Shown here: positions 1-64,000 of the stretch, one piece after another
Position numbering within the stretch: the first letter of the stretch is position 1
How the letters are laid out: each line of letters opens with the position of its first letter
Notes under the pieces: model-generated
Told to the model about the DNA's origin: nothing
The model's database searches: none
What the model saw: only the letters and a program-made list of their open reading frames with translations
Assembly (NCBI GenBank): GCA_028286725.1
Contig: JAQBQZ010000012.1
Location: 5,562 to 69,561, forward strand
DNA length: 64,000 nt
DNA from: Candidatus Tayloriibacteriota bacterium
Lineage (GTDB): Bacteria; Patescibacteriota; Minisyncoccia; Phycocordibacterales; CAIRYW01
Reading direction: 5' to 3'
Position numbers and translations under genes: made by a program

Positions 1-290
1 CCTGCATCTGCTGAATAAAAGGCTTGCTGTGATTCTCTTCCTGCATTAGTGAGTGCCAACTGTTTGAGGGAAATATTCAGGATCGCAATTCCAATAGTAA
101 ACACAAGCGAACCGATGAGAGACGCAAAGAGGAGTGTAAACCCAGACACTAAATTCTTTTTAGATAAATTAGAACCTAACAAGATTTTAGTAAATAAAAA
201 TCGTATATCATTAAAAATAGATACTGCGAAATTTAGTGCTTGGGTAAATCCTTGAGATAATTTATTTTTTTTTGAATTCTTGTTTTTCAT
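1..290 (-). CDS. partial CDS (5' part only; continues past window start); contains a pilin-like hydrophobic segment, so it may be a further minor pilin-like protein
   Basis: Reverse complement of 1-290 starts with ATG at 290-288 and translates MKNKNSKKNKLSQGFTQALNF...SGFTLLFASLIGSLVFTIGIAIL with no stop before the window edge. It lies 2 nt downstream of the minor pilin gene that ends at 292. Confidence 0.3.
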   Translation of the reverse strand, partial: MKNKNSKKNKLSQGFTQALNFAVSIFNDIRFLFTKILLGSNLSKKNLVSGFTLLFASLIGSLVFTIGIAILNISLKQLALTNAGRESQQAFYSADA

Positions 291-291
291 T

Positions 292-966
292 TTATTTTCT
301 TTCCCAATTTGTCATTATATCCGTCAGACTAAATGTCTTCTCCCCTCCCAAAGCATCCCTCGAAGGCCAAATTATATCAACCTTTATAACAGCTTCATCT
401 TGTCCGTAGTTTGTGTTTTGTGGAATTACACTGATCCTTCTTTTGAATTTTGTTTCAACAGCAAGAGGATCTCCAGAATCATAACCCCAGAAACCGCTAT
501 CTGAGTTATATCGAAGATGTGGACATCCTGTATTTATATCACATGCAACAATAGCTGCGGAATGATCAATATTAAAATCCTTAGTGGTATTAACATAGCA
601 CCCCTCGAAAGTAGGGTCGGCACCACTTGTAACACAAGGATCAAGGCCCATGAGCCAATATGATCTACTTCCAGGACCAATGAACACATCGCTCAGAAAC
701 AGCGAGTCTCTTGAGTTTTTAATATATTCAATACCTTCGACAGCAAGATAATAGGCAGTGATCTCATCTCTTGCATAATAAGATGAATTGAGCGCATTAG
801 ATGCGATTTGGAGGGGGCCCGTGATCGCTAACACCAAAAGTGTAATAGCGACCAATGTTTCAATGAGTGTGAATCCACGACTAAAGTCTCTCTTTTTTGA
901 AGGAGAATTCTTTCGTTGAATAAGCGAGTATATTATATTTTTCATTTTCGACTTTTGGTTTAACAT
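292..966 (-). CDS. minor pilin / pseudopilin with prepilin-type N-terminal cleavage-methylation motif
   Basis: Translation carries RGFTLIETLVAITLLVLAITGP, a class III signal (G|FTLIE with Glu at +5) followed by a hydrophobic helix. It is the last gene of the pilus operon. Confidence 0.6.
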   Translation of the reverse strand: MLNQKSKMKNIIYSLIQRKNSPSKKRDFSRGFTLIETLVAITLLVLAITGPLQIASNALNSSYYARDEITAYYLAVEGIEYIKNSRDSLFLSDVFIGPGSRSYWLMGLDPCVTSGADPTFEGCYVNTTKDFNIDHSAAIVACDINTGCPHLRYNSDSGFWGYDSGDPLAVETKFKRRISVIPQNTNYGQDEAVIKVDIIWPSRDALGGEKTFSLTDIMTNWERK

Positions 967-971
967 ATTAT

Positions 972-1604
972 TTAAATATCAATTCTTCTTTGAGATACCA
1001 TTGTTTGCAAATGAAACTCTGTCAGATCGCCAAATCCTTGATAATGCCCTTTTACAATAATAATGATTCTTGGCTGATCATAGTCTCCAGTATTGGTCTT
1101 TCCTGTACCTGTTAGATAAAAATTAAGGGCATCAATCTTTACCTCTCCACTCGTTAAAGACTGCACAGCACCACCATCGACAGATTTTGTTATAGCACCT
1201 TTGGTGTCATCCAAAACATATATGACTGGTTTGTTACCTGATTGAGTAGAAGTAAAACTGAGTGAAGTTCCTCCACCTGGACAATCTCCTCCACCCCCAC
1301 TAGCACCTGAACAATGATAATCATATCCTGTACGCATATCTCGCACCATTGCTTCGAGCGCAAAATTGAGATTCGAAAGTACCGAAGTGATCGCCTGTGA
1401 TTTTTTGTTTGCAGACACGATAGAAAGTACTGCGCCAATAGCAACTACCATCACAAGAGCAAAGATCGTAACTGCAACCATGATCTCGATCAATGTAAAT
1501 CCAGAATTAAGTTTCTGTTTTTTTGATTTGTCTTTTACTTTTTGATTTAGTATTTTCATTTTTTGTCCCAAAAAGATTAGAGTCCTGTCGCTATATCGGC
1601 ACAC
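972..1604 (-). CDS. minor pilin / pseudopilin (prepilin-type N-terminal domain)
   Basis: NSGFTLIEIMVAVTIFALVMVVAIGA motif, Gly-rich central region with paired Cys. Overlaps the upstream pilin gene by 28 nt, indicating translational coupling. Confidence 0.6.
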   Translation of the reverse strand: MCRYSDRTLIFLGQKMKILNQKVKDKSKKQKLNSGFTLIEIMVAVTIFALVMVVAIGAVLSIVSANKKSQAITSVLSNLNFALEAMVRDMRTGYDYHCSGASGGGGDCPGGGTSLSFTSTQSGNKPVIYVLDDTKGAITKSVDGGAVQSLTSGEVKIDALNFYLTGTGKTNTGDYDQPRIIIIVKGHYQGFGDLTEFHLQTMVSQRRIDI

Positions 1605-2386
1605 CCTCCGCTTGTGTCATTAGGATCTATTGGATCAACAGATATTTGGCCCGAAACTGACACGCTCACCGTACGACATTTGTCTCCGAGTCCTGACTGT
1701 ACAACAATCTTTGCTTCGCTATATGTTTTGATGCCGTCAGGTCCGCCAGTTTTGGTTCCCATCGTAATATGCGCATCCGGATTTGGTCTTACATAAACAA
1801 TATTCAACACATGCCCAGATGAGTCAGGGCCACAAACCCATCCTCCATCGGCTTTTGCACAATACTGTTTAATAGTCTGACCTTGAGTAAGCTGAATTAC
1901 CTTATCTACACTATCTACGCCGCCCGTCTGATTCTGATCGGACTGTGCAGTATAATAATAATCAAATATTTTTGAATCATCAGTAACAGGATCCAAAATT
2001 GGAGTCTCTGAAACATCAACAAAGTTTATGAATGAATTTGGATTTCCACCATCAGTTCCCGGCTCAAAATGTACGCCATAACCTGACTTATACGGAATAG
2101 TACTACTCGCTTTTGAACTTAACCCAGAAACTGCAGCATCTCTAACAGAAAGAGCGACCTCGTATGCCACATCAGTGATGAGCACGTCACTTGAAAATTT
2201 GCTTTGACGAAACAAAACAGCCGAAGTCACAATGAGCATGATTGAAACCGTAATGATAAGTTCAATCAAAGAAAAACCTCGAGAATGACAAGTAAACAAG
2301 TCAAATTTTGGCTTGTTGCATTTATTTTCAATTTTCACTCTCTCGAGTATCAACTTCTGTTGTGTTTTTTTATTTTTGATTTGCAT
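1577..2386 (-). CDS. minor pilin-like protein (prepilin-type N-terminal domain, longer leader)
   Basis: SRGFSLIELIITVSIMLIVTSAV motif after a ~35-aa leader, 269 aa. Sits immediately downstream of pilD. Confidence 0.5.
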   Translation of the reverse strand: MQIKNKKTQQKLILERVKIENKCNKPKFDLFTCHSRGFSLIELIITVSIMLIVTSAVLFRQSKFSSDVLITDVAYEVALSVRDAAVSGLSSKASSTIPYKSGYGVHFEPGTDGGNPNSFINFVDVSETPILDPVTDDSKIFDYYYTAQSDQNQTGGVDSVDKVIQLTQGQTIKQYCAKADGGWVCGPDSSGHVLNIVYVRPNPDAHITMGTKTGGPDGIKTYSEAKIVVQSGLGDKCRTVSVSVSGQISVDPIDPNDTSGGCADIATGL

Positions 2387-2391
2387 TTTTT

Positions 2392-3210
2392 TTACATTCC
2401 AAACAAAAATACATTAATACTCAAAAGATCTGGTGAGTAATAATAAGCAAGCAAAGTACCGAGTACAAGAAACGGAGCAAACGGCATTTCACTTTTCATT
2501 TTCAAAAGCGGAATATTAAGCTTCACAATCTTCTGGAGACCAATCATTACTAGAGACACTGCTGCTGCAATCCAAAATCCAAGAATGATTGCAGATGCGC
2601 CTTTCGCAAGACCAAGGAGTAGTCCAATTCCCAAAGCAAGCTTTCCATCTCCAAGTCCCATCCATTCTCCATTTGACCATCTCCAGAGTGCATAAAATGG
2701 TAAGAAAAGTATGGGCCCAGCAAGCAGATTCAATAACCCTCCGAGAGTTTTGAAGTAAAATATATTATGCGTTGCCAAAAGCCAGACAAAAGAAAGTGAT
2801 GCGAACCACAAGGCAAGCTTGTCTGGCACAATCTTGTGCCTGATATCGTAGACCGAGATAACAATAAGGATTGAAAAAATGGCGAAGTAAAATACCATCG
2901 AAAGTGCGGAAACAAATGGAAATCCCGCGAGAGTTTTGAAGTACACAATTACAAATACAATACCTGTAATTATTTCTACAAGCGGATATTGCCAAGACAA
3001 TGGAGTCTTGCAAGATTTGCATTTACCGCGTTGAAACAAGAAGCTAAAAACTGGAATAAGTTCAAGTGCATTCAAAACCTTTCCACATGAAAAACAAAAT
3101 GATCTACCGCCCACTGTTCTTCCTGTTTTAAAACGAAGAATAACAACATTAAGAAAACTTCCAATAATCACTCCAAATATAAATACAAAAATAGCTATTG
3201 TTGAAATCAT
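2392..3210 (-). CDS. pilD: prepilin peptidase (A24 family, PilD/ComC-like)
   Basis: Multi-TM protein with the N-terminal zinc-binding tetracysteine CFSCGKVLNALELIPVF...GKCKSCKTPLS, typical of PilD. Located inside the pilin cluster. Confidence 0.85.
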   Translation of the reverse strand: MISTIAIFVFIFGVIIGSFLNVVILRFKTGRTVGGRSFCFSCGKVLNALELIPVFSFLFQRGKCKSCKTPLSWQYPLVEIITGIVFVIVYFKTLAGFPFVSALSMVFYFAIFSILIVISVYDIRHKIVPDKLALWFASLSFVWLLATHNIFYFKTLGGLLNLLAGPILFLPFYALWRWSNGEWMGLGDGKLALGIGLLLGLAKGASAIILGFWIAAAVSLVMIGLQKIVKLNIPLLKMKSEMPFAPFLVLGTLLAYYYSPDLLSINVFLFGM

Positions 3211-3260
3211 ATGATAATTATATAGTGAAAAGTTGAAAGTTGAAAGGCTCTAAAGTGGAT

Positions 3261-3294
3261 GAAAAAATAAAATACGCGGTGCTAGAGGCACCGC
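3261..3294 (-). terminator. rho-independent terminator-like hairpin downstream of pilin gene 3333..3791
   Basis: aaatacgcggtgc-taga-ggcaccgcgtattt inverted repeat followed by a T run in the minus-strand sense. Confidence 0.5.
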
Positions 3295-3332
3295 GTATTT
3301 TTCTATAGACTAATGACCATCAACCAGTACAT

Positions 3333-3791
3333 CTACGGTCCCTTTATCTGATAGTTCGCACTTGTACCAGTATCAAGACAGCTCACCTCATTATGCATTG
3401 CATCAGTTTCCATGGTGGCCCCAAAGCAATACCCTTTTGGACTTGTGATCAACTTATAAAAATAATCAGTATGAGATTGTGGGTCCTGTGGGGCAGCATT
3501 ATTTGTAAAGTATTGATTTAGATCAGCGAGAGCGGGAGGAAACTGTCCATTATGCTCACTAAAATACACCTGTGCCGCTTGATCAAGAGATTTTAAATCC
3601 CCTGCGCGTACCGTATCTCTACTTTTTAGCCTACTATCACTTAATCCAGCAAATGAAAGGCTTGCTAATATACCAATGATTGCGATCACGACCATAAGCT
3701 CGATCAGCGTGAACCCAGACCTTCTATTATTAATTTCTTTTTTATATATCATTTTTTTAAAAATAACTGACTCAAAATTAAGATGCAACAA
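3333..3791 (-). CDS. type IV pilin (prepilin)
   Basis: RSGFTLIELMVVIAIIGILASLSF class III signal and N-terminal helix, 152 aa, followed by its own terminator. Confidence 0.75.
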   Translation of the reverse strand: MLHLNFESVIFKKMIYKKEINNRRSGFTLIELMVVIAIIGILASLSFAGLSDSRLKSRDTVRAGDLKSLDQAAQVYFSEHNGQFPPALADLNQYFTNNAAPQDPQSHTDYFYKLITSPKGYCFGATMETDAMHNEVSCLDTGTSANYQIKGP

Positions 3792-3794
3792 TAC

Positions 3795-4211
3795 CTATTC
3801 CACAGAAGTAGTGACGCAACCAGATGAATCAGTACAAGTGACAGAATTACCCGCATCGTCACTTGCAGAAAAAGAAAATGTGTTTGAAGATGGATCAGAG
3901 ATGGGATTACTATAAGTCCAACCTGGCGCAATAACTGGCCACGAAGGAGTTGAAACGCCGCATATATCCCCACCCCCTTCAGTCAATGAGGCCATATTCT
4001 GAAGAGCATCTTTAGAATCCATACAAGCAACAGCAATAGGGAGAATACTGCTCATAGTCGTCTGTGCAGAAGCGATTTTTGATTTTGCTCGAGAACTAAG
4101 AAGTGCCGCAGTGACAACTGCTGCAAGAATACCGATGATAGCAATTACTACCAAAAGTTCGAGCAATGTAAATCCTGACGCTAAGTTTTGTCTTTTTTTC
4201 TTAATTTTCAT
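3795..4211 (-). CDS. type IV pilin (prepilin)
   Basis: ASGFTLLELLVVIAIIGILAAVV motif, 138 aa, C-terminal Cys pair. Confidence 0.75.
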   Translation of the reverse strand: MKIKKKRQNLASGFTLLELLVVIAIIGILAAVVTAALLSSRAKSKIASAQTTMSSILPIAVACMDSKDALQNMASLTEGGGDICGVSTPSWPVIAPGWTYSNPISDPSSNTFSFSASDDAGNSVTCTDSSGCVTTSVE

Positions 4212-4245
4212 TATTAATATTATATCATTAAAAAAATAAATATTA

Positions 4246-4275
4246 AAAATCCACAGCTTTCGCTGTGGATTTTTA
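4246..4275 (-). terminator. rho-independent terminator-like hairpin downstream of pilin gene 4300..4698
   Basis: aaaaatccacagc-tttc-gctgtggattttt inverted repeat. Confidence 0.5.
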
Positions 4276-4299
4276 ATCTTAAATTGATCTTAAGAAAAC

Positions 4300-4698
4300 T
4301 TAACAGTTAGCACCACTGAGACCACCGTCTGTAAGGTTAACAGTACAAGCTGCTCCAGCTGCTGTTACAGCTCCGTTAGTAGCAGTTACAGCAACACTGA
4401 ATGAACCGTCTCCTGTTGGTCCACACTTGTTACCTGTAGATCCTCCAGCTGCAATAGTACCTACTGAGTAGTGACCAGTTACACCCGCGAGAGCAGCAGG
4501 ATTAGATGTTGACAATGCAGCAGTATCACATGCAGTTACAAGAGCAGGAAGCATACTTGAAGCTTCTGAATTGAATGCAGCAACTTTTGCTTTTGCACGA
4601 GCACTGTTAAGAGAAACCAAAACTACTGATGAGAGAATACCGATGATTGCGATAACAACCAAGAGCTCAATCAATGTAAAACCTTTATTTTTTTTCAT
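4300..4698 (-). CDS. pilA: type IV pilin, likely major pilin (PilA-like)
   Basis: MKKNKGFTLIELLVVIAIIGILSSVVLVSLNSARAKAK: short leader, G|FTLIE, Ala/Gly/Thr-rich body with Cys pair. Monocistronic, flanked by its own terminator hairpins and a long AT-rich upstream region. Confidence 0.75.
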   Translation of the reverse strand: MKKNKGFTLIELLVVIAIIGILSSVVLVSLNSARAKAKVAAFNSEASSMLPALVTACDTAALSTSNPAALAGVTGHYSVGTIAAGGSTGNKCGPTGDGSFSVAVTATNGAVTAAGAACTVNLTDGGLSGANC

Positions 4699-4903
4699 AA
4701 CGAAAAATTTTTATAAAATTAACGAACTATTAATAATCAATTGATTATGCCTTTTTAACGAAAAAGACGAACGACATTCGACCGTAACATAATTATATCT
4801 TGTTTGAAGAAAATAAAAAGAAAAAAACAATTAAGTTGGGGAAAACATTTAGGTAGAATAAAGAATTCGGAATTAAGTATTATGTATAAAAAATAAATTC
4901 ATT

Positions 4904-4939
4904 AAAAAACTTTCTTGCCCTGAAGCAAGAAAGTTTTTT
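4904..4939 (-). terminator. terminator-like hairpin between pilC and the pilA-like gene
   Basis: aaaaaactttcttgc-cctgaa-gcaagaaagtttttt perfect inverted repeat with a T run. Confidence 0.55.
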
Positions 4940-4975
4940 ATTATTAATTCGTAATTCCAAATACTTAATTATGTC

Positions 4976-6181
4976 TTAAATTGATGCCGAAATATTGTAG
5001 ATCGGAATAAGTACTGATGCGAGAAGGAATGCAACACCGAGTCCGAGCAGAACAATCATCACAGGTTCGATAAGATCAACAAGAGTATCTACTGCATTCA
5101 CCACTTCTCTCTGGTAGAATTTTGCAAGAGTATCCAAAATACTTCCGAGCTCTCCTGTCTCTTCTCCGATCTTTGCCATTTGAACAACAATACTTGGAAT
5201 CTCTGAATTACCTGAAAGCGCTTCTGACAAAGGTCTTCCACCTTTGACCAAGTCCATCGCTTTTTTGAGTACCTCTTGATATACCTTGCTATCAACAACA
5301 TCAGATGTTAGTTCCAAAGCTTTAATCATTGGGATTCCAGAAACAAGAAGCGTGTTCATGTTGTCAGCAATACGAGAAAGGTAAAGTTTTTTATAGAGTG
5401 TACCTACATATGGTACAGAAAGCTTTGCGCTGTCCATCATCAAAGCCCCTTTCTCTCCGAGACTGCTTCGATAAATAAAAAATCCAAGAATGACTATAGC
5501 GATCAAAAAAAGAATTCCGTAGTTAACCAAAAAATTACTGAATCCAATCACAATACGAGTATATATAGGTATCTGCTGACCTGATTCAGTGATGATAGCA
5601 GAGATCTTTGGGATAACGAGAGTAAGCATCAAAACCATCACAGAGATGAATGTAAATACAACGAAGGCAGGATAGATGAGCGCATTCTTTGCCTTACTTG
5701 ATACCGCATAGTTACGATCCAAATAATCTGCCAAATACATAAATGTCTGATCGAGCTTTCCAGATTCTTCACCGGCCTTCACCATGTTTACATAGAATGT
5801 TGAAAATACTTTTGGATGTTTTGAAAGCGCCTTAGAGATACTCGCACCCGCCTGAATATCATCAGCGACTTCAGAGATCTTTTCACCCAAGACCTTATTT
5901 TCTGTTTCACCTCCCAAAAGTCTGAAAACTCGAAGTGCAGATACCTGTGCAGCAAAGAGTGTTGCGATCTGACGAGAAAGAATCACCACATCTTTGTTTG
6001 ATACTCGTTCAAGCCATTTGATCTTCATACTTAGACCTTTTTTTTCTTCCACAGAATTGATCTGAGTAATCACGAGTCCTCTTCTTTGAATCGAACTTAT
6101 TGCGACATCATTATTAAGCGCCTCAACTGAGCCACTTTGTTCTTGTCCTTGTGCATCTAATGCTTTGTAATTAAAGAGCAT
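4976..6181 (-). CDS. pilC: type IV pilus inner-membrane platform protein PilC (GspF family)
   Basis: 401 aa with two T2SS-F repeats and 3 TM segments, in the standard position beside pilT and pilB. Confidence 0.85.
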   Translation of the reverse strand: MLFNYKALDAQGQEQSGSVEALNNDVAISSIQRRGLVITQINSVEEKKGLSMKIKWLERVSNKDVVILSRQIATLFAAQVSALRVFRLLGGETENKVLGEKISEVADDIQAGASISKALSKHPKVFSTFYVNMVKAGEESGKLDQTFMYLADYLDRNYAVSSKAKNALIYPAFVVFTFISVMVLMLTLVIPKISAIITESGQQIPIYTRIVIGFSNFLVNYGILFLIAIVILGFFIYRSSLGEKGALMMDSAKLSVPYVGTLYKKLYLSRIADNMNTLLVSGIPMIKALELTSDVVDSKVYQEVLKKAMDLVKGGRPLSEALSGNSEIPSIVVQMAKIGEETGELGSILDTLAKFYQREVVNAVDTLVDLIEPVMIVLLGLGVAFLLASVLIPIYNISASI

Positions 6182-6188
6182 ATATTTT

Positions 6189-7250
6189 TTATATCATTCT
6201 TTCGAGCATCTTTGGATTAAATGCATACTTGTATGCGCTCTCGATTGTGATCTCGCCTCTTCGTACCAAATCTGCAAGGCATCTATTCATATCGATCATT
6301 CCTAATTCTGAACTTGTTTCAATCACTGTGTTTATTTCGTGCACTCTTTTTTCTCGAATGAGGTTTGATACCGCACTGTTTACGATCAAGAGCTCGTATG
6401 CGGGAATAAGTCCCCCAGAAATTCGAGGAATAAGTCTCTGAGAAAATACACCAATAAGAGACGACGCGAGCTGAACTCGGATCTGATCTTGCTGTGTCGA
6501 TGGAAATGAATCAATAATACGATCGATAGTCTGAGCCGCATTGTTTGTGTGAAGTGTTGAAAACACCAAGTGTCCTGTTTCAGCCGCTGTTACTGCCGCA
6601 GCCATAGTTTCCGCATTACGCATCTCGCCCACAAGAAGTACATTCACATCTTGTCGGAGAGCTTCAGTAAGCGCGATACCGAAATCCTTTGTATCAATAT
6701 GCACCTCTCTTTGATCAATGATAGATTTTTTTTGGTCGTAGAGGTATTCTACAGGATCTTCGATCGTCACAATATGTTCTGCCCTTTCTTCATTGATGAG
6801 TTCAATCATTGATGCAAGAGTCGTTGTCTTTCCCTGTCCTACAGGACCCACCACGAGAAAGAAACCTTGCTTTCGTCTTGCAAAATCAGCAAGTGTTGGA
6901 GGCAGCTTAAGCTCTTCAACTGTTTTGATCTGTTTTGGAATAAGTCGAAGCGCGATAGAGATATGTCCTTGCTGAAAATAGGCATTGCCTCGAAATCTTC
7001 CTCTGTCATTAAAATCGTAAGAAAAATCAACTTCTTTAGTATTATCAAAAATAGCTTTCATCTCTGCTGTCACCATGAGATTCAAAAGCTCTGTCGTATC
7101 CTCTTTTTTAAGAACATTTTTTCGAGCAAGAGGAACAAGAGCTCCTGCAACACGAATTGTTGGCTGCCTTCCTTCTGATAAATGAAGATCCGATGCGCCT
7201 TCGCGCACTACGATATCGAGCAGATCATTTAACTCTTGTTTGTAATCCAT
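6189..7250 (-). CDS. pilT: twitching-motility / retraction ATPase PilT
   Basis: 353 aa with Walker A GPVGQGKTTTLASMI, Asp box and the His box GEMRNAETMAAAVTAAETGHLVFSTLHTNNAAQTIDRIID characteristic of PilT. Confidence 0.85.
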   Translation of the reverse strand: MDYKQELNDLLDIVVREGASDLHLSEGRQPTIRVAGALVPLARKNVLKKEDTTELLNLMVTAEMKAIFDNTKEVDFSYDFNDRGRFRGNAYFQQGHISIALRLIPKQIKTVEELKLPPTLADFARRKQGFFLVVGPVGQGKTTTLASMIELINEERAEHIVTIEDPVEYLYDQKKSIIDQREVHIDTKDFGIALTEALRQDVNVLLVGEMRNAETMAAAVTAAETGHLVFSTLHTNNAAQTIDRIIDSFPSTQQDQIRVQLASSLIGVFSQRLIPRISGGLIPAYELLIVNSAVSNLIREKRVHEINTVIETSSELGMIDMNRCLADLVRRGEITIESAYKYAFNPKMLERMI

Positions 7251-7281
7251 TTATTTTTTATGAATCTATAAATAATATTAA

Positions 7282-7713
7282 TTATTTTCCGTTCTCTTTT
7301 GCAATATCTGTAATCTGCCGAAGTACTTCTGAAGGAATAGTCGTTGCCTTAACAATGTATCCATTGATGCCGAACGCCTTTGCACGATCAATGTCTGATG
7401 GCTGACCCTGGTTTGAAAGTATAATGACCACAGACCCTTCCGCGAGATTTTCTTCCCTGATCTTTGCAAGAAGTTCGATACCATCCATTTCTGGCATAAT
7501 AACGTCAAGCAAAACGATATCAGGCTTCAAACCTGTTCGAAGTTTTTCTAGAGCCTCAGTTGGCCGAGACACAGAGATCACATCCATTCCCTCTTTTGTA
7601 AACTTCATTGTGTACATACTCAATATAAACTTGTCGTCATCCACGATCATTATATTGAATTTCTTTTTTGCTTCTGCAGGAGCAGTGTTTGTTGTAGTTG
7701 TGTTTTCTTCCAT
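7282..7713 (-). CDS. single-domain response regulator (CheY-like receiver, PilH/PilG-like)
   Basis: IMIVDDDKFILSMYTMKF...DIVLLDVIMPEMDGIELL...K at the expected positions, 143 aa, no output domain. Located between pilB and pilT. Confidence 0.75.
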   Translation of the reverse strand: MEENTTTTNTAPAEAKKKFNIMIVDDDKFILSMYTMKFTKEGMDVISVSRPTEALEKLRTGLKPDIVLLDVIMPEMDGIELLAKIREENLAEGSVVIILSNQGQPSDIDRAKAFGINGYIVKATTIPSEVLRQITDIAKENGK

Positions 7714-7744
7714 ACAAATATTATATCATAAAACTTTGCTAAAA

Positions 7745-9475
7745 TTATACCAAGTTGTTGATTTCTTCTATCGGGATTTCCTTTTTGAGCATTTTGATTA
7801 TGGCATCTTCTCGCATTGTGAGCATTCCTTTATTTCGTACCACTTTCCATATCTCAGGAGCTGATGGATTAGTTAGAATTACTTTTTCTAATTCTTTATC
7901 CATCTTGTACATTTCAAACACAGCCACTCGTCCTTTTGTACCTTTTGGACATTCAGGTGTCGGTGCGTTCTCTAACACTTCTGTAACTATAGGTATTTCT
8001 TTTTTGTATTCTTCCGGAAGGTCAGCAAACTGCTTATCCATCATAGCCTGCACACTTCCCTCTACTGCCATTGGCTTTCCTGAACCAGGACAGATCTTTG
8101 ACACAAGTCGCTGAGCCATCGAAAGAATAAGTGTTGGAGCAATAAGAAAAGGATCCACACCCATATCTATGAGTCGCGGAACAACTCCAATAGAGTCGTT
8201 GGTGTGAATAGTTGAAAGCACAAGGTGGCCTGTAAGCGCCGCTTGAATCGCGAGCTGGGCAGTTTCTTTATCTCGAATTTCTCCCACCATAATAATATCA
8301 GGGTCTTGTCGAAGCGTGGTTCGAAGTCCCGTTGCAAATGTGTATCCGATCTCAGGCCGCACCTGTGACTGACTCACTCCATCAATATTATACTCAACTG
8401 GATCTTCAAGTGAGAGCACGTTGTGACTTTCCTTATCAACTTCTTCGAGCATTGAATAGAGCGTTGTACTTTTACCAGATCCTGTTGGACCTGAAATGAG
8501 GATCAGTCCATAAGGCCTCTTGATCGCCTCTCGGATCATTGCAAGATTTCTCTCTGACATTTCAAGCTGGCCAAGCCCCTTTACACCTTTGGCCTGGTCC
8601 AAAATTCGCATCACGACTTTTTCACCATAATACACAGGAAAAGTAGATACTCGAAAATCGATCTTCCGTCCATCAATTCGAGCAGAAAATCGTCCGTCCT
8701 GAGGCTTTCGTTTTTCATCGAGCTTCATATTTGAGAGAATCTTGATTCGAGCAACTACCGCATTTAACACTTTGATTGGAAGAATAAGCGACGTGTGAAG
8801 AGTACCATCGAGTCGAAATCTGACACGAACTTTGTCGCTCACAGGTTCGATGTGTACGTCAGATGCATTACCTTCAATCGCGTATCGAAGAATTGTTGCC
8901 ACAATCTTTGTTACCGGAGCATCTTCAATAATATTTGTCTGATTTATTTTTTCGCCGAGATTTTCATCTTCTGATTCGGATTGTGCAATCTCCTTTTCTT
9001 CATCCGTAAGATCTGTTTCGAGCTCAGTCAAAGCCTTAGTCACTTCTCCAGAAAGTCCTTTGTAACACTCCATTGCCTTCTTGTAATCTTCTTCAGAAAT
9101 GAGAAAGATCTTGTATGGAATATTATTTTTTGAAGAAATGAAGTTCAGTGCATCGCGCGCCTCAAAATTTTCTGGATCTATCACTCCAACCTCAAGAACT
9201 CCATCTGCCACATCAATCGGTATCATTTTATAAAACGATGCGGACTCTTCGGGAAGATATTTTAATATTTCAAACGGAATCGCGGGCTTTGGAATCTTTT
9301 TGACCGGCACACCCAAGAACTCAGCCTTCGCATCAAGAATAGTATATGCATCAATCCCCTTTAGGGCGAGTAGCGACTCAGCACTTGATTCGCCATTTAA
9401 AAGTTCTGCACGAACATTCTTAGCGATTTCTGGACTTACAATTCCTTTTTGTAATAAGACATCTATAACATTCAT
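7745..9475 (-). CDS. pilB: type IV pilus assembly ATPase PilB (GspE family)
   Basis: 576 aa with an N-terminal GSPII_E_N-like domain, Walker A SGPTGSGKSTTLYSML, the His box GEIRDKETAQLAIQAALTGHLVLSTIHTN and a Cys-containing C-terminal region. Confidence 0.85.
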   Translation of the reverse strand: MNVIDVLLQKGIVSPEIAKNVRAELLNGESSAESLLALKGIDAYTILDAKAEFLGVPVKKIPKPAIPFEILKYLPEESASFYKMIPIDVADGVLEVGVIDPENFEARDALNFISSKNNIPYKIFLISEEDYKKAMECYKGLSGEVTKALTELETDLTDEEKEIAQSESEDENLGEKINQTNIIEDAPVTKIVATILRYAIEGNASDVHIEPVSDKVRVRFRLDGTLHTSLILPIKVLNAVVARIKILSNMKLDEKRKPQDGRFSARIDGRKIDFRVSTFPVYYGEKVVMRILDQAKGVKGLGQLEMSERNLAMIREAIKRPYGLILISGPTGSGKSTTLYSMLEEVDKESHNVLSLEDPVEYNIDGVSQSQVRPEIGYTFATGLRTTLRQDPDIIMVGEIRDKETAQLAIQAALTGHLVLSTIHTNDSIGVVPRLIDMGVDPFLIAPTLILSMAQRLVSKICPGSGKPMAVEGSVQAMMDKQFADLPEEYKKEIPIVTEVLENAPTPECPKGTKGRVAVFEMYKMDKELEKVILTNPSAPEIWKVVRNKGMLTMREDAIIKMLKKEIPIEEINNLV

Positions 9476-9480
9476 ACTAT

Positions 9481-9939
9481 TTATTTTTTAGCTGCAGGCT
9501 TTGCAGTTGTAGGAGGAACCACTGTTGTCTTTTTTGGTGTGATCTTTTGGAGAGCTGGTGTAGGAGTTCCTTGAGGTGTTGTTGTAGCCGTCTCATCAAC
9601 GAAACCAAGACCCTCAACGTTAGAGACAACATCGCTTGTGATGGTTCCATCAAATGGATTACTTTTACCAACACTTTCTGGCACAATAGCCTGACTTCGA
9701 TCAACAAGCGCACGAAATACCGGATCAAGAAAGAGCTTTTCATCCAAAGTCACATTCTGAATCTTCAAAAGAAGCGGCAAGAGATCTTCTTCCGGACTTG
9801 TCGGATTAGCAACATTTGAAGTCTTTAGCAATGCAGTTGAAGTGTCTTGTTTTACAAAAGTATTGTACACAATGAAACCGCCGATTATTACGGCAACAAT
9901 GATCATTGGCTTTTTTAGTTTTTCAAATAGTTCTTGCAT
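9481..9939 (-). CDS. hypothetical single-pass membrane protein with Pro/Thr-rich C-terminal tail, inside the pilus operon
   Basis: N-terminal TM MIIVAVIIGGFIVY and a C-terminal TTTPQGTPTPALQKITPKKTTVVPPTTAKPAAKK low-complexity tail. Sits between pilO-like and pilB with 1-5 nt spacers. Confidence 0.45.
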   Translation of the reverse strand: MQELFEKLKKPMIIVAVIIGGFIVYNTFVKQDTSTALLKTSNVANPTSPEEDLLPLLLKIQNVTLDEKLFLDPVFRALVDRSQAIVPESVGKSNPFDGTITSDVVSNVEGLGFVDETATTTPQGTPTPALQKITPKKTTVVPPTTAKPAAKK

Positions 9940-9942
9940 ATA

Positions 9943-10485
9943 TTATTTTAGCCAATAAGTTCTAATAGTAACTGAGTATTCGGTAAGATTTTTTGGATCT
10001 GTTTTAAACGAAAGGCTTGTGATATCAACTAGACGAAGGCTCTGCTCAAGATCCTTTATGAATGAAACAAACTTAGGATATGTAGCTTTTGTTTTGAATG
10101 AGACTAGGATTGAAGAATAAAGTTTATTGTTTGGTCCGATTTGAGTTGTGCCATCAGATTTATCTTCGTTGATCTGAATTTTGCTTATGAGCATATTATG
10201 CTCTGGCAATCTCGCGATACCATTAATATCCAAAATGAGCTGAACGTTATCGATATGATCTGGGAGAAGTTTTTTGACTGAATCAAGATCAGTTTCACTA
10301 AAATGCTTATATTTATCCTGCAATTCCTGCCTTTTTTTAAGAACCTCATTTGATTTGCTGAATGCTTTTTCGTAGCTTGCAATATCCACCTGCAAACCTT
10401 GAATAGTCTGGTACACAGGACTAACATAGAACACAAAGATTCCGACAGAAGCAAGTATTAAGAAAATTGGAATTAAGCTTTTCAT
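9943..10485 (-). CDS. pilO: PilO-like pilus alignment subcomplex protein
   Basis: 180 aa with an N-terminal TM and a coiled-coil segment, directly downstream of pilN-like. Assignment is by position and architecture. Confidence 0.5.
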   Translation of the reverse strand: MKSLIPIFLILASVGIFVFYVSPVYQTIQGLQVDIASYEKAFSKSNEVLKKRQELQDKYKHFSETDLDSVKKLLPDHIDNVQLILDINGIARLPEHNMLISKIQINEDKSDGTTQIGPNNKLYSSILVSFKTKATYPKFVSFIKDLEQSLRLVDITSLSFKTDPKNLTEYSVTIRTYWLK

Positions 10486-11192
10486 TATTTTGTTGTTGGA
10501 TTAGGATTTGGATTAAGAAGATTATCGATCATGCTTGTGTTTGGTGTATTTGCTGCAGGCGTATTTGAAGGAGTGTTTATTATATTATCAGGACTCGCTG
10601 AAGTATCTGTACTAGCCTTTCTTGTGTAATTTATAAATCCAGGATCAATCTTTGTTGTGAAGTTAAAAATCACGTTGCCAAATGTATCAAGATCAAGATT
10701 AGAAAAGAGCGGAGTCTTCAAGGCTCTCTCCTTGCCAAATACCTCTGCCTGATACGCAACTGCGTTATAGCTCTTTGCCTGACCATTCATAGTAAGCGAC
10801 GCAGTTCCGTCTGGACCAACTTCATATTTGAAATCATTGAATTTTACACTCTGGATGGTTGACTCTTGAAGGAAGTCAAAAATATAAGACACTGCAACGT
10901 GGCTTGCGAGGAGAGTTTTGGCAGAATCAATACGGTTGTTAAGTCGTACATATTCATCAAGTGTTTGAGGTTCAAATGATTTCACATTTCGCTCAAGATC
11001 ACTCTGGATTTTTGCTTTTGAAGTCTCCAAATACTTATCCCATCCGAATGCGCCTCCGGCGACAAGTACTGTAATAAAAAAGATGATACTTGAAATAAAA
11101 GAAAAGAACCCGAGTGGCTTGTGCACGGTATTAGTAGCTATTGGATCGAGACTTGTCTTTGGTATGAAAGATGTTTGGAATTTTGTTTCCAT
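10485..11192 (-). CDS. pilN: PilN-like pilus alignment protein
   Basis: Single TM (FFSFISSIIFFITVLVAGGAFGW) followed by a coiled coil. ORF-track start 11279 likely over-extends; the internal start METKFQ at 11192 is preferred. Confidence 0.5.
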   Translation of the reverse strand: METKFQTSFIPKTSLDPIATNTVHKPLGFFSFISSIIFFITVLVAGGAFGWDKYLETSKAKIQSDLERNVKSFEPQTLDEYVRLNNRIDSAKTLLASHVAVSYIFDFLQESTIQSVKFNDFKYEVGPDGTASLTMNGQAKSYNAVAYQAEVFGKERALKTPLFSNLDLDTFGNVIFNFTTKIDPGFINYTRKASTDTSASPDNIINTPSNTPAANTPNTSMIDNLLNPNPNPTTK

Positions 11193-11280
11193 AAATTTAA
11201 AATAATTATAGCACAAATAAAAAAGTAAAGTGTACAAACCTAGTGGAAAAGTGCACGAGTATAGTTTCAAATAAATCAAA

Positions 11281-11313
11281 AAGAGCTGCGCCCAAGGGCG
11301 CAGCTCTTTTTTT
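11281..11313 (-). terminator. terminator-like hairpin downstream of pilM
   Basis: agagctgcgccc-aag-ggcgcagctct followed by ttttttt. Confidence 0.5.
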
Positions 11314-11330
11314 ACACTATATATATTAAG

Positions 11331-12449
11331 TTAATCCAATTCCTGAAGTTTACGAAGCGCTACTCCCACCGCCACCGCAAAATCAAGACCGGTCTGTTTT
11401 AATAGATCTGAAAGAAACACCGGCGCATCAACTTTTGCAAAAGGATTCCCGAGCACAACCTCTGTTTCAAATCGACTTCGTGCTGTTTCAAAAAATCCCT
11501 TCATCGCAACGCCACCTCCTGTGAGATATACTTTACTGATGCTTTTGTTATGCTTCTTTTGATATGACACCATAAGACCTCCCGCTTCACCGAAGATATA
11601 ATCAAGCGTAAGTCCCACTATTTCATAAACACTTTTCTGATCGGCTGGACTCACCTCTCCTAAATTTCTTTTGATCTTTTCTGCTTTTTCAATTGTTACC
11701 TGAAGCCCTTTTGAAATACTTTGCGTAATATCTTGAGACCCTTTGTTTATGATATGAGATTCTTTGACTACCCCTCTTTCTGAAATATAGATCTTTGTTG
11801 ATGATGCACCCATATCAAAAATCATTACAGGCGCGATCTCACGGTCAACAAGTGACCTGATAGATGCGAACATCTCGATCTCAAAAAAAGTTGTATGGAG
11901 TCCTGCAGCCTGCACAATTGAATTATATCCTTGCAAAATTTCGTTGTGTATTGAAACCAGGAGCACTTCTGTTTTATCTTGCTTCTGAATTTTCTTTTCT
12001 TTGTTTTCAATATCAAAATCAAAAGCCTTCTCTTCTTCTTTTGGAATGATCCACCAATCAAGCGCCACTTCTGAAATAGGAACAGGAATAAATTTTCTCG
12101 CTTCAATCGGAATCATCTCACGAAGTTTTGCTTCAGGAAGCGCAGGCATCTCAACCAAAGACACGAGAGATGATCGAAGTGGAATAGATACTCCGGAATT
12201 TAATGTGGTTGCGTTTGATTCTTTGATCACATCTCGGATCGCTTCACCTATTTTGTCAGGACCGAGATTTGTCGCCTGGCCAATAATGAGCCCCGCGTAC
12301 GGGCCGAGCGCAAGCGAACCATAAGTTTTGAGCACCGCTCTTCCTTTTACTTTTGCAAGCTGCACTATTTTAATTGCAGATGTACCAATATCAATACCAA
12401 TAACATTGGTATCAGATTTAGCAAAAAAGTTTTTAAAAGGATTATCCAT
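11331..12449 (-). CDS. pilM: type IV pilus assembly protein PilM (actin-like ATPase fold)
   Basis: IGIDIGTSAIKIVQL phosphate-1 motif and length match PilM. Preferred start is MDNPFKNFF at 12449; the ORF-track start 12521 is probably over-extended. Confidence 0.75.
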   Translation of the reverse strand: MDNPFKNFFAKSDTNVIGIDIGTSAIKIVQLAKVKGRAVLKTYGSLALGPYAGLIIGQATNLGPDKIGEAIRDVIKESNATTLNSGVSIPLRSSLVSLVEMPALPEAKLREMIPIEARKFIPVPISEVALDWWIIPKEEEKAFDFDIENKEKKIQKQDKTEVLLVSIHNEILQGYNSIVQAAGLHTTFFEIEMFASIRSLVDREIAPVMIFDMGASSTKIYISERGVVKESHIINKGSQDITQSISKGLQVTIEKAEKIKRNLGEVSPADQKSVYEIVGLTLDYIFGEAGGLMVSYQKKHNKSISKVYLTGGGVAMKGFFETARSRFETEVVLGNPFAKVDAPVFLSDLLKQTGLDFAVAVGVALRKLQELD

Positions 12450-12488
12450 AATATTTATTCTTGCACTATTGTATAATAGTATATCACA

Positions 12489-13340
12489 ATGTTTTCTAGA
12501 ACCCATCTCAAAATAAACCAAAATAAAAGAACGAAATCATTTGAGTATCCAAAACCAAAAATTTCGGCGAAAAATGAAGTTTCGTCGGTCAATGTAACAC
12601 CGTTACACCTCCCTCCTCATCCTCCATTTTTCTCTTCGAAATTTTTGGTTTTGTATTACTCATTTATTTTGAGATGGGTTCTAAATTTTTTCAAAAAAAT
12701 ACTCTCTTTTCCACAAAAAGCATTCTTGTTCGCCTTTACTGACACAGATACGAAACTCCGAGAGTTAAATCAACTTCCTCTTGCAAGCTGGGGCACGCTC
12801 GCTCATCCGATTCTTCATAGCGAAAACACCCTTTCAATATTTAATTACGATAATAAGATCATTCGCGGTGCGCTCTTCTATATAAAGAACAAGAAGAACG
12901 AAGAAACACTAGCTCAAATGTGCCAAATTGCAGTGGATATATTGCTTGAAGATCTTTCTGAACGCGAGATGCTTGAAAATTTTAGGGATCCCATCATTGT
13001 TTCAATACCCAGCTCAAAAGAACACATATTAAAGCGAGGATACAATCCGAGCGATATCATCGCCTCAAAAATATCTGAGCTTGGAAATATTCCTTATTTC
13101 AAAAACCTTTTGTATAAATCAAAGAACACTCCCGCACAAAAAACTCTCTCTCGATATGAGAGATTGAAGAATGTTAGAAATACTATGGCAATGAAACCAA
13201 AGGATCAGAATAAAATAAAAGAGAGATGCATCATCGTTGTTGACGACATTATGACAACCGGCGGCACACTCAAAGAAGCAAAAAGGGTTCTTCTCAAAGC
13301 TGGAGCAAGGAAAGTGATCGGACTCGCACTCGCACATTAA
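12489..13340 (+). CDS. comFC: ComF/ComFC-like competence protein (phosphoribosyltransferase-type domain)
   Basis: C-terminal PRTase fold motif RCIIVVDDIMTTGGTLKEAKRVLLKAGA. The ATG at 12489 overlaps the divergent pilM; the real start is probably downstream, for example the in-frame TTG at 12669. Confidence 0.6.
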   Translation: MFSRTHLKINQNKRTKSFEYPKPKISAKNEVSSVNVTPLHLPPHPPFFSSKFLVLYYSFILRWVLNFFKKILSFPQKAFLFAFTDTDTKLRELNQLPLASWGTLAHPILHSENTLSIFNYDNKIIRGALFYIKNKKNEETLAQMCQIAVDILLEDLSEREMLENFRDPIIVSIPSSKEHILKRGYNPSDIIASKISELGNIPYFKNLLYKSKNTPAQKTLSRYERLKNVRNTMAMKPKDQNKIKERCIIVVDDIMTTGGTLKEAKRVLLKAGARKVIGLALAH

Positions 13341-13352
13341 TGAAAGCAAAAT

Positions 13353-13386
13353 AAAACGCACCGAACCTTTCGGTTCGGTGCGTTTT
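13353..13386. terminator. bidirectional terminator hairpin between comFC (+) and the 13391..14143 gene (-)
   Basis: aaaacgcaccgaacc-tttc-ggttcggtgcgtttt. Confidence 0.55.
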
Positions 13387-13390
13387 ATTT

Positions 13391-14143
13391 TTATTTTGCT
13401 TTCGTAAACAATACTGTCGGCACACCGTCCGCCTGATTGTCGCTGAAATCATAATTGTGAAGTGAATTCATAAACACCTCATAATCATATCGATGCCCTA
13501 CTCCATCCTTATCATCTCCTGGATCATGAGTAATAAATTCCTTTGTCTTATCATCAAACCCAATCACGATGATCGTATGATAAGAAGACCCTGTTGCAAG
13601 AAATGGAATATTTTTGTTGCCAAGCCCGAATCCTCTATGGAGAGATATTACAGGACGCCCTGCGATTATTTCGTCTTTGATCTCATCTACCGTTGGATTC
13701 TGCTTGATTGTCGCAGAGAATGTTGAATAGTCTGTAATGAGCTTCAACATTTGTTTGGCATCAGTATTTCTATTGTTGCCATAGATCTTATTTTCAATAT
13801 CGAAGAGTTTTTGAAGTGTTGCCTTCGCATTTGCCACACTTACCTCTTTGTCTCCTGCATAGAACTTTGCAGCCATAGAGATCGTTGCCTCTTCACACGC
13901 ATTGACCCAATTGCCTGACCAGTTGCCTTCAGGCGCTTCACTTATATAAGGAACAGCGAGCTCTACAAGTGTTTTTGGTTCTTCAGGCTTGAATATGTTT
14001 ACTATCTTAGAAACCGCGGTCGTTGTCGCATCTGTAGTTCGAGCAACCTTGACTGTCTCAGACACTTTACTTCGATGATAAAGAAAGATGCTTAAGATAA
14101 TGAAGAACGTGAGGAGTATCGCTAATCGAATTTTGTTTCTCAT
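13391..14143 (-). CDS. secreted/anchored papain-like peptidase (peptidase C39-like domain)
   Basis: N-terminal TM, then WSGNWVNACEEATISMAAKFYAG (candidate catalytic Cys) and HTIIVIGFDDKTKEFITHDPGDD (His region). Confidence 0.45.
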   Translation of the reverse strand: MRNKIRLAILLTFFIILSIFLYHRSKVSETVKVARTTDATTTAVSKIVNIFKPEEPKTLVELAVPYISEAPEGNWSGNWVNACEEATISMAAKFYAGDKEVSVANAKATLQKLFDIENKIYGNNRNTDAKQMLKLITDYSTFSATIKQNPTVDEIKDEIIAGRPVISLHRGFGLGNKNIPFLATGSSYHTIIVIGFDDKTKEFITHDPGDDKDGVGHRYDYEVFMNSLHNYDFSDNQADGVPTVLFTKAK

Positions 14144-14169
14144 CTTATTAATATAACACGGATATTAAT

Positions 14170-15294
14170 TTATTTTGTCTTGAATGATTGTCTGTCACCC
14201 TTCACTGTTCCAATCTCATTTTCAGATACGAGTCTAAAGTAGTAAGTTGTCTTTGATTTGAGATTCTCTGCAGTTGATTTTACAACAACATTTTTTGCAT
14301 CAGTACCAATAGTAAGCTGATCAGTTCGACTCAAGAGTGCTGCGCTGAACTGTGAATCAGTACTGTATTCAAACCAATATGTTGTTATCTTACCATTCGC
14401 ACTTAGAACTCCATTCAATTGCGCACTCGTAGTCTTGATTGAAGTCGCGTCATTAGTCTTTGCAGAAGGTGCACTTGTGCTTGGTCCCGCAGTTTTGAAT
14501 GTTTGTACCGAACCATTTACTGTTCCAAATTGATTCTGCGCATTGATACGGTAGTAATAAGTAGTATTTGCAGCAAGATTACCTATCACAACTGATTTGC
14601 TTAATTTTGTACTGCCCACTCCTGTACTTGCAGCGATCGTACTGTTGCCCATATCTGCATTCTGACCGTATTCAAACCAGAATTTTGTATCAGCCTTGTT
14701 TGGAGTTACTTCACCATTAAGCGTTGCACCCGTGTCAGAGATATCACTTACAGATACAGTTCGAACTGTTGGCGCACTTCCCTCTGGTGCAGATACTCCG
14801 CTTGTTGTTCTAAATGAATATATAGTACCTTGAGATTTATCAAACTGATTTTGTGCAACAAGTCTAAAATAATATGTTGTGTTTTTTGTAAGCCCTGTGA
14901 TATACGCAGGAGCACTGAGATTATAATATCCTGATCCGAGCAGCTGATCTGCTGATCTGCTTCCTAGATTTTGAGTTGTACTATACTCATACCAATAGTT
15001 AGTAAACGCTCCATTTGGAGTTACCATACCTGTAAGTATTGCTGTTGTATCTGTTGGATATACAGTCGCATTAGTAACGGCAATTGGCGCACCAGCTTTT
15101 TGAGCCGCAGCAGTTCCAGAATTATCAGAAGAATCGGAACCAGAATTATTACCTTGAACAGGAGTAGAATTATCCGTTACGGTTACTGTCGAAGGCGAAG
15201 TTTGATAAGTGCTCTTTGTCACAATAAATACGATCCCTGTAACTACTATCAAAGCGCCTATTACCCCTAAAACTATACCTGTGTTTTTAGTCAT
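14170..15294 (-). CDS. membrane-anchored surface protein with three FN3-like repeats
   Basis: N-terminal TM, Ser/Gly/Asn-rich linker, then three ~95-aa repeats each ending in TTYYFRLVAQNQ / TTYYYRINAQNQFG / TTYYFRLVSENEIG. Confidence 0.6.
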   Translation of the reverse strand: MTKNTGIVLGVIGALIVVTGIVFIVTKSTYQTSPSTVTVTDNSTPVQGNNSGSDSSDNSGTAAAQKAGAPIAVTNATVYPTDTTAILTGMVTPNGAFTNYWYEYSTTQNLGSRSADQLLGSGYYNLSAPAYITGLTKNTTYYFRLVAQNQFDKSQGTIYSFRTTSGVSAPEGSAPTVRTVSVSDISDTGATLNGEVTPNKADTKFWFEYGQNADMGNSTIAASTGVGSTKLSKSVVIGNLAANTTYYYRINAQNQFGTVNGSVQTFKTAGPSTSAPSAKTNDATSIKTTSAQLNGVLSANGKITTYWFEYSTDSQFSAALLSRTDQLTIGTDAKNVVVKSTAENLKSKTTYYFRLVSENEIGTVKGDRQSFKTK

Positions 15295-15376
15295 AAAAAT
15301 TAATTAAACTTATATGTATTGAAGACGCTAGCATTATAAAAGCATTACAAAATAACTTAGAAAGATGCGCCCAGCA

Positions 15377-15766
15377 TTAAATGAGCACCCTCTTCTCTAT
15401 ACAAAATGGAAGGATATAATTTTTTAAATCTAAATCGAGATCAAGCTTATCAAGCTCAAATCTGTTTACATAATTCCACAAATCAACCCCCTCAACATTT
15501 AAATTTATTCCACCCAAAAGTCTGATATCAAAAAGTGAAAATCTTTTTAGGTTTTTACCCTCAGTGATTTCTATATCACCTAACCGACTCATGATCTTTA
15601 AGTCCGTCCCAATGCGCCTCCGAATATAATGAATAAGTCTAATCTCTTCCCTGCTGTCTGTGGCGTCGATCATGGGACAGTACCAAAATCCGGTGTCTTT
15701 TTCTCTTAAGATAAAGAGTTTGTTATCTATCACAGATATTCCGACAATGAATTGGCTGGTCTTCAT
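15377..15766 (-). CDS. hypothetical protein
   Basis: 129-aa ORF with no recognisable motif. The overlapping plus-strand ORF 15660..15953 is considered spurious. Confidence 0.3.
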   Translation of the reverse strand: MKTSQFIVGISVIDNKLFILREKDTGFWYCPMIDATDSREEIRLIHYIRRRIGTDLKIMSRLGDIEITEGKNLKRFSLFDIRLLGGINLNVEGVDLWNYVNRFELDKLDLDLDLKNYILPFCIEKRVLI

Positions 15767-15967
15767 AAAAAAATATGTTACATATTATTATATGTGCATT
15801 GAATTAAATCGTAAACTAACTGTTGTTGATAAAGGGAGCGAGAGTTGGTCACAGATAATTTACTCGCCGTCGCAAAATGATTTGGGAGAGCGAGATATTC
15901 GATCGTTACACGATCAGTACCCCGATTGGATAATTTATTTCGTAAGCTCATAAATTATACTCAATCG

Positions 15968-16014
15968 GGCTTCGAATCTCGCACGCAAGCCATCCCAGGC
16001 TTGCTTCTCTCCGC
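15968..16014 (+). repeat. inverted partial copy of a tRNA 3' half (T-loop plus acceptor end) with an inserted hairpin
   Basis: gggcTTCGAATCtcgc-ACGCAAGCCatcccaGGCTTGC-ttctctccgca mirrors the 3' half of the adjacent minus-strand tRNA (..GTTCGAATCTCGCTCTCTCCGCA). Confidence 0.5.
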
Positions 16015-16070
16015 AAAAATATAAAAGCCTCAGCAATTATTGCTGAGGCTTTTATATTTTTGCGGAGAGA
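16006..16070. repeat. 65-bp near-perfect palindrome (bidirectional terminator hairpin plus duplicated tRNA acceptor end)
   Basis: tctctccgcaaaaatataaaagcctcagcaat | attgctgaggcttttatatttttgcggagaga. The right arm overlaps the tRNA 3' end. Confidence 0.7.
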
Positions 16071-16149
16071 GCGAGATTCGAACTCGCGAGACCGGTTAGG
16101 GTCCGGCGGTTTAGTAAACCGCTGATTTCAACCACTCATCCACCTCTCC
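16063..16149 (-). tRNA. class II (long variable arm) tRNA, Ser-like, apparent anticodon ACU (atypical)
   Basis: GGAGAGGTGGATGAGTGGTTGAAATCAGCGGT-TTACTAA-ACCGCCGGACCCTAACCGGTCTCGCGAGTTCGAATCTCGCTCTCTCCG. Acceptor 7 bp with one G-U, 3-bp D stem, TTCGAAT T-loop, G73 discriminator, CCA not encoded. The 7-nt anticodon loop UUACUAA gives ACU. Confidence 0.65.
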
Positions 16150-16215
16150 TTACGAGAGACAATATATCCTATTTTATCAATTTAGTATAGAGAATACAGA
16201 TACAATATTTGAGAG

Positions 16216-16743
16216 CTATTTTACCTCCTTAAGTTCGAGTGAAATATCAAGCACCACTTCATCCGAGAGAACGAATCCCCCTGTCTCAACAGCAGCATTC
16301 CACGTAAGTCCAAAATCTTTTCGACTGAGGCTTCCTTCAATATCAACACCTGCTATCTGAAGCCCGTCACCACCCTTTGAAATACCATTAAAATGTGCAG
16401 TGAGTGCAATTTCTTTCGTCACTCCATGCATTGTGAAATTACCTATTACTTCATATACATTTCCAGATCCTTGGCTAATCTTTGTTGATTCAAATGCCAG
16501 CTCTGGAAATTTTTCTACATCAAAAAAATCAGCAGATCTCAAGTGTCCATCACGCTGTTCATTATGGGTACTAATACTTGCTGCCTTTGTAGTGAATGTT
16601 ACTTTTGCAGTCTCATAATTGTCTCCCTCTGCAACAACTGATCCTGAAAAGTCGGCAAACTTGCCCTTAACTGTTGAGACCATCATATGTTTAATCTTAA
16701 AACCGATCTCTGAGTGCACACTATCAATATTCCATGTTGTCAT
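16216..16743 (-). CDS. YceI-like family protein (polyisoprenoid-binding, periplasmic-type)
   Basis: MTTWNIDSVHSEIGFKIKHMMVSTVKGKFADFSG N-terminal signature of the YceI family, 175 aa. Confidence 0.7.
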   Translation of the reverse strand: MTTWNIDSVHSEIGFKIKHMMVSTVKGKFADFSGSVVAEGDNYETAKVTFTTKAASISTHNEQRDGHLRSADFFDVEKFPELAFESTKISQGSGNVYEVIGNFTMHGVTKEIALTAHFNGISKGGDGLQIAGVDIEGSLSRKDFGLTWNAAVETGGFVLSDEVVLDISLELKEVK

Positions 16744-16823
16744 AATTGTATTTGCTTTAATGTATAAAAATGATATTCTTTATCAAGTACTATAGATTAT
16801 ATAGTACTATAAAAAATATAGCA

Positions 16824-17138
16824 ATGATCAAAAAGCCAGCAAATACACTCGAAGAGAAATGCACAAAGAACCTAAAAATATTTGGGGACTTTTGGACATT
16901 GTGGGTGATTGACGTTCTTTCTAAAGAAGACCTCCGTTACTGTGGCATCCAACGAGCGCTTCAAAACATTAATCCTGTAACACTCACAAACAGGCTCCAA
17001 AAACTAGAAAAAGCCAACATAATCAAAAGAACAGAAGACAAAATCGATAAGGTATCGGTCACTTATAGCCTCACTCCTTTAGGCAAGAAAACTCTTCCCA
17101 TCATTCAAGCCATAAATAATTTTAGAGCAAAAAAATAA
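16824..17138 (+). CDS. HxlR-family winged-helix transcriptional regulator
   Basis: CTKNLKIFGDFWTLWVIDVL...ITPVTLTNRLQKLEKANII matches the HxlR signature. Start taken at the internal ATG 16824. Confidence 0.65.
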   Translation: MIKKPANTLEEKCTKNLKIFGDFWTLWVIDVLSKEDLRYCGIQRALQNINPVTLTNRLQKLEKANIIKRTEDKIDKVSVTYSLTPLGKKTLPIIQAINNFRAKK

Positions 17139-17245
17139 AACATTTTCATAATCATTAAGATTTCAAGTATTGCCTCTTTTGACATATTTTAACCTTTGGT
17201 ATATAATACTTAGGTATACTAACTATTAGTAATGCTTACAATATT

Positions 17246-17680
17246 ATGAAAGATATCAAAAAACCAAAAGAAATAACCTTAGAGGTGGCCCTCCTAGATC
17301 TTCGAAGAGCTATGACTGACGCTCTCAAAGACCAAGCAGTCAAACTCGGACAATCAGTAGTGCATATTGAGGTTTTAAAATTTGTGCTTGAAACTGGAGA
17401 TCCTACAATGAAGTCCTTATCGGCTCACTTGAAAATCACTCCCCCATCGACCTCTACGCTTGTCGACGGACTTGTCGAAAAAGGTTTCCTCGAGCGAATA
17501 CTCGATGTAAAGGATCGTCGAGCAATACGCCTTAAACTTACAACCAAGTCCCACAAGCTCTTTGCGAAACTGCACAAAAGCAAGATATCGATCTTCAATG
17601 AAATATTAACCCGGTTGAACGAAGAAGATAAAAAGCAGTTGGCCCACTTACTTACCAAATGTTTAAATATTAAAAAATAA
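17246..17680 (+). CDS. MarR-family transcriptional regulator
   Basis: Winged-helix segment LSAHLKITPPSTSTLVDGLVEKGFLERILDVKDRRAIRLKLT, 144 aa, directly upstream of the efflux genes. Confidence 0.7.
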   Translation: MKDIKKPKEITLEVALLDLRRAMTDALKDQAVKLGQSVVHIEVLKFVLETGDPTMKSLSAHLKITPPSTSTLVDGLVEKGFLERILDVKDRRAIRLKLTTKSHKLFAKLHKSKISIFNEILTRLNEEDKKQLAHLLTKCLNIKK

Positions 17681-17687
17681 TAAATTT

Positions 17688-18677
17688 ATGAAATCAAAAA
17701 TTAGCCACACACTTTCAAGTCCAAAAATAATTGTTCCTGTTGCAATAGTGGTAACCGTTGCACTAGCTCTTTTCATATACCCTATGGTTGGTAACGCTCC
17801 ACAAACAAACATCCAAGTTGGAAATGATCTCGGGGTGGTGCCAAACACAGATGGCACACTCAGTCTTTCATTCCCAAAAAGCGGACGTGTTGAATCAGTA
17901 ACAGTTAAAAATGGTACCAAAGTAACAAAAGGGCAAATAATCGCAACTCTTTCTGCTCCTGATGCAAAAGGACTTATCAACCAAACTAAAGGCGCGCTCA
18001 CACTTGCACAGGCACAATACGCTTCTCTTGATCTCACTTACGCAAATACAAAAAAGCAGCAAGATGCTCTTGTTGATGCTGCATACCAGACATTACTAAA
18101 GACAACACCTGAAGCGGTTGCGTTCGACACAAATACGAACCATCTCACCACTGCATATGAACTCCCAGTTATAAGTGGCAACTATTCACTTGGACAAGAG
18201 GGTACAATAACAATTAAGACATATGCTTCTGGTCGAGGAATGTCTTTTGATGCAACAGGCCTCGTCAAAGATGAGAACGCAATCACTGCAAATCCTGTAC
18301 CACTTGGCAACTCAGGACTTTCAATCCTATTCCCTGCAACGTTAACATCAGACCTTGTATGGACTATTTCAATTCCTAATATCCGAAGTGAAAATTACGC
18401 AGCAAATAAAAATGCTTATGATCTAGCGGTAGTAAACCGAGACAAAGTACTTTCTGAACTTATGCAAAACATTCAAGGTTCTGGAGGTAATGGAAGTGTG
18501 GCCAAAGCACAGGTAGATGCAGCAGAAGGCGCATATGAATCAGCGCTCGGAGCATATCAAAACAATGTCATAACAAGTCCAATTGATGGAACAGTAAGCT
18601 TCATTGATTCAGACCTTATGGTTGGTCAAACGATTGCTGCAGGTAAAACAATGATAAATATTATCCCAAATAAATAA
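17688..18677 (+). CDS. HlyD/EmrA-family membrane fusion (periplasmic adaptor) protein
   Basis: N-terminal TM, biotinyl-lipoyl-like hairpin SGRVESVTVKNGTKVTKGQIIATLSAP, then a long alpha-helical region. Confidence 0.6.
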   Translation: MKSKISHTLSSPKIIVPVAIVVTVALALFIYPMVGNAPQTNIQVGNDLGVVPNTDGTLSLSFPKSGRVESVTVKNGTKVTKGQIIATLSAPDAKGLINQTKGALTLAQAQYASLDLTYANTKKQQDALVDAAYQTLLKTTPEAVAFDTNTNHLTTAYELPVISGNYSLGQEGTITIKTYASGRGMSFDATGLVKDENAITANPVPLGNSGLSILFPATLTSDLVWTISIPNIRSENYAANKNAYDLAVVNRDKVLSELMQNIQGSGGNGSVAKAQVDAAEGAYESALGAYQNNVITSPIDGTVSFIDSDLMVGQTIAAGKTMINIIPNK

Positions 18678-18682
18678 TTTCT

Positions 18683-19318
18683 ATGGAAACACAAACAAAA
18701 CAAAGCACATTTAAAAAACCTTGGGTACAAAGTCTAATAGGAATACTTGTCTGCGCTGCAATTCTCGGCTCAATCATCGGGTATAAAATTGTATCAAACA
18801 AAATCAGTATCGACCTTGGTACAATCTCAGCACCAGTAATCACAATCAGTCCAGAACAGTCAGGCATACTTGATACTGTCTATGTAAATGCAGGTCAAGA
18901 AGTAACAGCAGGTCAGGCTCTCGCCCATATCGGTGGTGAAACACTTTATGCAAAGATTGCAGGAACAGTTCTCACAACAGAAAATGTTCCAGGTCAGATC
19001 TTCAATCCTAATCAAGCCGTCGTTACAATGATCGATCCGCAAGCTTTAAGAGTTGTCGGTACCATTGATGAAAACAAAGGACTATCAGACATCAAAGTTG
19101 GTGACGTTGCGTCATTTACAGTGGATGCATTCGGAAGTCAAAAATTTGCAGGAGTTGTAGAAGAAATAAGCCCTACTTCAAAAGATTCAGGAGTAGCATT
19201 TTCAATCTCGGACAAAAGAGAAGTCAGAAAATTCACTATTAAAATCAAATACGACAACAATGCTCATCCAGAATTCAAAAATGGAATGTCAGCAAAGATT
19301 GATGTATTTATAAAATAA
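18683..19318 (+). CDS. second HlyD/EmrA-family membrane fusion protein (short paralog)
   Basis: N-terminal TM and lipoyl-like motif TVYVNAGQEVTAGQALAHIGGE, then a beta-barrel-like C-terminus. Start is 5 nt after the previous stop. Confidence 0.6.
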   Translation: METQTKQSTFKKPWVQSLIGILVCAAILGSIIGYKIVSNKISIDLGTISAPVITISPEQSGILDTVYVNAGQEVTAGQALAHIGGETLYAKIAGTVLTTENVPGQIFNPNQAVVTMIDPQALRVVGTIDENKGLSDIKVGDVASFTVDAFGSQKFAGVVEEISPTSKDSGVAFSISDKREVRKFTIKIKYDNNAHPEFKNGMSAKIDVFIK

Positions 19319-19326
19319 ATTCTCAA

Positions 19327-20817
19327 ATGGAAGAAACCCAAGAACCAAAATCAAACCTGAAGTGGTGGATATTGTTCACCGTTATCATCGGTACTTTTCT
19401 TGGTCGTCTCGATCAGACGATTGTTAACCTTGCCCTACCAAAAATAATTGATGACTTCGGCATCAGTGTTTCAAGTGCGGGATGGATCGCAACGGCATAC
19501 ATTCTTGCAAACGCAATCTTCGTTCCTATCTGGGGAAAGCTCGGAGATACAATTGGCAGAAAAAAAGTATACCTTCTTGGATTTATTATATTTATTGCAG
19601 GCTCAGTGCTTGCAGGCCTTGCGTGGAACCTTACATCCATGATCATTTTCCGTGTCATACAAGCGATCGCAGGGTCAGCTGACTATCCGACAGCCATGGC
19701 AATCCTTGCAGTAACGTTCAAAGATAATAAGGAACGAGGACAAGCTCTCGGTATCTGGTCATCATCATTTGCAGCTGCATCCGTATTCGGCCCACTTCTT
19801 GGAGGACCGCTTATTGATAATTTTGGATGGAGATCTGTTTTTCTCATCAACCTTCCTGTTGGTCTCATTGGTACTTATCTTGCAATGAGATTTATCAGTG
19901 AATCAAAATCAGAAAAGAAGTCAGTTTTCTTTGACTGGTGGGGCGCAGGCACACTCGGCGCAGCCATGACCGCAATGGTGCTCGTACTCGACAAAGGGAG
20001 TGACTGGGGATGGACTTCACTTGCAAGTATAATCTGTTATATTGCGACAGTAGTTTTCTTCTGGGTCTTTGTCAAAATCGAAAACAGAGTTCCAGAACCT
20101 ATTGTTGATTTGAAATTCTTCAAAATCCCTGCATTCGTAAATACCCTCATAAACAACTTTATTATATTCATGGGAATGATGGGGGCTCTTTTCCTTATCC
20201 CTATTTTTGCCCAAAGTTTCCTCGGATATGATGCGACGCAATCAGGATATCTCTTTATGCCAATGGCAGCCATGTTTATGTTTGCTGTACCATTCGGTGG
20301 AATTATCCTAAATAAATTTGGTGCACGAAATACAATATTCGCAAGTACCTTTGTTGCAGGAATCGGGATCTATTTCTTCTCATGGCTTGATCCAAAATCA
20401 AGTGCGCTCGATATTGTTATTCCCCTTTGTATCATGGCATTTGGAATGGGATTTGGTATGGGACCGAGAACAAACATTATTGCAACAGTGGTGCCAAAAG
20501 AAGAGATCGGTGTTGCTTCATCGATCCTTGCGCTCGCCCGTAATCTTGCAGGAGCATTCGGTATTGCTCTCTTTGGAACACTTCTTAATAACAAAGTGGA
20601 ATCTTACATTCTTCATATCAATAGCCTAAGCACATTAAATAGCAGCAATCCATTAGACATTCAAAAATTTATCACTCTCATTGAACTTAAAGCGCAGATT
20701 GATGCATACGACTATGTGTTCATAGTCGCAAGTATCATTATCATCTTGGGATCATTTATGGTACTTCTTATGAAAGACAACAAACAAAAACTTGATGTCC
20801 AAGTACATGTCGAGTAA
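19327..20817 (+). CDS. MFS transporter, DHA2 (EmrB/QacA, 14-TMS) drug:H+ antiporter family
   Basis: 496 aa, about 14 hydrophobic segments, MFS motif A GRLGDTIGRKKVYLLG, positioned after two MFP genes and a MarR gene. Confidence 0.75.
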   Translation: MEETQEPKSNLKWWILFTVIIGTFLGRLDQTIVNLALPKIIDDFGISVSSAGWIATAYILANAIFVPIWGKLGDTIGRKKVYLLGFIIFIAGSVLAGLAWNLTSMIIFRVIQAIAGSADYPTAMAILAVTFKDNKERGQALGIWSSSFAAASVFGPLLGGPLIDNFGWRSVFLINLPVGLIGTYLAMRFISESKSEKKSVFFDWWGAGTLGAAMTAMVLVLDKGSDWGWTSLASIICYIATVVFFWVFVKIENRVPEPIVDLKFFKIPAFVNTLINNFIIFMGMMGALFLIPIFAQSFLGYDATQSGYLFMPMAAMFMFAVPFGGIILNKFGARNTIFASTFVAGIGIYFFSWLDPKSSALDIVIPLCIMAFGMGFGMGPRTNIIATVVPKEEIGVASSILALARNLAGAFGIALFGTLLNNKVESYILHINSLSTLNSSNPLDIQKFITLIELKAQIDAYDYVFIVASIIIILGSFMVLLMKDNKQKLDVQVHVE

Positions 20818-20832
20818 GGAACCAAATAAAAA

Positions 20833-20862
20833 TAATGCGAAGCCTTCGGCTTCGCATTATTT
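20833..20862. terminator. bidirectional terminator hairpin between the MFS gene (+) and nfi (-)
   Basis: aatgcgaagcc-ttcg-gcttcgcatt followed by tttt. Confidence 0.55.
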
Positions 20863-21548
20863 TAAATTTTACCTCCTGAATTTTCATTTAGAATTCGATG
20901 CCTATTCACCGCAAGATGAGCTTGTCTTGTCGGCTCAGGCAGACGATGTTTGCGCACGCATGATTTCAAAAGCTCAATTGATTCTTCAAGCGTAATTAAA
21001 TGCCCTGGAGAAATAAATACAGGCTTAACGCCCTTTTTCGTTCGGAGCGCTGCACCAATGATTTCTTTGTTATCCCAATTATCATAGAGATACGAGATTG
21101 ATCCTGGTGTATCTCCTGGTTCATCATAGACTCCCGTGAGCACACTCTTGGCACAGCCAACAGTTGGGATATTTAAAATAATTCCTAAATGAGTCGCAAT
21201 ACCAAGTCGTCTTGGATGAGCAATACCGATACCATCAACAATAAGCACATCTGGTTTTTTAGAAAGTTTTTCCCATGCATGGAGAAGCATTGGTATTTCA
21301 CGAAAAGAAAGAAGTCCTGGAATATACGGAAACTCAATTGGTCGCTTTACCACACTCTCATCAATAATTTCAAGACTGGGATACGAGAGTGTAACAAATC
21401 CTGCATATCCATCTTTTGCAAAAAGACTCATGCTCACATCTGCTCCACCAATTGTTCGTGGAGTTTTTTTGAGGGGAACAAGCTTTATCTCCTCCCTCAT
21501 TTTCTTTTGAAGTTCAATTGCTTCTTTAGGAGTTAGTTTCCAATTCAT
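20862..21548 (-). CDS. nfi: endonuclease V (deoxyinosine 3' endonuclease)
   Basis: GGADVSM..., PYIPGLLSFREIP, DGIGIAHPRRLGIATHLGI motifs typical of Nfi, 228 aa. Confidence 0.8.
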   Translation of the reverse strand: MNWKLTPKEAIELQKKMREEIKLVPLKKTPRTIGGADVSMSLFAKDGYAGFVTLSYPSLEIIDESVVKRPIEFPYIPGLLSFREIPMLLHAWEKLSKKPDVLIVDGIGIAHPRRLGIATHLGIILNIPTVGCAKSVLTGVYDEPGDTPGSISYLYDNWDNKEIIGAALRTKKGVKPVFISPGHLITLEESIELLKSCVRKHRLPEPTRQAHLAVNRHRILNENSGGKI

Positions 21549-21581
21549 ATATTTAATATTGCGTTTTAAGAAAAAATATAC

Positions 21582-22046
21582 TTAGATAACATCTTCCGGA
21601 TTCCCTTCTGCAATATCTTGCTCCTTCAAGACCTGAAACACACTCGATCGCATTCCAAGGAATCTTCCAAAGAGCGCGCCTGCAAGTATGCAGAGAGTAA
21701 ACACCGAAAGCTGTACACCATGTATCCAATGTCCAAATACCCATTCACGAGACATGTCGATTACAATAAAAAGCACAAGTGCGATCGCTCCTGCTGTATC
21801 CATTTTTGAGATCACTTTTTCTGTCTCTTTATGCCATGCAACACCCATAAGCCTCCCAAGAATGATGCCCACAACACTTCCAATACATACCCCAGCAAGA
21901 GCAAGAAGCCAAAAGATATTACCGATCCATACCTCTCTAATGATATAAAGCATGATTGCAATTGAAATAGCGAGAAATATATAAAGTCTCGTAAGAAGCT
22001 TTCTTTCAATATGTGGGTGTATATGATCGTCTCGTAGTTTTTCCAT
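21582..22046 (-). CDS. hypothetical integral membrane protein (4 TM)
   Basis: Hydrophobic segments only, no recognised motif. Confidence 0.4.
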   Translation of the reverse strand: MEKLRDDHIHPHIERKLLTRLYIFLAISIAIMLYIIREVWIGNIFWLLALAGVCIGSVVGIILGRLMGVAWHKETEKVISKMDTAGAIALVLFIVIDMSREWVFGHWIHGVQLSVFTLCILAGALFGRFLGMRSSVFQVLKEQDIAEGNPEDVI

Positions 22047-22153
22047 AATTAAGTAAGTTTTTGGTAAATATTAATATCATCAAAGTGGATGACGATTCAG
22101 GAGCGAAAATGTTCCCTCTTTCTTTGATCAATTTATTATACAGCAAAGACAGA

Positions 22154-23053
22154 TTAATCTTTATACTCAAACAACAGATACCCTCTCTCTTCGAGATATT
22201 CTTTAGTCACAGGATAAATCACAGGAGCAAAATTAGTAAAGAGTTTTTCTTCACCGATCTTCTCTCCTTTTATATACGAATCCCTATATATTTCATTATA
22301 TCTAAAATATCTTTCGTTTCTTTTGATAAAAGTGTGATTATTTTCTCGTAGGTGGAATTTCTTTTCTTGATGCCCTTCTGCCAAGACCTGTCCCTTGAGA
22401 GAAAGGTCTGTAAGCCATAGTCGAAGCTGTATAGGGCTCTTGGAAGTATTTTTAATTTTGAGATCAATAAAGTTATTGAGTATCGTTGCCCCGCTTCCAA
22501 ATGGCAATGTTCTGCCAGAGTCAGGAAAAGCATCAACAGAATGATGATATCTTTCTACTACAACCGAATCAGTATGCGACAAAATCCAAAAGAGAAAATT
22601 TGAAAGCTGGCAAAGACCGCCTCCAAAACCCCTCGACACCTTACCATTTGAAAGAAGCATACCTTCAACATAACCATATTTCTTTGTTGTACTTCCAATC
22701 ACATTAAAGAGTGAAAAGGTTTCCCCAGGTGGAATCACAATGCCGTTTAGTTTTGAGATCGCCTGTTTCAGATTTATTACTTTATTTTTCTGAAGTTCGG
22801 TATCACTGTCCCCCAGCTTTCGAAAAAGAGGACTTGAGTGTCGTGCGATCACAGAGGTAAGGAAAGTATCTTTCTGCTTTAGGTTTTTGAGTGTTAATTT
22901 ATTCTTCACTTTCCGAAGCGATCTTTTGGTAAAGATAATGGGTTTAAGCAGAATCGGAAATCGGCTTGAAAGTGCTTTTCTTTTTGGCCGCTCATATGCA
23001 GTTATATGCTTTTTAGCTATCTCATTCATGGGCAATTTTAAAGTACTTATCAT
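22154..23053 (-). CDS. VanW-like family protein
   Basis: GYVEGMLLSNGKVSRGFGGGLCQLSNFLFW resembles the VanW core (GGGxCQxS), 299 aa. Confidence 0.5.
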   Translation of the reverse strand: MISTLKLPMNEIAKKHITAYERPKRKALSSRFPILLKPIIFTKRSLRKVKNKLTLKNLKQKDTFLTSVIARHSSPLFRKLGDSDTELQKNKVINLKQAISKLNGIVIPPGETFSLFNVIGSTTKKYGYVEGMLLSNGKVSRGFGGGLCQLSNFLFWILSHTDSVVVERYHHSVDAFPDSGRTLPFGSGATILNNFIDLKIKNTSKSPIQLRLWLTDLSLKGQVLAEGHQEKKFHLRENNHTFIKRNERYFRYNEIYRDSYIKGEKIGEEKLFTNFAPVIYPVTKEYLEERGYLLFEYKD

Positions 23054-23059
23054 TTAAAA

Positions 23060-23296
23060 TTAAGATTTTTTCTTTTCGTCTCGAAGTACAATCATTTGTA
23101 TTGCTTTGTTTACTACCCTGGAATCTATGGGCGGCATAAATCTCGCCGCCTCTTTGGCAGAAGAATCAGGATGAGCTTTGAGAAAATCATGGAGCTCTAC
23201 AAGACCTTGAGCTTCCCGCTCGAGCTTTTGTTCTTCTGCGAGGTCGATGACGAGAGCAGGATGTGTGTTTTGGTTTTTTGGATCGAAGGGGTTCAT
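23060..23296 (-). CDS. hypothetical small protein
   Basis: 78-aa ORF immediately upstream of the VanW-like gene with a 6-nt spacer. Confidence 0.3.
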   Translation of the reverse strand: MNPFDPKNQNTHPALVIDLAEEQKLEREAQGLVELHDFLKAHPDSSAKEAARFMPPIDSRVVNKAIQMIVLRDEKKKS

Positions 23297-23339
23297 GGGG
23301 ATATTATAGAGATATTCACATCAAATAAATCACTATGCA

Positions 23340-23771
23340 TTAGCAAAAAACAATCTGAGATTTTTTTAGAATATAGCCCAAGAATAAAATCAGTAAAGTT
23401 GGGATAATAGAAAGCAATAAGGCACTGAGAACAAATATTATAATACTAGTAATAGATGCATGCTCAGGTATTGGAGCTTTTATAATTAAACTTATAAATG
23501 TTAAAAAGAATGACGTAAGATAATAGTATGAAAATAAACGAAAATTAAATGACTTTCTTTTGTGGAGAGAGTACAAAAGGACACTATCGACACATAGCAG
23601 AAGTCCCGCAATTAATACTGCCATCAATGAGTAGACATTGCTTCCGAGTATCAAAATTGAAGAAAGAGATGCAAAAATGGTAGCAATATCCTTCAAAATA
23701 CTAAATAGGAATATAACGAACAACAATACAAAACTTGACTTAATAACCCAATTTCTTTTTAAAAAATTCAT
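23340..23771 (-). CDS. hypothetical integral membrane protein
   Basis: 143 aa with four hydrophobic helices. Confidence 0.35.
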   Translation of the reverse strand: MNFLKRNWVIKSSFVLLFVIFLFSILKDIATIFASLSSILILGSNVYSLMAVLIAGLLLCVDSVLLYSLHKRKSFNFRLFSYYYLTSFFLTFISLIIKAPIPEHASITSIIIFVLSALLLSIIPTLLILFLGYILKKSQIVFC

Positions 23772-23831
23772 GGAATTAAATTAGTAATTAATATCCCATA
23801 GTATACAACACAACCACCGAACCTTCGACCA

Positions 23832-24167
23832 TTAAAACATTTTTGACCCGTTTGGAACCTTATGTGAAAGCATCGTTAGTACAATATCCCCATTCTGATC
23901 CGCAAACCCGGTTGTGAGAACCTCTGAGATAAATGGACCAATTTGTTTTGGTAGAAAATTCACCACACATACCACCTGCCTCCCCACCAATTCTTCTTTT
24001 GTATAATGTTTTACGATCTGAGCGCTCGATCTTTTGGTACCTTGTTCACCAAAATCGATAGTCAGTTTGTACGCTGGCTTTCGAGCTTCAGGAAAATCTT
24101 CGGAGATAATTATAGTCCCGACTCGAAGTTCCACTTTTTCAAAATCATTCCAAGATATTGTTTCCAT
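23832..24167 (-). CDS. tRNA-binding domain protein (CsaA/Trbp111/EMAP-like OB fold)
   Basis: VGTIIISEDFPEARKPAYKLTIDFGEQG...VVCVVNFLPKQIGPFISEVL matches the tRNA-binding OB-fold family, 111 aa. Confidence 0.7.
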   Translation of the reverse strand: METISWNDFEKVELRVGTIIISEDFPEARKPAYKLTIDFGEQGTKRSSAQIVKHYTKEELVGRQVVCVVNFLPKQIGPFISEVLTTGFADQNGDIVLTMLSHKVPNGSKMF

Positions 24168-24222
24168 AAGGAGATTTTATCATAAAAAATAAGTCCTGTA
24201 TTTCTACAGGACTTATCACTAA

Positions 24223-24987
24223 TTAAACAATCATAGTACCCACATCCTCTCCAGCAGCAAATCTAAGCAGAACATCTGGTTCAAGTCCTGCAATAGAAAC
24301 TTTCATACCTTTTTCAAAACACACAAAAGCCTCTTCGAGTTTGGGACCAATTCCTCCCGTGCCGTGATCCGACCTGCTTTCCGATACATCAATTTGTTTT
24401 AGTGTTTTCCTTCCAACAGTCTGATATCTCTTTGCAGAAATATCTTTCCTTGGATCTTTGTCGTAGACACCGCCAATATCAGTAAGAAACAGTATAGCGT
24501 CAGCACCAATCATCTCCGCTACCATTCGAGCCAACCTGTCGTTCTCACTGATGCCCGCCTCCATGGATTCAATCTCTCTTTGTGAGACAACGTCGTTTTC
24601 ATTCACAAGCGGAATTATTCCCGACTTGAAATATGAAAGAATACTTGTTCTGATACTTTCATATTCTTTTTTATGCACCCAATTTGTGTATGTGAGCCAT
24701 ATTTGTGCAACATCGAATCCATGATTCTCAAAAGAATTACCCCAGAGATTTAAAAGGTGTCTCGCTCCGATACCCGCCCATTCTTTTTTGGCGAGTTCTG
24801 GATTCTGACCAATGCGAGCTAACCGCTCTCTTCCCGCCTGGATTGCACCCGAGCTCACAAGCGCAACTTCGATTCCCTGTGATATAAGCTCTGCGACCTG
24901 CCGAGCAATGTCTGATGCTTTTGATGCATCAAGGCTGCCATCTGAAACCAAATTACCTGTACCGATTTTTACGACGACTCTTTTCAT
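24223..24987 (-). CDS. proB: amino-acid kinase family protein, glutamate 5-kinase-like (ProB without PUA domain)
   Basis: VVVKIGTGNL...VALVSSGAIQAG, NENDVVS, FLTDIGGVYDKDPRK, GTGGIGPKLEEA follow the ProB motif order. Confidence 0.6.
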   Translation of the reverse strand: MKRVVVKIGTGNLVSDGSLDASKASDIARQVAELISQGIEVALVSSGAIQAGRERLARIGQNPELAKKEWAGIGARHLLNLWGNSFENHGFDVAQIWLTYTNWVHKKEYESIRTSILSYFKSGIIPLVNENDVVSQREIESMEAGISENDRLARMVAEMIGADAILFLTDIGGVYDKDPRKDISAKRYQTVGRKTLKQIDVSESRSDHGTGGIGPKLEEAFVCFEKGMKVSIAGLEPDVLLRFAAGEDVGTMIV

Positions 24988-25097
24988 ATGATTATGTTTG
25001 ATTAATTGTTAAAGAACAAAAACACTCACAATGTGAGTGGCCCAGATACGTTCTGGTGGAAAATGTATTTATATATACAATCTTCCACCAACCAACA

Positions 25098-25125
25098 TAA
25101 AAGCCGCCCACTGAGGGCGGCTTTT
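25098..25125. terminator. terminator-like GC hairpin
   Basis: aaaagccgccc-actga-gggcggctttt. Confidence 0.5.
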
Positions 25126-25248
25126 AATTAATTAGAGAAAAAGAATTACCGCACCTCAATTAATGGGTGCTGGTGGAACGATATTGATTGTAATTCCTAT
25201 CGCTTTCATATGTTTAAGAATACTTTTATTTAAGAGGGTGTCAAGGAA

Positions 25249-25287
25249 GACGGAGAGAATTTCGAACCTTAGAGGTTCAGTGCGTCG
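25249..25287 (-). repeat. degenerate tRNA-Ser 3'-half-like fragment (candidate att-site remnant)
   Basis: gacggagagaatttcgaaccttagaggttcagtgcgtcg resembles the plus-strand image of the two tRNA-Ser 3' halves (tgcggagagagcgagattcgaac.. and tgcggagatggagggattcgaaccc..). Confidence 0.3.
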
Positions 25288-25328
25288 ATAGGATAATTTA
25301 TTTCGCGGATTAGTTTTTGGACACATAA

Positions 25329-25368
25329 TTAAGATAAAAGTTACACACAGGTGTAACTTTTATCTTAA
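25329..25368 (-). terminator. perfect 18-bp inverted repeat downstream of the 970-aa surface-protein gene
   Basis: ttaagataaaagttacac-acag-gtgtaacttttatcttaa. Confidence 0.5.
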
Positions 25369-25393
25369 GAACATTAGCTATTGATACTGTATT

Positions 25394-28306
25394 CTATAAC
25401 CCCGCCAACTGTTGCATTTTGTGTCTTGTCTTTGGTCCGACAATTCCTGAGACAGGATTGATGTTGTATTTTGATTGAAATATCTTAACCGCATTATGCG
25501 TGAAGTTGCCGAAATAGCCAGAGATGATCGCTTCCTGATAGCTGCCTTCGTAGATGAGATATTGTTGCAGATCTTTGACGGATTCTCCTTGATCGCCTTT
25601 TTTAAGATCAGTTTCAAATACTACAACATCGGTTGGAATATCAAGTTTTGTCTCTGACATTGATACGGTATTGAGTTTTTTCTGGGTTACTACATCAACA
25701 ATTCCTGTTTGGACCAATCCATGCTTCGCCTGGAATCGCTTGAGAGCAGCCTCAGTCCGCGAACCAAAGTAGCCAGTGATGTATTCCTCTGGATATGTTC
25801 CTTCGGCATGCAGAAGTTCCTGAAGATGCTCTATTTCAATATCAGTTGTTCCTTTCTGGAAAGTCTTTACAAAATGAAGCGCCGGTGTGGATGATGCAAG
25901 AGTTCCACTTTCATTGAACTTTACCTCTCTTACTCCTGCCCTTGGTGCAATGGAGATATTAACAGGCCTTGATGAACCTCCACCAGAGCTACGAGCAAAG
26001 ACTGTGTAGTTGTGAGTCACTCCATTCGTTTGATTAGTGTCTGTGAATGTTTCGCTATTACCTTCGTAGATGATAGCTCCATCTCGCTCGATAACTACGT
26101 CTTCATTAATATTTGGATTACCTTCGTTGATTTCAAAAACTACTTCTCCATCCACCCCCTCAACATCAACGATTGGAGTTTCTCCTTGGTCGGTGATGAT
26201 TGGAGCAGGAGGTGCTGTAGGAACACTAGAAAGACTTCCTGTAGTGGTGAACGTATAGTCCTCTGAAAACGTGACGTTTCCAACTTCATCAATGGACTTC
26301 AGTCGGTAATGATAGGTTGTACCTGAATTGAGACTGCTTAGGGAAACCGAATGAGAAGTGACAAGTGTTTCGGTATTTATACTCGAAGATCCGTAAGTAG
26401 TATCTGTGCCATACTCAACTTGCGATGTTGCTCCCTTGTCAGTCATCCAAGATATTGTCGCTCCTGTACTTGTAACTCCACCCGAAGAGACAGAAATAAT
26501 ATTTGCCGGTGCAACAACGGGAATCGAATGATTGAGTGTATTGAATTCCTCATTTGTAGAAACCGTAGCGACGGATGCTCCCACTGGTTTTGACTTCACT
26601 CGGAAGATGTAGTTGGTATTTGGAGCGAGCCCTGTGATGGTGACTGAATGTGAAGTAGTAAGTGTTGAACTAAGTGCAGTTACCGATCCAAAGTTCTCAC
26701 TATTTCCATATTGTACTTGCGAATCAGATGGTAGATCAGTATTCCAAGCGATTGTCACTGCTGAAGTGGATATTGATGTAGTTTCGATTCCTGAAATAAG
26801 GACAGTTGCAACTTGCGGTGCGGGCTGACCTTGAGTCTGAAATTCCACTTGTGACAAAGCATCAGTCGTGAATATCTCATCGGCACTCATTCCGATATTA
26901 CCCGAGACATCAGTTGAAGTGATTCGATAATGGTATGTGGTGTCAGGAGAAAGAGAAGACAAGATAGTCGAATGACTGAGAGATGCGTTACCACTAAGAT
27001 TCACTGTCGTGCCATAACTTGCAGTCGTACCATACTGAATGCTTGAAGTCGCAAGCTCACTTGTTGTCCAACCGATAGTAGCACCCGATGTCGTTATTGG
27101 AGCAACAGTGATGAGCGATATCTGCGGAGGAGTTGTATCAGCAGGAGTGGAAGGTGGCGTGATTACTGCAGGATCTGTTGTGAAAAAATTTGGACAATTG
27201 TTTGCCGTATTGCCAGCAAGGTCTGTAGCACGGATGCAATAGTAATATGTGCTGCTCGCAGTGAGTCCAGTAAGTGTTGCCGTGTGAGCGAGAAGTGCCG
27301 TGCCAGAAATTGTGGCATGAGAACCATAGCTCTGGCTCGTTCCATATTCAAGAGTTGAAATACTTAATTCGTTTGTATTCCAAGCCAGCGTTACATCAGT
27401 GATGCCAAGAGATGCGGTACCAATTCCTGAAATAATTGGTGCGGTCATATCAGTTGGCGAAACAACAACTTGAGGAGCTGGTTCTGAAACTACATTCTGT
27501 CCAGCAATCGGTTCGGTAGTGAATGTTTCGTCAGAAGTGATCGTCTCATTTCCAAACTCATCACTTGTGATGATGCGGTAATGGTAGAGAGTATTTGCTG
27601 TAAGACCTGAAAGAACTACTGCGTGTGTCAGCGCGAGATTGGTATCGAGATTCGCCGATTCTCCGTATCCTTCTGTAGTACCATATTCGACACGAGCATT
27701 GCCAACTTCAGTTGTAGTGAAATTAATTGTGGCTCCCATAGTGGTGATTGGAGCAACCGTTATCAAACTAACGTCTGGTGGAGTTGTGTCGACGACAACC
27801 GATTGAGAGGCAGTAGTAAAAATATGACCGCAGGAATTTGTTGCATTGTTTGCAAGGTCATGTGCATGAATACAGTAATAGTATATTGTGCCAGGAGTTA
27901 AACCTGTGAGAATCGCCGTGTGGGCAAGAAGTGCTGTAGCATCAAGGGTTGCACTTGATCCATAACTCTCCGTTGTTCCGTATTCAAAAGTAGAGATTGA
28001 AAGTTCGTCAGTGGTCCAAACAATCGTCGCATCATGAGTCGCAAGCGAAAGACTCGCAGCGCCAGAAATGACAGGACCAGTAGTGTCGCTAGCCGTTACT
28101 GTTTGCACAACAGGTTCAACAACTGTAGGAGTCGGCTCGGGTGTGGGACTAGGCGTCGGTTCTGCTGGAGGAGCAGGAGGTGCAGGTGGAGTTTCAACTG
28201 GTGGAGGAGTTGGTGGTGGAGTGACATCGCCGAGCTCGGCAAAAACAGGAGAAACATTTAATAAAAGTAATCCCACTATGAGTACAGACGAAAAGAACTT
28301 TTTCAT
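25394..28306 (-). CDS. large secreted cell-surface protein with Pro-rich N-terminal linker, ~7 FN3-like repeats and two C-terminal peptidoglycan-binding (PG_binding_1-like) domains
   Basis: Signal peptide MKKFFSSVLIVGLLLLNVSPVFA, PPPTPPPVETPPAPPAPPAEPTPSPTPEPTP linker, repeated ..ISG..TD.T.AW.T.ELS.S...YGT...YG......HTA.LTGL...T.YYY.I... units. C-terminus has two helical PG-binding-like repeats (TGYFGSRTEAALKRFQAKHGLVQTGIVD; SGYFGNFTHNAVKIFQSKYNINPVSGIVGPKTRHKM). Confidence 0.7.
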   Translation of the reverse strand: MKKFFSSVLIVGLLLLNVSPVFAELGDVTPPPTPPPVETPPAPPAPPAEPTPSPTPEPTPTVVEPVVQTVTASDTTGPVISGAASLSLATHDATIVWTTDELSISTFEYGTTESYGSSATLDATALLAHTAILTGLTPGTIYYYCIHAHDLANNATNSCGHIFTTASQSVVVDTTPPDVSLITVAPITTMGATINFTTTEVGNARVEYGTTEGYGESANLDTNLALTHAVVLSGLTANTLYHYRIITSDEFGNETITSDETFTTEPIAGQNVVSEPAPQVVVSPTDMTAPIISGIGTASLGITDVTLAWNTNELSISTLEYGTSQSYGSHATISGTALLAHTATLTGLTASSTYYYCIRATDLAGNTANNCPNFFTTDPAVITPPSTPADTTPPQISLITVAPITTSGATIGWTTSELATSSIQYGTTASYGTTVNLSGNASLSHSTILSSLSPDTTYHYRITSTDVSGNIGMSADEIFTTDALSQVEFQTQGQPAPQVATVLISGIETTSISTSAVTIAWNTDLPSDSQVQYGNSENFGSVTALSSTLTTSHSVTITGLAPNTNYIFRVKSKPVGASVATVSTNEEFNTLNHSIPVVAPANIISVSSGGVTSTGATISWMTDKGATSQVEYGTDTTYGSSSINTETLVTSHSVSLSSLNSGTTYHYRLKSIDEVGNVTFSEDYTFTTTGSLSSVPTAPPAPIITDQGETPIVDVEGVDGEVVFEINEGNPNINEDVVIERDGAIIYEGNSETFTDTNQTNGVTHNYTVFARSSGGGSSRPVNISIAPRAGVREVKFNESGTLASSTPALHFVKTFQKGTTDIEIEHLQELLHAEGTYPEEYITGYFGSRTEAALKRFQAKHGLVQTGIVDVVTQKKLNTVSMSETKLDIPTDVVVFETDLKKGDQGESVKDLQQYLIYEGSYQEAIISGYFGNFTHNAVKIFQSKYNINPVSGIVGPKTRHKMQQLAGL

Positions 28307-28597
28307 GTATTAAAAAATAATTATTAAAAACCAAGTGATCCAACTCATTATACAGGAGGAGAATTTATTAGATAGCAAAGGAGGGTATAACTATATTTTT
28401 TATCAAGCAATTTGAAAACCTACTGAAAAATCTAGATACTAATGAAATTGAGATCGAAGAGAAAATTGGTATCAACACTATCGATATACGAAGTTGCGCG
28501 AAATATGTGCTCCGAAAAGGAATGGATCCTGAAAAGAGAGAATTACTTTTTTTCCTTGAAAGAAAAATTAGCTTGAATAACAAATTAATTCATTTAT

Positions 28598-28978
28598 CTA
28601 ATTCTGAAAATCAACTTGGAATCGATACATTCCCATTCCACATGTACCTTGAATCGAAGCAACACTTGGAGTGCCTAGATCTATATCTGTTGTTCCTGTT
28701 TGAGGAAGGGTCTGACTTATATCCATACTTGGAATTCGAACTGATGATGAGCAATCAAATGTTCCGTTAGTGTCAAATCTTAGAACTGTTGGCATCCCAG
28801 CTTTTGCTGTACTTTTTAGCGGATGATATCCGCCCTTTGCACTGATCTCAATAATCTGTTTTCCATCAATAACACTCACATTGTTTGCGAGGGCATCTTT
28901 AGATCCTCCTTTACTTAGCATGAATGCTCCTCCGATAATAACTACAGCTACTACAATTGATACGATTATTGTTTTCAC
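28598..28978 (-). CDS. membrane-anchored cupredoxin-like domain protein (copper-associated)
   Basis: N-terminal TM then a ~100-aa beta-rich domain with Cys and His (GGYHPLKSTAKAGMPTVLRFDTNGTFDCSSSVRIPSM). Last gene of the cop cluster. Confidence 0.4.
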   Translation of the reverse strand: MKTIIVSIVVAVVIIGGAFMLSKGGSKDALANNVSVIDGKQIIEISAKGGYHPLKSTAKAGMPTVLRFDTNGTFDCSSSVRIPSMDISQTLPQTGTTDIDLGTPSVASIQGTCGMGMYRFQVDFQN

Positions 28979-28996
28979 AAATTATTTTTTATTATA

Positions 28997-30028
28997 CTAA
29001 AAATTAAATACTGGAGATATTGCGCCAATTACTACCAATGCATTGATAAGGTTGAATAATGCAAAGAGAATTACAATAAGGCCCGCCGACTTAAAGAATA
29101 TTCCTGACTTTGAACTATTTTGAATACTGAACGAACTAAAACTAACAAGAGCTAGTACGGGCAAAGTTCCGAGTGCAAACGAAACCATTGTCAGTCCACC
29201 CTTAAGAAAGCTTCCTGTTGTCAGAGTGTAGAGTTGCATCGATTGAGTGAATCCGCAGGGCAAGAAGAATGTTGCAACACCCACAAGTAGAGGTGTGAGC
29301 ATATGGTTGAGGCTTGAGACACTATGAGCTCGCTTTCCAATAAACTTTGGCATTGATGGTTGAAGTTTCTTTGCCCATGGAAAGACATCCAAAAGATTTA
29401 AGCCGAGTACAAACATGACAATGGCAATAATGAGTCCTAAAATAAAAGTAGCAGAACTATTCAATGTAAATGCAGAGCCTAAAGATCCGATCACTCCACC
29501 GAGAATAAAGAATGAGACAATTCGTCCTCCGTGGAACATAAGCTGAGGTCGTATCTTGTCTCCCTCTTTTGCAAAGGTTGCAGACATTGAGAGTACTAGT
29601 CCTCCGACTACTGCCATGCATGTTGATAGAGATGCAATAATGCCAATCACAAATGCTGTGCCGTAGGTGACTTTGCCTGCTCCCACAAGATTTACTAATC
29701 CTGCATATTGAAGCACTACAAACAAAACTGCAAAAGCTAGAGCAATGGGTATGGCTATTTTAAACTCTGACCAACAATTCTCTTTGATTTGTTTTTCAAG
29801 TGAAATACTATAGCCAAGAGATTCAATCTGTATGCTTAATTCTTCTGCAATCTGTTTCGGTTCTTTGTCCCCAAAATCTCCTGTCACTTCTATTGTGTGA
29901 TCCTTGAGATTTGATTTGCCACTGGTCACATTTTGTAGACTCCCAATCTTATCTTCTGTCAAAATGACACAAGAATTGCAATGCATACCGTGAATATGAA
30001 ATCGAAAAGTTTTAATAGCTGTTTTCAT
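28997..30028 (-). CDS. HMA (heavy-metal-associated) domain fused to a polytopic membrane domain (DsbD_2/CcdA-like or TauE-like permease)
   Basis: N-terminal ferredoxin-like metal-binding domain with GMHCNSC, then about 6-8 TM helices containing ASLSTCMAV and FFLPCGFT Cys motifs. Confidence 0.5.
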   Translation of the reverse strand: MKTAIKTFRFHIHGMHCNSCVILTEDKIGSLQNVTSGKSNLKDHTIEVTGDFGDKEPKQIAEELSIQIESLGYSISLEKQIKENCWSEFKIAIPIALAFAVLFVVLQYAGLVNLVGAGKVTYGTAFVIGIIASLSTCMAVVGGLVLSMSATFAKEGDKIRPQLMFHGGRIVSFFILGGVIGSLGSAFTLNSSATFILGLIIAIVMFVLGLNLLDVFPWAKKLQPSMPKFIGKRAHSVSSLNHMLTPLLVGVATFFLPCGFTQSMQLYTLTTGSFLKGGLTMVSFALGTLPVLALVSFSSFSIQNSSKSGIFFKSAGLIVILFALFNLINALVVIGAISPVFNF

Positions 30029-30030
30029 AA

Positions 30031-32313
30031 TTATAATTTCATTCTCTTAATTCTAAGTGAGTTCATAACAACCGTCACACTCTCGAATGCCATGATCGCT
30101 CCTGCAATTGCTGGACTCAATGTCCATCCATAGAATGGAAAGAGTATGCCCGCTGCAACTGGAATACCTATTGAGTTGTATCCGAATGACCAAATGAGAT
30201 TCTGCCAAATAGTTTTATTAGTCCTTTGAGCAAGATGTATTGCTTCTGCAACTTTTACAATATCACCTTTCAAAATAACGATGTCCGAGCTTTCGATTGC
30301 AATGTCCGAGCCATCACTCATTGAGATAGCAACATCAGCTTGAGCTAATGCCGGAGCATCATTTACTCCATCCCCAATCATTGCCACCTTAAAACCTTTT
30401 TTCTGTAATTCCTTAACAATATTTAGTTTATCTTCTGGCTTCACATCCGAATATATTTCATCTATTCCGAGTCCTTTAGCTACAGACTCACTTGTTGCTT
30501 TATGGTCGCCAGTTGCCATAACTACTTTGAGTCCAAGTTTTTTGAGTTTTACAATTTCATCTTTTGCTTCTGGTTTTACTGTATCATGTATTTTAATGAG
30601 TGAAAGAACTTCTTTTTCATCTGAAAGATAAAGTTCACGACCGTTTTCAAAACGAGCATCATCGAAATCTTTTTTTATTCCTTCTTCCGATTGCTTTAAT
30701 ACGCCTGCAACATATGCTCGAGAACCAAGATAGTATTTTTTGTTCTGATATTCTGCTGTTACTCCTTTGCCCGCAACTTCATTCAAGTTAGTAATAAGGA
30801 GTGGTTCTACTTTGTTTTCCTTAAGCCATGTCGCTACACTTTCAGATACGGGGTGCTTTGAAGATTTAGTAATTGAGTAGATGAGAGATTGTTTGAATCC
30901 CGTATCTTCTATATCACAAGTATGATTTTTATCTTTGCAATAAACTCCCTCGATAGCTAATTTATTATGTGTAAGTGTCCCAGTTTTGTCGAAGACAATC
31001 GCTGTGACCTTCGCTAGTTTTTCCAAACTCTCCGCATTCTTGATTAGTATTCCTCTTTCCGCACCTCGTCCAACTCCTGTAATGATCGCTGTTGGTGTTG
31101 CAAGACCAAGAGAACAAGGACATGCAATAACAAGCACCGCCATCGTGGTAGAAATGGCATATGCAAAAGCAGTAGTTAAGCCAAGAGTTGCATGGGCAAA
31201 TATCATCCACGATGCAAAAGTGAGTATCGCAATCCCAATTACTACATATACAAATACACCAGATATTCTGTCAGCAGTCCGTTCTATAGGAGCTTTTGAG
31301 TTTTGTGCATTTTCAACGATAGAAATAATATGAGCAAGTGCGGTATCTTTTGGGTCTTTAGTTACCTTGATATGGAGTACTCCTTGAAAGTTTTGCGTTC
31401 CTGCAAATACTTGATCATTTATACCTTTATCTACTGGAATTGCTTCACCAGTAAGGTTTGATTCATCAATTGAGCTTCCACCCTCTACAACAACACCATC
31501 AAGCGGTATTCGCTCATTAGGCTTTACGATAACAATGTCACTAATGTTTACTTTTTCGATTGAGACTTCAATCTCTTTACCATCACGAATAACTAAGGCG
31601 GTCTTACTTGTAAGTCCTGCTAGTTTTTGCAGAGATTCATTTGTCTTTTTCTTTGCACGAGCTTCGAGGTACTGTCCGAAAGCAATAAGACCGATCACCA
31701 CAATAACGACATCATAAAAATTAGAAGTAATATTTATGTACGGTGCTAATTCTTTTTCAAAGGCTGTGACAATAAAAGAGTATATAAAAGCGACGATAGT
31801 TGAGATACCCACAAGAGTATCCATATTTGCTGTGCGAGTCTTAAGAAATATCCAAACTGCTTTTATGTACTTTCTCCCTATGCCAAAGAGTACAAAAGAG
31901 GCAAAAATTGGCATCAGATGGTGAAAAACTTCATACACATTTGGAGACATTGCAGGGATTATATTGCTTTGAGAAAGTACCTCCCAAAACATCATTACAA
32001 AAGAGAATGCAACCATTGGTAAGATGAATTTCATTTCAAGTTCAGTATCTATTGCACCACCATTCTCACCATGATGATGGTCGGCAGAGGGGGACTTTTT
32101 ATCAAAATCTTCAAGCGTGTATCCAAATGGAGAAATAATATTAGAAAGTTTGATTGTATCAATTGGAGTATCGGTAAAACTAATGATGGCTTTTTCTTGA
32201 TTAAGTTTAACTGATACGGACTTAATTCCAGGAACCTGCTTAAGCTTGTCTTCTATAAGAATGACACAACTAGCACAATGCATACCTTTTACTTTATATA
32301 CATCTTCCATCAT
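30031..32313 (-). CDS. copA: copper-translocating P1B-type ATPase
   Basis: N-terminal HMA GMHCASC, TM CPC motif IACPCSLGLATP, phosphorylation site DKTGTLT, hinge GDGVNDAPAL, 760 aa. Confidence 0.9.
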   Translation of the reverse strand: MMEDVYKVKGMHCASCVILIEDKLKQVPGIKSVSVKLNQEKAIISFTDTPIDTIKLSNIISPFGYTLEDFDKKSPSADHHHGENGGAIDTELEMKFILPMVAFSFVMMFWEVLSQSNIIPAMSPNVYEVFHHLMPIFASFVLFGIGRKYIKAVWIFLKTRTANMDTLVGISTIVAFIYSFIVTAFEKELAPYINITSNFYDVVIVVIGLIAFGQYLEARAKKKTNESLQKLAGLTSKTALVIRDGKEIEVSIEKVNISDIVIVKPNERIPLDGVVVEGGSSIDESNLTGEAIPVDKGINDQVFAGTQNFQGVLHIKVTKDPKDTALAHIISIVENAQNSKAPIERTADRISGVFVYVVIGIAILTFASWMIFAHATLGLTTAFAYAISTTMAVLVIACPCSLGLATPTAIITGVGRGAERGILIKNAESLEKLAKVTAIVFDKTGTLTHNKLAIEGVYCKDKNHTCDIEDTGFKQSLIYSITKSSKHPVSESVATWLKENKVEPLLITNLNEVAGKGVTAEYQNKKYYLGSRAYVAGVLKQSEEGIKKDFDDARFENGRELYLSDEKEVLSLIKIHDTVKPEAKDEIVKLKKLGLKVVMATGDHKATSESVAKGLGIDEIYSDVKPEDKLNIVKELQKKGFKVAMIGDGVNDAPALAQADVAISMSDGSDIAIESSDIVILKGDIVKVAEAIHLAQRTNKTIWQNLIWSFGYNSIGIPVAAGILFPFYGWTLSPAIAGAIMAFESVTVVMNSLRIKRMKL

Positions 32314-32315
32314 TT

Positions 32316-32663
32316 TTATATTTTAATTCCAAATTTAGTAAGTAATAGAGCGTAAATTGTGTATCCTAGAAACATAACAATTATTGATACGAACATTGCT
32401 AAATTAAAAGTGAAGCCCATCTTTAACAAGGTCGGCAAAGTAACAAAAAACAATAGCGAAGGCAATACTGCCCAAAAAATATTATGGGACAAATCAATGA
32501 CCTTCCCCACATCTTTTGTGTCATGATAAAGCCACGTTATTGCAAGAATAGATGTTAGAGGTAAAGAAGCTACGATAGCACCAATAAAACTTAGACGTTT
32601 AGATATTTCAGATGCTAAAGTAATTATTAATGCAGAAACAATAATTTTAATAAGATATTGCAT
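32316..32663 (-). CDS. small hypothetical membrane protein co-transcribed with copA
   Basis: 115 aa with 3-4 TM helices, 3-nt spacer to copA. Confidence 0.4.
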   Translation of the reverse strand: MQYLIKIIVSALIITLASEISKRLSFIGAIVASLPLTSILAITWLYHDTKDVGKVIDLSHNIFWAVLPSLLFFVTLPTLLKMGFTFNLAMFVSIIVMFLGYTIYALLLTKFGIKI

Positions 32664-32667
32664 AAAA

Positions 32668-32943
32668 TTATTTTCTCTTTAGCTTATATACTTTTAATAT
32701 TTCATCTTTAGCTTTTGTAGCTTCCCCCGTAGTCATTTGTTTCGAAACGCAACAGTCCAAGTGATTTTCTAGTAGTATATCTTCAACATTTGAGAGAGCT
32801 TGTTTAACGGCAGAGGTTTGGGTAATAACATCAATACAATATTTATCTTCCTCAATCATTTTTTGAAGACCTCGCACTTGACCCTCGATCAACTTAAGTC
32901 GGCGAACAACTTTGTCTTTGCTATTTTTTTCTGTATATTTCAT
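32668..32943 (-). CDS. csoR: CsoR/RcnR-family metal-sensing transcriptional repressor
   Basis: LIEGQVRGLQKMIEEDKYCIDVITQTSAVKQAL...HLDCC: the W-X-Y-Z metal-ligand pattern (Cys, His, Cys) of copper-sensing CsoR, 91 aa. Confidence 0.75.
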   Translation of the reverse strand: MKYTEKNSKDKVVRRLKLIEGQVRGLQKMIEEDKYCIDVITQTSAVKQALSNVEDILLENHLDCCVSKQMTTGEATKAKDEILKVYKLKRK

Positions 32944-33062
32944 ATAAGAAATTATATACCCCCTAGGGGGTATGAGTCAATGGAAAGTAAAAAACACTTT
33001 AAAAGGTGTTTTTTACTTTCCATTTATAGCTAGATCGAGGCATCTCGATGCTTACTCGTGTT

Positions 33063-33092
33063 GGTGGAGATGGAGGGAATTTCGACCTCGAC
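33063..33092 (-). repeat. degenerate direct copy of the tRNA-Ser(GCU) 3' half
   Basis: ggtggagatggagggaatttcgacctcgac versus the gene's gcggagatggagggattcgaaccctcggt, about 165 bp beyond the tRNA 3' end. Confidence 0.45.
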
Positions 33093-33164
33093 TAAATTTT
33101 TGCCGTCGCAAAAATTTGTCTGGTCACCGGCTCGAATTTTTTGTTGCTACAAAAAATATACTAC

Positions 33165-33214
33165 GCCGTTCGAATCCCTCACGCAAGTGCGTTTAGCACT
33201 TGCTCATCTCCGCA
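33165..33214 (+). repeat. inverted partial copy of the tRNA-Ser(GCU) 3' half with an inserted hairpin
   Basis: gccgTTCGAATCcctc-ACGCAAGTGCgtttaGCACTTGC-tcatctccgcac. Same three-part architecture, including the ACGCAAG..CTTGC hairpin, as 15968..16014. Confidence 0.5.
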
Positions 33215-33256
33215 CAACAAAAATGGCGCCCTCAAAGGCGCTCATATTTGTAAGTG

Positions 33257-33345
33257 CGGAGATGGAGGGATTCGAACCCTCGGTGCGCTTTAAGACGCAC
33301 GCCTCTTTAGCAAAGAGGTAGATTAAACCACTCTCCCACATCTCC
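33257..33345 (-). tRNA. tRNA-Ser (anticodon GCU), class II
   Basis: GGAGATGTGGGAGAGTGGTTTAATCTACCTCT-TTGCTAA-AGAGGCGTGCGTCTTAAAGCGCACCGAGGGTTCGAATCCCTCCATCTCCG, long variable arm, G73, CCA not encoded. Confidence 0.8.
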
Positions 33346-33422
33346 GTATATTTTATTTTCGACAATTCAGGTCTCCCATATCTCCAAACTCACCTGAGAT
33401 TACCACAAAAAGCTGTATTTTT

Positions 33423-34640
33423 CTACCTTTTTGTATCCCAAAGATCCCACACCGCACCTGCAATGTTCTTCGGTTTCCCTTCCAAGGCATAATAATGAAG
33501 ATCTATAAATGGTAATGTATTTGCCTCAATGATTCCCCACTTTTGTGAATCAGCATCAAGAGTTGGATCAGGAACAATACAATCAAATCCCGCAACTCCA
33601 AGCCCCACGATCTTTCCTACTTTTTCTAGAATTGGAATGAAACTTGGGTGGAGTTCATCAAACATTTCTTTGGTCACTCCGCCAAAGAGTCTTCCTGTTC
33701 GATATGTGAGTTGCACTTTTTCATCTGCCTTTGGCACCGTTTGAAGCGTGAATCCTGAACGACCAATATAATCCAGGATTTCTTTGTTTATTTCTACTTC
33801 TCCAATTCGCGTATTCTTGTTTTTATTTTTGTCTTCGATAAGTTCTTTGATATTTGAAACACCATTTCCCACTACCGTCGGCACTCCTGCACGATAGAAT
33901 CCAAGAAGCTTTCCATTAACCAAAGTCGCCCGACAGACATCACCCATCAAGTGTTCTTCAACAATAATATACGGCGTCATGATCTGTGCTACCTCGATCG
34001 CCTTCAAGAAGTCGTCAAATGAATTAATGTTTGTTGTCGTGTGTCTCCCTCGTGATCCTACTCGCGGCTTAACAATGATAGGCTTTGCGAATGAATCAAA
34101 TATTTTTTGAAGCTTTTTCATGTGCTGCTCCGGTTTTTGGAATAGAGTCAGATCAACACTTTTTGGCACTGGGATATTATTTTTTCTGAATACTTTTTTG
34201 AGAAATGATTTGTTGTCCCACATATCAACCATATCGAGAAATTCTGTTGGAATCGGGATACTTTCAAAATATATTCTTTTGCCGCTTTTGAGACGCGCTC
34301 GATAAAATTCTATTGGTTTTCCAAAGATGATGATCTGCTCCATTTGAAGTCCTCTCCTATTAGCTTCTTCCCATACGACACGAGAACGAAAGGTATTCAC
34401 CTTTTCGATATCAGAAGAAAACTTCACAAGATGAAACATGTTGAGTATTGGAAAAGAAATAGATGGAAGCCAGTCCACAAATCTTTTCAAAAACTTTGGC
34501 GCAAACTTCGTGATCTTTCCAAAGATAGGATCAATATTGATAGAAAGGATACTCCCGAAGTAAGACATTCCGTGGTTGGTCGGTACATTGGCACAATACG
34601 GACAATCGGTTTTTATTTTTGTTGGTTCGATATTACTCAT
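33423..34640 (-). CDS. ATP-grasp domain protein (RimK / cyanophycin-synthetase-like peptide ligase) with N-terminal Cys motif
   Basis: Central KPRVGSRGRHT...IVEEHLMGDVCRATLVNGKLLGFYRAG...GIIEAN resembles the ATP-grasp B/C subdomains. N-terminus carries CPYCANVP. Confidence 0.45.
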   Translation of the reverse strand: MSNIEPTKIKTDCPYCANVPTNHGMSYFGSILSINIDPIFGKITKFAPKFLKRFVDWLPSISFPILNMFHLVKFSSDIEKVNTFRSRVVWEEANRRGLQMEQIIIFGKPIEFYRARLKSGKRIYFESIPIPTEFLDMVDMWDNKSFLKKVFRKNNIPVPKSVDLTLFQKPEQHMKKLQKIFDSFAKPIIVKPRVGSRGRHTTTNINSFDDFLKAIEVAQIMTPYIIVEEHLMGDVCRATLVNGKLLGFYRAGVPTVVGNGVSNIKELIEDKNKNKNTRIGEVEINKEILDYIGRSGFTLQTVPKADEKVQLTYRTGRLFGGVTKEMFDELHPSFIPILEKVGKIVGLGVAGFDCIVPDPTLDADSQKWGIIEANTLPFIDLHYYALEGKPKNIAGAVWDLWDTKR

Positions 34641-34962
34641 TAGTTTATTTAATATAGCATCTCAATAGGACATTTGCATTCAACAAACAAAAACACCACA
34701 TCTTACAATGTGGTGTTTTTGAAGAGCAAGCTCTTAATGTCCTCCTAGTTGCATATATTTGTATAATTAACCGGTAACCCATTCATTATACACCATAATT
34801 TGAGACCATGGCTAGTCTTTTTAGGTTGTGGTGGGTAAAAGGTCCTCGGAGCAGAGTCAGTGATGACCTTTGTTCCAACGGCGACTCGGATATTGTGCGC
34901 GAGAATACTCGCCCACACATCCTCGCTTGTTGGAAATAAACCCAAAATGCTATAATAATTCA

Positions 34963-35409
34963 ATGAAAAACAAAAACATCATATATATAGTCATTATTAT
35001 AGTTATCGCAATCACATTAGCCGGAGTTCTTTCATTTTTTAATACCGATAATGCAGACACGGGGCCTGGGCAGTACGACGCACTTGCACAGTGCGCAGTA
35101 GAGCACGGTGCAAAATTCTACGGCGCATTCTGGTGCCCACACTGTAGAGATCAAAAGAAAGAGTTTGGTAATTCAGCAAAACTACTCCCCTATGTTGAAT
35201 GTTCTACTCCAGATGCATCAGGTCAGACTCAAATCTGTATAGACAAGAAGATCGAAAGCTACCCTACTTGGGAATTCGCCGACGGATCAAGAATCACAGG
35301 AGGTATCACTCCAGAGCAGCTCGCAGAAAAAACATCCTGTTCTCTAGGAGCCGCAACTTCAACAGCGGCAATAGCAACCACAACATCACCCGCATCAGTT
35401 ACAAAATAA
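34963..35409 (+). CDS. membrane-anchored thioredoxin-fold thiol:disulfide oxidoreductase (DsbA/BdbD-like)
   Basis: N-terminal TM then GAFWCPHCRDQKKEFG (CxxC). Start at 34963, preceded by a tataat box at 34951. Confidence 0.65.
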   Translation: MKNKNIIYIVIIIVIAITLAGVLSFFNTDNADTGPGQYDALAQCAVEHGAKFYGAFWCPHCRDQKKEFGNSAKLLPYVECSTPDASGQTQICIDKKIESYPTWEFADGSRITGGITPEQLAEKTSCSLGAATSTAAIATTTSPASVTK

Positions 35410-35421
35410 TAAATCCTAAAG

Positions 35422-35964
35422 ATGAAAATTTTCATTGAAAACCTCATAGTTGTACTCGTCGTATTCGCACAAATACTCTCTGTCGTTTATATTATTGGCT
35501 TCTTTGTAAAACGAAAAAATCCCAATTCTGAATTCGTAAAAATACTGGGAGATAATGGATTTAAACTCACATTTCTTGTTGCGCTCATCTCAACTTGTGG
35601 CAGTCTCTTTTATTCTGATGTATTAGGATACGAGCCATGTAAATTCTGCTGGTTCCAAAGAATATTTATGTATCCTCAGGCTCTCATTCTCGGTCTTGCT
35701 CTATGGAGAAAAGAATGGAATCTGTATTTCTACAGTATTGTAATGTCAGTTATTGGAGGACTCATCGCGCTCAATCACTACATTCTTCAAATGACAGGTT
35801 CATCAATAATCCCTTGTTCAGCAGTCGGTCAAAGTGTTTCTTGTAGCAAAGTGTTCGTAGTTCACCTAGGATACATCACAATTCCATTTATGGCGCTTTC
35901 AGGATTCGTACTCATGACTCTTGCAATGGTATTTTACAAACAAACTTATGAGATTACACGATAG
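35422..35964 (+). CDS. dsbB: disulfide bond formation protein B (DsbB/BdbC family)
   Basis: 4-TM protein with first-loop CKFCW pair and second-loop Cys pair CSAVGQSVSC, 180 aa, adjacent to a thioredoxin-fold partner. Confidence 0.65.
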   Translation: MKIFIENLIVVLVVFAQILSVVYIIGFFVKRKNPNSEFVKILGDNGFKLTFLVALISTCGSLFYSDVLGYEPCKFCWFQRIFMYPQALILGLALWRKEWNLYFYSIVMSVIGGLIALNHYILQMTGSSIIPCSAVGQSVSCSKVFVVHLGYITIPFMALSGFVLMTLAMVFYKQTYEITR

Positions 35965-38119
35965 TATTGAATCAGTCACTCGCCTCTCGTTTGAGCAAAA
36001 ACAAGCTCTCAAAAAACTCAGCCTTTTTACCGTAGGAGATCTTCTCCGATATTATCCTGTGCGTTATGGTGATATATCGAAAGCTGTTGAAATAAATTCT
36101 GTTGAAAAAGGTATTGATGTCACCGTCTTTGGGAGGATCCAAAATCTCACTACAAGCAAAGGATTCAAAACCAAGATCGCAATGGCCAAAGCAACTCTCG
36201 TCGATGAGACCGGTACTCTGGGTCTCGTCTGGTTTAATCAGCCCTACATCGCCAAACTCATACATGATAATTCCCTTGTTAGAGTCGAAGGCAAACTTTC
36301 TATAGGCAAAAGCGGCAGATATTTTTCAAACCCAAAAATAGAAGAGATCGATAAAATTCCAGAAATAAAAGGTATTTCTCTTTTTGCAGAAACCCAAGGA
36401 GATAACGCCTCAAACCATGACGCTCCCCTCTACCCTGTCTATCCTGAGACAAAAAATATTACATCCAATTGGATTTTTCATACACTTCAACGGGTATTTA
36501 AGAGTGATATTTTTGAATATATCACCGATCCGATCCCTGAATCGATTCTCAAAAAGTATTCTCTCCCAACACTAAAAACGGCACTTCTTTGGGTCCACTC
36601 TCCCCACAAGATCGAGGATTATGAGATCGCTCGAAAACGACTCGCGTTTGAAGAAGTATTTTTTATCCAACTCCAAAAACAAATCGAAAGAAAAGAGATA
36701 TTAAAACTGCCTTCTATTCAGCTCAAAGATGCAGAAGAGTTCGCTCTTGAATTTATAAACAAACTCCCTTTTAAACTGACCACTGCTCAAAAGACAGTGA
36801 TTGACACGATCACAAATGAAATGAAACAAGGCACTCCAATGTCTCGACTTCTTGAAGGTGATGTAGGAAGCGGTAAGACAGCGGTCGCAGGCGCAACTGC
36901 GTATGCAGTGGTCAAATCTCATCCCAACGGAAAGGACTTTGGAAACTACCAGATCGCTTACATGGCCCCGACAGAAATACTCGCAACACAACAATTCGAA
37001 TCATTTATCGAATTCTTCAAACATCTTCCTATTGAAATGGCGCTTGTGATAGGAGCTACTTGCAAAAAGTTTCCATCAAAAGTAAATCCGACAGGATCAA
37101 CGAGTGTCTCAAAACCTCAAATGCTCAAATGGATTGAAGAAGGAAAGATCTCGCTTGTCATAGGAACTCACGCCCTCATTCAAAAAAAAGTAAAGTTCAA
37201 AAACCTTGCGTATGTCATTATCGACGAGCAACATCGATTTGGAGTGAACCAAAGACAGAAGCTCGCACGAAAGGACAAAGTAATTCCCCATCTTCTCTCA
37301 ATGACAGCGACCCCGATTCCTCGTACACTTGCACTCACGATCTACGGAGACCTTGATCTTTCGATACTCGATCAAATGCCTGCGGGGCGAAAGCAGATCA
37401 TTACAGAAATCATTACTCCAGAAAAAAGAAATACAGTATATGAAAAAATTCGAGAAGAATTAAATAACGGGAGACAAGCATATATCATCTGCCCACGAAT
37501 TGATGCGCCAGATCCAGATCAAGAAAAGTCACTCCAACTTCGATCAGTCAAAGAAGAAGCAGAACGACTTAAAAAAGAAGTCTTTAGAGAATTTAAAATT
37601 GATATTCTGCATAGCAAAATGACACCAATCGAGAAGGATAAAATCATGGGAGAATTCTACAAAGGAACGATCGATATTCTAGTTTCAACATCTGTTGTTG
37701 AAGTGGGTGTGAATGTGCCGAATGCGACGGTGATCGTGATTGAAGGTGCTGAGAGATTCGGTCTCTCTCAGCTTCATCAGCTTCGAGGACGAGTGCTCCG
37801 AGGAAATCATCAGCCCTATTGCTTTGTATTTGCAGATTCAAAAAATGATAAATCAATCGAAAGACTTCGGGCCTTTAAGAATGCCAAAAACGGCTTCGAG
37901 CTTGCGGAGCTCGATCTTAAACAACGAGGCTCAGGTGGACTTGCAGGAGGCAAACAATGGGGTATAACAGATATTGCCATGGAAGCCCTTCGCAATCTCA
38001 AGATGGTAGAAGCTGCTCGAACAGAAGCAAAACTCATTGCAGAAACAGATCTCACCCTTTCAAAATACCCCGCCCTTAAAGCTGTTCTAGAAAGCAAGAA
38101 AGAGATACATTTTGAGTAA
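35948..38119 (+). CDS. recG: ATP-dependent DNA helicase RecG
   Basis: N-terminal wedge/OB region, helicase motifs GDVGSGKTAVA, DEQHRFGV, SATPIPRT and ...QLHQLRGRVLRG. Start at the internal ATG 35948, 17 nt overlap with dsbB. Confidence 0.85.
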   Translation: MRLHDSIESVTRLSFEQKQALKKLSLFTVGDLLRYYPVRYGDISKAVEINSVEKGIDVTVFGRIQNLTTSKGFKTKIAMAKATLVDETGTLGLVWFNQPYIAKLIHDNSLVRVEGKLSIGKSGRYFSNPKIEEIDKIPEIKGISLFAETQGDNASNHDAPLYPVYPETKNITSNWIFHTLQRVFKSDIFEYITDPIPESILKKYSLPTLKTALLWVHSPHKIEDYEIARKRLAFEEVFFIQLQKQIERKEILKLPSIQLKDAEEFALEFINKLPFKLTTAQKTVIDTITNEMKQGTPMSRLLEGDVGSGKTAVAGATAYAVVKSHPNGKDFGNYQIAYMAPTEILATQQFESFIEFFKHLPIEMALVIGATCKKFPSKVNPTGSTSVSKPQMLKWIEEGKISLVIGTHALIQKKVKFKNLAYVIIDEQHRFGVNQRQKLARKDKVIPHLLSMTATPIPRTLALTIYGDLDLSILDQMPAGRKQIITEIITPEKRNTVYEKIREELNNGRQAYIICPRIDAPDPDQEKSLQLRSVKEEAERLKKEVFREFKIDILHSKMTPIEKDKIMGEFYKGTIDILVSTSVVEVGVNVPNATVIVIEGAERFGLSQLHQLRGRVLRGNHQPYCFVFADSKNDKSIERLRAFKNAKNGFELAELDLKQRGSGGLAGGKQWGITDIAMEALRNLKMVEAARTEAKLIAETDLTLSKYPALKAVLESKKEIHFE

Positions 38120-38134
38120 TCAAAAAACTACGCT

Positions 38135-39622
38135 TTACTTACTCTGATTGTGCGCAAAAGTTGAAATGATTTGTTCAGCTTCAGAAAAATCTTGTTTTCC
38201 TGAAATAGTAGAAATTATATAATTCATATCTGGATAACTATATACATCAACTTCTCCAAATTCACCATTACTATTCCAAACTAGATACGCACGATAAACT
38301 GAAGCTTCACCAATTTTTTTGACAGGCTCTTCGCTTAAAATATTGATATATTTGTTTTCCGCCAACTGATGGTAAAGATCTTTATAGTATTCAATATTTG
38401 TTCCATCATTTTTATAAGCAAGGATATTGATATATGTTGGTGTAACCTTTTTGCTGCTAGACACATATAGAGACGCTTCATCTCTATTCACAATAGAAAC
38501 GACAGCACTCTGAAGCAAAGGCTCTGGCGATACTCCCCAGTTTCTCGGATATTTAATACTAAATTCTGACTTTGAATCAGTGTATGTAAGTTCTGGATTT
38601 TTTATTATTTCGATCATTTGATCGTATCCGGCAGCAATCTCGGTCCTATGACTATACATAAAGTAGAATCCGAAGCAGAGTCCGACAACAAGCACGAGAA
38701 CCCCGAGAACTAAAGAAGTCTTTAATGATTTCTTAACACCATTTTGAGGCAATACATGATGATGCGGAGTTATTCGCTTAAAGATCTGGGCAGCAAAAAT
38801 AATCGCTAATGGAGCCAATATCCATAGACCAAATAATATTTGAAGCCCCAATCCAAAGAGCGGAATAAAAATACTTAAGATATTGAATAAAAATCCGGTC
38901 ACGAAGATTGCAATAAGAGAAATGACCATCCAGACAAAAATATTTAGAAAAATCATCCAGAATTTCCCTCTCGTTAGAGCAAAAGATTCCATAATATTTT
39001 TTATACCGATTTTCTTCTCAGATATAAGAATTGCAACCATTTGAGAAACTCTGACCGATAGAAAAACAAGAGCAAGGAAAAATATAACTGAAGATAAAAT
39101 ACCAAGATATGAATTAAGATACCCGAGACCTAAAGATACGGCAGCCACAACAGAAACAAACCCAAGCGCAATAAACCCAAAAACGATTGCATTCTTAATA
39201 TAGAGAGGAATTAGTTTTGCGGCTTTTTTGAATGCCTTGACCATAGATGGATCTGACATTTCGATTGACTGACTGAATATAGTTAAAGTAAAAATAGTCT
39301 TTAATATGAAAAGTACAAGACCGATTAGGATTCCAGCTAAAATAAACATCACAGGATGCTCTGTAACTGAAACAAGCTGTCCATCAGCAAACTTAGATAA
39401 TTGTGCCATCTCTTCAGACGAACGTGTGAAATTAAAGAGGATTTTAATGTTATCTAATCCCATATATACAATAAACAAAATAGCCAAAAGGATATACCCA
39501 AAAATAAGCGGCAAACTAGCCTTTATTATAAACTTTATATTTTTTCCAAAGTGACCAAATGTAGACTTCAAGACATCAAAAACATTGAGAGGATGGCTTG
39601 CTTCTGGGTTTCTATTTTCCAT
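38135..39622 (-). CDS. hypothetical polytopic membrane protein with a C-terminal extracytoplasmic domain
   Basis: About 8 TM helices in the first 330 aa, then a soluble ~160-aa domain. No known motif. Confidence 0.4.
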   Translation of the reverse strand: MENRNPEASHPLNVFDVLKSTFGHFGKNIKFIIKASLPLIFGYILLAILFIVYMGLDNIKILFNFTRSSEEMAQLSKFADGQLVSVTEHPVMFILAGILIGLVLFILKTIFTLTIFSQSIEMSDPSMVKAFKKAAKLIPLYIKNAIVFGFIALGFVSVVAAVSLGLGYLNSYLGILSSVIFFLALVFLSVRVSQMVAILISEKKIGIKNIMESFALTRGKFWMIFLNIFVWMVISLIAIFVTGFLFNILSIFIPLFGLGLQILFGLWILAPLAIIFAAQIFKRITPHHHVLPQNGVKKSLKTSLVLGVLVLVVGLCFGFYFMYSHRTEIAAGYDQMIEIIKNPELTYTDSKSEFSIKYPRNWGVSPEPLLQSAVVSIVNRDEASLYVSSSKKVTPTYINILAYKNDGTNIEYYKDLYHQLAENKYINILSEEPVKKIGEASVYRAYLVWNSNGEFGEVDVYSYPDMNYIISTISGKQDFSEAEQIISTFAHNQSK

Positions 39623-39749
39623 ATATATTTAATTATGATTACTACGCAATAATGACACAAAAATATACTTTAATCAAATTTATTTAGCAGTCACTGTTTA
39701 CAAACAAAGGGTTGCTTTTTGGACATAATTTCTGTATTCTCAAACATAA

Positions 39750-40592
39750 ATGAAACCAATCTACAAAAAAATATTTAATATTTTCCTATATATTTTCGCA
39801 GCTATCGGACTATTTCTTACACTCGGTTTTTTTGCTGTAAAATTAGGACTTACAAACACCAAAGGCATCATCGACCAACAGGTAGAATTCTTTCGTAATC
39901 AAGATAATACAGTCACAGTCGATACCACCCCTCGACCATGGAACCAGGGACCAGAATGGGAAAACTTTAGCGCGGCAATATCAAAAGACACGCAAGTATT
40001 AAAAAGAGTTGAAAGTGAGACGGGGGTACCTTCACGATTGATTATCTCAGCAGTTTTTGTTGAGCAGATGAGACTTTATTTTTCTGAACGACAAACATTC
40101 AAAGATCTTTTTGCTCCTCTCAAAATCCTCGGGACTCAAACTCAATTCTCACTTGGTGTTTCAGGCATTAAACAAAAGACAGCAGAACAAGTTGAGAATT
40201 ATTTGAAAGATCCTACTTCAGCATATTATCTCGGTGACAGCTTTGCACATTATCTTGATTTCAAAACAACCGATATTGAAAATGAAAGATTCGCGCGACT
40301 TACAGATTACAAAGATCGATACTATTCATATCTCTATACGGCAATCTATATCAAAGAGCTCGCAACAAGCTGGAAGAAAGCGGGATTTGATATATCAGGA
40401 AAACCAGAAATCCTCGCTACCCTCTTTAATATTGGATTTGAACACTCAGCACCCAATGCCACTCCGCAATCAGGAGGTGCAGAAATAGAAATCAATAATA
40501 CAAAATATAGCTTCGGATATCTCGCAGGAGAATTCTATTATTCAAACGAGCTTACAGCCGTATATCCAAAACAGGAGTTTATTTTAAAGTAA
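39750..40592 (+). CDS. hypothetical membrane-anchored secreted protein
   Basis: N-terminal TM (IFAAIGLFLTLGFFAV), 280 aa, no confident family. Confidence 0.4.
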   Translation: MKPIYKKIFNIFLYIFAAIGLFLTLGFFAVKLGLTNTKGIIDQQVEFFRNQDNTVTVDTTPRPWNQGPEWENFSAAISKDTQVLKRVESETGVPSRLIISAVFVEQMRLYFSERQTFKDLFAPLKILGTQTQFSLGVSGIKQKTAEQVENYLKDPTSAYYLGDSFAHYLDFKTTDIENERFARLTDYKDRYYSYLYTAIYIKELATSWKKAGFDISGKPEILATLFNIGFEHSAPNATPQSGGAEIEINNTKYSFGYLAGEFYYSNELTAVYPKQEFILK

Positions 40593-40607
40593 AATCTGTA
40601 GTCAGTT

Positions 40608-40650
40608 CGTATCAAAATAAAACACCCTTAGAGGTGTTTTATTTTGATAC
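40608..40650. terminator. 43-bp perfect palindrome / bidirectional terminator
   Basis: gtatcaaaataaaacacc-cttaga-ggtgttttattttgatac between convergent genes. Confidence 0.6.
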
Positions 40651-40684
40651 TTTAATTATAGATTTACAGCTGAAAAGAAAGCTT

Positions 40685-41650
40685 TTACTTCAACTTTTTG
40701 TAATGACCCATATATTCGCTGTACCAATCATATTTTGACCCAAATCCTGACGCAATCAATTCTATGCAAAGTTTTCCTGTTTTGTTATCAATATCCTTTT
40801 TCGGCGTTATTTCTACTATGTCCATTCCAATGACTTCGGAACTTTTACCAATATAATTTATTAAGTTGGTTATTTCACGATAAGACAAACTCCCAGACGT
40901 TGCCATCGCCGAAGCTGGAGCAAATTGCTCATCAATTGAATCCACATCTAAACTTATCCAAATATTATCAACTTTTTTCTTTAATAATTCAATATTTTTT
41001 GTAATAATGGAAAAGCCATTTTCTAAAATATCCAGCATCGTTATCCTAGAAATATTTTCATTTCTTATTAGGTCTATTTCTGCTTGATCCAAATCTTTGA
41101 GTCCAATATACAAAATGTTTTCTTTCTTGATTTTAGTTTTAACTAAATCCGTCAACCTTTTATCGCCAAAACCCAAAATCGCAGCCGAAGCCATTCCATG
41201 GACATTGCCCGAAAGAGAAGTTTCGTGAGTATTTATATCGCCATGCGCGTCAATCCAGATGACTCCCAAATTTCCGTCTACAGCTTCAGCCGCTCCTGCA
41301 ATTGTTCCTATAGAAATAGCGTGATCACCACCGATAGACAAAACCTTATTTTTTTCTAAAATCTCTTTCTTTACTATTTTATTTGCATCAGAAACAATGT
41401 CTAAAATATCGCTTAAATTATCTTCTTTGGTTTTATTATTTTTCCAAAAACTTTTCTTTGAGGCAGCAAGTTCCGGCAAAACATTAGTTTGAAACCCTGC
41501 AGACTCTAAAGCTTCTTTCAGACCAAGTTTCAATAAATATTTTGGCGCATCCGCCATATCAGAATTATCTGAACCAATATTTAAAGGAATGGATAAAATT
41601 GAAATTTTTTTACTAGATATTTTATTCTCCAAAAAACTTAAACTATCCAT
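40685..41650 (-). CDS. arginase/agmatinase/formiminoglutamase (ureohydrolase) family protein
   Basis: SIGGDHAISIGTIAG, IWIDAHGDINT, SLDVDSID Mn-binding motifs of the arginase fold. Confidence 0.7.
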   Translation of the reverse strand: MDSLSFLENKISSKKISILSIPLNIGSDNSDMADAPKYLLKLGLKEALESAGFQTNVLPELAASKKSFWKNNKTKEDNLSDILDIVSDANKIVKKEILEKNKVLSIGGDHAISIGTIAGAAEAVDGNLGVIWIDAHGDINTHETSLSGNVHGMASAAILGFGDKRLTDLVKTKIKKENILYIGLKDLDQAEIDLIRNENISRITMLDILENGFSIITKNIELLKKKVDNIWISLDVDSIDEQFAPASAMATSGSLSYREITNLINYIGKSSEVIGMDIVEITPKKDIDNKTGKLCIELIASGFGSKYDWYSEYMGHYKKLK

Positions 41651-41699
41651 AATTAAATTATTTTATTAGAGTTAGATCTTTTCAAAAAGTTACCACTAG

Positions 41700-41773
41700 T
41701 GCGCATGCATGGACTCGAACCATGGACCCCAAAGGTATAAGCTTTGTGCTCTAACCAACTGAGCTACACGCGC
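41700..41773 (-). tRNA. tRNA with anticodon UAU (Ile-like, AUA-decoding)
   Basis: GCGCGTGTAGCTCAGTTGGTTAGAGCACAAAG-CTTATAC-CTTTGGGGTCCATGGTTCGAGTCCATGCATGCGC A. Canonical cloverleaf, A73, CCA not encoded. Confidence 0.7.
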
Positions 41774-41854
41774 ATATGGGTGTTATATTAGCCTAAAATA
41801 ACATAAGGATCAATGCGCATTTATACTAGACAACACCCGATTTAACATTACTAT

Positions 41855-43813
41855 TTATGCAACAATCTCTGCTTTTCCTTCCTCGATAGTCTCCTTTTTC
41901 TTCAATGGAATTCCGTGCGCCACAATAATACTCTCGTATTCTGCCTGCTCGATCACTTCAACTTCAATAAGTCGTCGTGTGATTGCCTCAAGTACATTTC
42001 TATATTTAATCACGATGTCTTCGGCTTTCTTGAGCGCATTATGAATGATGAGCGACACTTCAGAATCGATCTCAGCACTCACTCTTTCTGAATATCCATT
42101 GTCTTCCACACCTCGCCCAAAGAGCACTCGTCCTCCTGCACCTTCTAAAGCAATTGGTCCTAGCTTGTCTGACATTCCATATTTGGTCACCATGTCTCGA
42201 GCAAGAGCCGTTGATACCTGAAGATCGTTTGATGGTCCTGTTGTGACATCTCCATAGATCATCTTTTCTACTACATATCCACCAAGTGACATTGCAATAT
42301 CATCCAAGAATTCATTTCGAGATTGCATTTTTTTGTCTTCAAGCGGAAGCTTCATTGTATACCCCGCAGCTCGTCCACGTGAGATGATCGAGATCTTGTG
42401 TACTGGATCTGCATATGGGAGCACAGATGCAACAAGCGCATGTCCCGCTTCGTGATATGCAGTAAGTTCCTTTTCTTTTTTACTCAATAGGTGACTTTTT
42501 CTTTCAGGTCCCATCATTACTTTCTCGATTGATCGAATGAGGTCATACTGTGCAACTTTTGTTCTGTTTTCTCTTGCAGCAAGGATTGCACCTTCGTTCA
42601 TAAGCGACTGAAGATCTGCACCAGAAAATCCTGGAGTTCTTTCTGCAATAAGAGGGAGGTTCACATCTTCGGCAAAAGGTTTTTCTCGGCTGTGAACTCG
42701 AAGTATCTCTTCACGATCTTTTCGATCTGGAAGATCAATAGTAACTCGTCGATCAAATCGTCCCGGTCGAAGGAGTGCAGGATCGAGAACATCCGCTCTG
42801 TTTGTAGCAGCCATTACAATAACCTTTTCGTTGGGTTCAAATCCATCCATTTCAACGAGAATTTGGTTGAGAGTTTGCTCTCGCTCATCGTTTCCTCCTC
42901 CTGTCCCTACACCTCGCACTCGCCCAACAGCATCGATCTCATCGATGAAGATGATTGCAGGCGCTGTCGCCTTTGCCATTTTGAAAAGATCTCGCACACG
43001 ACTCGCACCCACACCGACGAACATTTCAACGAATTCAGCACCTGATACAGAGAAAAATGATACTCCAGCTTCTCCAGCCACCGCTCGTGCAAGAAGTGTC
43101 TTTCCTGTTCCTGGCTGACCCATAAGAAGAATTCCTTTCGGGATTCGCGCGCCAATATCTAAAAACTTTTTAGGATTTTTGAGGAAGTCCACGATTTCTG
43201 ACAATTCTTCTTTTGCTTCTTTTGCACCCGCGACATCTTTGAACGTTACCTTTTGCTTTCCATCTTCAGGACTCGTAAGTCGTGCTCTCGACTGTCCAAA
43301 TGAAAACGCTTGCGCACCAGCACCCCGCATTGATCGTGAGAGATACCAAACAAAAAGAAGAATAAATAATATAGGAAGAATTATTGGTGCAAGGTTAGCA
43401 AACCAGAAAATAAATCCAGTATCACTTTTGACATCAATATTTACTTTTGAAAGCTCATCCCCTGTCACACCATAGTTGAACATTGTTTGTGAAAGAGAAC
43501 TTTCCACTTCCTTCTTTGAGGTCTTTTCTGTACTGTCAGCATACTTTGCAGTTACTGTATCCCCCTCAACAGTGAGTGATGTTACCTTTGCCTCTTTAAT
43601 GTCTCGCGCCAGCTCAGAGAGATTAACATCAGTTTTTTTGTCAGATGTACTAGTGAGATACGGATACGAGACCACAAGAATACCCAAAAAGACGAATATG
43701 AGGATAATATTTTTAATAAAATCCCTTTTCATCTCAGTTTTCTTAGGCATTTTTGGACCCTTTCCTTTTGGCTGACCTTCGTTTTTATGTTGTTTGTTTT
43801 CTTTGTTTTCCAT
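41855..43813 (-). CDS. ftsH: ATP-dependent zinc metalloprotease FtsH
   Basis: TM anchor, AAA+ Walker [19 protein letters not shown], second region of homology (SRH), zinc motif HEAGHALV, 652 aa. Confidence 0.9.
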
Positions 43814-43953
43814 CCTGGTAGAAAATTATAGTTCACTTAGTAAATACTTGCCCTTTATTTCAATGTCTAAATCAGTCTTATTCTGTAATATATACCCCAT
43901 TTTCCCAATAGAACAAGCCCTTCTATTATAGTCAAAAAAAGAATAATTGCGAA

Positions 43954-44601
43954 CTATTCATCCCCCTCTTCATCACCATCTAAGTCTTCTATATCTTCGT
44001 CTTCGTACTCATCCTCATCATCATATTGTGGAGCAATATTTTGCCCTTTTCGCGACATTGAAGCATATGCAAGGAGCTGTTTTGAAAGTCCTCGGGCCAG
44101 GGGTGAGCTAATGACAGGTATCAAGAACTTGCTTGCTCTCACTTTATTATTGGAATCACTTCGATCATCTGCGGTCACAATATCAAGTTCAGCTACTCCA
44201 AAAAAGAGATAATGATACGGACGAGAGATTGTCACCTTGCTGATCTGCTGATACGGGATCGTAGTCTCATGAATAAAAAAGAGGCCACGCCTCAAATGAA
44301 ATGCGTGTTCATCAAGTTTGAATTTGTAACTTCGATAATGAACATTTCCAACCAAATATCCAACAATAATAACTGAAATACCAAGAAGAACCGTCCATTC
44401 AGAGATCATAAAATCATCTATGTACCAAGTGCTATGACTTTCGAGAAAAGAGGTTGTCATTGCCTTAAGTCTTCCAAAATACATTTCGTAAGAAAGGAAG
44501 ATAAGACCAAGTCCGCTAATTATAAAAAACCAAGCGTGCACAATAAACAAATAAAAGAGCGCTCTTCCACCGCATTTGTAATTTTGTTCGAGTTCAAACA
44601 T
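43954..44601 (-). CDS. membrane protein with bacterial PH-like domain and acidic C-terminal tail
   Basis: Two TM helices, then a YdbS/YdbT-like PH-type region, then DEDEYEDEDIEDLDGDEEGDE tail. Confidence 0.4.
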   Translation of the reverse strand: MFELEQNYKCGGRALFYLFIVHAWFFIISGLGLIFLSYEMYFGRLKAMTTSFLESHSTWYIDDFMISEWTVLLGISVIIVGYLVGNVHYRSYKFKLDEHAFHLRRGLFFIHETTIPYQQISKVTISRPYHYLFFGVAELDIVTADDRSDSNNKVRASKFLIPVISSPLARGLSKQLLAYASMSRKGQNIAPQYDDEDEYEDEDIEDLDGDEEGDE

Positions 44602-44672
44602 ATATATAGTATAAAGGAGAAAGTCGAAAGTCGAAAGTCATAGAAGATATCATCTTGTGATATTATAGACCA

Positions 44673-45440
44673 ATGCAAAACTACCAAAAAGAACTCGAAA
44701 CGGCTATAAATATCGCTCACGAAGCGGGACCAATAATACTCAAATATTTTGATATAGATCAAGAGATTGAACAAAAAGAAGATAAAACTTTTGTTACTAT
44801 CGCTGACAAATTGATCAATACAATGGTAATAGAAAAACTCAAAGAATCATTCCCCGAAGATGGAGTGATCGGTGAAGAAGAAAGTACTGCAGAATACGGA
44901 ATGGGACGAAAGTGGATCTGTGATCCGATAGATGGAACTGCAGGATATATCTGGGGCACTCCAACTGCGATGTTCTCACTTGCACTATGTGTTGATGGCG
45001 TACCTATTGTCGGCGTTGCATTTGATCCTTTCCTTAACAAAATGTATACAGCAATAAAAGGTGGTAAAAGCTTTTGCAATGAAAAGGAATTAAAAGTTTC
45101 AAACAAAGATTTGCAAACTGGAATATTCGCAGTCAGTGGAAGCATCAAGAGTCTTCCAAAGACAAAATACTATCAAAGAATGATCGATGACAAAGTGAGG
45201 CTTGCGGCATTTTCTGGAGCGGTATACAAACCTTGCCTCATCGCTAGAGGCAGACTTGTCGGATATGCAGAATATGGAATCAATCCCCACGATATCGCGG
45301 CAGCGCACCTCATTGTAGAAAATGCTGGCGGCAGAGTAACAGCCATAGACGGTTCCCCTCTCGATTATTCAAAACCATTCAAAGGCGCCATTCTTTCAAA
45401 CGGAGTCGTACACGACAAAGTTGTAGAATATTGTAAATAA
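44673..45440 (+). CDS. inositol monophosphatase family protein (SuhB/IMPase/CysQ-like)
   Basis: GEEE...WICDPIDGTAGYI (DPIDGT motif) plus later Asp-containing motifs, 255 aa. Confidence 0.75.
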   Translation: MQNYQKELETAINIAHEAGPIILKYFDIDQEIEQKEDKTFVTIADKLINTMVIEKLKESFPEDGVIGEEESTAEYGMGRKWICDPIDGTAGYIWGTPTAMFSLALCVDGVPIVGVAFDPFLNKMYTAIKGGKSFCNEKELKVSNKDLQTGIFAVSGSIKSLPKTKYYQRMIDDKVRLAAFSGAVYKPCLIARGRLVGYAEYGINPHDIAAAHLIVENAGGRVTAIDGSPLDYSKPFKGAILSNGVVHDKVVEYCK

Positions 45441-45479
45441 AAAAGGTCTCATCCGAAGATGAGGCCTTTATGAACACTA

Positions 45480-45930
45480 AAAGAAGATACTGCTAGGCAG
45501 CCGCCAAAGACTTTGGACGCCCATACCGTAACCGAATTGCGCTTGCAATAGCACCCTTGAGGAGGCGATTGTAATCGCTGTTATTAGCCAGGTTCTGCAA
45601 ACACTTCCAGTGGAATCGCAGCTTACCGCGATGCATGTTGGTCTCACAACTCCAAGACCAATCTTTGGTCTGAGGAGCATGGGCCCCGATTGAGAAGGAG
45701 ATTGTACCGTGAGCACGAGTACCGCTCCCAAACTGAGCACCAGAAGGAGTTGTGCACTGTGAGATCTTGATTTCTCCGATACTCACTTCTCCTTTTTGTT
45801 TTGGGGTGCGATGACGAGGAAATCCACGATCTTTTTGGCGACGGTGACGAGCGCTGTGTTTCTTGTTTTTCATTGGGATGTTGGGTGAGAAGTCTAACTT
45901 CAAAAAATAAAACCAGACTTCTCACTCGAC
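45480..45930. ncRNA. candidate structured non-coding RNA (GC-rich island; identity undetermined, RNase P RNA is one hypothesis)
   Basis: About 50 percent GC in a ~35 percent GC genome, three overlapping minus-strand ORFs in different frames (stop-codon depletion), flanked by terminator-like hairpins at 45452-45478 and 45885-45930. Minus-strand sense contains CGCGGUAAGCUGCG (compare the GCGGUAAGAGCGCA element of RNase P RNA). Confidence 0.3.
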
Positions 45931-45978
45931 ATCCTTTTATCGTACAGACTGCTCACTTTATAGCACATACCAACATTA

Positions 45979-46007
45979 TTGTAAAACACCTCAAAATGTG
46001 CTATAAT
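45979..46007 (+). promoter_or_regulatory. sigma-70-type promoter of the tmRNA gene
   Basis: TTGTAA (45979-45984), 17-nt spacer, extended -10 TGC-TATAAT (46002-46007), 8 nt before the tmRNA 5' GGGG. Confidence 0.65.
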
Positions 46008-46015
46008 ATAGGTAT

Positions 46016-46409
46016 GGGGATGACAGGCATAGACATGTAGATCCTTCATTAATGTGCGCAATCGAGTATCCTAAAACCTCGTAAAACTTATAGGAAACTC
46101 AAGTGCAAACGCACGAAAAGTTGTTTCTCCATATTTTGGAGCAAACGATTTTGCTTTCGCAACAGCTCGAGCATAGCTCGCTGAAGCTTTAAGCCATCTG
46201 ACTTCTTTGCTCTCTCTGGGAGAAGCTCAGGTGTAATACTCAGAGGATAGGATAGGGGCATTCCCGTCCCCTCTCCGAAACTTGGGATAGTTGTATATGT
46301 GTTCTGCTTTTCTAAAAGCATATGCAGCGAAACCAAAAGAGAAGATACATTGCGTAGACTCATTTCTGAAATTTACATGCACGGGGGTTCGATTCCGCCC
46401 ATCTCCACA
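46016..46409 (+). ncRNA. ssrA: tmRNA (SsrA), one-piece
   Basis: 5' GGGGATGA pairs with 3' ..GGGGGTTCGATTCCGCCCATCTCC-A (tRNA-like domain). PK1 region CCUCGUAAAAC...AGUGCAAACG resembles E. coli GCCUCGUAAAA...AGUCGCAAACG. Tag ORF GCA AAC .. GCA TAG is followed by a terminator hairpin. Confidence 0.8.
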
Positions 46410-46412
46410 CAA

Positions 46413-46446
46413 CAGAAAGCCCTTGCTTTGCAAGGGCTTTCTGTTT
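46413..46446 (+). terminator. rho-independent terminator of ssrA
   Basis: cagaaagcccttgc-tttg-caagggctttctg followed by ttt. Confidence 0.7.
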
Positions 46447-46761
46447 GAGAAGTTTGAAAATTAAAAATCCGCAACAGACTAAGGTCTCTTGCGGGATGCG
46501 ACTCTTCGGCTTATTTTTGAACTGGTAGCCAGTCTCTTAAGAAGAACAGGACGTGCCCGTGTGGACTTGACTGTTCGACAACAATCAATGATTCGGCATA
46601 CCCTTTCCGCATGCCTCAACTCTGAAGTGAATGGGTCTTTTTTTGCTTTCATACCAGGAGTGATAGTAGCATTTTTAATATCTAATTCAAGCACAAAATG
46701 CAACTCAAAAAACTTATTCCTTTAAGATGCGAATCATTCACAACCCTGCTATACTTTTCTC

Positions 46762-47292
46762 ATGAAATTCACATTCGTACGACATGGAGAAACAGATTAT
46801 AACAAACGAAAAGTTATGACGGGACAATATGATGCCCCATTAAATGAAGAGGGAAAAGAACAAGCAAGACTTGAAACTGAACGACTACCAAATGACTTTG
46901 ATGTTATATTTTCTTCATCACTTAGCAGAGCACGAGAGACCGCAGACATTATCAACCAAAATCTCAATCTCCCAATCGTTATTACGGATCTCATTACTGA
47001 AAGAGATTTTGGATCACTCGTTGGAAAAACATGGGATGAAATGGAAAGCGGATATATACCCAATGCAAGAAAAATAGACAAGGAACAGAAATATGATTAT
47101 CGTCCTTTTGGAGGCGAATCTGCGGAACAGGTGTCTCAAAGACTTTCAAAATTTATTGAAGATACAAAAACAGGGTCATACAAAAATCCACTTGTTGTCT
47201 GTCATGGAGGTATAATCAGAATGCTCTACGCTCGTGAAGGAAAAGCTTTTGAACATATTGAAAATGCAGTCACCCAAGAGTTTGATTTGTAA
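46762..47292 (+). CDS. histidine phosphatase family protein (phosphoglycerate mutase-like)
   Basis: N-terminal FVRHGETDYN (RHG catalytic motif) and later SSLSRARETA and CHGG. Confidence 0.75.
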   Translation: MKFTFVRHGETDYNKRKVMTGQYDAPLNEEGKEQARLETERLPNDFDVIFSSSLSRARETADIINQNLNLPIVITDLITERDFGSLVGKTWDEMESGYIPNARKIDKEQKYDYRPFGGESAEQVSQRLSKFIEDTKTGSYKNPLVVCHGGIIRMLYAREGKAFEHIENAVTQEFDL

Positions 47293-47342
47293 TTAATATC
47301 TAGTCCTAACTCCTCTGACACCTCTCCGCAAATAGAAAAACC

Positions 47343-47375
47343 CGCTTCACTTTTTTAGTGAAGCGATTTTTATTT
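47343..47375 (+). terminator. terminator hairpin after the histidine phosphatase gene
   Basis: cgcttcact-ttttt-agtgaagcg then atttttattt. Confidence 0.6.
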
Positions 47376-47519
47376 ATGGAGATGAAAAAGTACTAAACGC
47401 ACTTTTGTGGCGGAATCGAAAGCCGGAATACAAAATTTTCAGAATAAAATTTTACGAGGCTGGGTCGCGAGTGAATATTTGCGATGGCAAATATTAAGCT
47501 TGTGCCCGACTCCGCCCAT

Positions 47520-47548
47520 CACCATAATCCTCGTGCTAATCATGTTAT
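47520..47548 (+). repeat. degenerate direct repeat of the tmRNA 3' end (candidate attR-like scar)
   Basis: cccgaCTCCGCCCATCaCCAta versus the tmRNA 3' ttcgaTTCCGCCCATCtCCAca, 16 of 18 identical, same orientation, ~1.1 kb downstream. Confidence 0.45.
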
Positions 47549-47584
47549 AATAATCCAAGTTAGATTATTAAATAAATTATAATT

Positions 47585-48190
47585 ATGAATAAAAATACTT
47601 TAGGATTAGTGATTGCAGCTGTTGTGGTTATCGTAGGCCTTGCTTTAATTTTGAATAAATCAGAGACTTCAAAAGACAAAACTTCTTCTGAAGTAGTTGC
47701 TACAAGCACCGTTTCAGGGGCTCCGCAAAATACAACTGGATCAAATAAGACAACTACAGTAAGTAACAATCAGAATTTAAAGACTGGTGCAACTCCGTCT
47801 CCATCAAATGTAATTAATCTTCCTCCAACTACATTGAAACGATTGATTGCAAATGGTCAACCGTTGAAGTGTACATTCACAGACAGTGGTGCAATGTCTA
47901 CTATAGACGGCACAGTCTATGTTACAAACACTAAAATACGTGCAGATCTAAATGTTAGTTATGCAGGCACTACTCGACTTCATGAAATAATCTTGGGTGA
48001 AAATAGTTACACATGGGCAGATGCAACAACTACGGGCACACAATCGACGTTAGCAAAATCTTCAACGCCAACTGCTACACCAAGCAAGAATGGATTAAAT
48101 GCTGATAAAAGTATTAATTATAGATGTGATAAATGGGTTGTAGATTCTTCCAAGTTTGTCCTCCCTCCTACTGTGACTTTCGCTCAGTAA
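47585..48190 (+). CDS. hypothetical membrane-anchored Ser/Thr-rich secreted protein
   Basis: N-terminal TM then TSSEVVATSTVSGAPQNTTGSNKTTTVSNN low-complexity linker and a ~110-aa domain with Cys pair. Confidence 0.45.
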   Translation: MNKNTLGLVIAAVVVIVGLALILNKSETSKDKTSSEVVATSTVSGAPQNTTGSNKTTTVSNNQNLKTGATPSPSNVINLPPTTLKRLIANGQPLKCTFTDSGAMSTIDGTVYVTNTKIRADLNVSYAGTTRLHEIILGENSYTWADATTTGTQSTLAKSSTPTATPSKNGLNADKSINYRCDKWVVDSSKFVLPPTVTFAQ

Positions 48191-48210
48191 TCATAAAAGA
48201 ACAACAAAAT

Positions 48211-48242
48211 AAAACCACGCCTTAAGGTGTGGTTTTATTTTT
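48211..48242. terminator. bidirectional terminator hairpin
   Basis: aaaaccacgcc-ttaa-ggtgtggtttt followed by atttttgg. Confidence 0.55.
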
Positions 48243-48283
48243 GGTTTAAAGCTAGAGCTGCGGGAATTTATTCTGTCTATTTT

Positions 48284-49183
48284 TTACTTATCTTTCTGCC
48301 ATTTCTCCAAAGTCACCAAGAGTGGTGAACCGATAAAGATTGATGAATATGTTCCAACTGCGATACCAATAAGGAGTGCCAGTGCGAAATGCTGCGTCGC
48401 CTCTGCTCCGTAGATATAGAGCACAACAAGCGAAAGCATTGTTGTAAGGGATGTATTGATTGATCGAGTAAAAGTCTGTGATACTGACATACCAACAACT
48501 TCTTCAAAGGTTTTCTTACTTTTTTCTTTGTTGTTCTTATGGAGGTTTTCTCTTGTTCGGTCGAACACTACGATCGTATCATGCACAGAGAATCCGAGAA
48601 CAACGAGAAGTGCCGTTACGAAAAGCGCATCAACTTCAACCCCTTGATAGTATCCCAGGAACGCAAACACTCCTGTAGGTATGACCACATCGTGAAGGAG
48701 GGCCACAATTGCAACAAGTCCGTATTTCCAAGAAGATACAGGTTTTGATACTCCACGAAATGCGAATGTAATAAAGAGAACAATCGCAAGAAGCACAAAG
48801 AAGATCGACTGCGCAGATTTTGCCCGAAGCTCTTCGCCAAGAACTGGTCCTACAGAATCAAATCGCTTGATACTCGCCCCCGTATCCCCTGCTGTGATAT
48901 CAGAGAGAAGTGTTGTTCTCTCCACATCCGAAAGACTACGTGTTCGGAAGATGAGACCTTTGTCTCCTGTCGGTTGAACAGAATATTCACCAAGATCAAT
49001 ATTTGTGAGGTTTGCTTTGATAGCATCAACACTTGGCGCTACAGAATACTCCGCTTCAACAATTGACCCTCCCTTAAAATCAATACCGAATTTGAGTCCG
49101 TAAGCAAAGATCCCATAAAGAGACACCGCAATAAGAACAATTGAAATTGTATAGAATATTTTTCTGAATTTGATTACAAACAT
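48284..49183 (-). CDS. secF: protein translocase subunit SecF
   Basis: LKFGIDFKGGSIVEAEY N-terminal motif, 6 TM, 299 aa, directly downstream of secD. Confidence 0.85.
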   Translation of the reverse strand: MFVIKFRKIFYTISIVLIAVSLYGIFAYGLKFGIDFKGGSIVEAEYSVAPSVDAIKANLTNIDLGEYSVQPTGDKGLIFRTRSLSDVERTTLLSDITAGDTGASIKRFDSVGPVLGEELRAKSAQSIFFVLLAIVLFITFAFRGVSKPVSSWKYGLVAIVALLHDVVIPTGVFAFLGYYQGVEVDALFVTALLVVLGFSVHDTIVVFDRTRENLHKNNKEKSKKTFEEVVGMSVSQTFTRSINTSLTTMLSLVVLYIYGAEATQHFALALLIGIAVGTYSSIFIGSPLLVTLEKWQKDK

Positions 49184-49198
49184 AAATTTATTTAAGAA

Positions 49199-50530
49199 TT
49201 AATTTTTAAGACCGTTACCGAAAAGGAATTTAGTAAATTTGTTTGTTTTCTTAAGACCGATCGCAATAAGAAGCGTTCGAGAAACTGTAATCGCTGTGAA
49301 CATACTTGTTATAACACCGATCGCAAATACGAATGAGAACCCTTTGATGAGCGCACTTGTCGCAAAGTAGTAAAGAATCACCGCAGTAATGATTGATGAG
49401 AGGTTTGAATCTCGAATTGAAAGCCATGCTCGATGAAAGCCTTCTCGTATTGCATCCTCAAGTGAAAGGCCCCTCTTAAGCTCCTCTTTCATTCTCTCAA
49501 AGATGAGGATGTTGGCGTCCACGGCCATACCGATCGACAGAATAAATCCTGCAAGACCTGCTGTTGTGAGAGTTACTGGGACCAGCTTAAATATAATAAG
49601 GTTAATGATCGTGTAGACCGCGAGCGCAATAACTGCAACAATTCCCGGGAGTCGGTACCAAAGGATAAGGAATATCGCAATAACAATAAAGCTTATTATC
49701 CCAGCATCAACACTTGCATGAAGTGCTCCCGCACCCAGAGAGGCACCAATTGTTTGAGTACCAAGAAGTGAGATTGGAAGAGGTAATGCCCCGTAGTTCA
49801 AATCTTCTACAAGCTTCTTTGCTTCGTCTGGAGTGAACTGTCCTGAGATCTGAGCCTTACCGTCTGTGATCGCATCTCGGATAACAGGTGTTGAGAGTGG
49901 TCGTCCATCAAGGAAGATTGCGAGCACTCGTCCGATATTGTTCTTTGTGAGATCTGCAAAAAGAGTTTTACCTTCATCATTAAATGTCAGAGATACGACA
50001 GGAGCATTTGTATTCTGATTGAACTCTAAGTCAGCTCGAGCAAGAAGTCGTCCGGTTAGCCCTGTGTCAGCAAACATCTGATCCATTGTATACTTCGTTG
50101 TTGTTGAAAGGTTTTCGTTTTGAAGTTTGAATTCAAGGACTGGAGTCTTGCCGATGATACCAATCGCCTTTTCTGTATCTGTTACTCCTGGAAGTTCAAC
50201 AATAAGCTTGTGAACACTCTGTCCTCCAATATTTGCATCTTCAACCTGTACAAGAGGCTCTGAAACACCGAGCACGTTGATTCGATTTTCGATAGTTTCT
50301 CGAAGAGCTTCCATTGCACCCTTCACATCATCTGGTGCCACTTTTGAAGTGTCTGCCTGGTACACGAGGTGTGTACCACCATTTAGATCAAGTCCGAGCT
50401 TGAATGGCACATTGCCAAACCCACCGTCCTTTGATGTTTCTGTGCTGTAAATAAAGTAACCGCCAAATACCGCCAAAGCTAATAAAAACAATGCTGTAAT
50501 ACGAATTTTTGTAGTAGACATACGGGACAT
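49199..50530 (-). CDS. secD: protein translocase subunit SecD
   Basis: LGLDLNGGTHLVYQAD motif, large periplasmic domain, C-terminal 6-TM bundle, 443 aa. Confidence 0.85.
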   Translation of the reverse strand: MSRMSTTKIRITALFLLALAVFGGYFIYSTETSKDGGFGNVPFKLGLDLNGGTHLVYQADTSKVAPDDVKGAMEALRETIENRINVLGVSEPLVQVEDANIGGQSVHKLIVELPGVTDTEKAIGIIGKTPVLEFKLQNENLSTTTKYTMDQMFADTGLTGRLLARADLEFNQNTNAPVVSLTFNDEGKTLFADLTKNNIGRVLAIFLDGRPLSTPVIRDAITDGKAQISGQFTPDEAKKLVEDLNYGALPLPISLLGTQTIGASLGAGALHASVDAGIISFIVIAIFLILWYRLPGIVAVIALAVYTIINLIIFKLVPVTLTTAGLAGFILSIGMAVDANILIFERMKEELKRGLSLEDAIREGFHRAWLSIRDSNLSSIITAVILYYFATSALIKGFSFVFAIGVITSMFTAITVSRTLLIAIGLKKTNKFTKFLFGNGLKN

Positions 50531-50624
50531 TATACTCGCTTTAGGGCTTTTTGCAATTCAATAAAGCAAGCAAAAATAGCTGTAAACACGTTACTGCGTA
50601 ACGATATTTTTGAATTTAATACAT

Positions 50625-51329
50625 CTAAATCTTACGCGACGTGAATCTCCCTGAAATGAACTTTTTTAAAATTAAGATAAGTATCCATATACCAAAGATC
50701 ACAAGGACATATTTGACCCCGATAATCTTGAGTGCATTATCACCCAAGGTATACACGAGCACTCCCCAAAATATATTCCAGATAACAATTCCAAAAAGCG
50801 AATAGATCGAAAACTTTCGAAGCGAAATACTCAAAGTCCCCGCGGCTGTTGCAATAATGGATGCAAGATTTGGCTCCCAATAACTAAAGACAATAGCATT
50901 CATCCCTTGCTTCTCGAGCTTTCCCTTTGCCATCTCAAGAGAATGTCCAAATCCAAATTTCAAAAGCACTTTATACCATCCATATTTACCAACAAAATAA
51001 TTCAAAGTATATGCAATAAAAAATGCGAGTGACGTGACAGACACAACCGCAATCGCTCGCGGAATATCTCCAACCGAAGAGATCACTCCAAGAAAAATAA
51101 TAAATCCTCCAGGAAAATATTGACCTACTATAAAAAATCCTTCAATAAGAGCTCCAAGAAATACAATCAATATTCCATACTGATTGAAATATTCCTTTAC
51201 GAGAGGAATCATCTGGTCATCACTCGGTAATCCAAACACTTTCCACAAAAAGGCCATTGTGAGATAAATAACCAAAAGCCCAAGCGGAACTAAAAGTAAT
51301 TTTAGGTATTCCTTCATTTTCGTATTCAT
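50625..51329 (-). CDS. DedA/VTT-domain family membrane protein
   Basis: LIEGFFIVGQYFPGGFIIFLGV matches the DedA signature (G-x-F-P-G), 234 aa, 5-6 TM. Confidence 0.65.
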   Translation of the reverse strand: MNTKMKEYLKLLLVPLGLLVIYLTMAFLWKVFGLPSDDQMIPLVKEYFNQYGILIVFLGALIEGFFIVGQYFPGGFIIFLGVISSVGDIPRAIAVVSVTSLAFFIAYTLNYFVGKYGWYKVLLKFGFGHSLEMAKGKLEKQGMNAIVFSYWEPNLASIIATAAGTLSISLRKFSIYSLFGIVIWNIFWGVLVYTLGDNALKIIGVKYVLVIFGIWILILILKKFISGRFTSRKI

Positions 51330-51331
51330 AA

Positions 51332-52222
51332 TTATACCTTCAACTCCTCCACCCCTTTCACAAAGTCTTCTTTCGGTTCCCAGCCAATGAGATTTTTGGC
51401 AACTGTCGTATCTGCAAGCGTATGTCGAGGCTCGATTCGAGGCGCAATGAATTCATATTCTCCTCCGATCATCTGAGCAATTTCAAGCACTGAATGTTGC
51501 TCTCCTCCTCCAATATTCATAATCTCTCCTTTCCCCACCTTATCGCTTTCCATTGCAAGAATATTTGCACGCACTACATCTCGTACATGAGTGAAGTCTC
51601 GTGTCTGAAGTCCATCTCCGGTAATCGTCATTTTTTGTCCTTCTTTTTTTTGTTTGAGGAATCGAGCGATCACAAGCGCGTATGCGCCCTCGCTTGATTG
51701 TCTTGGACCATACACATTAAAGTATCGAAGTGATACTGTTTCAATACCATAGATCTCTGACCAGATACGACAGATATGCTCTCCAACATATTTTTGCATT
51801 CCGTAAGGACTGAGCGGTTGTGGAAGCATCGTCTCAATAAGCGGCATTGTAGATTGATTACCGTATGCTGCCGATGAAGCAGAATAAACAACTCTTTTGA
51901 CCCCAGCAAGTTGTGCGGCGATCAAAATATTTTGCGTTCCATTTATATTGACCTCGTTGGTTTCAATCGGATTTTCGATTGAATACTGTACTCGTGGAAG
52001 TGCTGCAAAATGAAATACCCCGTCGATACCTGCAAAGAGAGGCTTGATCTCTTCAATATTTCTAATATCAGCTTTGTGGAAAATTGCTTTTGGATTGAGA
52101 TTCTCCTCAAATCCTCCAGAAAGGTTGTCTATAATATGCACTTCATCCCCTCTTTCAATAAGAACATCGACGAGATTGGATCCGATAAACCCAGCACCTC
52201 CTGTAACAATGTATTTTTTCAT
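51332..52222 (-). CDS. NAD-dependent sugar-nucleotide epimerase/dehydratase (SDR family)
   Basis: MKKYIVTGGAGFIGSNLVD Rossmann motif, later YSASSAAYG and YxxxK. 3-nt spacer to the DedA gene. Confidence 0.75.
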   Translation of the reverse strand: MKKYIVTGGAGFIGSNLVDVLIERGDEVHIIDNLSGGFEENLNPKAIFHKADIRNIEEIKPLFAGIDGVFHFAALPRVQYSIENPIETNEVNINGTQNILIAAQLAGVKRVVYSASSAAYGNQSTMPLIETMLPQPLSPYGMQKYVGEHICRIWSEIYGIETVSLRYFNVYGPRQSSEGAYALVIARFLKQKKEGQKMTITGDGLQTRDFTHVRDVVRANILAMESDKVGKGEIMNIGGGEQHSVLEIAQMIGGEYEFIAPRIEPRHTLADTTVAKNLIGWEPKEDFVKGVEELKV

Positions 52223-52283
52223 TTTTAATTTAAAATTATGAATTATAATTTTTGATTTTTGGTTTTTAGGTTTTGATTTTACT

Positions 52284-53627
52284 TTATCTCCCCTGTCTCG
52301 ACATTAATATTTTGATTGTCTTTAGCGCAATAATTATATCAAGTGGAAATGATCTGTGCTTGATGTAATAAAGATCGTAAGAAAGTTTGTTCTGAGTCTC
52401 TTCGACATCCACTCCATGATGAGGATGGTTCTCATGATAGAGCTGCGCCCACCCAAAGAGTCCTGGCTTTATGATATGACGAACATTGTAATATGGTATT
52501 TGTTTTTCGTAGAGCTTGACTCCCGATGGTAATTCAGGACGAGGTCCAACAATGGTCAGGTCTCCTTTGATGACATTCACGAGCTGTGGAAGCTCATCAA
52601 TTCGAGATACTCTAAGAAATGAACCAAATTTTGTCACCTTGTTGTCGGTGGCTTTTGAAAGATCTGTTTCATTTCGATTCATACTTCTAAACTTCAAGAT
52701 TCGAATAGGTCGATTATTCTTTCCCACTCTTTCCTGAACAATAAATAAGGGTCCGTTATCCTGAATCTTGATACCTATATATACAAAGAGATAGAAAGGA
52801 AGCGTGATTACAAATGCTGGCAGAGCAAGCACGAGGTCCATCACTCTTTTCAGGAATTCATAAGTATCTCTCCGTCCTGTTGAAATATTTTCCAAGAACC
52901 ATCCGTAATCGATGAGCGACACAGGAAGCCGATCAAACATATCTTCATAAAGATCATAAAAATCAATGAAACTTATTTTCGAAAAGATAAGCTTGTAGAG
53001 ATGCGGCAAGATTGGTGATACAAGTTCTGAACGAGAGTCAACGATAATAGTTTTTATCTTTTCAACCTTGATGAGGCGCTCTATCTCTTCAATACCCAGA
53101 TCCTTTATCGACTCCGTATCAATAATACGAACAACGCTAAATCCATACTGAGTATTCTGATTGACTTCATCACGAAGACTTAAAGCGTTTGATCCGCCCG
53201 CGATCATAAGCGCATGAGATTTTGTTTTTACAGAAAAGAGTGACACCGCATACACTCTCCATATAAATGAAAGTCCGAGAGAAATGAGGATGTAGAAGAA
53301 AAGTATTGTCTTTGGCGCCACTCCAAAATATGGAAGCGAATAGAAGAAAAAGATAGCAACAACACTGTTAAATAGCTGCGTTTTTAAAAGCAACTCCGGC
53401 AATCGCTTTCGCTTTGCGATGCGCTGCTTTTCATAAAGTCCTGCAATAAAGAAAAAAGCGATCCATACAATAGAGATGATCGAAAATGGAATAGCGAGAC
53501 TGTAGAGCGCATTAAAAGAAGGAATCTCAAAATTTCTAATAAAGAGAGAGAGCCAGAGAGCAACAAAAAAAGCCACAATATCTCCCAAAAGAAGTATGAG
53601 TGATTCTTTTTTGTTTCCGATGCGCAT
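52284..53627 (-). CDS. undecaprenyl-phosphate sugar phosphotransferase (WbaP/CpsE-type bacterial sugar transferase)
   Basis: 5 N-terminal TM helices, C-terminal catalytic domain with KFRSM and RIDELPQLVNVIKGDLTIVGPRP. Confidence 0.8.
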   Translation of the reverse strand: MRIGNKKESLILLLGDIVAFFVALWLSLFIRNFEIPSFNALYSLAIPFSIISIVWIAFFFIAGLYEKQRIAKRKRLPELLLKTQLFNSVVAIFFFYSLPYFGVAPKTILFFYILISLGLSFIWRVYAVSLFSVKTKSHALMIAGGSNALSLRDEVNQNTQYGFSVVRIIDTESIKDLGIEEIERLIKVEKIKTIIVDSRSELVSPILPHLYKLIFSKISFIDFYDLYEDMFDRLPVSLIDYGWFLENISTGRRDTYEFLKRVMDLVLALPAFVITLPFYLFVYIGIKIQDNGPLFIVQERVGKNNRPIRILKFRSMNRNETDLSKATDNKVTKFGSFLRVSRIDELPQLVNVIKGDLTIVGPRPELPSGVKLYEKQIPYYNVRHIIKPGLFGWAQLYHENHPHHGVDVEETQNKLSYDLYYIKHRSFPLDIIIALKTIKILMSRQGR

Positions 53628-53720
53628 ATGGATAATGATTTATTTGCGGTTAATTTTGGGATAGATCCTTTCCTGTGTTAAGATATACTATCATAAATTC
53701 AATCAGTATAAAAATGTTCA

Positions 53721-54881
53721 TTGTCTATGCAAAATAAGAAAAAGATAATCCTGGTTATTACAAAATCGAGCTGGGGTGGCGCTCAACGCTATGTCTTTGA
53801 CCTTGCCACATCGCTCCAAAAAGAAGGTTTTGAGATTATTGTTGCGACCGGAGGCCAAAAAGCTCTCTACCACAAACTGAAAGCAGAAGGTGTAAAAGTA
53901 ATCGAGATCCCTGGAATGGAACGCGACCTATCACTCCCAAAAGAGATCAAAGCATTCGGCTTTTTGTATAAATTGTTCAAAAAAGAAAAACCAGATATCA
54001 TCCATTTAAACAGTTCGAAAGCTGGACTCGGAGCGCTCGCAGGCAGGCTCACTGGCATCAAAAAAATAGTGTTCACGATGCACGGACTCGCAACGAATGA
54101 AAACCGCCCACCCTACCAGAAACGTTTTATACGACTTATATATATATTAACCATTATTCTCTGTCACAAAACGATCGCAGTATCAGATGCACTCAAAAAG
54201 CAATCAGAACGAGAACTTGGAATGGTCTCTCACAAAATCACAGTCATCAGAAACGGAATCATGTCTCCCGACTTTCTCACAAAACATGATGCGAGACACC
54301 TCCTCATCCAATCAATGATCAAGGGTAAAGCAGATATCAAGCTCGCATCATTTACAATCGGAACAATAGGTGAACTTCATCCCATCAAAGGACATTCATA
54401 TCTCCTCGAAGGATTCCAGACTATTCTTCGCCACTCTGCCCTGCCTCTTTATCTTTTTATAATCGGCGATGGGCAAGATAACAAAAAAATACAAAAGCAG
54501 ATCGACACAATGAAATTATCTGACAATGTATTTATGTGCGGACATGTTGATAATGCAGAAACAATACTTAAGGCATTCGATATTTTTATTCTTCCATCGA
54601 TCTCTGAAGGGTTACCTTATGTTTTGGAAGAAGCGGGATTTGCAGGACTTCCTACGATTGCTTCAAATGTCGGCGGAATTCCAGAAATAATTGAAGACAA
54701 AAAAACAGGACTCCTCATCAAACCGCAATCAGCGAGCGACATTGCTCACGCCATACAGAAACTTGTATATGAACCAGAGCTTCGAAAAGATATCGGGCTA
54801 AATCTTCACAAAAAAGTAACGACAGAATTCATTTTGGAAAAGATGGTTTTGGATACCAAGAAAATCTACGGCATCATCTAA
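53721..54881 (+). CDS. glycosyltransferase family 4 (GT-B fold)
   Basis: C-terminal domain EGLPYVLEEAGFAGLPTIASNVGGIPEIIEDKKTGLL (E-x7-E region). Confidence 0.8.
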   Translation: MSMQNKKKIILVITKSSWGGAQRYVFDLATSLQKEGFEIIVATGGQKALYHKLKAEGVKVIEIPGMERDLSLPKEIKAFGFLYKLFKKEKPDIIHLNSSKAGLGALAGRLTGIKKIVFTMHGLATNENRPPYQKRFIRLIYILTIILCHKTIAVSDALKKQSERELGMVSHKITVIRNGIMSPDFLTKHDARHLLIQSMIKGKADIKLASFTIGTIGELHPIKGHSYLLEGFQTILRHSALPLYLFIIGDGQDNKKIQKQIDTMKLSDNVFMCGHVDNAETILKAFDIFILPSISEGLPYVLEEAGFAGLPTIASNVGGIPEIIEDKKTGLLIKPQSASDIAHAIQKLVYEPELRKDIGLNLHKKVTTEFILEKMVLDTKKIYGII

Positions 54882-54926
54882 ATATCCACAGCCATTTTAA
54901 GTTCTTTTTGTGATATAATTCAACTT

Positions 54927-55217
54927 ATGTCACTTCAATTTGAAGATCAGAATAATCTCCTTGTGCGAAGAAATACGTATCAACAAAACTATGGCCCAAT
55001 AGTGGCTCTTCTACTCAGATTTCATATAGCAAAAACCGAAAAAACAGCCAACAAGATACTATTCATCGTGTCTATTCTTGTATTTATTTGTGCAGCAACG
55101 CTTATTGTAAGAAACGTTATAAAAGCCAACACCCCTGTAAAAGTTAAATACAATCTCTCAAAAGAAGGATTTAATAAACTTCCCCAAAATGTGCAGGTTA
55201 AAATTTTGACACAATAA
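54927..55217 (+). CDS. small hypothetical single-TM protein, translationally coupled to the Cys-rich pilin-like gene
   Basis: 96 aa with TM ILFIVSILVFICAATLIV. Stop at 55217, 2 nt before the pilin-like ATG. Confidence 0.4.
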   Translation: MSLQFEDQNNLLVRRNTYQQNYGPIVALLLRFHIAKTEKTANKILFIVSILVFICAATLIVRNVIKANTPVKVKYNLSKEGFNKLPQNVQVKILTQ

Positions 55218-55219
55218 AA

Positions 55220-57235
55220 ATGCGAAATATATTCAGAAAGCAAAATAGCGGGCGAAATTACTCTGCCGGTTTTACACTGATCGAACTCATGGTTGTCGTG
55301 GCCATTGTTTCACTTCTTGCGAGTGTAATCGTAGGTCTCGTTTCTTCTTCTCGAGCAAAAGCCAAAGATGCAAATATTGCCACAGAAATTCACCTCATAC
55401 AGCTCGCCCTTGAGGAATACAATACGGGCCATGGAGGATTTCCAAATCCTCAAGGCGGTGACCAATCATCTGACAATATGTACTGTATTGGTTCGACTGA
55501 CTGCATATATAATGGCTATTTAGTAAGTACGCAACTTAAAGGTACAGATATTGCGTTCAATAAGATAAACTCAAACCTTCTTGCATCAAGCTTCCCAGTC
55601 TTTACAAGCGAGCAGATCGCAACACTCGATAACGACAACAAAGGATACATATATGTTGCTTGCGGTGGATCAAATCCTACTTGCCCGAACGATCAGGCAA
55701 TACTTATGTATCCAAAAATTCAAGCCGGTTCTTTTTCTGTCATAAATGTAGGAACCTTTAATGAATCAAGCTGTGAGATCGCTCAATGCCAGGAAAATTA
55801 TGGACACAATTGCGGAAACGGATCGCAAGAGTGCTCAGTTTTTTCAAATACAGAAGGCTCATGTAACTACGATGTAAATGGAAGTGGTGGATCAAGTGGC
55901 ACTTGTACTTGCGGAGGCAACAATTCTGATTGTTCAATGTTTTGTGGCGATAGTTCAAGCAATGACGGCTGTAGCTACGATCCAAATGGAACAGGATCTT
56001 GTAGTTGTAACACCCTTCAATACAGCGAGAGTAGCTACCCTTATTGCTCAAGCGACAGTAACACTGGTAATTATAGTTATGATAGCGGTAATAGTGGATG
56101 GTGCAGCGGAAGTGGTTATAGCTACTATGGATCAGGCACACCTTCTAACTACCCTTACTATAACGGCACAGGTAGCTGTATCTCTGTAAATGTTTCTTCA
56201 TCGTACGGCAATGGCCAAAGTGGAAGCTATTGTAATATGCCGTATGATCCAGGATATCAAGAGAGTTCATATCCTTGGTTTACAAGCGACAGTACAGCGG
56301 GATCCTATGGATATTCTTCTGGAAACGGTTGGTCTGGATATGGATATTACGGAACATCTTATCCAAGTGGTTACCCTTACGCAGGAGGGTCTGGAAGCTG
56401 TATCTACATATCAGTATCTAGTTCATATGGTGGAGGCTACTATACAAACTATTACTGCAACTCTCAAAACATAGTGTATGGATGTACCGATTCAGGTGCA
56501 TGCAACTATGACCCAAATGCCAATTCAAATTCAGGATGTGATTACTCTTGCCACGATACAACGGTATATGGATGCACAGATGGTTCAGCTTGCAACTACA
56601 ATTCGAGTGCGAATAGTAATGATGGAAGCTGTGAATACATGAGTTGTCACACTGTGTATGGATGTACGAGCGGTTCAGCTTGCAACTACAATTCGAGTGC
56701 AACAAATGATGACGGAAGTTGCGAATACACGAGCTGCATGACAACTTATGGATGTACTGATAGCACAGCTTGTAACTACAACTCAAGTGCGAACTATAGC
56801 GACGGAAGCTGTGACTATTCAAGCTGTCATTCATACTCCTGCCAAGGAACTCCATCTTGTGGTTATGGTGACTCATATTCATGTCAAAACTACAATAACT
56901 ACAGCGGCAGTAACTGTTCTTGGAGCAGCAACGGCGGGTCATGTTCAGGAACATATTACACATCAGGAGATTGTAGTGCATTCAATAATGACTACTGGGC
57001 TTGTAGCAACAATGGATGTAATACAAATTACGATGATAATAGCAACTTCTATTGTTCTGGTATGTATAACACCGGAAACGATTGCTCATCACTTGATTCA
57101 GGAAGCTGTGGATCATACTCTGGCTGTTCATGGAACGACTACGGAGGTTCTTGTAACGTATCTCGAAACTGTAGCGACAACACCGATTCAAACAGTTGTG
57201 GAAACACATCAGGATGTACTTGGACATACTCTTAA
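55220..57235 (+). CDS. giant type IV pilin-like protein: canonical prepilin N-terminus plus pilin globular domain, then a ~500-aa Cys/Gly/Ser/Tyr/Asn-rich repetitive extension
   Basis: MRNIFRKQNSGRNYSAGFTLIELMVVVAIVSLLASVIVGLVSSSRAKAKD (G|FTLIE, Glu+5), pilin-like domain ending YVACGGSNPTCPND, then two ~75-aa repeats and four ~30-aa tandem repeats YGCTD(S/G)xACNY(D/N)xxANxxxGSC(D/E)YxSC. About 70 Cys, 671 aa. Confidence 0.7.
   Translation: MRNIFRKQNSGRNYSAGFTLIELMVVVAIVSLLASVIVGLVSSSRAKAKDANIATEIHLIQLALEEYNTGHGGFPNPQGGDQSSDNMYCIGSTDCIYNGYLVSTQLKGTDIAFNKINSNLLASSFPVFTSEQIATLDNDNKGYIYVACGGSNPTCPNDQAILMYPKIQAGSFSVINVGTFNESSCEIAQCQENYGHNCGNGSQECSVFSNTEGSCNYDVNGSGGSSGTCTCGGNNSDCSMFCGDSSSNDGCSYDPNGTGSCSCNTLQYSESSYPYCSSDSNTGNYSYDSGNSGWCSGSGYSYYGSGTPSNYPYYNGTGSCISVNVSSSYGNGQSGSYCNMPYDPGYQESSYPWFTSDSTAGSYGYSSGNGWSGYGYYGTSYPSGYPYAGGSGSCIYISVSSSYGGGYYTNYYCNSQNIVYGCTDSGACNYDPNANSNSGCDYSCHDTTVYGCTDGSACNYNSSANSNDGSCEYMSCHTVYGCTSGSACNYNSSATNDDGSCEYTSCMTTYGCTDSTACNYNSSANYSDGSCDYSSCHSYSCQGTPSCGYGDSYSCQNYNNYSGSNCSWSSNGGSCSGTYYTSGDCSAFNNDYWACSNNGCNTNYDDNSNFYCSGMYNTGNDCSSLDSGSCGSYSGCSWNDYGGSCNVSRNCSDNTDSNSCGNTSGCTWTYS
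56474..56832 (+). repeat. four ~90-nt tandem repeats inside the pilin-like gene
   Basis: Units start near 56474, 56563, 56652 and 56743. ggttcagcttgcaactacaattcgagtgc is identical at 56582 and 56671. Confidence 0.75.
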
Positions 57236-57249
57236 AATAGGTAAAATAA

Positions 57250-57286
57250 AAAAACCCTTGGACCACACGGTCCAAGGGGTTTTTTA
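57250..57286. terminator. bidirectional terminator between the pilin-like gene (+) and ftsW (-)
   Basis: aaaaacccttggacc-acac-ggtccaaggggttttt. Confidence 0.65.
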
Positions 57287-57297
57287 TTTTAAGTTTA

Positions 57298-58428
57298 TTA
57301 CATCCCCAAGAATTCATTCTTGATTAAGTCTCTGTGTGCCTCTCTCCTATAGCGACGCATCCCCATGATCATACCAAGTGCGGTGAAAGAGATAAGTAAA
57401 TGTGATCCACCATAGCTCACAAAAGGAAGTGGGATCCCTGTCACAGGCATCACTCCCATATTCATCCCTACATTGATAATAAAGTGTCCAATGAACATGA
57501 TAGCAACCCCTGAAGCAAAAAGAATCTCAAAGTTAGTTTCCCCTTTCTGCGCATTATCCATAATACGAAATATCAAAAGTCCGAATGATCCAATAAGGAA
57601 AAGGACACCAATAAATCCCCACTCTTCAGAGAATGCGGCGAAGATAAAGTCTGTCTCGTATTCAGGAAGAAAATTAAGTCTTGATTGTGTTCCATATCCG
57701 ATCCCCTTGCCGAGTACCCCGCCTGATCCCACTGCGATTGTTGATTGATACGAGTTATATCCTGCGCCACGGACATCAGCAAGCGGATTTAAGAATGTTT
57801 TGATACGATTCTTTTGATAATCCTTAAACACATAAGCCCAAAGCCCTGCAAATGTGACAGCACCAATAAGTACAACTGTAAAAAGATGTTTCTTTGAGAT
57901 GCCTGCCAGAAGGATCATTCCAAACCAAATAAAAAAGAGGATGATCCCGAGTCCCAAGTCAGGCTGCAGCATCACCAACAAAAAAAGCCCAAATGCATAA
58001 AGGCCCGAAACCAGAATATGCTTCACGTTCCCTATCTCAACATGTCTCTTTGAAAAATATTTTGAGAGCACGAGAATAAGTGCGAGCTTCGCGAAGTCTG
58101 CTGGCTGAAAAGAAAAGAACCCAAAATCGATCCAGCTTTTAGCCCCCTTGATAGTTCGTCCTACAAGAAGTACAAGTACAAGGAATGCGACCGCAGTCAT
58201 ATAAAATGCGACCACAGGAGTCGTCTTTCGAAAGAATCTAAAATCAATAAAGCTCAAAGCGAAGAAAATAATAAACGATACGATCACCCAAACAACCTGC
58301 TTCGAGAATACATTGGTCTCTCCGGTAAATGAATACATAGTTACAAGCCCTCCCGTAACAAGAGGAATAAGAGAGCCCACCAATATCCAATCCATCGAAT
58401 GGAATGCTTTTGAGATTTTTTGAACCAC
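57298..58428 (-). CDS. ftsW: SEDS-family peptidoglycan glycosyltransferase (FtsW/RodA)
   Basis: 10-TM protein with the conserved periplasmic loop NSYQSTIAVGSGGVLGKG...SRLNFLPE..TDFIFA, 376 aa. Confidence 0.8.
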   Translation of the reverse strand: MVQKISKAFHSMDWILVGSLIPLVTGGLVTMYSFTGETNVFSKQVVWVIVSFIIFFALSFIDFRFFRKTTPVVAFYMTAVAFLVLVLLVGRTIKGAKSWIDFGFFSFQPADFAKLALILVLSKYFSKRHVEIGNVKHILVSGLYAFGLFLLVMLQPDLGLGIILFFIWFGMILLAGISKKHLFTVVLIGAVTFAGLWAYVFKDYQKNRIKTFLNPLADVRGAGYNSYQSTIAVGSGGVLGKGIGYGTQSRLNFLPEYETDFIFAAFSEEWGFIGVLFLIGSFGLLIFRIMDNAQKGETNFEILFASGVAIMFIGHFIINVGMNMGVMPVTGIPLPFVSYGGSHLLISFTALGMIMGMRRYRREAHRDLIKNEFLGM

Positions 58429-58440
58429 GTTTTTTATTTA

Positions 58441-59253
58441 TTATTGCCAGTTTCTCGGTATCGGTCTTGGAATTACATCAATCTTTGAAACATCAAAATC
58501 AAATTTATAGTTCCAAGTGAACGTCACATTTGTTTTGTCGCTTGGTGAAATGTAGTCAATGATAGTTGCTGACGATTCGTGAGCGTTTCCATCTTTGTCG
58601 TATACAACCGCAATCACTTCCATATTTTTCATTGCGTACACTTCGTCGTTTTCAATATCTGCAGTGATTCGAGATCTTGTATCAACAACTTCATTATTAA
58701 CATTTGTAACCTTGATATTAGGATCAATGAATTGCCCTTTCTGCCACACAATAGCATCACTATTTATTTCAAACGTTATCTTTGAAGCTTCTCTATTTCC
58801 TGTAAGAATTGAATGCTCAAATATTGGGAATACTCTTCCTGGCGGTACAAATGTTTGACCAGGAACTTCAAAAAGCAAAATATTCTTTTCATCATACACT
58901 TTGAATATATATTGCATATTTGTTGAGAAGACATTTTGGTTTGGATTCTCGACGAGCGCAAGCGCACTATAGGCCCCTGGACCCGCTTTGAAAAGACGAC
59001 TGTAGACAGTGATCGGCGGTCGAGATTCAAGAGGACAAACGAGCGCACATATTCCTCCACAGTCTACCCCCATCTCATCCTGATTTTGAACATTATCAAA
59101 ACAACTCGGAGCCTTATTTAAAAATTTAGTATATACAAAAATTCCAAGCGCAATAAAGATTACTGCCCAAATAGTTCCTAGTATTTTGAATTTTCGTCGT
59201 GATCCCCAGTTCATGTTTAAAGTGTTATTTATATAGATGTAGTATAACATCAA
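58441..59253 (-). CDS. hypothetical membrane-anchored secreted protein
   Basis: N-terminal TM ILGTIWAVIFIALGIFVY, Cys cluster CFDNVQNQDEMGVDCGGICALVCP, 270 aa. Confidence 0.4.
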   Translation of the reverse strand: MMLYYIYINNTLNMNWGSRRKFKILGTIWAVIFIALGIFVYTKFLNKAPSCFDNVQNQDEMGVDCGGICALVCPLESRPPITVYSRLFKAGPGAYSALALVENPNQNVFSTNMQYIFKVYDEKNILLFEVPGQTFVPPGRVFPIFEHSILTGNREASKITFEINSDAIVWQKGQFIDPNIKVTNVNNEVVDTRSRITADIENDEVYAMKNMEVIAVVYDKDGNAHESSATIIDYISPSDKTNVTFTWNYKFDFDVSKIDVIPRPIPRNWQ

Positions 59254-59541
59254 GGAAGATAAAGAAAAAACACCCTTAATCTAAAATGATCTCGGCGATT
59301 ACCTACCCTATTGTCTGTTCGCAAGCCTGTCTGCCGACAGGCAGGCTCACAACGACAATTTGCTCCGCAACCGGAGAAAATACGAGCGATTACCTACTTT
59401 CTCCCTACGGGAGCAGTATACCTTTTGGATAAAATTTTCTTAAAATCAATTTTATCTCAAAAGCTTCTAATGTTGGGTCCCAACCCAACATTAGCCTCCA
59501 TAGAAGCTCAGTAATACAGAAAAAGGCAATCGAACAGATAG

Positions 59542-59605
59542 CAAAGTTTTTAATATACAAAAAAAGCGCCCATTGGGCGCTTTTTTTTGTATATTAAAAA
59601 CTTTG
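59542..59605. terminator. 64-bp perfect palindrome at the 3' end of the rRNA operon
   Basis: caaagtttttaatatacaaaaaaagcgccc-att-gggcgctttttttgtatattaaaaactttg. Confidence 0.7.
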
Positions 59606-59606
59606 T

Positions 59607-59712
59607 GCTGGCGATTACCTACTTTCCCCTCCATAGAGTATCATCGGTACTACGAGGCTTAACTTCTGAGTTCGGAATGAGATCAGGTGTGGCCCTCGCG
59701 TCAAATCACCAA
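59607..59712 (-). rRNA. rrf: 5S rRNA
   Basis: Reverse complement contains CCGAACTCAGAAGTTAAGCCTCGTAGTACCGATG. The terminal helix GGTGATT/AATCGCC pairs. Confidence 0.75.
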
Positions 59713-60145
59713 CACAAAATTTTCAATTTTGTTTGTTAACTTCATTTATTCAAAAGCAAGAGATCTTTCAATCTCACGAAGCAGAAACAATTTAAACATA
59801 AAATTGTATCTCTTAATCAATAGAATCTTTAAATTCTATTTGATTTTCACATTTCCTAATAGGAATCGAACATTAGTACACCTCGACTTAAACGATTACT
59901 CGCCTTACATCTAGTGCCTATCAACGTGATCATCTCTCACGAGTCTCAAACGATTCCTAATCTTAAGGTTGGCTTCGCTCTTAGATGCTTTCAGAGCTTA
60001 TCCAATCCCGACATAGCTACGGAGCGGTGCCACTGGCGTGACAGCTCCCAGACCAGAGGTCAGTTCATCCCGGTCCTCTCGTACTAGGGACAAATCCTTT
60101 CAAGAATCAACGCCTGCAGTAGATAGGAGACCAACCTGTCTCACG

Positions 60146-60565
60146 CTTATGTTCACAAATTTTACTTTGTTACGACTCAAATTACTTTGAGGTTCGGACT
60201 ATATCTTCATCTTTCCTTGCGGATTCAGATGGCTTACTTGTAGTCTCTACGAGCCTCCATACATTTAAATATTTAAACTTTTAAATATAAGGTGTTCTCT
60301 CGGTATTGTCCTCAACATCACTTGTAGGATTTCACCGATATTAGTAAGCGAGTTTATATATGTTTCCATATACAACCGCCGTGATTCATTTTACATAATA
60401 AATATGTATCTTTGGTTCCAACAAATTAATCTATACTCTAGAATTAATTTTTTTTGTATCTCTATAATTTTCTTTTTCAATATAACAGTCTAAGTTCATT
60501 TGTATGTACTTATATTTTTGTCTCGTGGGATTCAGACTGTCCAAAAGATGATAATCATCTCCTAG
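60146..60565 (-). other. group I intron in 23S rRNA at the I-CreI homing site (E. coli ~2593), ORF-less
   Basis: 23S exons read ..GGGTTCAGACCGT | CGTGAGACAGG.. with 420 AT-rich nt between. 5' exon ends in U, insert ends in G, P7-like GAGACUA...UAUAGUCC pairing flanks a GCAA-loop hairpin. Confidence 0.7.
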
Positions 60566-61230
60566 ACGGTCTGAACCCAGCTCGCGTATCTTTTTAATTG
60601 GCGAACAGCCAAACCCTTGGGACCTTCTCCAGCCCCAGGATAAGATGAGCCGACATCGAGGTGCCGAACTCCGCCGTCGATATGGACTCTTAGGCGGAAC
60701 TAGCCTGTTATCCCCAGAGTAGCTTTTGTCCGATAATCTCCCACCGCATCTAATGCGAATGGTCGGTTCACTATGTTCTGCTTTCGCATCTGCTCGACAT
60801 GTTCGTCTTGCAGTCAAGCCAGCTTATGCCATTGCACTATCGGCACGGTTTCCATTCGCGCCTAGCTGACCTTAATAAACTCCTCCGTTACTTTTTGGGA
60901 GGATAGCGCCCCACTAAAACTGCCCATCAGATACTGTCTCTCGTGGTTTTTGCCCACGAGGTTAGAGAATACACTGTCACAGATGGCTATTTCACTTTCG
61001 AGTAGAGTACAACCGAAATCGTACACATCAAACCTCTCGCCACTATTCTACGCAGTAAAAACGTACCCTCAATATCAAATTGCAGTAAAGCTTCTGGGGT
61101 CTTTTCGTCTAACTGCAGGTAACCGGCATCTTCACCGGTACTGTATTTTCACCGAGCAAGTCCTCGAGACAGTTCCCCAGTCATTACACCATTCGTGCGC
61201 GTCTGAACTTACCAGACAAGGAATTTCGCT

Positions 61231-61435
61231 CAACTATTCCTCTAAGTTGGACTCTAACTTTATCCTTTCTTACTTTCGTAAGAAGTGGGACATATGGCGT
61301 TGGTACGCTTGTTAACCATCATTGGACTAATTATATGTATTACTACAATATAGGTAGCTTTTTTTGTGTAATCTAACTGTTTTCATTCATTCAACTTGTT
61401 TACTTTTTTCTACAACAGTCCCAGTCCTTGCACCA
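61231..61435 (-). other. ~205-nt intron-like insertion in 23S rRNA at E. coli position ~1931 (candidate minimal group I intron or IVS)
   Basis: Exons read ..GGTCCTAAGGT | AGCGAAATTCC.. (contiguous in E. coli). 5' exon ends in U and the insert ends in G. Confidence 0.55.
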
Positions 61436-61455
61436 CTCAATAAATGAGTAGCACA

Positions 61456-61490
<35 letters not shown>

Positions 61491-62903
61491 CAGGGCTTAT
61501 AACAGTCAGCTTGATATAATCGCACCGCCGTTATTTGACCTTCTGGCATTGGTCAGGTGTCACCCCCTATACATCCTCTTACGAGTTCGCAGGGAGCTGT
61601 GTTTTTGGTAAACAGTTGCCAGGGATACTTTAGCTGCGGCCTCCTAAATAAATAGGAGGCAAGCCTTATTCCGAAGTTACGGCTGCTTTTTTGCCGAGTT
61701 CCTTGAGGACATCTCACTCGTTCGTCTTGGTCTACTCGACCTGATCACCTGTGTCGGTTTGCGGTACGGATTGCTTATGGTTATGCTTAGAAATTTTTCT
61801 CGGAAGCGTGCTTTATAGACTTCACTGTATTGCTACAGCTTACATTACAATCTTGGAATTTGCTTTAAACACAGGGCGGATTTTCCTACCCTGATTCCTT
61901 AAAATAAACACGACAATCCAATAAGTCGCTCTATATACTACCCTTCGTCCTTCCATCGCACCATAAGCAAGTTACGGAATATTAACCGTATGTCCATCGA
62001 GTTCGACTTTCGTCATCCCCTTAGGACCGACTAACCCTTGGCTGATCTTCATCGCCAAGGAAACCTTGATCTTTCGACGTGAAGGTATCTCACCTTCATT
62101 GTGGTTACTTGTGCCAACATTCTTACTTCGTAACGCTCCAGCATGGCTCACGCCTTTGCCTTCACAGCAGATACGAATACTCTCCTACCGCTCCATTTTT
62201 CCGGAGAAAAATAAAGCCCTCAATTTCGGTACAATGCTTAGCCCCGATTATCTTTGGCGCAGAATCTCTAAGTGAGTGAGCTGTTACGCTATCTTTAAAG
62301 GATGGCTGCTTCTAAGCCAACCTCCTCAGTGTCTGAGAAATTCCACCACCTTATGATGCACTTAGCATTAATTTAGGGACCTTAATTTGAGATCTAGGGC
62401 TGTTTCCCTTTTGACCAGTGTAGCTTAGCCCACACGGTCTAACTGCCATACTTTTAATTTCTGGTATTCGGAGTTTGATAGGACCCACGAGATTTCTCCC
62501 TGTTGGGTCCTTCCAGTGCTCTACCCCCAGAAGGAACATATGACGCTAACCCAAAAGCTATTTCGGAGAGAACCAGCTATTACCAGGCTCGATTAGCTTT
62601 TCACTTCTTACCACAAGTCATCCGAATGCGTTGAACGACATAACGGTTCGGGCCTCCCTTTTGATTTCTCAAAAGTTCACCCTGCTCATGGCAAGCTCGC
62701 TCTGGCTTCGGGTCTAATGTGTACAACTTATTCGCGCTATTAACACTCGGTTTCCCTACGACTCCATCCTCTCGGACTTAGCCATGCTGCACACATTAAC
62801 TCGTTGGCTCATTCTTCAATAGGCACGCCGTGACGGGACAATAAATTGCCCGCTCCGACTCCTTGTAAGCATATGGTTTCAGATCTATTTCACTCCCCTC
62901 AAC

Positions 62904-62949
<46 letters not shown>

Positions 62950-64000
62950 TTGTATAATATTTAGCCTTACCGGTTAGTTCCGGCAGATTCCCCCGAGCCA
63001 TTCGTGTCTCGAGGTACTCAAGAGTAACAATAAAAGATCTTTTGTTTTCGGATACGGGACTATTACCCACTGCGGTTTTGCTTTCCAGCAAATTCTCCTA
63101 ACAAAAAATTTTGTAACTTTTCTGTAATAAATACAATTTGTTATCTTACAACCCCATTCACATCACGCGAAACATGAAATCGAAAAATCGAAATCACACT
63201 CCACGTGATGCAAACGGTTTGGGCTTCTTCGTTTTCGCTCGCCGCTACTAACGAAATACTTATTAGTTTCTATTCCTCTGGGTACTGAAATGTTTTACTT
63301 CCCCAGGTATGCATCTAAGCTTACGCTATAGATAGTCAGTAAACTGACTGAGTTTCCTCATTCGGAGATCGACGGGTCGAAGGTTGCTTGGCACCTCACC
63401 GTCGCTTATCGCAGCTTTACTACGTCCTTCATCGCTTATACAAGCCAAGGCATCCACCATATGCTCTTACTTTCCTATTAGGAAATGTAAAAACCACAAT
63501 TCTATGTTTACTTATTTTTGTTTGCTTGCTTTGAATAAAAATATCTTTCGATATTTTTATTTTGCTTTTGAATTCTGTCTCCGCAAGAAAAGACCTCCAA
63601 TTCATTATTTTCACCGGGCGGTGAAAAAACAAAAAGTGCGGGACAGCATGAAGTTTTCAAATTACACTCGCTCGGTATCAAAAAACCGCTCTAACAAAGC
63701 GGTTCGGACAAGGCCATCACTGGCTTTATCTTTATGCCGCTGTAGTTGGGTGGTTTCTTGTATTCATTAAGTATTGGCATATTATACTCGTATTGGATTA
63801 GAAGTCAAATGATTATTGGGTATCGGATTTTGGGGGCCAAATTGAGCACAAAATAGAGCAAAATGCCCCGAAGCCTACGGCTTCGGGGCATTCCCATTTT
63901 GGTCACTTTTACCTCAAAATCTCAATTAAAAACTATTCAGACAAACCAATTTTGTTGAGTACAACCCTGTGTGAAAAATCAAACACATCTCGAACAAGTT

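Follow-up and report, generated by a model that had tools for sequence, protein, structure and literature searches.

Two serine tRNA genes and their downstream repeat units

The DNA analysed here (the window) is a 64,000-nucleotide stretch from a Candidatus Tayloriibacteriota genome, in which two tRNA-Ser genes lie on the reverse strand. Both were called by ARAGORN and both exceed the 29-bit threshold of the Rfam tRNA model (RF00005): tRNA-Ser(GCT) at 33256-33345, with anticodon GCU, scores 56.5 bits, and tRNA-Ser(ACT) at 16062-16149, a class II gene with G73 and no encoded CCA, scores 52.0 bits. The agreement of the two programs upholds the initial annotation, which had described the latter as a class II serine tRNA with an ACU anticodon. 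Its alignment shows all the features of a class II serine tRNA: a 7-bp acceptor stem, a long variable arm, a T loop of UUCGAAU, G73, and a 7-nt anticodon loop, U-U-A-C-U-A-A, that includes U33. We found no alternative fold of this tRNA that would yield a standard anticodon. The further suggestion that U32-A38 and U33-A37 pairs extend the stem and leave a 3-nt loop is unsupported; ordinary GCU serine tRNAs of the group share the same UU...AA frame. An ortholog at a related locus (L036) has an identical loop accompanied by a compensatory change in the anticodon stem. Judged from these sequences, the ACU tRNA is a conserved isoacceptor, and its interpretation as an artefact can be dismissed. Codon counts in the source genome are 219 for AGU and 124 for AGC, with 149 for the arginine codon AGA.

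The ACU gene (locus 1) is followed by a perfect 32+1+32 palindrome at 16006-16070, whose arms (16006-16037 and 16039-16070) are 100% complementary. It consists of a copy of the acceptor 3' strand with G and CA, an A-tract, a G+C stem, a T-tract and then the complement, and the acceptor 3' strand is present on both of its sides. A G+C hairpin with a T-run on each strand can be read directly from the sequence at 16015-16061, and we read the palindrome as a bidirectional terminator-like hairpin that separates the tRNA from the elements beyond it. A terminator consensus scan returned 0 sites in 15600-16400, the loop probably being too short for its rules; the terminator reading therefore rests on the A-tract, G+C stem and T-tract themselves. 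The earlier description of a 65-bp palindrome carrying a terminator is thus borne out in part: the palindrome is present and perfect at locus 1 but only partial at locus 2 and at most other loci, and the hairpin has acceptor-end sequence or its complement on each side but no terminator call.

Overlapping the palindrome is an inverted copy (IC) of the tRNA 3' end, split in two by a hairpin (hp3). Part 1 of the IC (16005-16014, minus strand) copies the acceptor 3' strand, G73 and flank. On the plus strand it reads T, TCTCTCC and GC (16006-16014 being TCTCTCCGC), and on the tRNA-sense strand it is antisense, GC GGAGAGA A; this antisense is the reverse complement of the acceptor 3' strand (GGAGAGA) and differs from the 5' strand of the tRNA itself (GGAGAGG). 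Part 2 (15971-15982, minus strand; TTCGAATCTCGC) holds the T loop TTCGAAT and the T-stem 3' strand CTCGC on the plus strand, is antisense when read on the tRNA-sense strand, and is an exact complement of 16071-16082. Sequence and predicted fold place hp3, GCAAGCC-ATCCCA-GGCTTGC with flanks AC and T, at 15985-16004 (minus strand), exactly between the T-stem copy and the acceptor copy. In all, the IC spans the last ~22 nt of the tRNA in antisense: flank, G73, acceptor 3' strand, T-stem 3' strand and T loop. The hairpin-split inverted copy noted at first is therefore present at locus 1, and the three-part arrangement does recur at the second tRNA-Ser gene beyond chance: the motif TTCGAATCNNNCACGCAAG has only two sites in the window, against a shuffle mean of 0.05, and 0 of 100 shuffles contained two.

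The inverted fragment does not, however, stand free. It forms one end of a unit of 130-155 nt, which also contains two more hairpins and a third, direct copy (DC) of the tRNA 3' end some 90-100 nt past the IC. Read in the direction of the tRNA, the layout is terminator-like hairpin, IC split by hp3, hp2 and hp1, and finally DC, a sense copy of the tRNA 3' end that carries NCCA in some units. At locus 1, where all of these lie on the minus strand, hp2 (15921-15969) is a long hairpin, CCCGATTG...CAATCGGG with an extension, identified from predicted folds and with homologues at four related loci (L002, L013, L042 and L056). It is followed by hp1 (15901-15920), which is supported by covariation and comprises the stem-loop GATCG-TTACA-CGATC (15901-15915) and a conserved AGTAC (15916-15920). 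The DC (15884-15902) is a slightly degenerate copy of the tRNA 3' end, 83% identical to 16064-16081, and reads GGGAGAGCGAGATATTCGA on the plus strand and ...TCGAATAT CTCGC TCTCCC in tRNA sense.

Beyond the DC, at 15833-15883 (minus strand), a repeat search and alignment to locus 2 revealed a truncated remnant of a second unit, AGGGAGCGAGAG plus TTGGTCACAGATAATTT...GCCGTCGCAAAA; comparison with L078 and L025 likens it to the DC-proximal end of units of the L078 type and of class B. The second complete unit, with a class B interior, lies at 33062-33214 (minus strand) and was defined by repeats, folds and comparison with L005. Its DC (33066-33085), which is preceded by TGGT, the complement of ACCA, is exact at 33066-33078 and matches at 12/12 positions over acceptor and T stem. 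Then come interior hairpins (33086-33168), a T-loop and T-stem copy at 33169-33180 (GTTCGAATCCCTC at 33168-33180), hp3 (33183-33203) and an acceptor copy with G at 33204-33212 (CATCTCCGCAC at 33205-33215), all on the minus strand, and a terminator-like hairpin at ~33225-33241. The window thus holds one full unit per tRNA-Ser gene, plus the truncated copy at 15833-15883.

Distribution and conservation

For comparison we used 105 genome loci fetched by a single motif, whose hosts, where they carry the unit, are mostly Patescibacteria (CPR) and Burkholderiales. Motif matches convergent with a tRNA within 120 nt comprised 50 beside tRNA-Ser and 11 beside tRNA-Tyr. Among these motif-fetched loci an IC with a hairpin insert was found 3' of 41/57 Ser, 8/10 Tyr, 2/3 Lys and 1/2 Gly genes, and after none of 27 other bystander class I tRNAs. 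A unit-like position downstream of a class II tRNA gene was seen at both window loci and ~60 others, and the tRNA-inverted-fragment module proposed for a search of related genomes was found at ~100 other loci in total. Most related loci share the order tRNA, terminator-like hairpin, unit; true tandem arrays of units occur at seven (L002, L035, L054, L057, L074, L077 and L084).

Across these recurrences the IC and DC match their own adjacent tRNA. A tRNA-Leu(TAA) gene, of class II like the Ser and Tyr genes, with a variant T loop, TTCGAGT, has a unit in which the IC reads ACTCGAA and the DC reads CGAGT, which indicates that the copies track the T loop of the neighbouring tRNA. The unit is restricted to certain lineages, since it was absent from all 109 usable, unrelated tRNA-Ser genes with a common (sX4-type) 3' end that a metagenome scan returned. 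No Xanthomonas-type locus was among them, and the scan serves only as a negative control.

Rfam has no family for the unit. A gathering scan of the window with Rfam 15 produced no family that fits it, and neither did relaxed scans of the two tRNA-Ser loci and of 16 related ones; these returned only tRNA, palindrome-driven miRNA-like noise and sub-threshold matches to the Xanthomonas small RNA sX4 (RF02223). The last of these score 11.6 and 18 bits in the window and 41-46 bits (threshold 70) over tRNA-Ser(CGA) and the palindrome at Massilia loci; the match is carried by the tRNA-Ser part, and the downstream part of sX4 does not have the IC/hp3 layout. In Xanthomonas campestris pv. vesicatoria sX4 has an expected length of 156 nt and was detected at 280-300 nt (PMC3300014). 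We rejected a link to sX4, and the resemblance does not speak for expression of the unit. The literature searched held no description of a tRNA-linked element in CPR.

The unit is as strongly conserved as its tRNA. Relative to the closest relative, L005, unit and tRNA together are 94.6% identical, as against ~80-81% for the coding flanks, with 7 changes in the ~190 nt of the unit and 5 in the 90-nt tRNA. Intergenic flanks cannot be aligned between the two genomes, and at unit 2 conservation begins abruptly at the DC. The inverted fragment is therefore conserved at an orthologous tRNA locus, well above the ~81% of flanking genes. Neither this comparison nor the folding of the anticodon arm thus produced the outcomes that had been named beforehand as contradicting the initial annotation.

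The hairpins of the unit covary. In related loci hp3 occurs in 57-63 distinct versions, with its inner 3 bp paired in 97.1% of cases versus 44.6% after shuffling, and hp1 is represented by 23 distinct covarying stems, 92% paired versus 58% in shuffles. Fold z-scores of the units range from -5 to -8. Among the compared loci we found no compensatory IC/DC changes independent of the tRNA; one copy or the other drifts alone, and at 16 loci it is the IC that has drifted, with the DC remaining identical to the tRNA. We accordingly rejected an RNA minihelix maintained by compensatory changes between IC and DC. Nor would a minihelix be universal, since the acceptor part of the DC is missing from some Massilia units. 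Two further candidates were discarded. The tRNA-sense loop of hp1, UGUAA, contains GUA and could suggest an anticodon arm, but the same loop is found beside Ser, Tyr and Lys genes alike and its flanking bases always pair. A derivation of hp3 from the variable arm is contradicted by the lack of covariation with that arm between the window and L005.

Orientation of the unit

The strand on which the unit acts is more likely to be that of the tRNA than the convergent one, on moderate evidence from the pattern of its pairing. Lone mismatches within Watson-Crick helices are A.C, which corresponds to G.U on the tRNA-sense strand, in 14 cases, versus G.T in 3. For 41/44 units the tRNA-sense strand gives the better fold of the interior, an asymmetry in folding energy that may in part reflect base composition. 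The corresponding strand test gave 5 versus 3 for hp3 and, by our reading, ~4 versus 6 for the closing helix. Shuffle-corrected z-scores favour neither strand, those of the two window units being -6.05 and -8.04 on the plus strand versus -5.10 and -7.63 in tRNA sense. Terminators after the DC were rejected as a strand marker, with 13 in tRNA sense and 16 in the opposite sense among 42 units; terminator-like hairpins next to the DC are enriched all the same, being present in about a third of units versus 3/87 random stretches.

No convincing or conserved promoter was found before the unit on either strand, at the window loci, at related loci or in the comparison with L005. Counting against read-through from the tRNA gene, the palindrome between tRNA and unit looks like a good terminator. 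In favour of the tRNA strand, the DCs of unit 2 and L005 carry A-CCA or G-CCA, though the tRNA genes there encode no CCA. The IC complements G73 and flank as well as acceptor and T stem, so that its pairing with the DC would give a helix without the free NCCA tail of a pre-tRNA.

Discussion

Behind both tRNA-Ser genes lies a single conserved tRNA-end repeat unit of ~130-155 nt. We propose that it is transcribed and processed together with the tRNA and that its design makes it a new relative of the RtT repeats found after the E. coli tyrT/tyrV tRNA-Tyr genes; our confidence in this account as a whole is evenly balanced with our doubt. The unit would be transcribed on the tRNA strand, probably through read-through of a leaky hairpin after the tRNA. 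In the transcript, IC and DC would pair into a 12-bp helix that mimics the minihelix of acceptor and T stem and ends in the discriminator, and tRNA end-processing enzymes may then free it as a stable small RNA, the fate that has been reported for rtT RNA. In a read-through transcript that escapes processing, the IC would instead capture the 3' end of the tRNA and leave the tRNA 5' strands to pair with the DC; such swapped pairing appears when tRNA and unit are folded together in silico. The likeness of the three copies of the tRNA end may be maintained through gene conversion with the tRNA gene and through local duplication.

The closest known analogue of the unit is the RtT repeat (RF00391). 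In E. coli, RtT repeats of 178 bp lie distal to tyrT-tyrV, arranged in tandem and in the orientation of the tRNA, and in the tyrT operon rttR corresponds to one repeat unit (PMC3318445). A preprint summarises a proposed connection of this poorly understood RNA with the processing of transcripts and with the stringent response (bioRxiv 10.1101/2024.07.17.603846). Both elements lie directly downstream of a class II tRNA gene, with same-strand expression assumed in our case; both end with a direct copy of the tRNA 3' end, in E. coli the last 19 nt of tRNA-Tyr (AATCCTTCCCCCACCACCA); both have structured hairpins between the copies; and both can form tandem units, here at related loci. An internal complement closes each into a helix, here according to predicted folds and in E. 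coli through GGGGAAGG, which begins the closing helix and is complementary to the T-stem 3' strand plus the first part of the acceptor 3' strand. The two also differ. The antisense copy described here covers the whole acceptor strand, G73, flank and T loop and is interrupted by hp3, a conserved, covarying hairpin that has no equivalent in RtT, and a terminator-like palindrome parts tRNA from unit. Most of the host tRNAs are Ser, the others being Tyr, a Leu and a few Lys and Gly, and the host organisms are Patescibacteria and Burkholderiales rather than Enterobacteria. RF00391 had no match in the window at gathering threshold, at either locus at E<=10, or at 16 related loci; E. coli RtT units score 133-137 bits with this model, and its 45-bit threshold is not reached here. 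The failure to match argues for a new variant rather than a member of the RtT family.

A role at the level of DNA, with no RNA involved, is a rather unlikely alternative. The unit would then be the footprint, or an att-like module, of recombination at the tRNA 3' end, whether by site-specific integration with crossover in TTCGAA, the palindrome at the core of the T loop, by unequal crossing-over, or by an inverted duplication primed by a hairpin at the terminator. In that case hp1-hp3 would serve as hairpins in DNA or as sites for protein binding and might belong to a non-autonomous mobile mini-element. Tyrosine integrases that target tRNA genes leave direct repeats of the tRNA 3' end as the attL and attR of genomic islands and prophages. 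Here, too, direct repeats of the tRNA 3' end bracket a short segment, the downstream one starting from the T loop shortly after an intact gene; the copies include non-tRNA flank; the tandem arrays resemble tandem accretion; and tRNA-plus-unit modules are duplicated. In Massilia, a GGCTCCC...GGGAGCC terminator hairpin of the tRNA's own type comes after the DC at L105 and L062, and a perfect T-stem/hp3/T-stem palindrome beside a truncated tRNA (L086) looks like a product of recombination at hp3. Across loci hp3 has very few G.U-type pairs (8/223), and an identical hp3 base sequence occurs in two distant phyla. However, the repeats are only ~110-170 bp apart, with neither integrase nor cargo between them, and they are accompanied by an extra inverted copy with an inserted hairpin and by strong purifying selection, neither of which is typical of att sites. 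No integrase or mobile-element gene lies beside either window locus, where Pfam matches include YceI, HxlR, CsoR and a copper ATPase among others, and nothing in the Burkholderiales flanks, which were read by eye, looked like an integrase. The unit had no match in plasmid or phage collections or in 2.9 million viral contigs, and we reject a phage or plasmid origin. We also rejected a genomic-island border: L005 does not have the stretch corresponding to window positions 23296-33050 beside unit 2, but the genes on this stretch (uridylate kinase-type, tRNA-binding domain, copper resistance) are ordinary and include no integrase, and nowhere else in the window is the tRNA end copied again. Conservation at the level of a tRNA, between genomes whose genes differ by ~19%, would not be seen in a passive scar, and a dispersed MITE would not resemble an element that has a copy or two at each tRNA gene and matches the tRNA in question.

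It is also unlikely, to a slightly greater degree, that the unit is a convergent small-RNA gene, transcribed on the plus strand towards the tRNA and ending at a shared bidirectional terminator. Such an RNA would be tRNA-like, its 5' end (DC) pairing with its 3' end (IC), with hp3 as an extra arm, a canonical UUCGAAU T loop beside the T-stem 3' strand, and G73 (plus CCA in Burkholderiales). Read on the plus strand, the T loop is indeed oriented and placed normally with respect to the T-stem 3' strand, and even units that were met incidentally conserve it strictly. A- and T-tracts flank the hairpin after the IC on both sides, the IC of Burkholderiales ends in GCCA followed by the terminator, and the plus-strand z-scores are slightly better. 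Against this, the wobble and mismatch asymmetry of the interior favours the tRNA-sense strand, and a hairpin or the end of another unit often directly precedes the DC, which leaves no room there for a promoter. Window and L005 share no conserved sequence upstream of the DC, decay is faster in the IC than in the DC, and the only characterised analogue is made in the orientation of the tRNA. The unit shares an acceptor/T-stem-like helix, a T-loop sequence, non-tRNA hairpins and, in some units, NCCA with the tRNA-like domains of tmRNA, the Y RNA YrlA and viruses. It differs from them in that its mimicry follows the very sequence of the neighbouring tRNA, not a general form, and in having neither a D-loop partner nor a free 3' tail on its helix; relaxed scans of both loci gave no match to tmRNA or any other Rfam model at the unit. 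The window has a normal tmRNA at 46016-46410 (Rfam).

More speculative, and improbable in our estimation, is a function of the unit as an RNA matched to its tRNA, either binding the tRNA 3' end or, in its closed form, serving outside translation as an aminoacylatable serine or tyrosine minihelix. In the binding version, the split antisense segment, which complements the final ~22 nt of one particular class II tRNA, would unfold to base-pair with that tRNA or its precursor, and the sense copy would act as a built-in competitor; the outcome could be a per-tRNA switch, a sponge or a primer-binding site. If this were true, the unit would represent an unrecognised class of tRNA-specific regulatory RNA in CPR and Burkholderiales. 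Chance similarity or an assembly artefact around a terminator, for which only the general frequency of hairpins after tRNA genes speaks, is refuted by the two window loci against 0.05 expected, by ~100 independent assemblies, isolate genomes included, and by the covarying hairpins.

Very few A34 tRNA genes exist (PMC11066159), and tRNA-Ser(ACU) is a rare instance of A34 within a split codon box, in a genome that prefers AGU. For annotation more generally, the T-loop and acceptor sequences of the units could be mistaken for tRNA fragments, att sites or pseudogenes. CPR bacteria have reduced genomes, in which any conserved non-coding stretch is notable, and the occurrence of the unit in culturable soil Burkholderiales makes it experimentally accessible. 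If real as RNA, the units would make up a large family of structured elements that goes with class II tRNA genes and has so far escaped cataloguing. They would also give a comparative handle on RtT, an E. coli RNA, and suggest that units built from copies of a tRNA tail are a recurrent design and not an E. coli oddity.

Results

The inverted tRNA fragment described in the initial annotation is part of a larger repeat unit of approximately 130-155 nt, found behind both tRNA-Ser genes of the window (locus 1, ~15833-16149; locus 2, ~33062-33345). At locus 1 the reported palindrome is exact, with 32-nt arms (16006-16037 and 16039-16070) that are 100% complementary. The reported inverted copy of the T-loop and acceptor end, split by a hairpin, is likewise exact: TTCGAATCTCGC (15971-15982) is the perfect complement of 16071-16082 and is followed by AC, a hairpin (15985-16004), T and then TCTCTCCGC. 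Locus 2 repeats this order, as had been claimed, and the motif TTCGAATCNNNCACGCAAG, common to both loci, occurs at only these two sites in the window (shuffles average 0.05). Repeat finding and a two-locus alignment revealed that the tRNA 3' end is present a third time, in direct orientation, ~90-100 nt past the inverted copy. This direct copy is degenerate at locus 1 (15884-15902) and matches at 13/13 positions at locus 2 (33066-33078), and predicted folds place two hairpins between the inverted and direct copies.

Read in the tRNA direction, the order is terminator-like hairpin, inverted copy, hairpin hp2, hairpin hp1 and direct copy. The inverted copy consists of antisense flank, N73 and acceptor 3' strand, then A, a further hairpin (hp3), GU, and the antisense T-stem 3' strand and T loop (AUUCGAA); the direct copy consists of (C)GAA(A)U(U), T-stem 3' strand, acceptor 3' strand and N73. 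The inverted copy at locus 1 reads GGAGAGA, complementing the 3' strand and differing from the tRNA's own 5' strand (GGAGAGG), and is therefore truly antisense. A truncated second unit is retained at locus 1 (15833-15883).

The window derives from a CPR/Patescibacteria-like genome, judged by its G+C content of 39%, a 3.6-kb 23S rRNA that carries a group I intron, and nearest relatives among Patescibacteria MAGs. ARAGORN finds three tRNAs: tRNA-Ser(ACT) (16062-16149, minus strand), tRNA-Ser(GCT) (33256-33345, minus strand) and tRNA-Ile(TAT). The ACU anticodon noted initially is upheld by the ARAGORN call and an Rfam tRNA model score of 52.0 bits (56.5 bits for the GCT gene). The ACU gene shares its D arm and its loop, UUACUAA, with a tRNA-Ser(ACU) gene at the comparison locus L036, one compensatory pair separates the anticodon stems (GCGGU/ACCGC versus ACGGU/ACCGU), and both genes stand apart from the group's GCU-type genes; on this comparison, ACU is a conserved isoacceptor and not an error. 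The suggestion that U32-A38 and U33-A37 close the loop to 3 nt found no support, since GCU tRNAs have the identical UU...AA frame and give no ground for expecting such a loop. A Watson-Crick reader of AGU makes sense for the codon usage of the window genes (AGU 219, AGC 124, AGA 149), and inosine at position 34 would carry the risk of AGA being read. A34 tRNA genes are generally rare (PMC11066159). The tRNA-Ile(TAT) gene (anticodon UAU; 41699-41773, minus strand) represents an uncommon bacterial route to AUA decoding; the window's long ORFs contain 266 ATA codons, the gene is also present in three related loci (L002, L020, L049), and no repeat unit follows it. Elsewhere in the window, the 23S rRNA gene (59855-63480, minus strand) spans 3626 bp where the model has 2925 positions, and a group I intron is matched within it (60175-60393, 54.7 bits), with a 5S rRNA at 59606-59713.

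The unit is widespread. Scanning 185,579 species genomes once for TTCGAATCNNNCACGCAAG-gap-CTTGC yielded 105 loci, most of which belong, by record title, to one of two groups, Patescibacteria (Paceibacteria, Kaiser-, Nomura-, Taylor- and Lloydbacteria, and bins labelled Saccharibacteria) and Burkholderiales (Duganella, Massilia, Janthinobacterium, Rugamonas, Cupriavidus); a few long-gap matches seem fortuitous. In 50 cases the motif lies convergent to a tRNA-Ser at a distance of at most 120 nt, and in 11 cases to a tRNA-Tyr. Viewed from the tRNAs of these loci, an inverted copy with hairpin insert lies behind 41/57 tRNA-Ser, 8/10 tRNA-Tyr, 2/3 tRNA-Lys and 1/2 tRNA-Gly genes, and behind 0/27 of other class I types, a comparison in which only bystander tRNAs serve as control because the loci were chosen by motif. 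At least one tRNA-Leu carries a unit: L018 contains three successive tRNA-hairpin-unit modules (Leu-TAA, Lys-CTT, Leu-TAG), and the variant T loop of Leu-TAA (TTCGAGT) recurs in its inverted (ACTCGAA) and direct (CGAGT) copies, so the copies track the T loop of their neighbour. As a negative control, no unit lay behind any of 109 metagenomic tRNA-Ser genes with one common 3' end. The motif was absent from 2.9 million viral contigs, and a Massilia unit had no match in phage and plasmid collections.

At several Patescibacteria loci the unit is followed by no tRNA, but by a second conserved G-rich, hairpin-rich stretch of ~250-300 nt (L013, L023, L028, L079 and L102, GCGGTGTTTGTTGGACAAAGTTCGAA...; L022, L029, L041 and L074, GGCGGTGAGATATTGGCCTTTGCGCGAACC...). 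The start of this stretch resembles a complemented tRNA 3' end, and Rfam holds no match to it.

The arrangement first proposed as a functional or mechanistic element is conserved at the orthologous tRNA locus of the closest relative (L005), where unit and tRNA (296 nt) are 94.6% identical while flanking genes show ~80-81% nucleotide identity and the intergenic flanks are unalignable. Conservation starts abruptly 2 bases before the direct copy and stops at the tRNA 5' end. Within it lie 7 changes in ~190 nt of unit and 5 in the tRNA, all compensatory and in the variable arm. The inner three pairs of hp3 are 97.1% paired across 57 distinct versions (shuffles 44.6%, maximum 55%), with all four Watson-Crick pair types at each position, and hp1 is 92% paired across 15 distinct versions under strict criteria (23 under looser ones; shuffles 58%). 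This covariation rules out a decaying scar.

L005 lacks ~9.7 kb of the window (23296-33050) between its syntenic blocks, a stretch ending right at the direct copy of unit 2. Its genes are one of uridylate-kinase type, those for a tRNA-binding-domain protein and a 970-aa FN3/peptidoglycan-binding protein, and a copper-resistance cluster; no integrase was found in it. A perfect palindrome, ATACCCCCTAGGGGGTAT (32956-32973), which looks like a putative CsoR operator, precedes the gene for a CsoR-type repressor (32668-32943), after which come HMA and copper-ATPase genes, and adjoins a hairpin with a 22-bp stem (32979-33024) between the copper operon and unit 2.

Discussion

The direct copy agrees with the tRNA while the inverted copy differs in 16 loci, and the reverse holds in about 10. 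Across the compared loci the two copies never share a change that is absent from the tRNA; the pattern fits homogenisation with the tRNA gene, or selection for the match, and not an independently evolving helix. Tandem unit arrays are common, tRNA-Ser(CGA)+unit modules are duplicated in Massilia, and at two Massilia loci (L105, L062) the direct copy is followed by a terminator hairpin of the GGCTCCC...GGGAGCC type, like the tRNA's own. In Duganella rivi (L086, ~4769-4830) a T-loop/T-stem copy, hp3 and the tRNA's T stem and T loop form one perfect palindrome; this tRNA is truncated, lacking its acceptor end and terminator, ARAGORN finds no tRNA there, and the locus resembles the outcome of recombination at hp3. 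These repeats clearly do undergo rearrangement at the DNA level; a reading of the unit itself at the DNA level we consider less likely.

Transcription of the unit on the tRNA strand is held with moderate confidence, because supporting, neutral and contrary evidence coexist. The interior folds better on this strand in 41/44 units, isolated mismatches in Watson-Crick helices are mostly A.C (14, equivalent to G.U on the tRNA strand; G.T, 3), A-CCA or G-CCA follows the direct copy in unit 2 and L005, where the tRNA genes lack CCA, and the E. coli analogue, RtT, is made in the tRNA direction. Both strands fold well, shuffle-corrected fold scores favour neither, and neither hp3 (5 versus 3) nor the closing helix (about 4 versus 6 on our reading) shows a strand bias. 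The canonical T loop lies on the opposite strand, and terminator-like hairpins beside the direct copy are enriched, yet the tRNA strand carries no more of them than the other (13 and 16 of 42; random 3/87). Transcription from the opposite strand, which would carry that T loop, is considered less likely. No promoter for the unit is evident.

E. coli tyrT is followed by 178-bp repeats, and in K-12 rttR is annotated directly after tyrV. The four K-12 RtT units score 133-137 bits on RF00391, whose closing helix pairs GGGGAAG(G) with CCTTCCC(C), and all four terminate in AATCCTTCCCCCACCACCA, which corresponds to the 3'-terminal 19 nt of tRNA-Tyr. In RtT as in the present unit, the tail of a class II tRNA recurs in sense orientation, has an antisense partner inside the unit and is separated from it by hairpins, and the unit is repeated. 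Against this, hp3, a full-length antisense segment including T loop and flank, and a terminator-like palindrome are found only in the present unit, and neither window locus nor the related loci scanned reach RF00391 by model score; the unit is therefore filed outside the family, by analogy, as one that would work like RtT but is of a new type. rttR is one repeat unit of the tyrT operon (PMC3318445); a 2024 preprint (10.1101/2024.07.17.603846) sums up the part proposed for it in processing of the tyrT transcript and in the stringent response, and gives the mode of action as unknown. In E. coli SK1144 (L226, NZ_AP018784.2 2698163-2698365), two tRNA-Tyr genes lie 33 nt apart beside purU, with desaturase-family genes directly after them and no rttR annotated, so RtT repeats appear variably present among strains. 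The Rfam model of the Xanthomonas sRNA sX4 (RF02223) is essentially a tRNA-Ser(CGA) primary transcript with its 3' hairpin. Sub-threshold matches to it arise wherever a palindrome lies behind a tRNA of this kind, in Massilia and Cupriavidus (L105, L077, L094) and in the window (16001-16133, 33202-33348), and tRNA-Ser loci may underlie sX4 annotations in Betaproteobacteria, for example in Herbaspirillum (PMC6337395).

For the expression and function of the unit, we infer that transcription would start at the tRNA promoter and run through a leaky hairpin, that the inverted and direct copies would fold into a 12-bp acceptor/T-stem mimic, and that tRNA end-processing enzymes would release the unit. 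In the computed minimum-energy fold of the tRNA+unit read-through RNA, strands are swapped (z = -13.5 and -11.8): the tRNA's T loop, T-stem 3' and acceptor 3' strands pair with the inverted copy in a ~45-55-bp hairpin with an hp3 branch, and the direct copy pairs with the tRNA's 5' acceptor and T-stem strands. The observations of the initial annotation stand in full, its interpretation only in part. With its described anatomy, match to the neighbouring tRNA, covariation and conservation, the unit is a real and widespread feature under selection. Rfam has no family for it, and the description that suits it best is a new type of RtT-like tRNA-end repeat unit, whose swapped fold could act as a switch, provide an RNase III site or form a fail-safe 3' end.

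Follow-up and report, generated by a model that had tools for sequence, protein, structure and literature searches.

Modular pilins, in which a pilin module is followed by a C-terminal module that is not specific to type IV pili (T4P), are known and widespread, CPR bacteria included (PMC8179133, Raynaud et al. 2021). Examples are PilB (pilin and vWA) and PilC (pilin and lectin) of Streptococcus sanguinis, and CofB of ETEC (PMC8179133). Saccharibacteria bind their hosts by means of minor pilins that have large C-terminal modules (PMC11623550). The modules of PilX1 and PilX2 of Nanosynbacter lyticus TM7x, which are implicated in host-cell binding, are lectin-like or beta-propeller (PMC11623550). 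Described systems of O-linked pilin glycosylation include pgl/PglL of Neisseria, PilA-TfpO (PilO) and TfpW of Pseudomonas aeruginosa, and TfpO/TfpM of Acinetobacter. In these systems the oligosaccharyltransferase (OTase) is the pilin-linked gene, and not the phosphoglycosyltransferase (PGT) or the glycosyltransferase.

Here we analyzed a 64-kb stretch of DNA, referred to as the window, from a tiny, uncultivated CPR bacterium of Candidatus Taylorbacteria. ORF calling returned five genes at exactly the coordinates given by the first-pass annotation, and profile matches confirmed the identities it had assigned to the SDR, PGT, GT4 and pilin. These genes and the associated features of the window are as follows.

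292-12521, minus strand: type IV pilus cluster (PilM, PilN-like, PilO, PilB, response regulator, PilT, PilC, PilD, pilins; Pfam)
2392-3210, minus strand: PilD prepilin peptidase (PF06750, E=3.7e-29; PF01478, E=1.3e-11)
34870-35964, plus strand: DsbA-like thioredoxin (PF00085, weak; CPHC motif in sequence) and DsbB (PF02600, E=1.8e-12)
51332-52222, minus strand: extended-SDR nucleotide-sugar epimerase/dehydratase, 296 aa (PF01370, E=1.5e-65)
52284-53627, minus strand: polytopic initiating PGT (Bac_transf), 447 aa (PF02397, E=2.7e-55)
53721-54881, plus strand: GT4 glycosyltransferase, 386 aa (PF00534, E=2.3e-36; PF13439, E=3.5e-26)
54927-55217, plus strand: sm96, tail-anchored single-TM protein, 96 aa (no Pfam family)
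55220-57235, plus strand: modular type IV pilin, 671 aa (PF07963 N_methyl, 32 bits)
aa 1-17 of the pilin: leader
55271-55771 (aa 18-184): pilin module
55772-56014 (aa 185-265): conserved Cys module
56015-56467 (aa 266-416): two Y/S/G-rich repeats of ~75 aa
56468-56839 (aa 417-540): four 30-aa GCTDxxACNYN repeats
56840-57232 (aa 541-671): C-terminal Cys/Trp repeats
57255-57278, both strands: bidirectional intrinsic terminator (10-bp stem, 7 GC pairs, T run on each strand)
57298-58428, minus strand: RodA, SEDS peptidoglycan polymerase (TIGR02210, 369 bits vs cut-off 336.7)

The sugar genes had been described as immediately preceding the small membrane protein. Their positions and identities hold, but the orientation is not shared: SDR and PGT are encoded on the minus strand and point away from GT4, sm96 and the pilin, which are on the plus strand. 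GT4 and sm96 are separated by 45 nt. The sm96 stop TAA (55215-55217) and the pilin ATG are 2 nt apart and do not overlap. The terminator lies where the pilin and RodA genes converge and is the sole strong one of the GT4-sm96-pilin run. The common orientation, the short gaps and the single terminator 3' of the pilin suggest that these three genes are probably co-transcribed.

Type IV prepilins carry a class III signal peptide: a short basic leader with a terminal Gly, followed by a mature N-terminus with Phe or Met at +1, Glu at +5 and a hydrophobic stretch of about 20 residues. All of these features are present in the 671-aa protein, whose cleavage motif is G17/F18-T-L-I-E22 (...NYSAG/FTLIELMVVVAIVSLLASVIV; the slash marks the cleavage site). 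Its N-terminus scored above the curated cut-offs of PF07963 (32.0 vs 21.2 bits) and TIGR02532 (26.6 vs 16.3 bits), which bears out the prepilin character proposed earlier. The α1 helix matches solved pilins in a PDB search. The pilin head (aa 1-184 including the leader) also stands alone, as pilins of 169-196 aa, and in other proteins bears very different tails, the full range being 0 to ~500 aa. An alignment with five relatives indicated two invariant Cys pairs in the head, C89-x5-C95 and C148-x6-C155. The first-pass annotation had noted a D-region Cys pair; the pair is present, but it is the short C148-x6-C155 loop, and C89-x5-C95 is a second one. The AF2 model of the head contains a helix (residues 20-71) followed by strands. 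Because its confidence is low (mean pLDDT 47.6), the globular pilin fold is predicted only. Its sequence makes the 671-aa protein a modular type IV pilin in the sense of Raynaud et al. (2021), with a pilin module and a C-terminal module that is not T4P-specific.

The tail is a mosaic of short Cys-rich repeats. It contains 50 of the 54 Cys of the protein, an even count, and 18 N-x-S/T sequons. Ser (22%), Gly (14%), Tyr (12%), Asn (12%) and Cys (10%) make up 71% of aa 181-671, or 84% together with Thr and Asp. These five residues do dominate, although the earlier phrase 'almost entirely' is somewhat overstated at these values. The repeats themselves are real: four units of 30 aa, with a TRF period of 90 nt and 76% matches at the DNA level, and two Y/S/G-rich units of ~75 aa. 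AF2 predicts a confident fold for the four GCTDxxACNYN repeats (pLDDT 86-94). Searches of Pfam, NCBIfam and PDB with the tail returned no annotated domain or solved structure. The ~490-residue tail is probably an adhesin, and since it matches no domain or structure, this is argued from architecture alone.

The window encodes the machinery expected for such a pilin. PilB, PilT, PilC, PilM and PilO are all found within 4976-12521. The window contains seven prepilin motifs, and the pilus cluster has six pilin genes, for three small pilins and three larger pilin-like proteins. The gene of the 671-aa pilin is outside these six and 43 kb from the cluster. PilD is expected to be the enzyme that cleaves between G17 and F18. 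DsbA and DsbB are the predicted extracytoplasmic disulfide-forming pair, which a secreted protein with 54 Cys would need.

Comparison of related loci confirmed that the neighborhood is conserved. RodA, GT4, PGT and SDR belong to a conserved envelope-biogenesis backbone with the order p270-RodA-GT4-PGT-SDR-SecDF. Sm96 and the pilin form a conserved two-gene cassette; its place in this backbone is a variable slot that lies beside GT4. RodA adjoins the slot in all related loci and is its backbone flank. Pilin genes are located beside GT4, on the GT4 strand, in about half of the related loci. In one relative the slot is filled by a 2290-aa GH43/Ig/PG-binding protein, and in another (L117) PGT-GT4 heads a larger glycosyltransferase cluster. 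Among 26 distinct related loci anchored on PGT, 12 have RodA-GT4-PGT without any pilin. The GT4 orthologues are equally similar to the GT4 of the window whether a pilin is present or absent.

The tight pairing of the small membrane protein with the pilin, suggested by the first-pass annotation, is kept in every relative examined. In these loci, each pilin gene or cluster of pilins has a gene of the sm96 family ahead of it. The sm96 gene is duplicated along with the pilins, is missing from loci without pilins, and goes with the pilins where these are located across GT4. The family has ~70 members, all annotated as hypothetical, with an N-terminal 'MxVEFxE' motif; an NCBI protein identical to sm96 is from Candidatus Taylorbacteria. 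Within the window the family is present as a single copy, and it pairs only with pilins of the slot, not with those of the pilus cluster. Sm96 may be a pilin-specific membrane partner or regulator.

We consider it reasonably likely that the 671-aa protein is a tip or minor adhesin of the pilus, encoded in the sm96 cassette, and that the neighboring sugar genes serve a general envelope glycan and are not dedicated to it. With its hydrophobic N-terminal helix the prepilin would insert into the membrane, and PilD would cleave it after Gly17. DsbA/DsbB would oxidize its 54 Cys. The single T4P machinery 43 kb away would then present the 70-kDa pilin, most likely as a low-abundance or tip subunit. 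The disulfide-braced tail of ~490 residues would extend outward and serve as a stalk or adhesin that contacts host cells or surfaces. The product of SDR, PGT and GT4 would be an envelope glycan linked to undecaprenyl phosphate, made in the clade with or without the pilin, and the tail would be a candidate for glycosylation.

The pilin proposed here resembles known modular pilins in that it is found in a monoderm-type genome with one T4P machinery, and its expected role would likewise be ligand binding at the filament. It differs from them in its tail, in the location of its gene remote from the pilus cluster and in its obligatory small tail-anchored partner gene, which is undescribed for them. 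Like PilX1 and PilX2 of TM7x (PMC11623550) it is a CPR pilin with a large C-terminal module, but this module is composed of disulfide-rich repeats. No sequence relationship between the two was found beyond α1.

Two other interpretations of the 671-aa ORF were considered. The ORF could be suspected of being artefactual, through collapse or expansion of low-complexity repeats during assembly or as a decaying pseudogene, given its low-complexity composition and the ORFs of 100-190 aa in alternative frames. This is highly improbable. The identical 671-aa ORF is found in an independent Logan assembly, and the relative P0008 (688 aa) has the same module order, with 37% identity across 99% of the length. 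At just 76% identity, the DNA repeats make collapse unlikely. The even Cys count, the many Cys columns invariant among relatives and the strong terminator directly 3' of the stop also argue against it. Alternatively, the protein may never be polymerized. In archaea, substrates with class III signal peptides use a prepilin-type N-terminus as membrane anchor or export signal. The N-terminus of the 671-aa protein could function in the same way, the tail being a surface stalk, coat or adhesin and sm96 a membrane partner. Consistent with this, the gene is far from the pilus cluster, whose six pilin genes do not include it, sm96 partners only the slot family, the tail is very bulky, and among NCBIfam models the pseudopilin GspG matches best, in the N-terminal region only (E=2.3e-10). 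However, the conserved Glu5 and the full head, also found in pilins of ordinary size, suggest assembly competence, and studied modular pilins of comparable size enter filaments (PMC8179133). We regard this alternative as rather unlikely, and favor a pilin that is assembled.

The first-pass annotation had proposed that the sugar genes are dedicated to glycosylating the pilin. SDR, PGT and GT4 would then make a lipid-linked oligosaccharide, moved onto Ser, Thr, Asn or Tyr of the tail by a distant or novel enzyme, and the product would be a glycosylated, disulfide-knotted pilus. The probable co-transcription of GT4, sm96 and pilin, the pilins beside GT4 in about half of the related loci, and the 22% Ser and 18 sequons of the tail are in line with this proposal. 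The fast divergence of GT4 and pilin, together with their probable co-transcription, would also fit a functional link between them. PGT, a glycosyltransferase and SDR are near the pilin as in the PglL and TfpO/TfpW/TfpM systems. Unlike in those systems, no OTase (Wzy_C or GT-C) or flippase was detected in the window, and the sugar genes are kept in pilin-free relatives. Of the parts of a lipid-linked oligosaccharide pathway, the window has PGT and GT4. The Wzy_C/PglL, STT3, PMT and Wzx families had no match in the scanned window ORFs of at least 120 aa, in agreement with the earlier remark that no OTase is visible, and the search of the 64 kb yielded neither a Wzx nor an ABC flippase. The sole polytopic protein without a family in the window (38135-39622) had no Pfam or PDB match.

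The persistence of the backbone without pilin in 12 of 26 loci, together with the lack of OTase and flippase in 64 kb, indicates that a dedicated glycosylated-pilus system is not supported. The arrangement in L117 also argues against it, and strong clade synteny and the slot as a hotspot for surface-protein genes could explain the adjacency. In a literature search, no CPR bacterium had demonstrated pilin glycosylation; that of TM7x PilX1/PilX2 is likewise a prediction (PMC11623550). The first-pass annotation had itself named a separate conserved cell-wall polysaccharide operon, unrelated to the pilin in relatives, as evidence against its proposal, and the conserved backbone with RodA and SecDF largely matches this. 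The dedicated system is thus quite improbable. The sugar genes resemble genes of general cell-envelope function, and a general glycosylation pathway could act on the Ser-rich tail. It is a long shot that sm96-pilin represents an accessory pilin cassette of Paceibacteria not described before, with sm96 as escort or gate of a hypervariable adhesin pilin and the co-transcribed cytoplasmic GT4, together with PGT, decorating the Ser-rich tail without a classical OTase. If true, CPR would have its first pilin glycosylation mechanism, one that is also new in general.

The best NCBIfam matches of SDR are GalE and TviC, under the equivalog cut-offs. PGT had been called WbaP-type. Its architecture is WbaP-like (N-terminal TMs, CoA_binding_3, Bac_transf), but it is not a WbaP equivalog (TIGR03022, 163.8 bits vs cut-off 403). 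PGT scores best with TIGR03025 (EPS_sugtrans; 292.1 bits vs cut-off 295.55). GT4 is 56-59% identical to those of close relatives, compared to 77-92% for the flanking PGT, SDR and RodA. Within the locus, it is GT4 and the pilin that diverge fast.

A literature search returned no published name or function for the GCTD repeat. Hundreds of T9SS (PF18962) surface proteins from Flavobacteriales have 3-19 copies of it, and a Buchananbacteria protein has it too. The T9SS cargo ('GCTDxxAxNYNxxAxxDDGSC') shares with the tail a tandem extracellular repeat of ~30 aa, with 45-56% identity across the block of four repeats. The cargo has a C-terminal sorting domain, whereas the 671-aa protein is predicted to be exported and anchored by its prepilin N-terminus, and the partner domains differ.

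The locus comprises five genes, whose open reading frames were found exactly where the first-pass annotation had placed them:

51332-52222, minus strand: extended-SDR epimerase/dehydratase (SDR; PF01370, 1.5e-65)
52284-53627, minus strand: polytopic phosphoglycosyltransferase (PGT; PF02397, 2.7e-55)
53721-54881, plus strand: GT4 glycosyltransferase (GT4)
54927-55217, plus strand: small membrane protein of 96 aa (sm96), one transmembrane (TM) segment, without family match
55220-57235, plus strand: pilin of 671 aa, whose sole family match is the prepilin N-terminal methylation motif

Three sugar genes had been described as preceding sm96. This holds for GT4, which is co-oriented with sm96 and the pilin gene, but SDR and PGT are divergent from these three across a 93-nt gap. 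GT4 and sm96 are 45 nt apart, sm96 and the pilin gene 2 nt. The first terminator after the GT4 start is at 57255, directly 3' of the pilin stop; it is strong and bidirectional. PGT had been called WbaP-type. PF02397 supports a phosphoglycosyltransferase, but the WbaP model scores far under its cut-off; the best NCBIfam model is EPS_sugtrans (TIGR03025), slightly below cut-off. Promoter-like matches did not exceed their frequency in shuffled sequence and were not used.

The pilin starts with a canonical class III signal peptide: a 17-residue leader, G|FTLIE and a hydrophobic helix. Together with the methylation-motif match, this bears out the proposed type IV prepilin start. Over its first ~65 mature residues, the protein aligns with α1 of solved pilins and of GspG. 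The protein contains 54 Cys residues and is arranged in modules:

aa 18-184: pilin module (head)
aa 185-265: conserved Cys module
aa 266-416: two ~75-aa Y/S/G-rich repeats
aa 417-540: four 30-aa repeats, YGCTDxxACNYNxxAxxxDGSCxYxSC
aa 541-671: C-terminal Cys/Trp repeats

The tail is repetitive, as first described. Its description as almost entirely Ser, Gly, Tyr, Asn and Cys is somewhat too strong, since these make up 71% of residues 181-671. Comparison of the protein with itself by blastp gave no off-diagonal matches; the two Y/S/G-rich units were compared by eye. An AF2 model of the head from a five-sequence alignment is of low confidence (pLDDT 47.6) and too poor for a fold search; its topology would fit a pilin, short of proving that fold. 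A frameshift or collapse in the repeat region had been raised as a concern. An identical protein in an independent Logan assembly and DNA repeats that are alike at only 76% argue against it. In addition, a 688-aa relative keeps the same module order, and the terminator follows the stop codon. It is therefore extremely unlikely that the open reading frame is an artefact.

A profile search showed that this head (YCIGxxDC ... KGYIYxSCG...C) recurs both in pilins of ordinary size (169-196 aa) and in proteins of 232-688 aa. Tails on this conserved head range from 0 to about 500 residues and differ in kind, consisting of several types of Cys-rich repeat or a Pro/Thr linker. Because the head stands alone in ordinary pilins and bears differing tails elsewhere, it constitutes a pilin module complete in itself, with the tail as an add-on, and the protein thereby matches what is defined as a modular pilin (PMC8179133). 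A head-profile scan of genome contigs was dominated by the generic GFTLIELLV and returned ordinary pilins of many phyla and no close relatives, and so gave no information on gene context. Repeats with 45-56% identity to the four-repeat block occur in hundreds of Flavobacteriales proteins, at 3-19 copies each; most of these proteins bear the T9SS sorting domain PF18962. The 30-aa repeat is also present in one Candidatus Buchananbacteria protein. This ~30-aa disulfide repeat, common to CPR pilins and Flavobacteriales T9SS cargo, is confidently predicted to be a fold unit. A full-text literature search for the motif returned irrelevant papers only.

The link proposed between the small membrane protein and the pilin is borne out in both close and distant relatives. 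The window stems from a CPR bacterium, and NCBI has a protein of Candidatus Taylorbacteria with exactly the sm96 sequence. The order GT4-small protein-pilin is kept in three closely related loci (L001, L003 and L158), with a 2-3-nt small protein-pilin junction in L001; a short contig (L002) begins within a truncated small ORF directly 5' of its pilin. In distant loci, a 51-118-aa protein precedes each pilin gene or cluster of this neighborhood. These proteins share an N-terminal MxVEFxE, a LIKxGxAKD-like stretch and a C-terminal TM segment. The sm96-family gene is duplicated along with the pilins in L087, L101 and L103. It is still upstream of the pilins in L098, L100, L109 and L124, where they lie across GT4, and is absent where no pilin is present. 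Across 5.8 billion clusters, about 70 members of the family are known; they are all unnamed, and none matches Pfam. The confident members sampled share this genomic context; the weakest match (P0309) has an unrelated ribosomal-protein context and was rejected. The window contains a single copy, and none beside the pilins of its type IV pilus cluster. We propose that sm96 may be a pilin-specific membrane partner or regulator.

A metagenome scan with PGT as the query gave 80 loci, with identities of 41-54%. As the first-pass annotation had suggested checking, the neighborhood is conserved: these loci keep the order p270-RodA-[slot]-GT4-PGT-(SDR)-SecD-SecF where coverage allows, the slot being the variable site between RodA and GT4. 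p270 (58441-59253, minus strand) is a 270-aa protein with one TM segment, a Cys cluster and weak FxLYD/WxLIP_HBD similarity; it adjoins RodA in related loci wherever the contig extends to that side of RodA, and is 29-38% identical in distant ones. Twenty-six distinct loci cover RodA, GT4 and PGT. Ordinary pilins (160-290 aa, 0-8 Cys) are present in 13-14 of them, between one and three per locus and encoded on the same strand as GT4. Twelve contain no pilin, RodA and GT4 being only 3-180 nt apart. Other cargo is found nearby. Downstream of PGT, L117 (11360-18192) encodes a GT4, a GtrA-methyltransferase, a 580-aa 7-TM protein, a GT2 and two further GT4 proteins, and L138 (3024-9896) has a 2290-aa GH43/Big (Ig)/PG_binding protein between GT4 and PGT. 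Because this cargo differs, the surroundings of GT4 appear to be a hotspot for surface-protein genes. In L001 (3943-6955), the closest of the long relatives, a HAD hydrolase takes the place of the DedA gene of the window, and SDR and PGT are separated by an additional epimerase and a gene for a 146-aa protein, so that the set of glycan genes differs even between close relatives.

These loci bear on the original proposal of a dedicated glycosylated pilus. The co-orientation and close spacing of GT4, sm96 and the pilin gene, uninterrupted by a terminator, favor it. So does their divergence: among close relatives, identity is 56-59% for GT4, 38-51% for sm96 and 45-49% for the pilin head, versus 77-92% for RodA, SecD, SDR and PGT. 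GT4 is also less conserved in DNA (65-69% versus 72-82% in the flanks). Joint pressure to diversify surface features would explain this pattern, and a glycosyltransferase that simply evolves faster would explain it equally well. We also weighed whether GT4 belongs to a hypervariable cassette that recombines; the DNA identities indicate faster divergence only and do not prove exchange. Against a glycosylation set, the 12 loci without a pilin keep RodA-GT4-PGT, and GT4 is about 38-50% identical to that of the window with or without a pilin. PGT-GT4 in L117 heads further GT4/GT2 genes. The earlier remark that no oligosaccharyltransferase is visible agrees with our scan, in which window ORFs of at least 120 aa gave no matches to O- or N-oligosaccharyltransferase, PMT or Wzx families. 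A 495-aa protein (38135-39622, minus strand) has ~10 TM segments and, at its C-terminus, a soluble domain of ~170 aa. We weighed it as a hidden GT-C/OTase and set it aside, as it has no Pfam or PDB signal; its sole match is a weak one to PsbP_2 (E=0.015). Because the backbone is kept without a pilin and no scanned ORF of the window matched an oligosaccharyltransferase, the sugar genes largely behave as a separate conserved gene set, and a dedicated glycosylated pilus is improbable. For CPR bacteria, pilin glycosylation has to date been no more than a prediction (PMC11623550).

We consider it probable that the protein is a modular, disulfide-rich type IV pilin, likely an adhesin or stalk, forming with sm96 a conserved two-gene cassette in a variable slot of a conserved envelope-glycan/RodA/SecDF backbone. 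A surface protein that is anchored by its pilin-type N-terminus and does not polymerize is rather unlikely. The window also encodes the following:

292-12521, minus strand: complete type IV pilus cluster (PilM, PilN-like, PilO, PilB, response regulator, PilT, PilC, PilD, pilins)
34870-35964, plus strand: DsbA-like thioredoxin (CPHC motif), directly followed by DsbB

The window therefore has genes for all three functions: cleavage, oxidation and assembly. The 671-aa pilin would be cleaved by PilD, oxidized by the Dsb pair and assembled by the pilus machinery. An earlier study reported an enrichment of thiol-disulfide oxidoreductases in CPR genomes and proposed that they fold pilins (bioRxiv 10.1101/335083); the Dsb pair agrees with this. 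A DsbD_2/HMA fusion (28997-30028, minus strand) adjoins a copper P-type ATPase (30031-32313). The pilus cluster contains three small pilins and three larger pilin-like proteins; PilB and PilT flank its response-regulator gene (7282-7713). The 132-aa pilin of the cluster has a terminator and an AT-rich gap of 277 nt (4699-4975) upstream, which suggests that it is the separately promoted major pilin.

CPR bacteria are believed to live in attachment to other microbes; their best-supported device for this is the type IV pilus. To our knowledge, the adhesive parts of CPR pili are known in a few Saccharibacteria only. The locus gives Paceibacteria a concrete candidate adhesin pilin with a fast-diversifying tail, and defines a genomic hotspot for swapping of such pilins. 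Modular pilins, including those of CPR bacteria, are already established. New are the repeat tail, its kinship to T9SS cargo repeats, the hotspot and the obligatory small partner, a conserved protein that is not known to have been described. The ~30-aa repeat is worth naming. The locus also cautions against taking sugar genes beside a pilin for a glycosylation system where small genomes are strongly syntenic.

Several other features were observed in the window. A 970-aa protein (25394-28306, minus strand) contains six fn3/purple-acid-phosphatase-N-type repeats and two peptidoglycan-binding domains, and has a smaller paralogue-like counterpart at 14170-15294. A tmRNA gene is located at 46016-46410 on the plus strand (98.8 bits); the 136-aa ORF just upstream on the opposite strand (45493-45903) is probably spurious. 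A 5S rRNA is found at 59606-59713. The 23S rRNA gene (59855-63480, minus strand) exceeds the bacterial model in length by about 700 nt and contains a group I intron (60175-60393) and a 128-aa ORF (60431-60817).

Follow-up and report, generated by a model that had tools for sequence, protein, structure and literature searches.

A putative modular type IV pilin of a CPR bacterium with a long extension of small, cysteine-paired modules

Modular pilins are known to carry grafted effector modules, probably located at the tip of the pilus, and the survey of Raynaud et al. lists CPR modular pilins with many repeated motifs (PMC8179133). Minor pilins of CPR bacteria that have additional domains at the C-terminus have furthermore been implicated in host binding, and the Saccharibacteria have small major pilins, their elaborate pilins being minor ones (PMC11623550). 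Also of relevance is perforin-2 (MPEG-1), in which the MACPF and P2/MABP domains are connected by what has been described as a truncated EGF-like hinge or as a small folded linker (PMC6989145, PMC7593815). The gene considered here lies at 55220..57235 (+ strand) of a 64,000-nucleotide stretch of CPR/Patescibacteria DNA, in the following called the window, and its uninterrupted ORF encodes a 671-aa protein with pilin signatures and a total of 54 Cys. We favour, with moderate confidence, the notion that this is a modular type IV prepilin, that its extension (aa ~187-671) forms an acidic, disulfide-stapled stalk, and that the protein functions in adhesion, either at the tip of the pilus or as a rare subunit.

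The pilin character of the protein is apparent at its N-terminus, where a class III signal peptide and an N-terminal hydrophobic helix are encoded at 55220..55330 (+ strand) and recognized at aa 12-37 by both PF07963 (E = 7.9e-8, 32 bits, cut-off 21.2) and TIGR02532 (26.6 bits, cut-off 16.3). Class III signal peptides have a short basic leader, Gly at -1, Phe at +1, Glu at +5 and a hydrophobic helix of ~20 aa, and the sequence conforms to this, the leader being MRNIFRKQNSGRNYSAG and the predicted cleavage site being located before F18 (G|FTLIE, Glu at +5) in a context that reads ...NYSAG|FTLIELMVVVAIVSLLASVIVGLV. The two signatures bear out the preliminary description, which had taken the segment downstream to be a pilin extension. 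Furthermore, the N-termini of pilins and GspG in the PDB match aa 15-80, and the PDB pilin matches reach aa 108 at most. The putative pilin head follows at aa ~38-186 (55331..55777, + strand) and would comprise the remainder of helix alpha-1 and a beta-sheet region, as judged from an alignment of six relatives (A1) and from AlphaFold2, which with 6 sequences predicts aa 20-71 to be helical and strands to lie within aa 87-186, although the pLDDT is only 55-78. HGGYPNP, MYCIGxxDC and NKGYIYLxCG are conserved head motifs in this alignment, and the head also has a conserved Cys pair. In the same full-length model the pLDDT was 41 overall and below 50 for aa 187-619, so that nothing can be read from it about the 78-aa repeats and the tail described below.

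The window also encodes type IV pilus machinery at 292..12521 (- strand), comprising PilM, a PilO-like protein, PilB, a response regulator, PilT, PilC, small pilins, PilD and minor-pilin-like genes. At 2392-12521 the domains are PF06750 and PF01478 in PilD, PF00437 in PilB and PilT, and PF00482 in PilC, with PilM and the PilO-like protein found here as well; three small pilins (132-152 aa) adjoin PilC and PilD, and together with three minor-pilin-like genes they make up six further prepilin-like ORFs in all at 292-12521. A prepilin peptidase and an assembly ATPase and platform are thus encoded in the same window as the prepilin, and by its gene content this machinery should be able to process and assemble it.

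The pilin gene itself is found ~43 kb from the pilus cluster. It is directly preceded by a conserved 96-aa ORF (54927..55217, + strand) with one predicted membrane helix and no match in Pfam, which stops 2 nt upstream of the pilin ATG and is probably part of the same transcription unit; the syntenic locus L081 has a 96-aa gene at the matching position, 5' of its pilin. The neighbourhood of Bac_transf, GT4, 96-aa ORF, pilin and FtsW/RodA is common to the window, L081 and L083, and the gene neighbours also include epimerases, which are likewise envelope genes. The genomes that share this gene order are close relatives, with 81-98% nt identity in places, which makes the conservation weak evidence of functional linkage, and the adjacent glycan and cell-wall synthesis genes could point to another role for the pilin or to its glycosylation. 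A bidirectional terminator-like hairpin is found 3' of the prepilin gene (57255-57278), a scan for promoter-like sequences gave matches no commoner than in shuffled sequence, and a blastn search of the 64-kb window with the gene found no template repeat of a diversity-generating retroelement (DGR), only the gene itself and its internal repeats.

In the preliminary description the repeats were taken to start at 55700 (aa 161), which is too early, as they begin at ~56021, the last part of the pilin head and two Cys knots being located in 55700-56020. The knots, which are conserved in alignment A1, occupy aa ~187-265 (55778..56014, + strand), the first reading CG..S.ECS.FS.T.GSCNYDVNGSG.SSGTCTCG and the second DCSMFCG...NDGCSYDPNGTGSCSC. 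They are kept in 5 of 6 relatives, and in the remaining one, P0011, canonical ACNY units (see below) are found at that position instead. The knots resemble each other (z = 4.1), and the ACNY HMM gives weak partial matches to them at positions 10-30, while comparison of the knots (aa 198-263) with a canonical ACNY unit gives z = -0.07 to 1.9; that they are very divergent ACNY-type half-units is a hypothesis only.

The knots are followed by two copies of a Ser/Tyr/Gly-rich repeat, copy 1 at aa 266-345 (56015..56254, + strand) with Cys at 276, 295, 320 and 338, and copy 2 at aa 346-417 (56255..56470, + strand) with Cys at 394 and 413. C276 and C295 of copy 1 are missing together in the other three copies of the repeat. 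Two repeats of ~75 aa had been described, and the strings in question are indeed found at aa 268-333 and 346-406, but the true period is 78 aa (234 nt), as is also evident from repeat family D3 at 56027/56261, which has a period of 234 nt. The local alignment score of the two copies is 221, a value that none of 1000 shuffled sequences of equal composition reaches (65 +/- 8.9, z = 17.5). Among the relatives, the repeat is found only in the window protein and P0008. A profile search with the four known copies (alignment A3) gave nothing, which is weak evidence of absence since the word index is insensitive, and a PDB profile search with the repeat gave nothing credible.

At the other end of the extension is the C-terminal tail (aa 541-671, 56840..57232, + strand), which has 16 Cys and is as Cys-dense and reads as it had been quoted. 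As the orthologues make clear, it is built of a second unit, CxGTPxxC..D...C....GCxW, in 3-4 degenerate copies, and the prepilin ends shortly past the last GCxW, as do its relatives. The tail unit found no credible relative in a PDB profile search. The 78-aa repeats and the tail, which are the parts proposed to bind, are without relatives beyond a handful of pilins and without a confident structure. The extension as a whole has no Lys, one Arg, 37 Asp/Glu and a pI of 4.05, and 84% of it is Ser, Gly, Asn, Tyr, Cys, Thr or Asp, with Cys contributing 10% and Tyr 12%. The depletion of stop codons that had been noted for all six frames holds for frames +2 and -3, which have 0.014 stops per codon as compared to 0.048 and 0.075 in the 17 long ORFs of the window, but among the five alternative frames scored, +3, -1 and -2 are instead enriched (0.104, 0.065 and 0.094 as compared to 0.067, 0.039 and 0.036), and the pattern is an effect of codon composition.

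Between the 78-aa repeats and the tail, four tandem 30-aa mini-domains with four Cys each are found at aa 418-537 (56471..56830, + strand), which we refer to as ACNY units after their consensus, VYGCTDxxACNYxxxAxxxDGSCxYxSC. They start at nt 56477, 56567, 56657 and 56747, with YGCT at aa 420, 450, 480 and 510. Their number agrees with what had been reported. Tandem Repeats Finder gives a period of 90 with 2.8 copies and 76% matches, the DNA repeat search finds 3-4 unit copies at 66-77% nt identity, and an HMM of 1783 family units scores units 1-4 at 41.7, 52.5, 48.9 and 51.0 bits, each unit showing the family signature. The consensus given for them previously does not fit unit 1, which reads ...SNSGCDYSC, lacks the S in front of Cys3 and has Cys3 and Cys4 one residue closer together; P0011 and a Candidatus Taylorbacteria protein share this short-loop variant, and units 2-4 seem to have arisen by a tandem expansion specific to the lineage. 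Canonical EGF-like domains they are not, since there are four Cys per unit and the EGF families of Pfam give no match at E <= 1, and the T9SS C-terminal sorting domain (PF18962 / TIGR04183) is likewise absent from the window protein.

AlphaFold2 predicts similar short beta elements in each of the four units with a pLDDT of 93.4 but a pTM of 0.46 (60-sequence alignment), and the high local confidence together with the tandem arrays of the family, which have a median of 18 units, is what would be expected of an autonomous small fold. Superposition of homologous ACNY arrays by Foldseek gave an rmsd of 8-14 A at 36-46% identity. The idea of disulfide-stabilised mini-domains is supported by the local model, by the conservation of the Cys, by the co-occurrence of Cys2 and Cys4 and by a homologue in perforin-2, whereas the idea that they are stacked is not, since the pTM of 0.46 and the rmsd of 8-14 A fit flexible beads on a string rather than a stacked body.

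The ACNY unit is not specific to this protein or indeed to pili. Cluster representatives at 50% identity that carry it number 10,184, 4,355 and 978 at E <= 1e-3, 1e-10 and 1e-30, respectively, mostly T9SS cargo of Flavobacteriales but also CPR, phage and giant-virus proteins; matches in BFVD reach E = 3e-12. In the 120 best matches, 118 proteins contain 1783 units. The median over unit-bearing proteins is 18 units, with a maximum of 101, and only 2 of the 261 proteins with the unit that were inspected start with a prepilin N-terminus, as befits a module grafted onto a pilin. The unit is nevertheless covered by no model in Pfam or NCBIfam, and a search of the literature for ACNYD/ACNYN strings gave chance matches only. 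Co-occurring domains include the T9SS sorting domain, CBM48, MAM, fn3, reprolysin peptidase and others, and this wide range of unrelated partners fits a generic spacer role.

The family signature, (V/I)(Y)GC(T)(D)xxAxN(Y/F)(D/N)xxA(N/T)xDDGSC over ~24-30 aa, contains a Cys1 that is conserved in 99% of the 1783 units, a Cys3 conserved in 93% and a Cys2 conserved in just 33%. Cys2 and Cys4 do however co-occur strongly (odds ratio 11.6, p = 1.7e-72), and the fact that they are gained or lost jointly suggests that they form disulfide pairs and are not free metal-binding thiols. The pattern is thus a near-invariant Cys1-Cys3 pair and an optional Cys2-Cys4 pair, with all four Cys present in every unit of the window protein, and the number of Cys is even within each of its repeat modules. 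From covariation and homology, disulfide formation in the extension appears probable, the connectivity itself being deduced from the covariation. Against this it should be mentioned that many CPR bacteria inhabit anoxic water.

The only solved relative of the ACNY unit is the linker of perforin-2. MPEG-1 is the sole fold match found by Foldseek in the PDB (rmsd 0.7-0.9 A over 25-30 columns, 47-52% identity), the profile search finds it at E = 0.0011, and a single-unit HMM scores human MPEG-1 at 38.1 bits, the matched residues being located at the linker between MACPF and P2/MABP. The designation EGF-like is a term of the perforin-2 literature and not a demonstrated membership of the EGF family. 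We tentatively propose, although the odds are slightly against so broad a view, that ACNY is an ancient, extracellular, kingdom-crossing and uncurated mini-domain with long spacer arrays in over 10,000 clusters of bacterial surface proteins, in structural proteins of marine phages and in MACPF proteins of giant viruses, that the perforin-2 hinge is a surviving single copy of it and not an EGF derivative, and that its recruitment to a CPR pilin tunes the reach of an adhesive tip.

The number of modules varies among relatives. Syntenic orthologues have 0 (P0009, in L081), 1 (L083) or 4 (window) ACNY units, the relative P0011 has 3, and the tail units number 3-7. Both P0011 and the L083 orthologue have the unit types of the window protein, in the same order and with the tail junction SC(H/L).(Y)SCQGT. 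The pilin family appears to be rare, since head-specific patterns are found at only two loci in JGI metagenomes. When the pilin head (aa 40-265) served as the query of a word-indexed search, only P0121 was found and the window's own protein, P0001, was missed, showing that the index is insensitive for this composition, and the GTDB species-representative genomes, searched with alignment A1, gave only generic pilin N-termini (aa 1-119 at most) and no full-length relative.

On our preferred reading the window-encoded prepilin peptidase would cut the leader at G17|F18, and the type IV pilus machinery would take up the N-terminal helix and head. The extension would then reach out as a string of small, disulfide-stapled modules, each folding on its own, in the order of two Cys knots, two 78-aa repeats, four ACNY mini-domains and 3-4 CxGTPxC...GCxW units. 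Each ACNY unit would be a tiny beta-bridged fold with the universal Cys1-Cys3 disulfide, to which the four-Cys variant adds Cys2-Cys4, and the units may serve as semi-rigid, protease-resistant spacers, as they apparently do in many secreted multi-domain proteins and as a single copy seems to do in joining MACPF and P2/MABP of perforin-2. The acidic stalk, nearly devoid of Lys and Arg, could in this way hold the Tyr/Ser-rich repeats and the conserved units at the C-terminus off the filament for contact with host cells or surfaces. Because of the bulk of the subunit, a position at the pilus tip or as a rare subunit is most likely.

Alternatively, the protein could be a surface protein with a pilin-like anchor that is never polymerised. 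Its class III signal peptide would then do no more than insert and retain it in the membrane, and its extension would form a cell-surface stalk or envelope part, in resemblance to the sugar-binding proteins of archaea that have pilin-type signal peptides. The orphan position of the gene, ~43 kb from the pilus cluster and amid Bac_transf, GT4, epimerases and FtsW/RodA, would agree with this, as would the presence of ACNY arrays in surface proteins of further CPR bacteria that are not pilins (P0063, P0125) and the argument that an extension as large as the 485 aa found here is hard to fit in a filament body (PMC8179133). However, the head is conserved and has a predicted pilin-like secondary structure and a Cys pair, the machinery is complete including PilD, and modular pilins of similar or larger size are documented, the largest cited having 860 residues (PMC8179133), and we consider a non-polymerised anchor unlikely, albeit credible. 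The opposite case, that the protein is the major subunit of a thick decorated pilus with a stalk on every subunit, giving a bottle-brush filament, is still less probable. Raynaud et al. do allow a location in the filament body if the linker is flexible (PMC8179133), and there is N-terminal resemblance to the major (pseudo)pilin GspG, but the TIGR01710 match spans aa 17-80 only and its 40.6 bits are far under the cut-off of 88.85, so that the protein does not qualify as a GspG-type major pseudopilin. In addition, the three small pilins beside PilC and PilD are better candidates, and in the Saccharibacteria it is the small pilins that are major (PMC11623550).

It had furthermore been suggested that the regularly spaced Cys make up a metal- or mineral-binding surface. 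Either Cys thiols would coordinate metals, or a Tyr/Ser/Gly/Asp-rich surface would bind minerals or Ca2+. This notion may draw on the composition of the extension given above, on the conserved Asp/Asn of the ACNY consensus (GCTD, NY(D/N), DDG) and on the fact that many ACNY proteins also have TSP3-like or anthrax-PA Ca-binding motifs. We find no support for it and regard it as improbable, since the paired gain and loss of Cys and their even number per repeat module count against free thiols, the perforin-2 homologue is described as a folded EGF-like module, metallothionein-like CxC or CxxC clusters are few, and no metal-binding family matched the window protein. An assembly artefact is likewise unlikely, and that collapsed or expanded repeats have created a false frame or copy number, or that the gene is a chimera, is hardly conceivable. 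The tandem 90-nt units would favour such an error, and the region had been described as prone to it on account of a 29-nt exact repeat between units, GGTTCAGCTTGCAACTACAATTCGAGTGC, which does exist, although at 56582 and 56672 and not 56671. A Logan contig from an independent assembly (L082, run SRR13312974, 10,498 nt) is however 100% identical to window 49502-59999, units at only 66-77% nt identity are resolvable by short reads, and the ORF is unbroken and closes at the terminator-like hairpin. The concern that a motif absent elsewhere would betray a chimera is dispelled by the more than 10,000 clusters that carry the unit and by the orthologous pilins, P0011 and that of L083, with the same units in the same order.

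Ultrasmall CPR bacteria rely on attachment to other cells, and pili are the best candidates for mediating it; a pilin with swappable, disulfide-stapled modules that vary in number among relatives would thus provide a concrete way into the evolution of reach and specificity in attachment. Since neither Pfam nor NCBIfam contains ACNY, marine "hypothetical proteins" in their thousands are largely unannotated, and a family definition would improve their annotation, just as the human perforin-2 linker gains evolutionary context by being placed in the family. Current understanding is not overturned by any of this, as the concepts of modular pilins and of Cys-rich spacer repeats are already known.

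As regards the modules, the canonical EGF-like domain (e.g. PF00008) is likewise small, disulfide-rich, extracellular and often used as a tandem spacer. It has six Cys with bonds 1-3, 2-4 and 5-6, whereas the ACNY unit is shorter and has 2-4, and the deduced Cys1-Cys3, Cys2-Cys4 connectivity equals that of the N-terminal EGF subdomain. Flavobacteriales T9SS cargo (P0002, P0098, P0124) and marine phage proteins share the tandem unit, often in the four-Cys form ...GSCE(Y/F)TSC, and the units of P0098 are 81% identical to window unit 3. The T9SS arrays are however found in proteins of ~1000-7000 aa exported via PF18962, which is present in most unit-bearing Flavobacteriales proteins, whereas the window pilin has the prepilin route. 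The perforin-2 linker (PDB 6U23, 6U2J, 6SB3, 6SB1) has the common family signature GCTDxxxxN(F/Y)NxxANxDDGSC and is likewise a small connector of larger parts, but it is a single two-Cys copy (Pro for Cys2, no Cys4) in a metazoan pore-forming protein as opposed to four tandem four-Cys copies in the pilin, and its action as a hinge in the prepore-to-pore rotation (PMC6989145) is without counterpart in the latter.

As regards the pilin, PilX1 and PilX2 of the Saccharibacteria (PMC11623550) are likewise CPR pilus subunits with elaborate C-terminal additions and a proposed or shown function in host binding, although what has been added to them is a jelly-roll and a beta-propeller rather than Cys repeats, and unlike the window pilin they are without a canonical PilD signal. 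PilB and PilC of Streptococcus sanguinis (Raynaud et al. 2021, PMC8179133), with a vWA and a lectin module respectively, also combine a class III signal peptide with modules known from non-pilins, and a tip location and an adhesive role have been proposed for them (PMC8179133). Whereas these carry one globular effector domain, the graft of the window pilin consists of ~12 small Cys-paired modules of four types, none of which is in signature databases.

The gene at 55220..57235 on the forward strand is one uninterrupted reading frame of 671 residues, followed by a terminator-like hairpin at 57255-57278, and its product carries an N-terminal class III signal peptide of textbook form (...NYSAG|FTLIELMVVVAIVSLLASV) and matches both PF07963 (32 bits) and TIGR02532 (26.6 bits) above their cut-offs. 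Partial GspG-, ComG- and PilA-type matches are limited to residues 12-80, and solved pilins in the PDB likewise match in the N-terminal stretch. The extension that follows (aa ~187-671) contains 0 Lys, 1 Arg and 37 Asp/Glu, has a pI of 4.05 and consists to 84% of Ser/Gly/Asn/Tyr/Cys/Thr/Asp, and the 54 cysteines of the protein are distributed such that each repeat module holds an even number.

The pilus machinery is present in cis as a complete type IV pilus cluster on the reverse strand (292-12521), comprising PilM (11331-12521), a PilO-like gene (9943-10485), PilB (7745-9475), a response regulator (7282-7713), PilT (6189-7250), PilC (4976-6181), three small pilins of 132-152 aa (3333-4698), the prepilin peptidase PilD (2392-3210) and three larger, minor-pilin-like genes (292-2386). 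The large pilin gene is an orphan ~43 kb from this cluster, and its neighbours, a Bac_transf sugar transferase, a GT4 glycosyltransferase, a 96-aa membrane ORF and a convergent FtsW/RodA gene, are also kept in two syntenic loci, L081 (encoding the pilin P0009) and L083 (encoding a 392-aa orthologue). The conserved 96-aa ORF (54927-55217, forward) stops 2 nt short of the pilin ATG, has one hydrophobic helix and no Pfam match, and recurs at the corresponding position in L081; its product may work specifically with the large pilin. Directly upstream of the pilin in all syntenic loci are a Bac_transf initiating transferase, a GT4 glycosyltransferase and NAD-dependent epimerases (here 52284-54881), and since such glycan-synthesis genes precede a Ser/Thr-rich pilin, the extension could possibly be O-glycosylated. 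The syntenic loci also keep, downstream of FtsW/RodA, a protein that begins with a membrane helix and contains the Cys motif CFDN.QNQDE.GVDCGG.CAL.C; it is 270 aa long here (58441-59253, reverse) and 257-259 aa long in L081 and L083. No DGR-type template copy of the pilin gene was found in the 64-kb window.

Ribosomal RNA genes with introns are typical of CPR bacteria, and a group I intron (60175-60393, reverse) interrupts the 23S rRNA gene (59855-63480, reverse), which is 3626 nt long where the model has 2925 positions. This gene, the adjoining 5S rRNA gene (59606-59713, reverse) and a tmRNA gene (46016-46410, forward; 98.8 bits), together with the fact that the best matches to the pilin N-terminus come from Paceibacterota and other Patescibacteria MAGs, point to a CPR bacterium as the source. 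The rRNA stretch is in places 94-98% identical to L081, and three tRNA genes are found on the reverse strand (16063-16149, 33257-33345 and 41700-41773).

The repeats quoted in the preliminary description occur in the protein exactly as written. The period of the long repeat is 78 aa (234 nt, two copies), and the two copies align with a score of 221, whereas composition-matched shuffles reach 65 +/- 8.9 (z = 17.5). The four 30-aa units, named ACNY units here (starts at nt 56477, 56567, 56657 and 56747, forward), were picked up at the DNA level by Tandem Repeats Finder and by a second repeat search, with a period of 90 and 66-77% nucleotide identity. The proposed unit consensus holds except for the variant unit 1 (...SNSGCDYSC), the exact 29-nt repeat is real with one copy at 56582 and the other at 56672 rather than 56671, and the supposed depletion of stop codons in all six frames applies to frames +2 and -3, the other three alternative frames being enriched; this pattern is a by-product of Ser/Gly/Asn/Tyr/Cys codon usage. 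The suspicion that the region is prone to assembly error is countered by differences between units that are too large for collapse. Furthermore, a 10,498-nt Logan contig assembled from run SRR13312974 is 100% identical to 49502-59999 and encodes the same 671-aa protein, and the related pilin P0011 and the L083 orthologue share the same unit types, unit order and tail junction, SC(H/L).(Y)SCQGT..C. An assembly artefact is thereby effectively excluded, as is a chimera bearing a motif absent elsewhere, the ACNY family being very large.

The extension differs among relatives even though the neighbourhood is the same. The large pilin has four ACNY units and two 78-aa repeats; 78-aa repeats are absent from P0009 and P0015, which have no ACNY units, from the L083 orthologue, which has one, and from P0011, which has three. 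P0008 (688 aa, 37% identical over 99% of the length of the large pilin) has no ACNY units and is the only other protein with the 78-aa repeats, again two, for which neither an (insensitive) profile search nor a PDB search found further relatives. Where the ACNY units would lie, P0008 (aa ~440-500) has a different Cys motif, CYNNSECFSNNCQNNYCHG...GCSQNSDCASDICNGGYC, a fifth module type circulating in this pilin family. P0011 unit 2 (85%) and Taylorbacteria units (77-80%) are the nearest to unit 1, and units 2-4, mutually 67-80% identical in amino acids, also resemble P0011 unit 3, a likeness that suggests local tandem expansion of units 2-4. Two Cys knots (aa ~187-265) are kept in five of six relatives and replaced in P0011 by canonical ACNY units; they match the ACNY HMM weakly and partially, and a relationship is possible but unproven. 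The tail (aa 541-671) consists of a second repeat type, CxGTPxxC..D...C....GCxW, crisp in P0009 (7 copies), P0011 (6) and P0008 (3) and degenerate in the large pilin (weak HMM matches at aa 541-568, 621-638 and 656-668), without a relative found in the PDB; all these proteins terminate just past the last GCxW.

An AlphaFold2 model of the four units (60-sequence alignment of homologous four-unit segments) has a mean pLDDT of 93.4 and the same short beta elements in every unit, but a pTM of only 0.46, and Foldseek superposes homologous arrays with an rmsd of 8-14 A at 36-46% identity. The units are thus confidently folded but uncertain in mutual orientation, which points to beads on a string and not to the stacked mini-domains first proposed. 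That the mini-domains are disulfide-stabilised is, on the other hand, in agreement with their cysteine pattern. Among 1783 units Cys1 is 99% and Cys3 93% conserved, while position 2 is Cys in only 33% and otherwise Phe, Leu or Tyr; in 1493 units defined by a regex, the presence of Cys2 goes with that of Cys4 (250/264/74/905; odds ratio 11.6; Fisher p = 1.7e-72). We infer from these frequencies a universal Cys1-Cys3 and an optional Cys2-Cys4 disulfide, the units of the large pilin being the four-Cys variant. Without exception the four known copies of the 78-aa repeat keep C320/C338 and C394/C413, and C276 and C295 occur in copy 1 only and are absent elsewhere as a pair. The regularly spaced cysteines had also been taken to suggest a metal- or mineral-binding surface, but their gain and loss in pairs, in ACNY units and 78-aa repeats alike, speaks for disulfides rather than free, metal-binding thiols.

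A whole-protein search returned hundreds of ~1000-aa proteins aligned only over the ACNY region, most with the T9SS sorting domain PF18962 and several labelled Flavobacteriales. The 1783 units, found with an HMM seeded from the four units, come from 118 of the 120 best hits and have the consensus (V/I)(Y)GC(T)(D)xxAxN(Y/F)(D/N)PxA(N/T)xDDGSC, and unit-bearing proteins (n=261) have a median of 18 and a maximum of 101 units. When 1.84 billion cluster representatives were scanned exhaustively by HMMER with the four-unit segment, 10,184 proteins matched at E <= 1e-3, 4,355 at E <= 1e-10 and 978 at E <= 1e-30. Beyond Flavobacteriales, ACNY arrays occur in other CPR proteins (Candidatus Buchananbacteria P0063, Candidatus Taylorbacteria P0125) and in marine phage proteins (BFVD matches to E = 3e-12, model m992a1777f459). 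Among the phage carriers are virus NIOZ-UU157, one of whose proteins is labelled as having a Crassvirus muzzle protein C-terminal domain, and cyanophages, in proteins of the PA14-domain and Rhs-like kinds. The unit is matched by no model of Pfam or NCBIfam, not even in proteins with at least 19 canonical copies, and a full-text literature search on the motif strings gave no relevant match. ACNY is a very large family with a confident fold, missing from these curated libraries.

The only PDB fold matches are chains of MPEG-1 (perforin-2; 25-30 columns, rmsd 0.7-0.9 A, 47-52% identity), with a weak Foldseek E-value (~3) because the match is very short. The sequence evidence is independent and stronger: a profile search (A2) finds human and mouse MPEG-1 with E = 0.0011 and 0.008, and the single-unit HMM scores 38.1 and 28.8 bits on the respective fragments. 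The match covers chain positions 327-355, or 4-27 in the P2-domain crystal construct, placing it at the MACPF/P2 boundary, and it is this position that suggests its identity with the 'truncated EGF-like' linker module of the perforin-2 literature. The linker is of the two-Cys variant, unlike the four-Cys units of the large pilin, and is the one solved representative of the ACNY family; no EGF profile matches the large pilin. Giant-virus MACPF proteins (Terrestrivirus, Orpheovirus) have weak single-unit matches in BFVD, echoing the pairing of MACPF and unit in perforin-2.

The large pilin fits a modular type IV pilin, in which a pilin module bears grafted modules found in non-pilin proteins too. 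Modular pilins are probably displayed at the tip (PMC8179133), and cultivated CPR bacteria have small major pilins alongside elaborate host-binding minor pilins (PMC11623550); on these precedents the extension may be read as an oxidatively stapled, acidic, protease-poor stalk, in which ACNY units would be spacers and the Tyr/Ser-rich repeats and conserved terminal units the contact surface of a presumptive adhesin. The same signature and extension could alternatively belong to a decorated major pilin, or to a surface protein that has a pilin-type anchor but does not polymerise, and metal or mineral binding is a further rival for the role of the extension. Neither modular pilins nor spacer repeats rich in Cys are unprecedented, and the large pilin is new only as a variant, not as a category; the ACNY family is the more interesting by-product of the analysis, and although it overturns nothing it merits a family definition. 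The spacer role proposed for the modular pilin has likenesses elsewhere, since ACNY units apparently also space out unrelated domains in T9SS cargo and separate MACPF from P2 in perforin-2.
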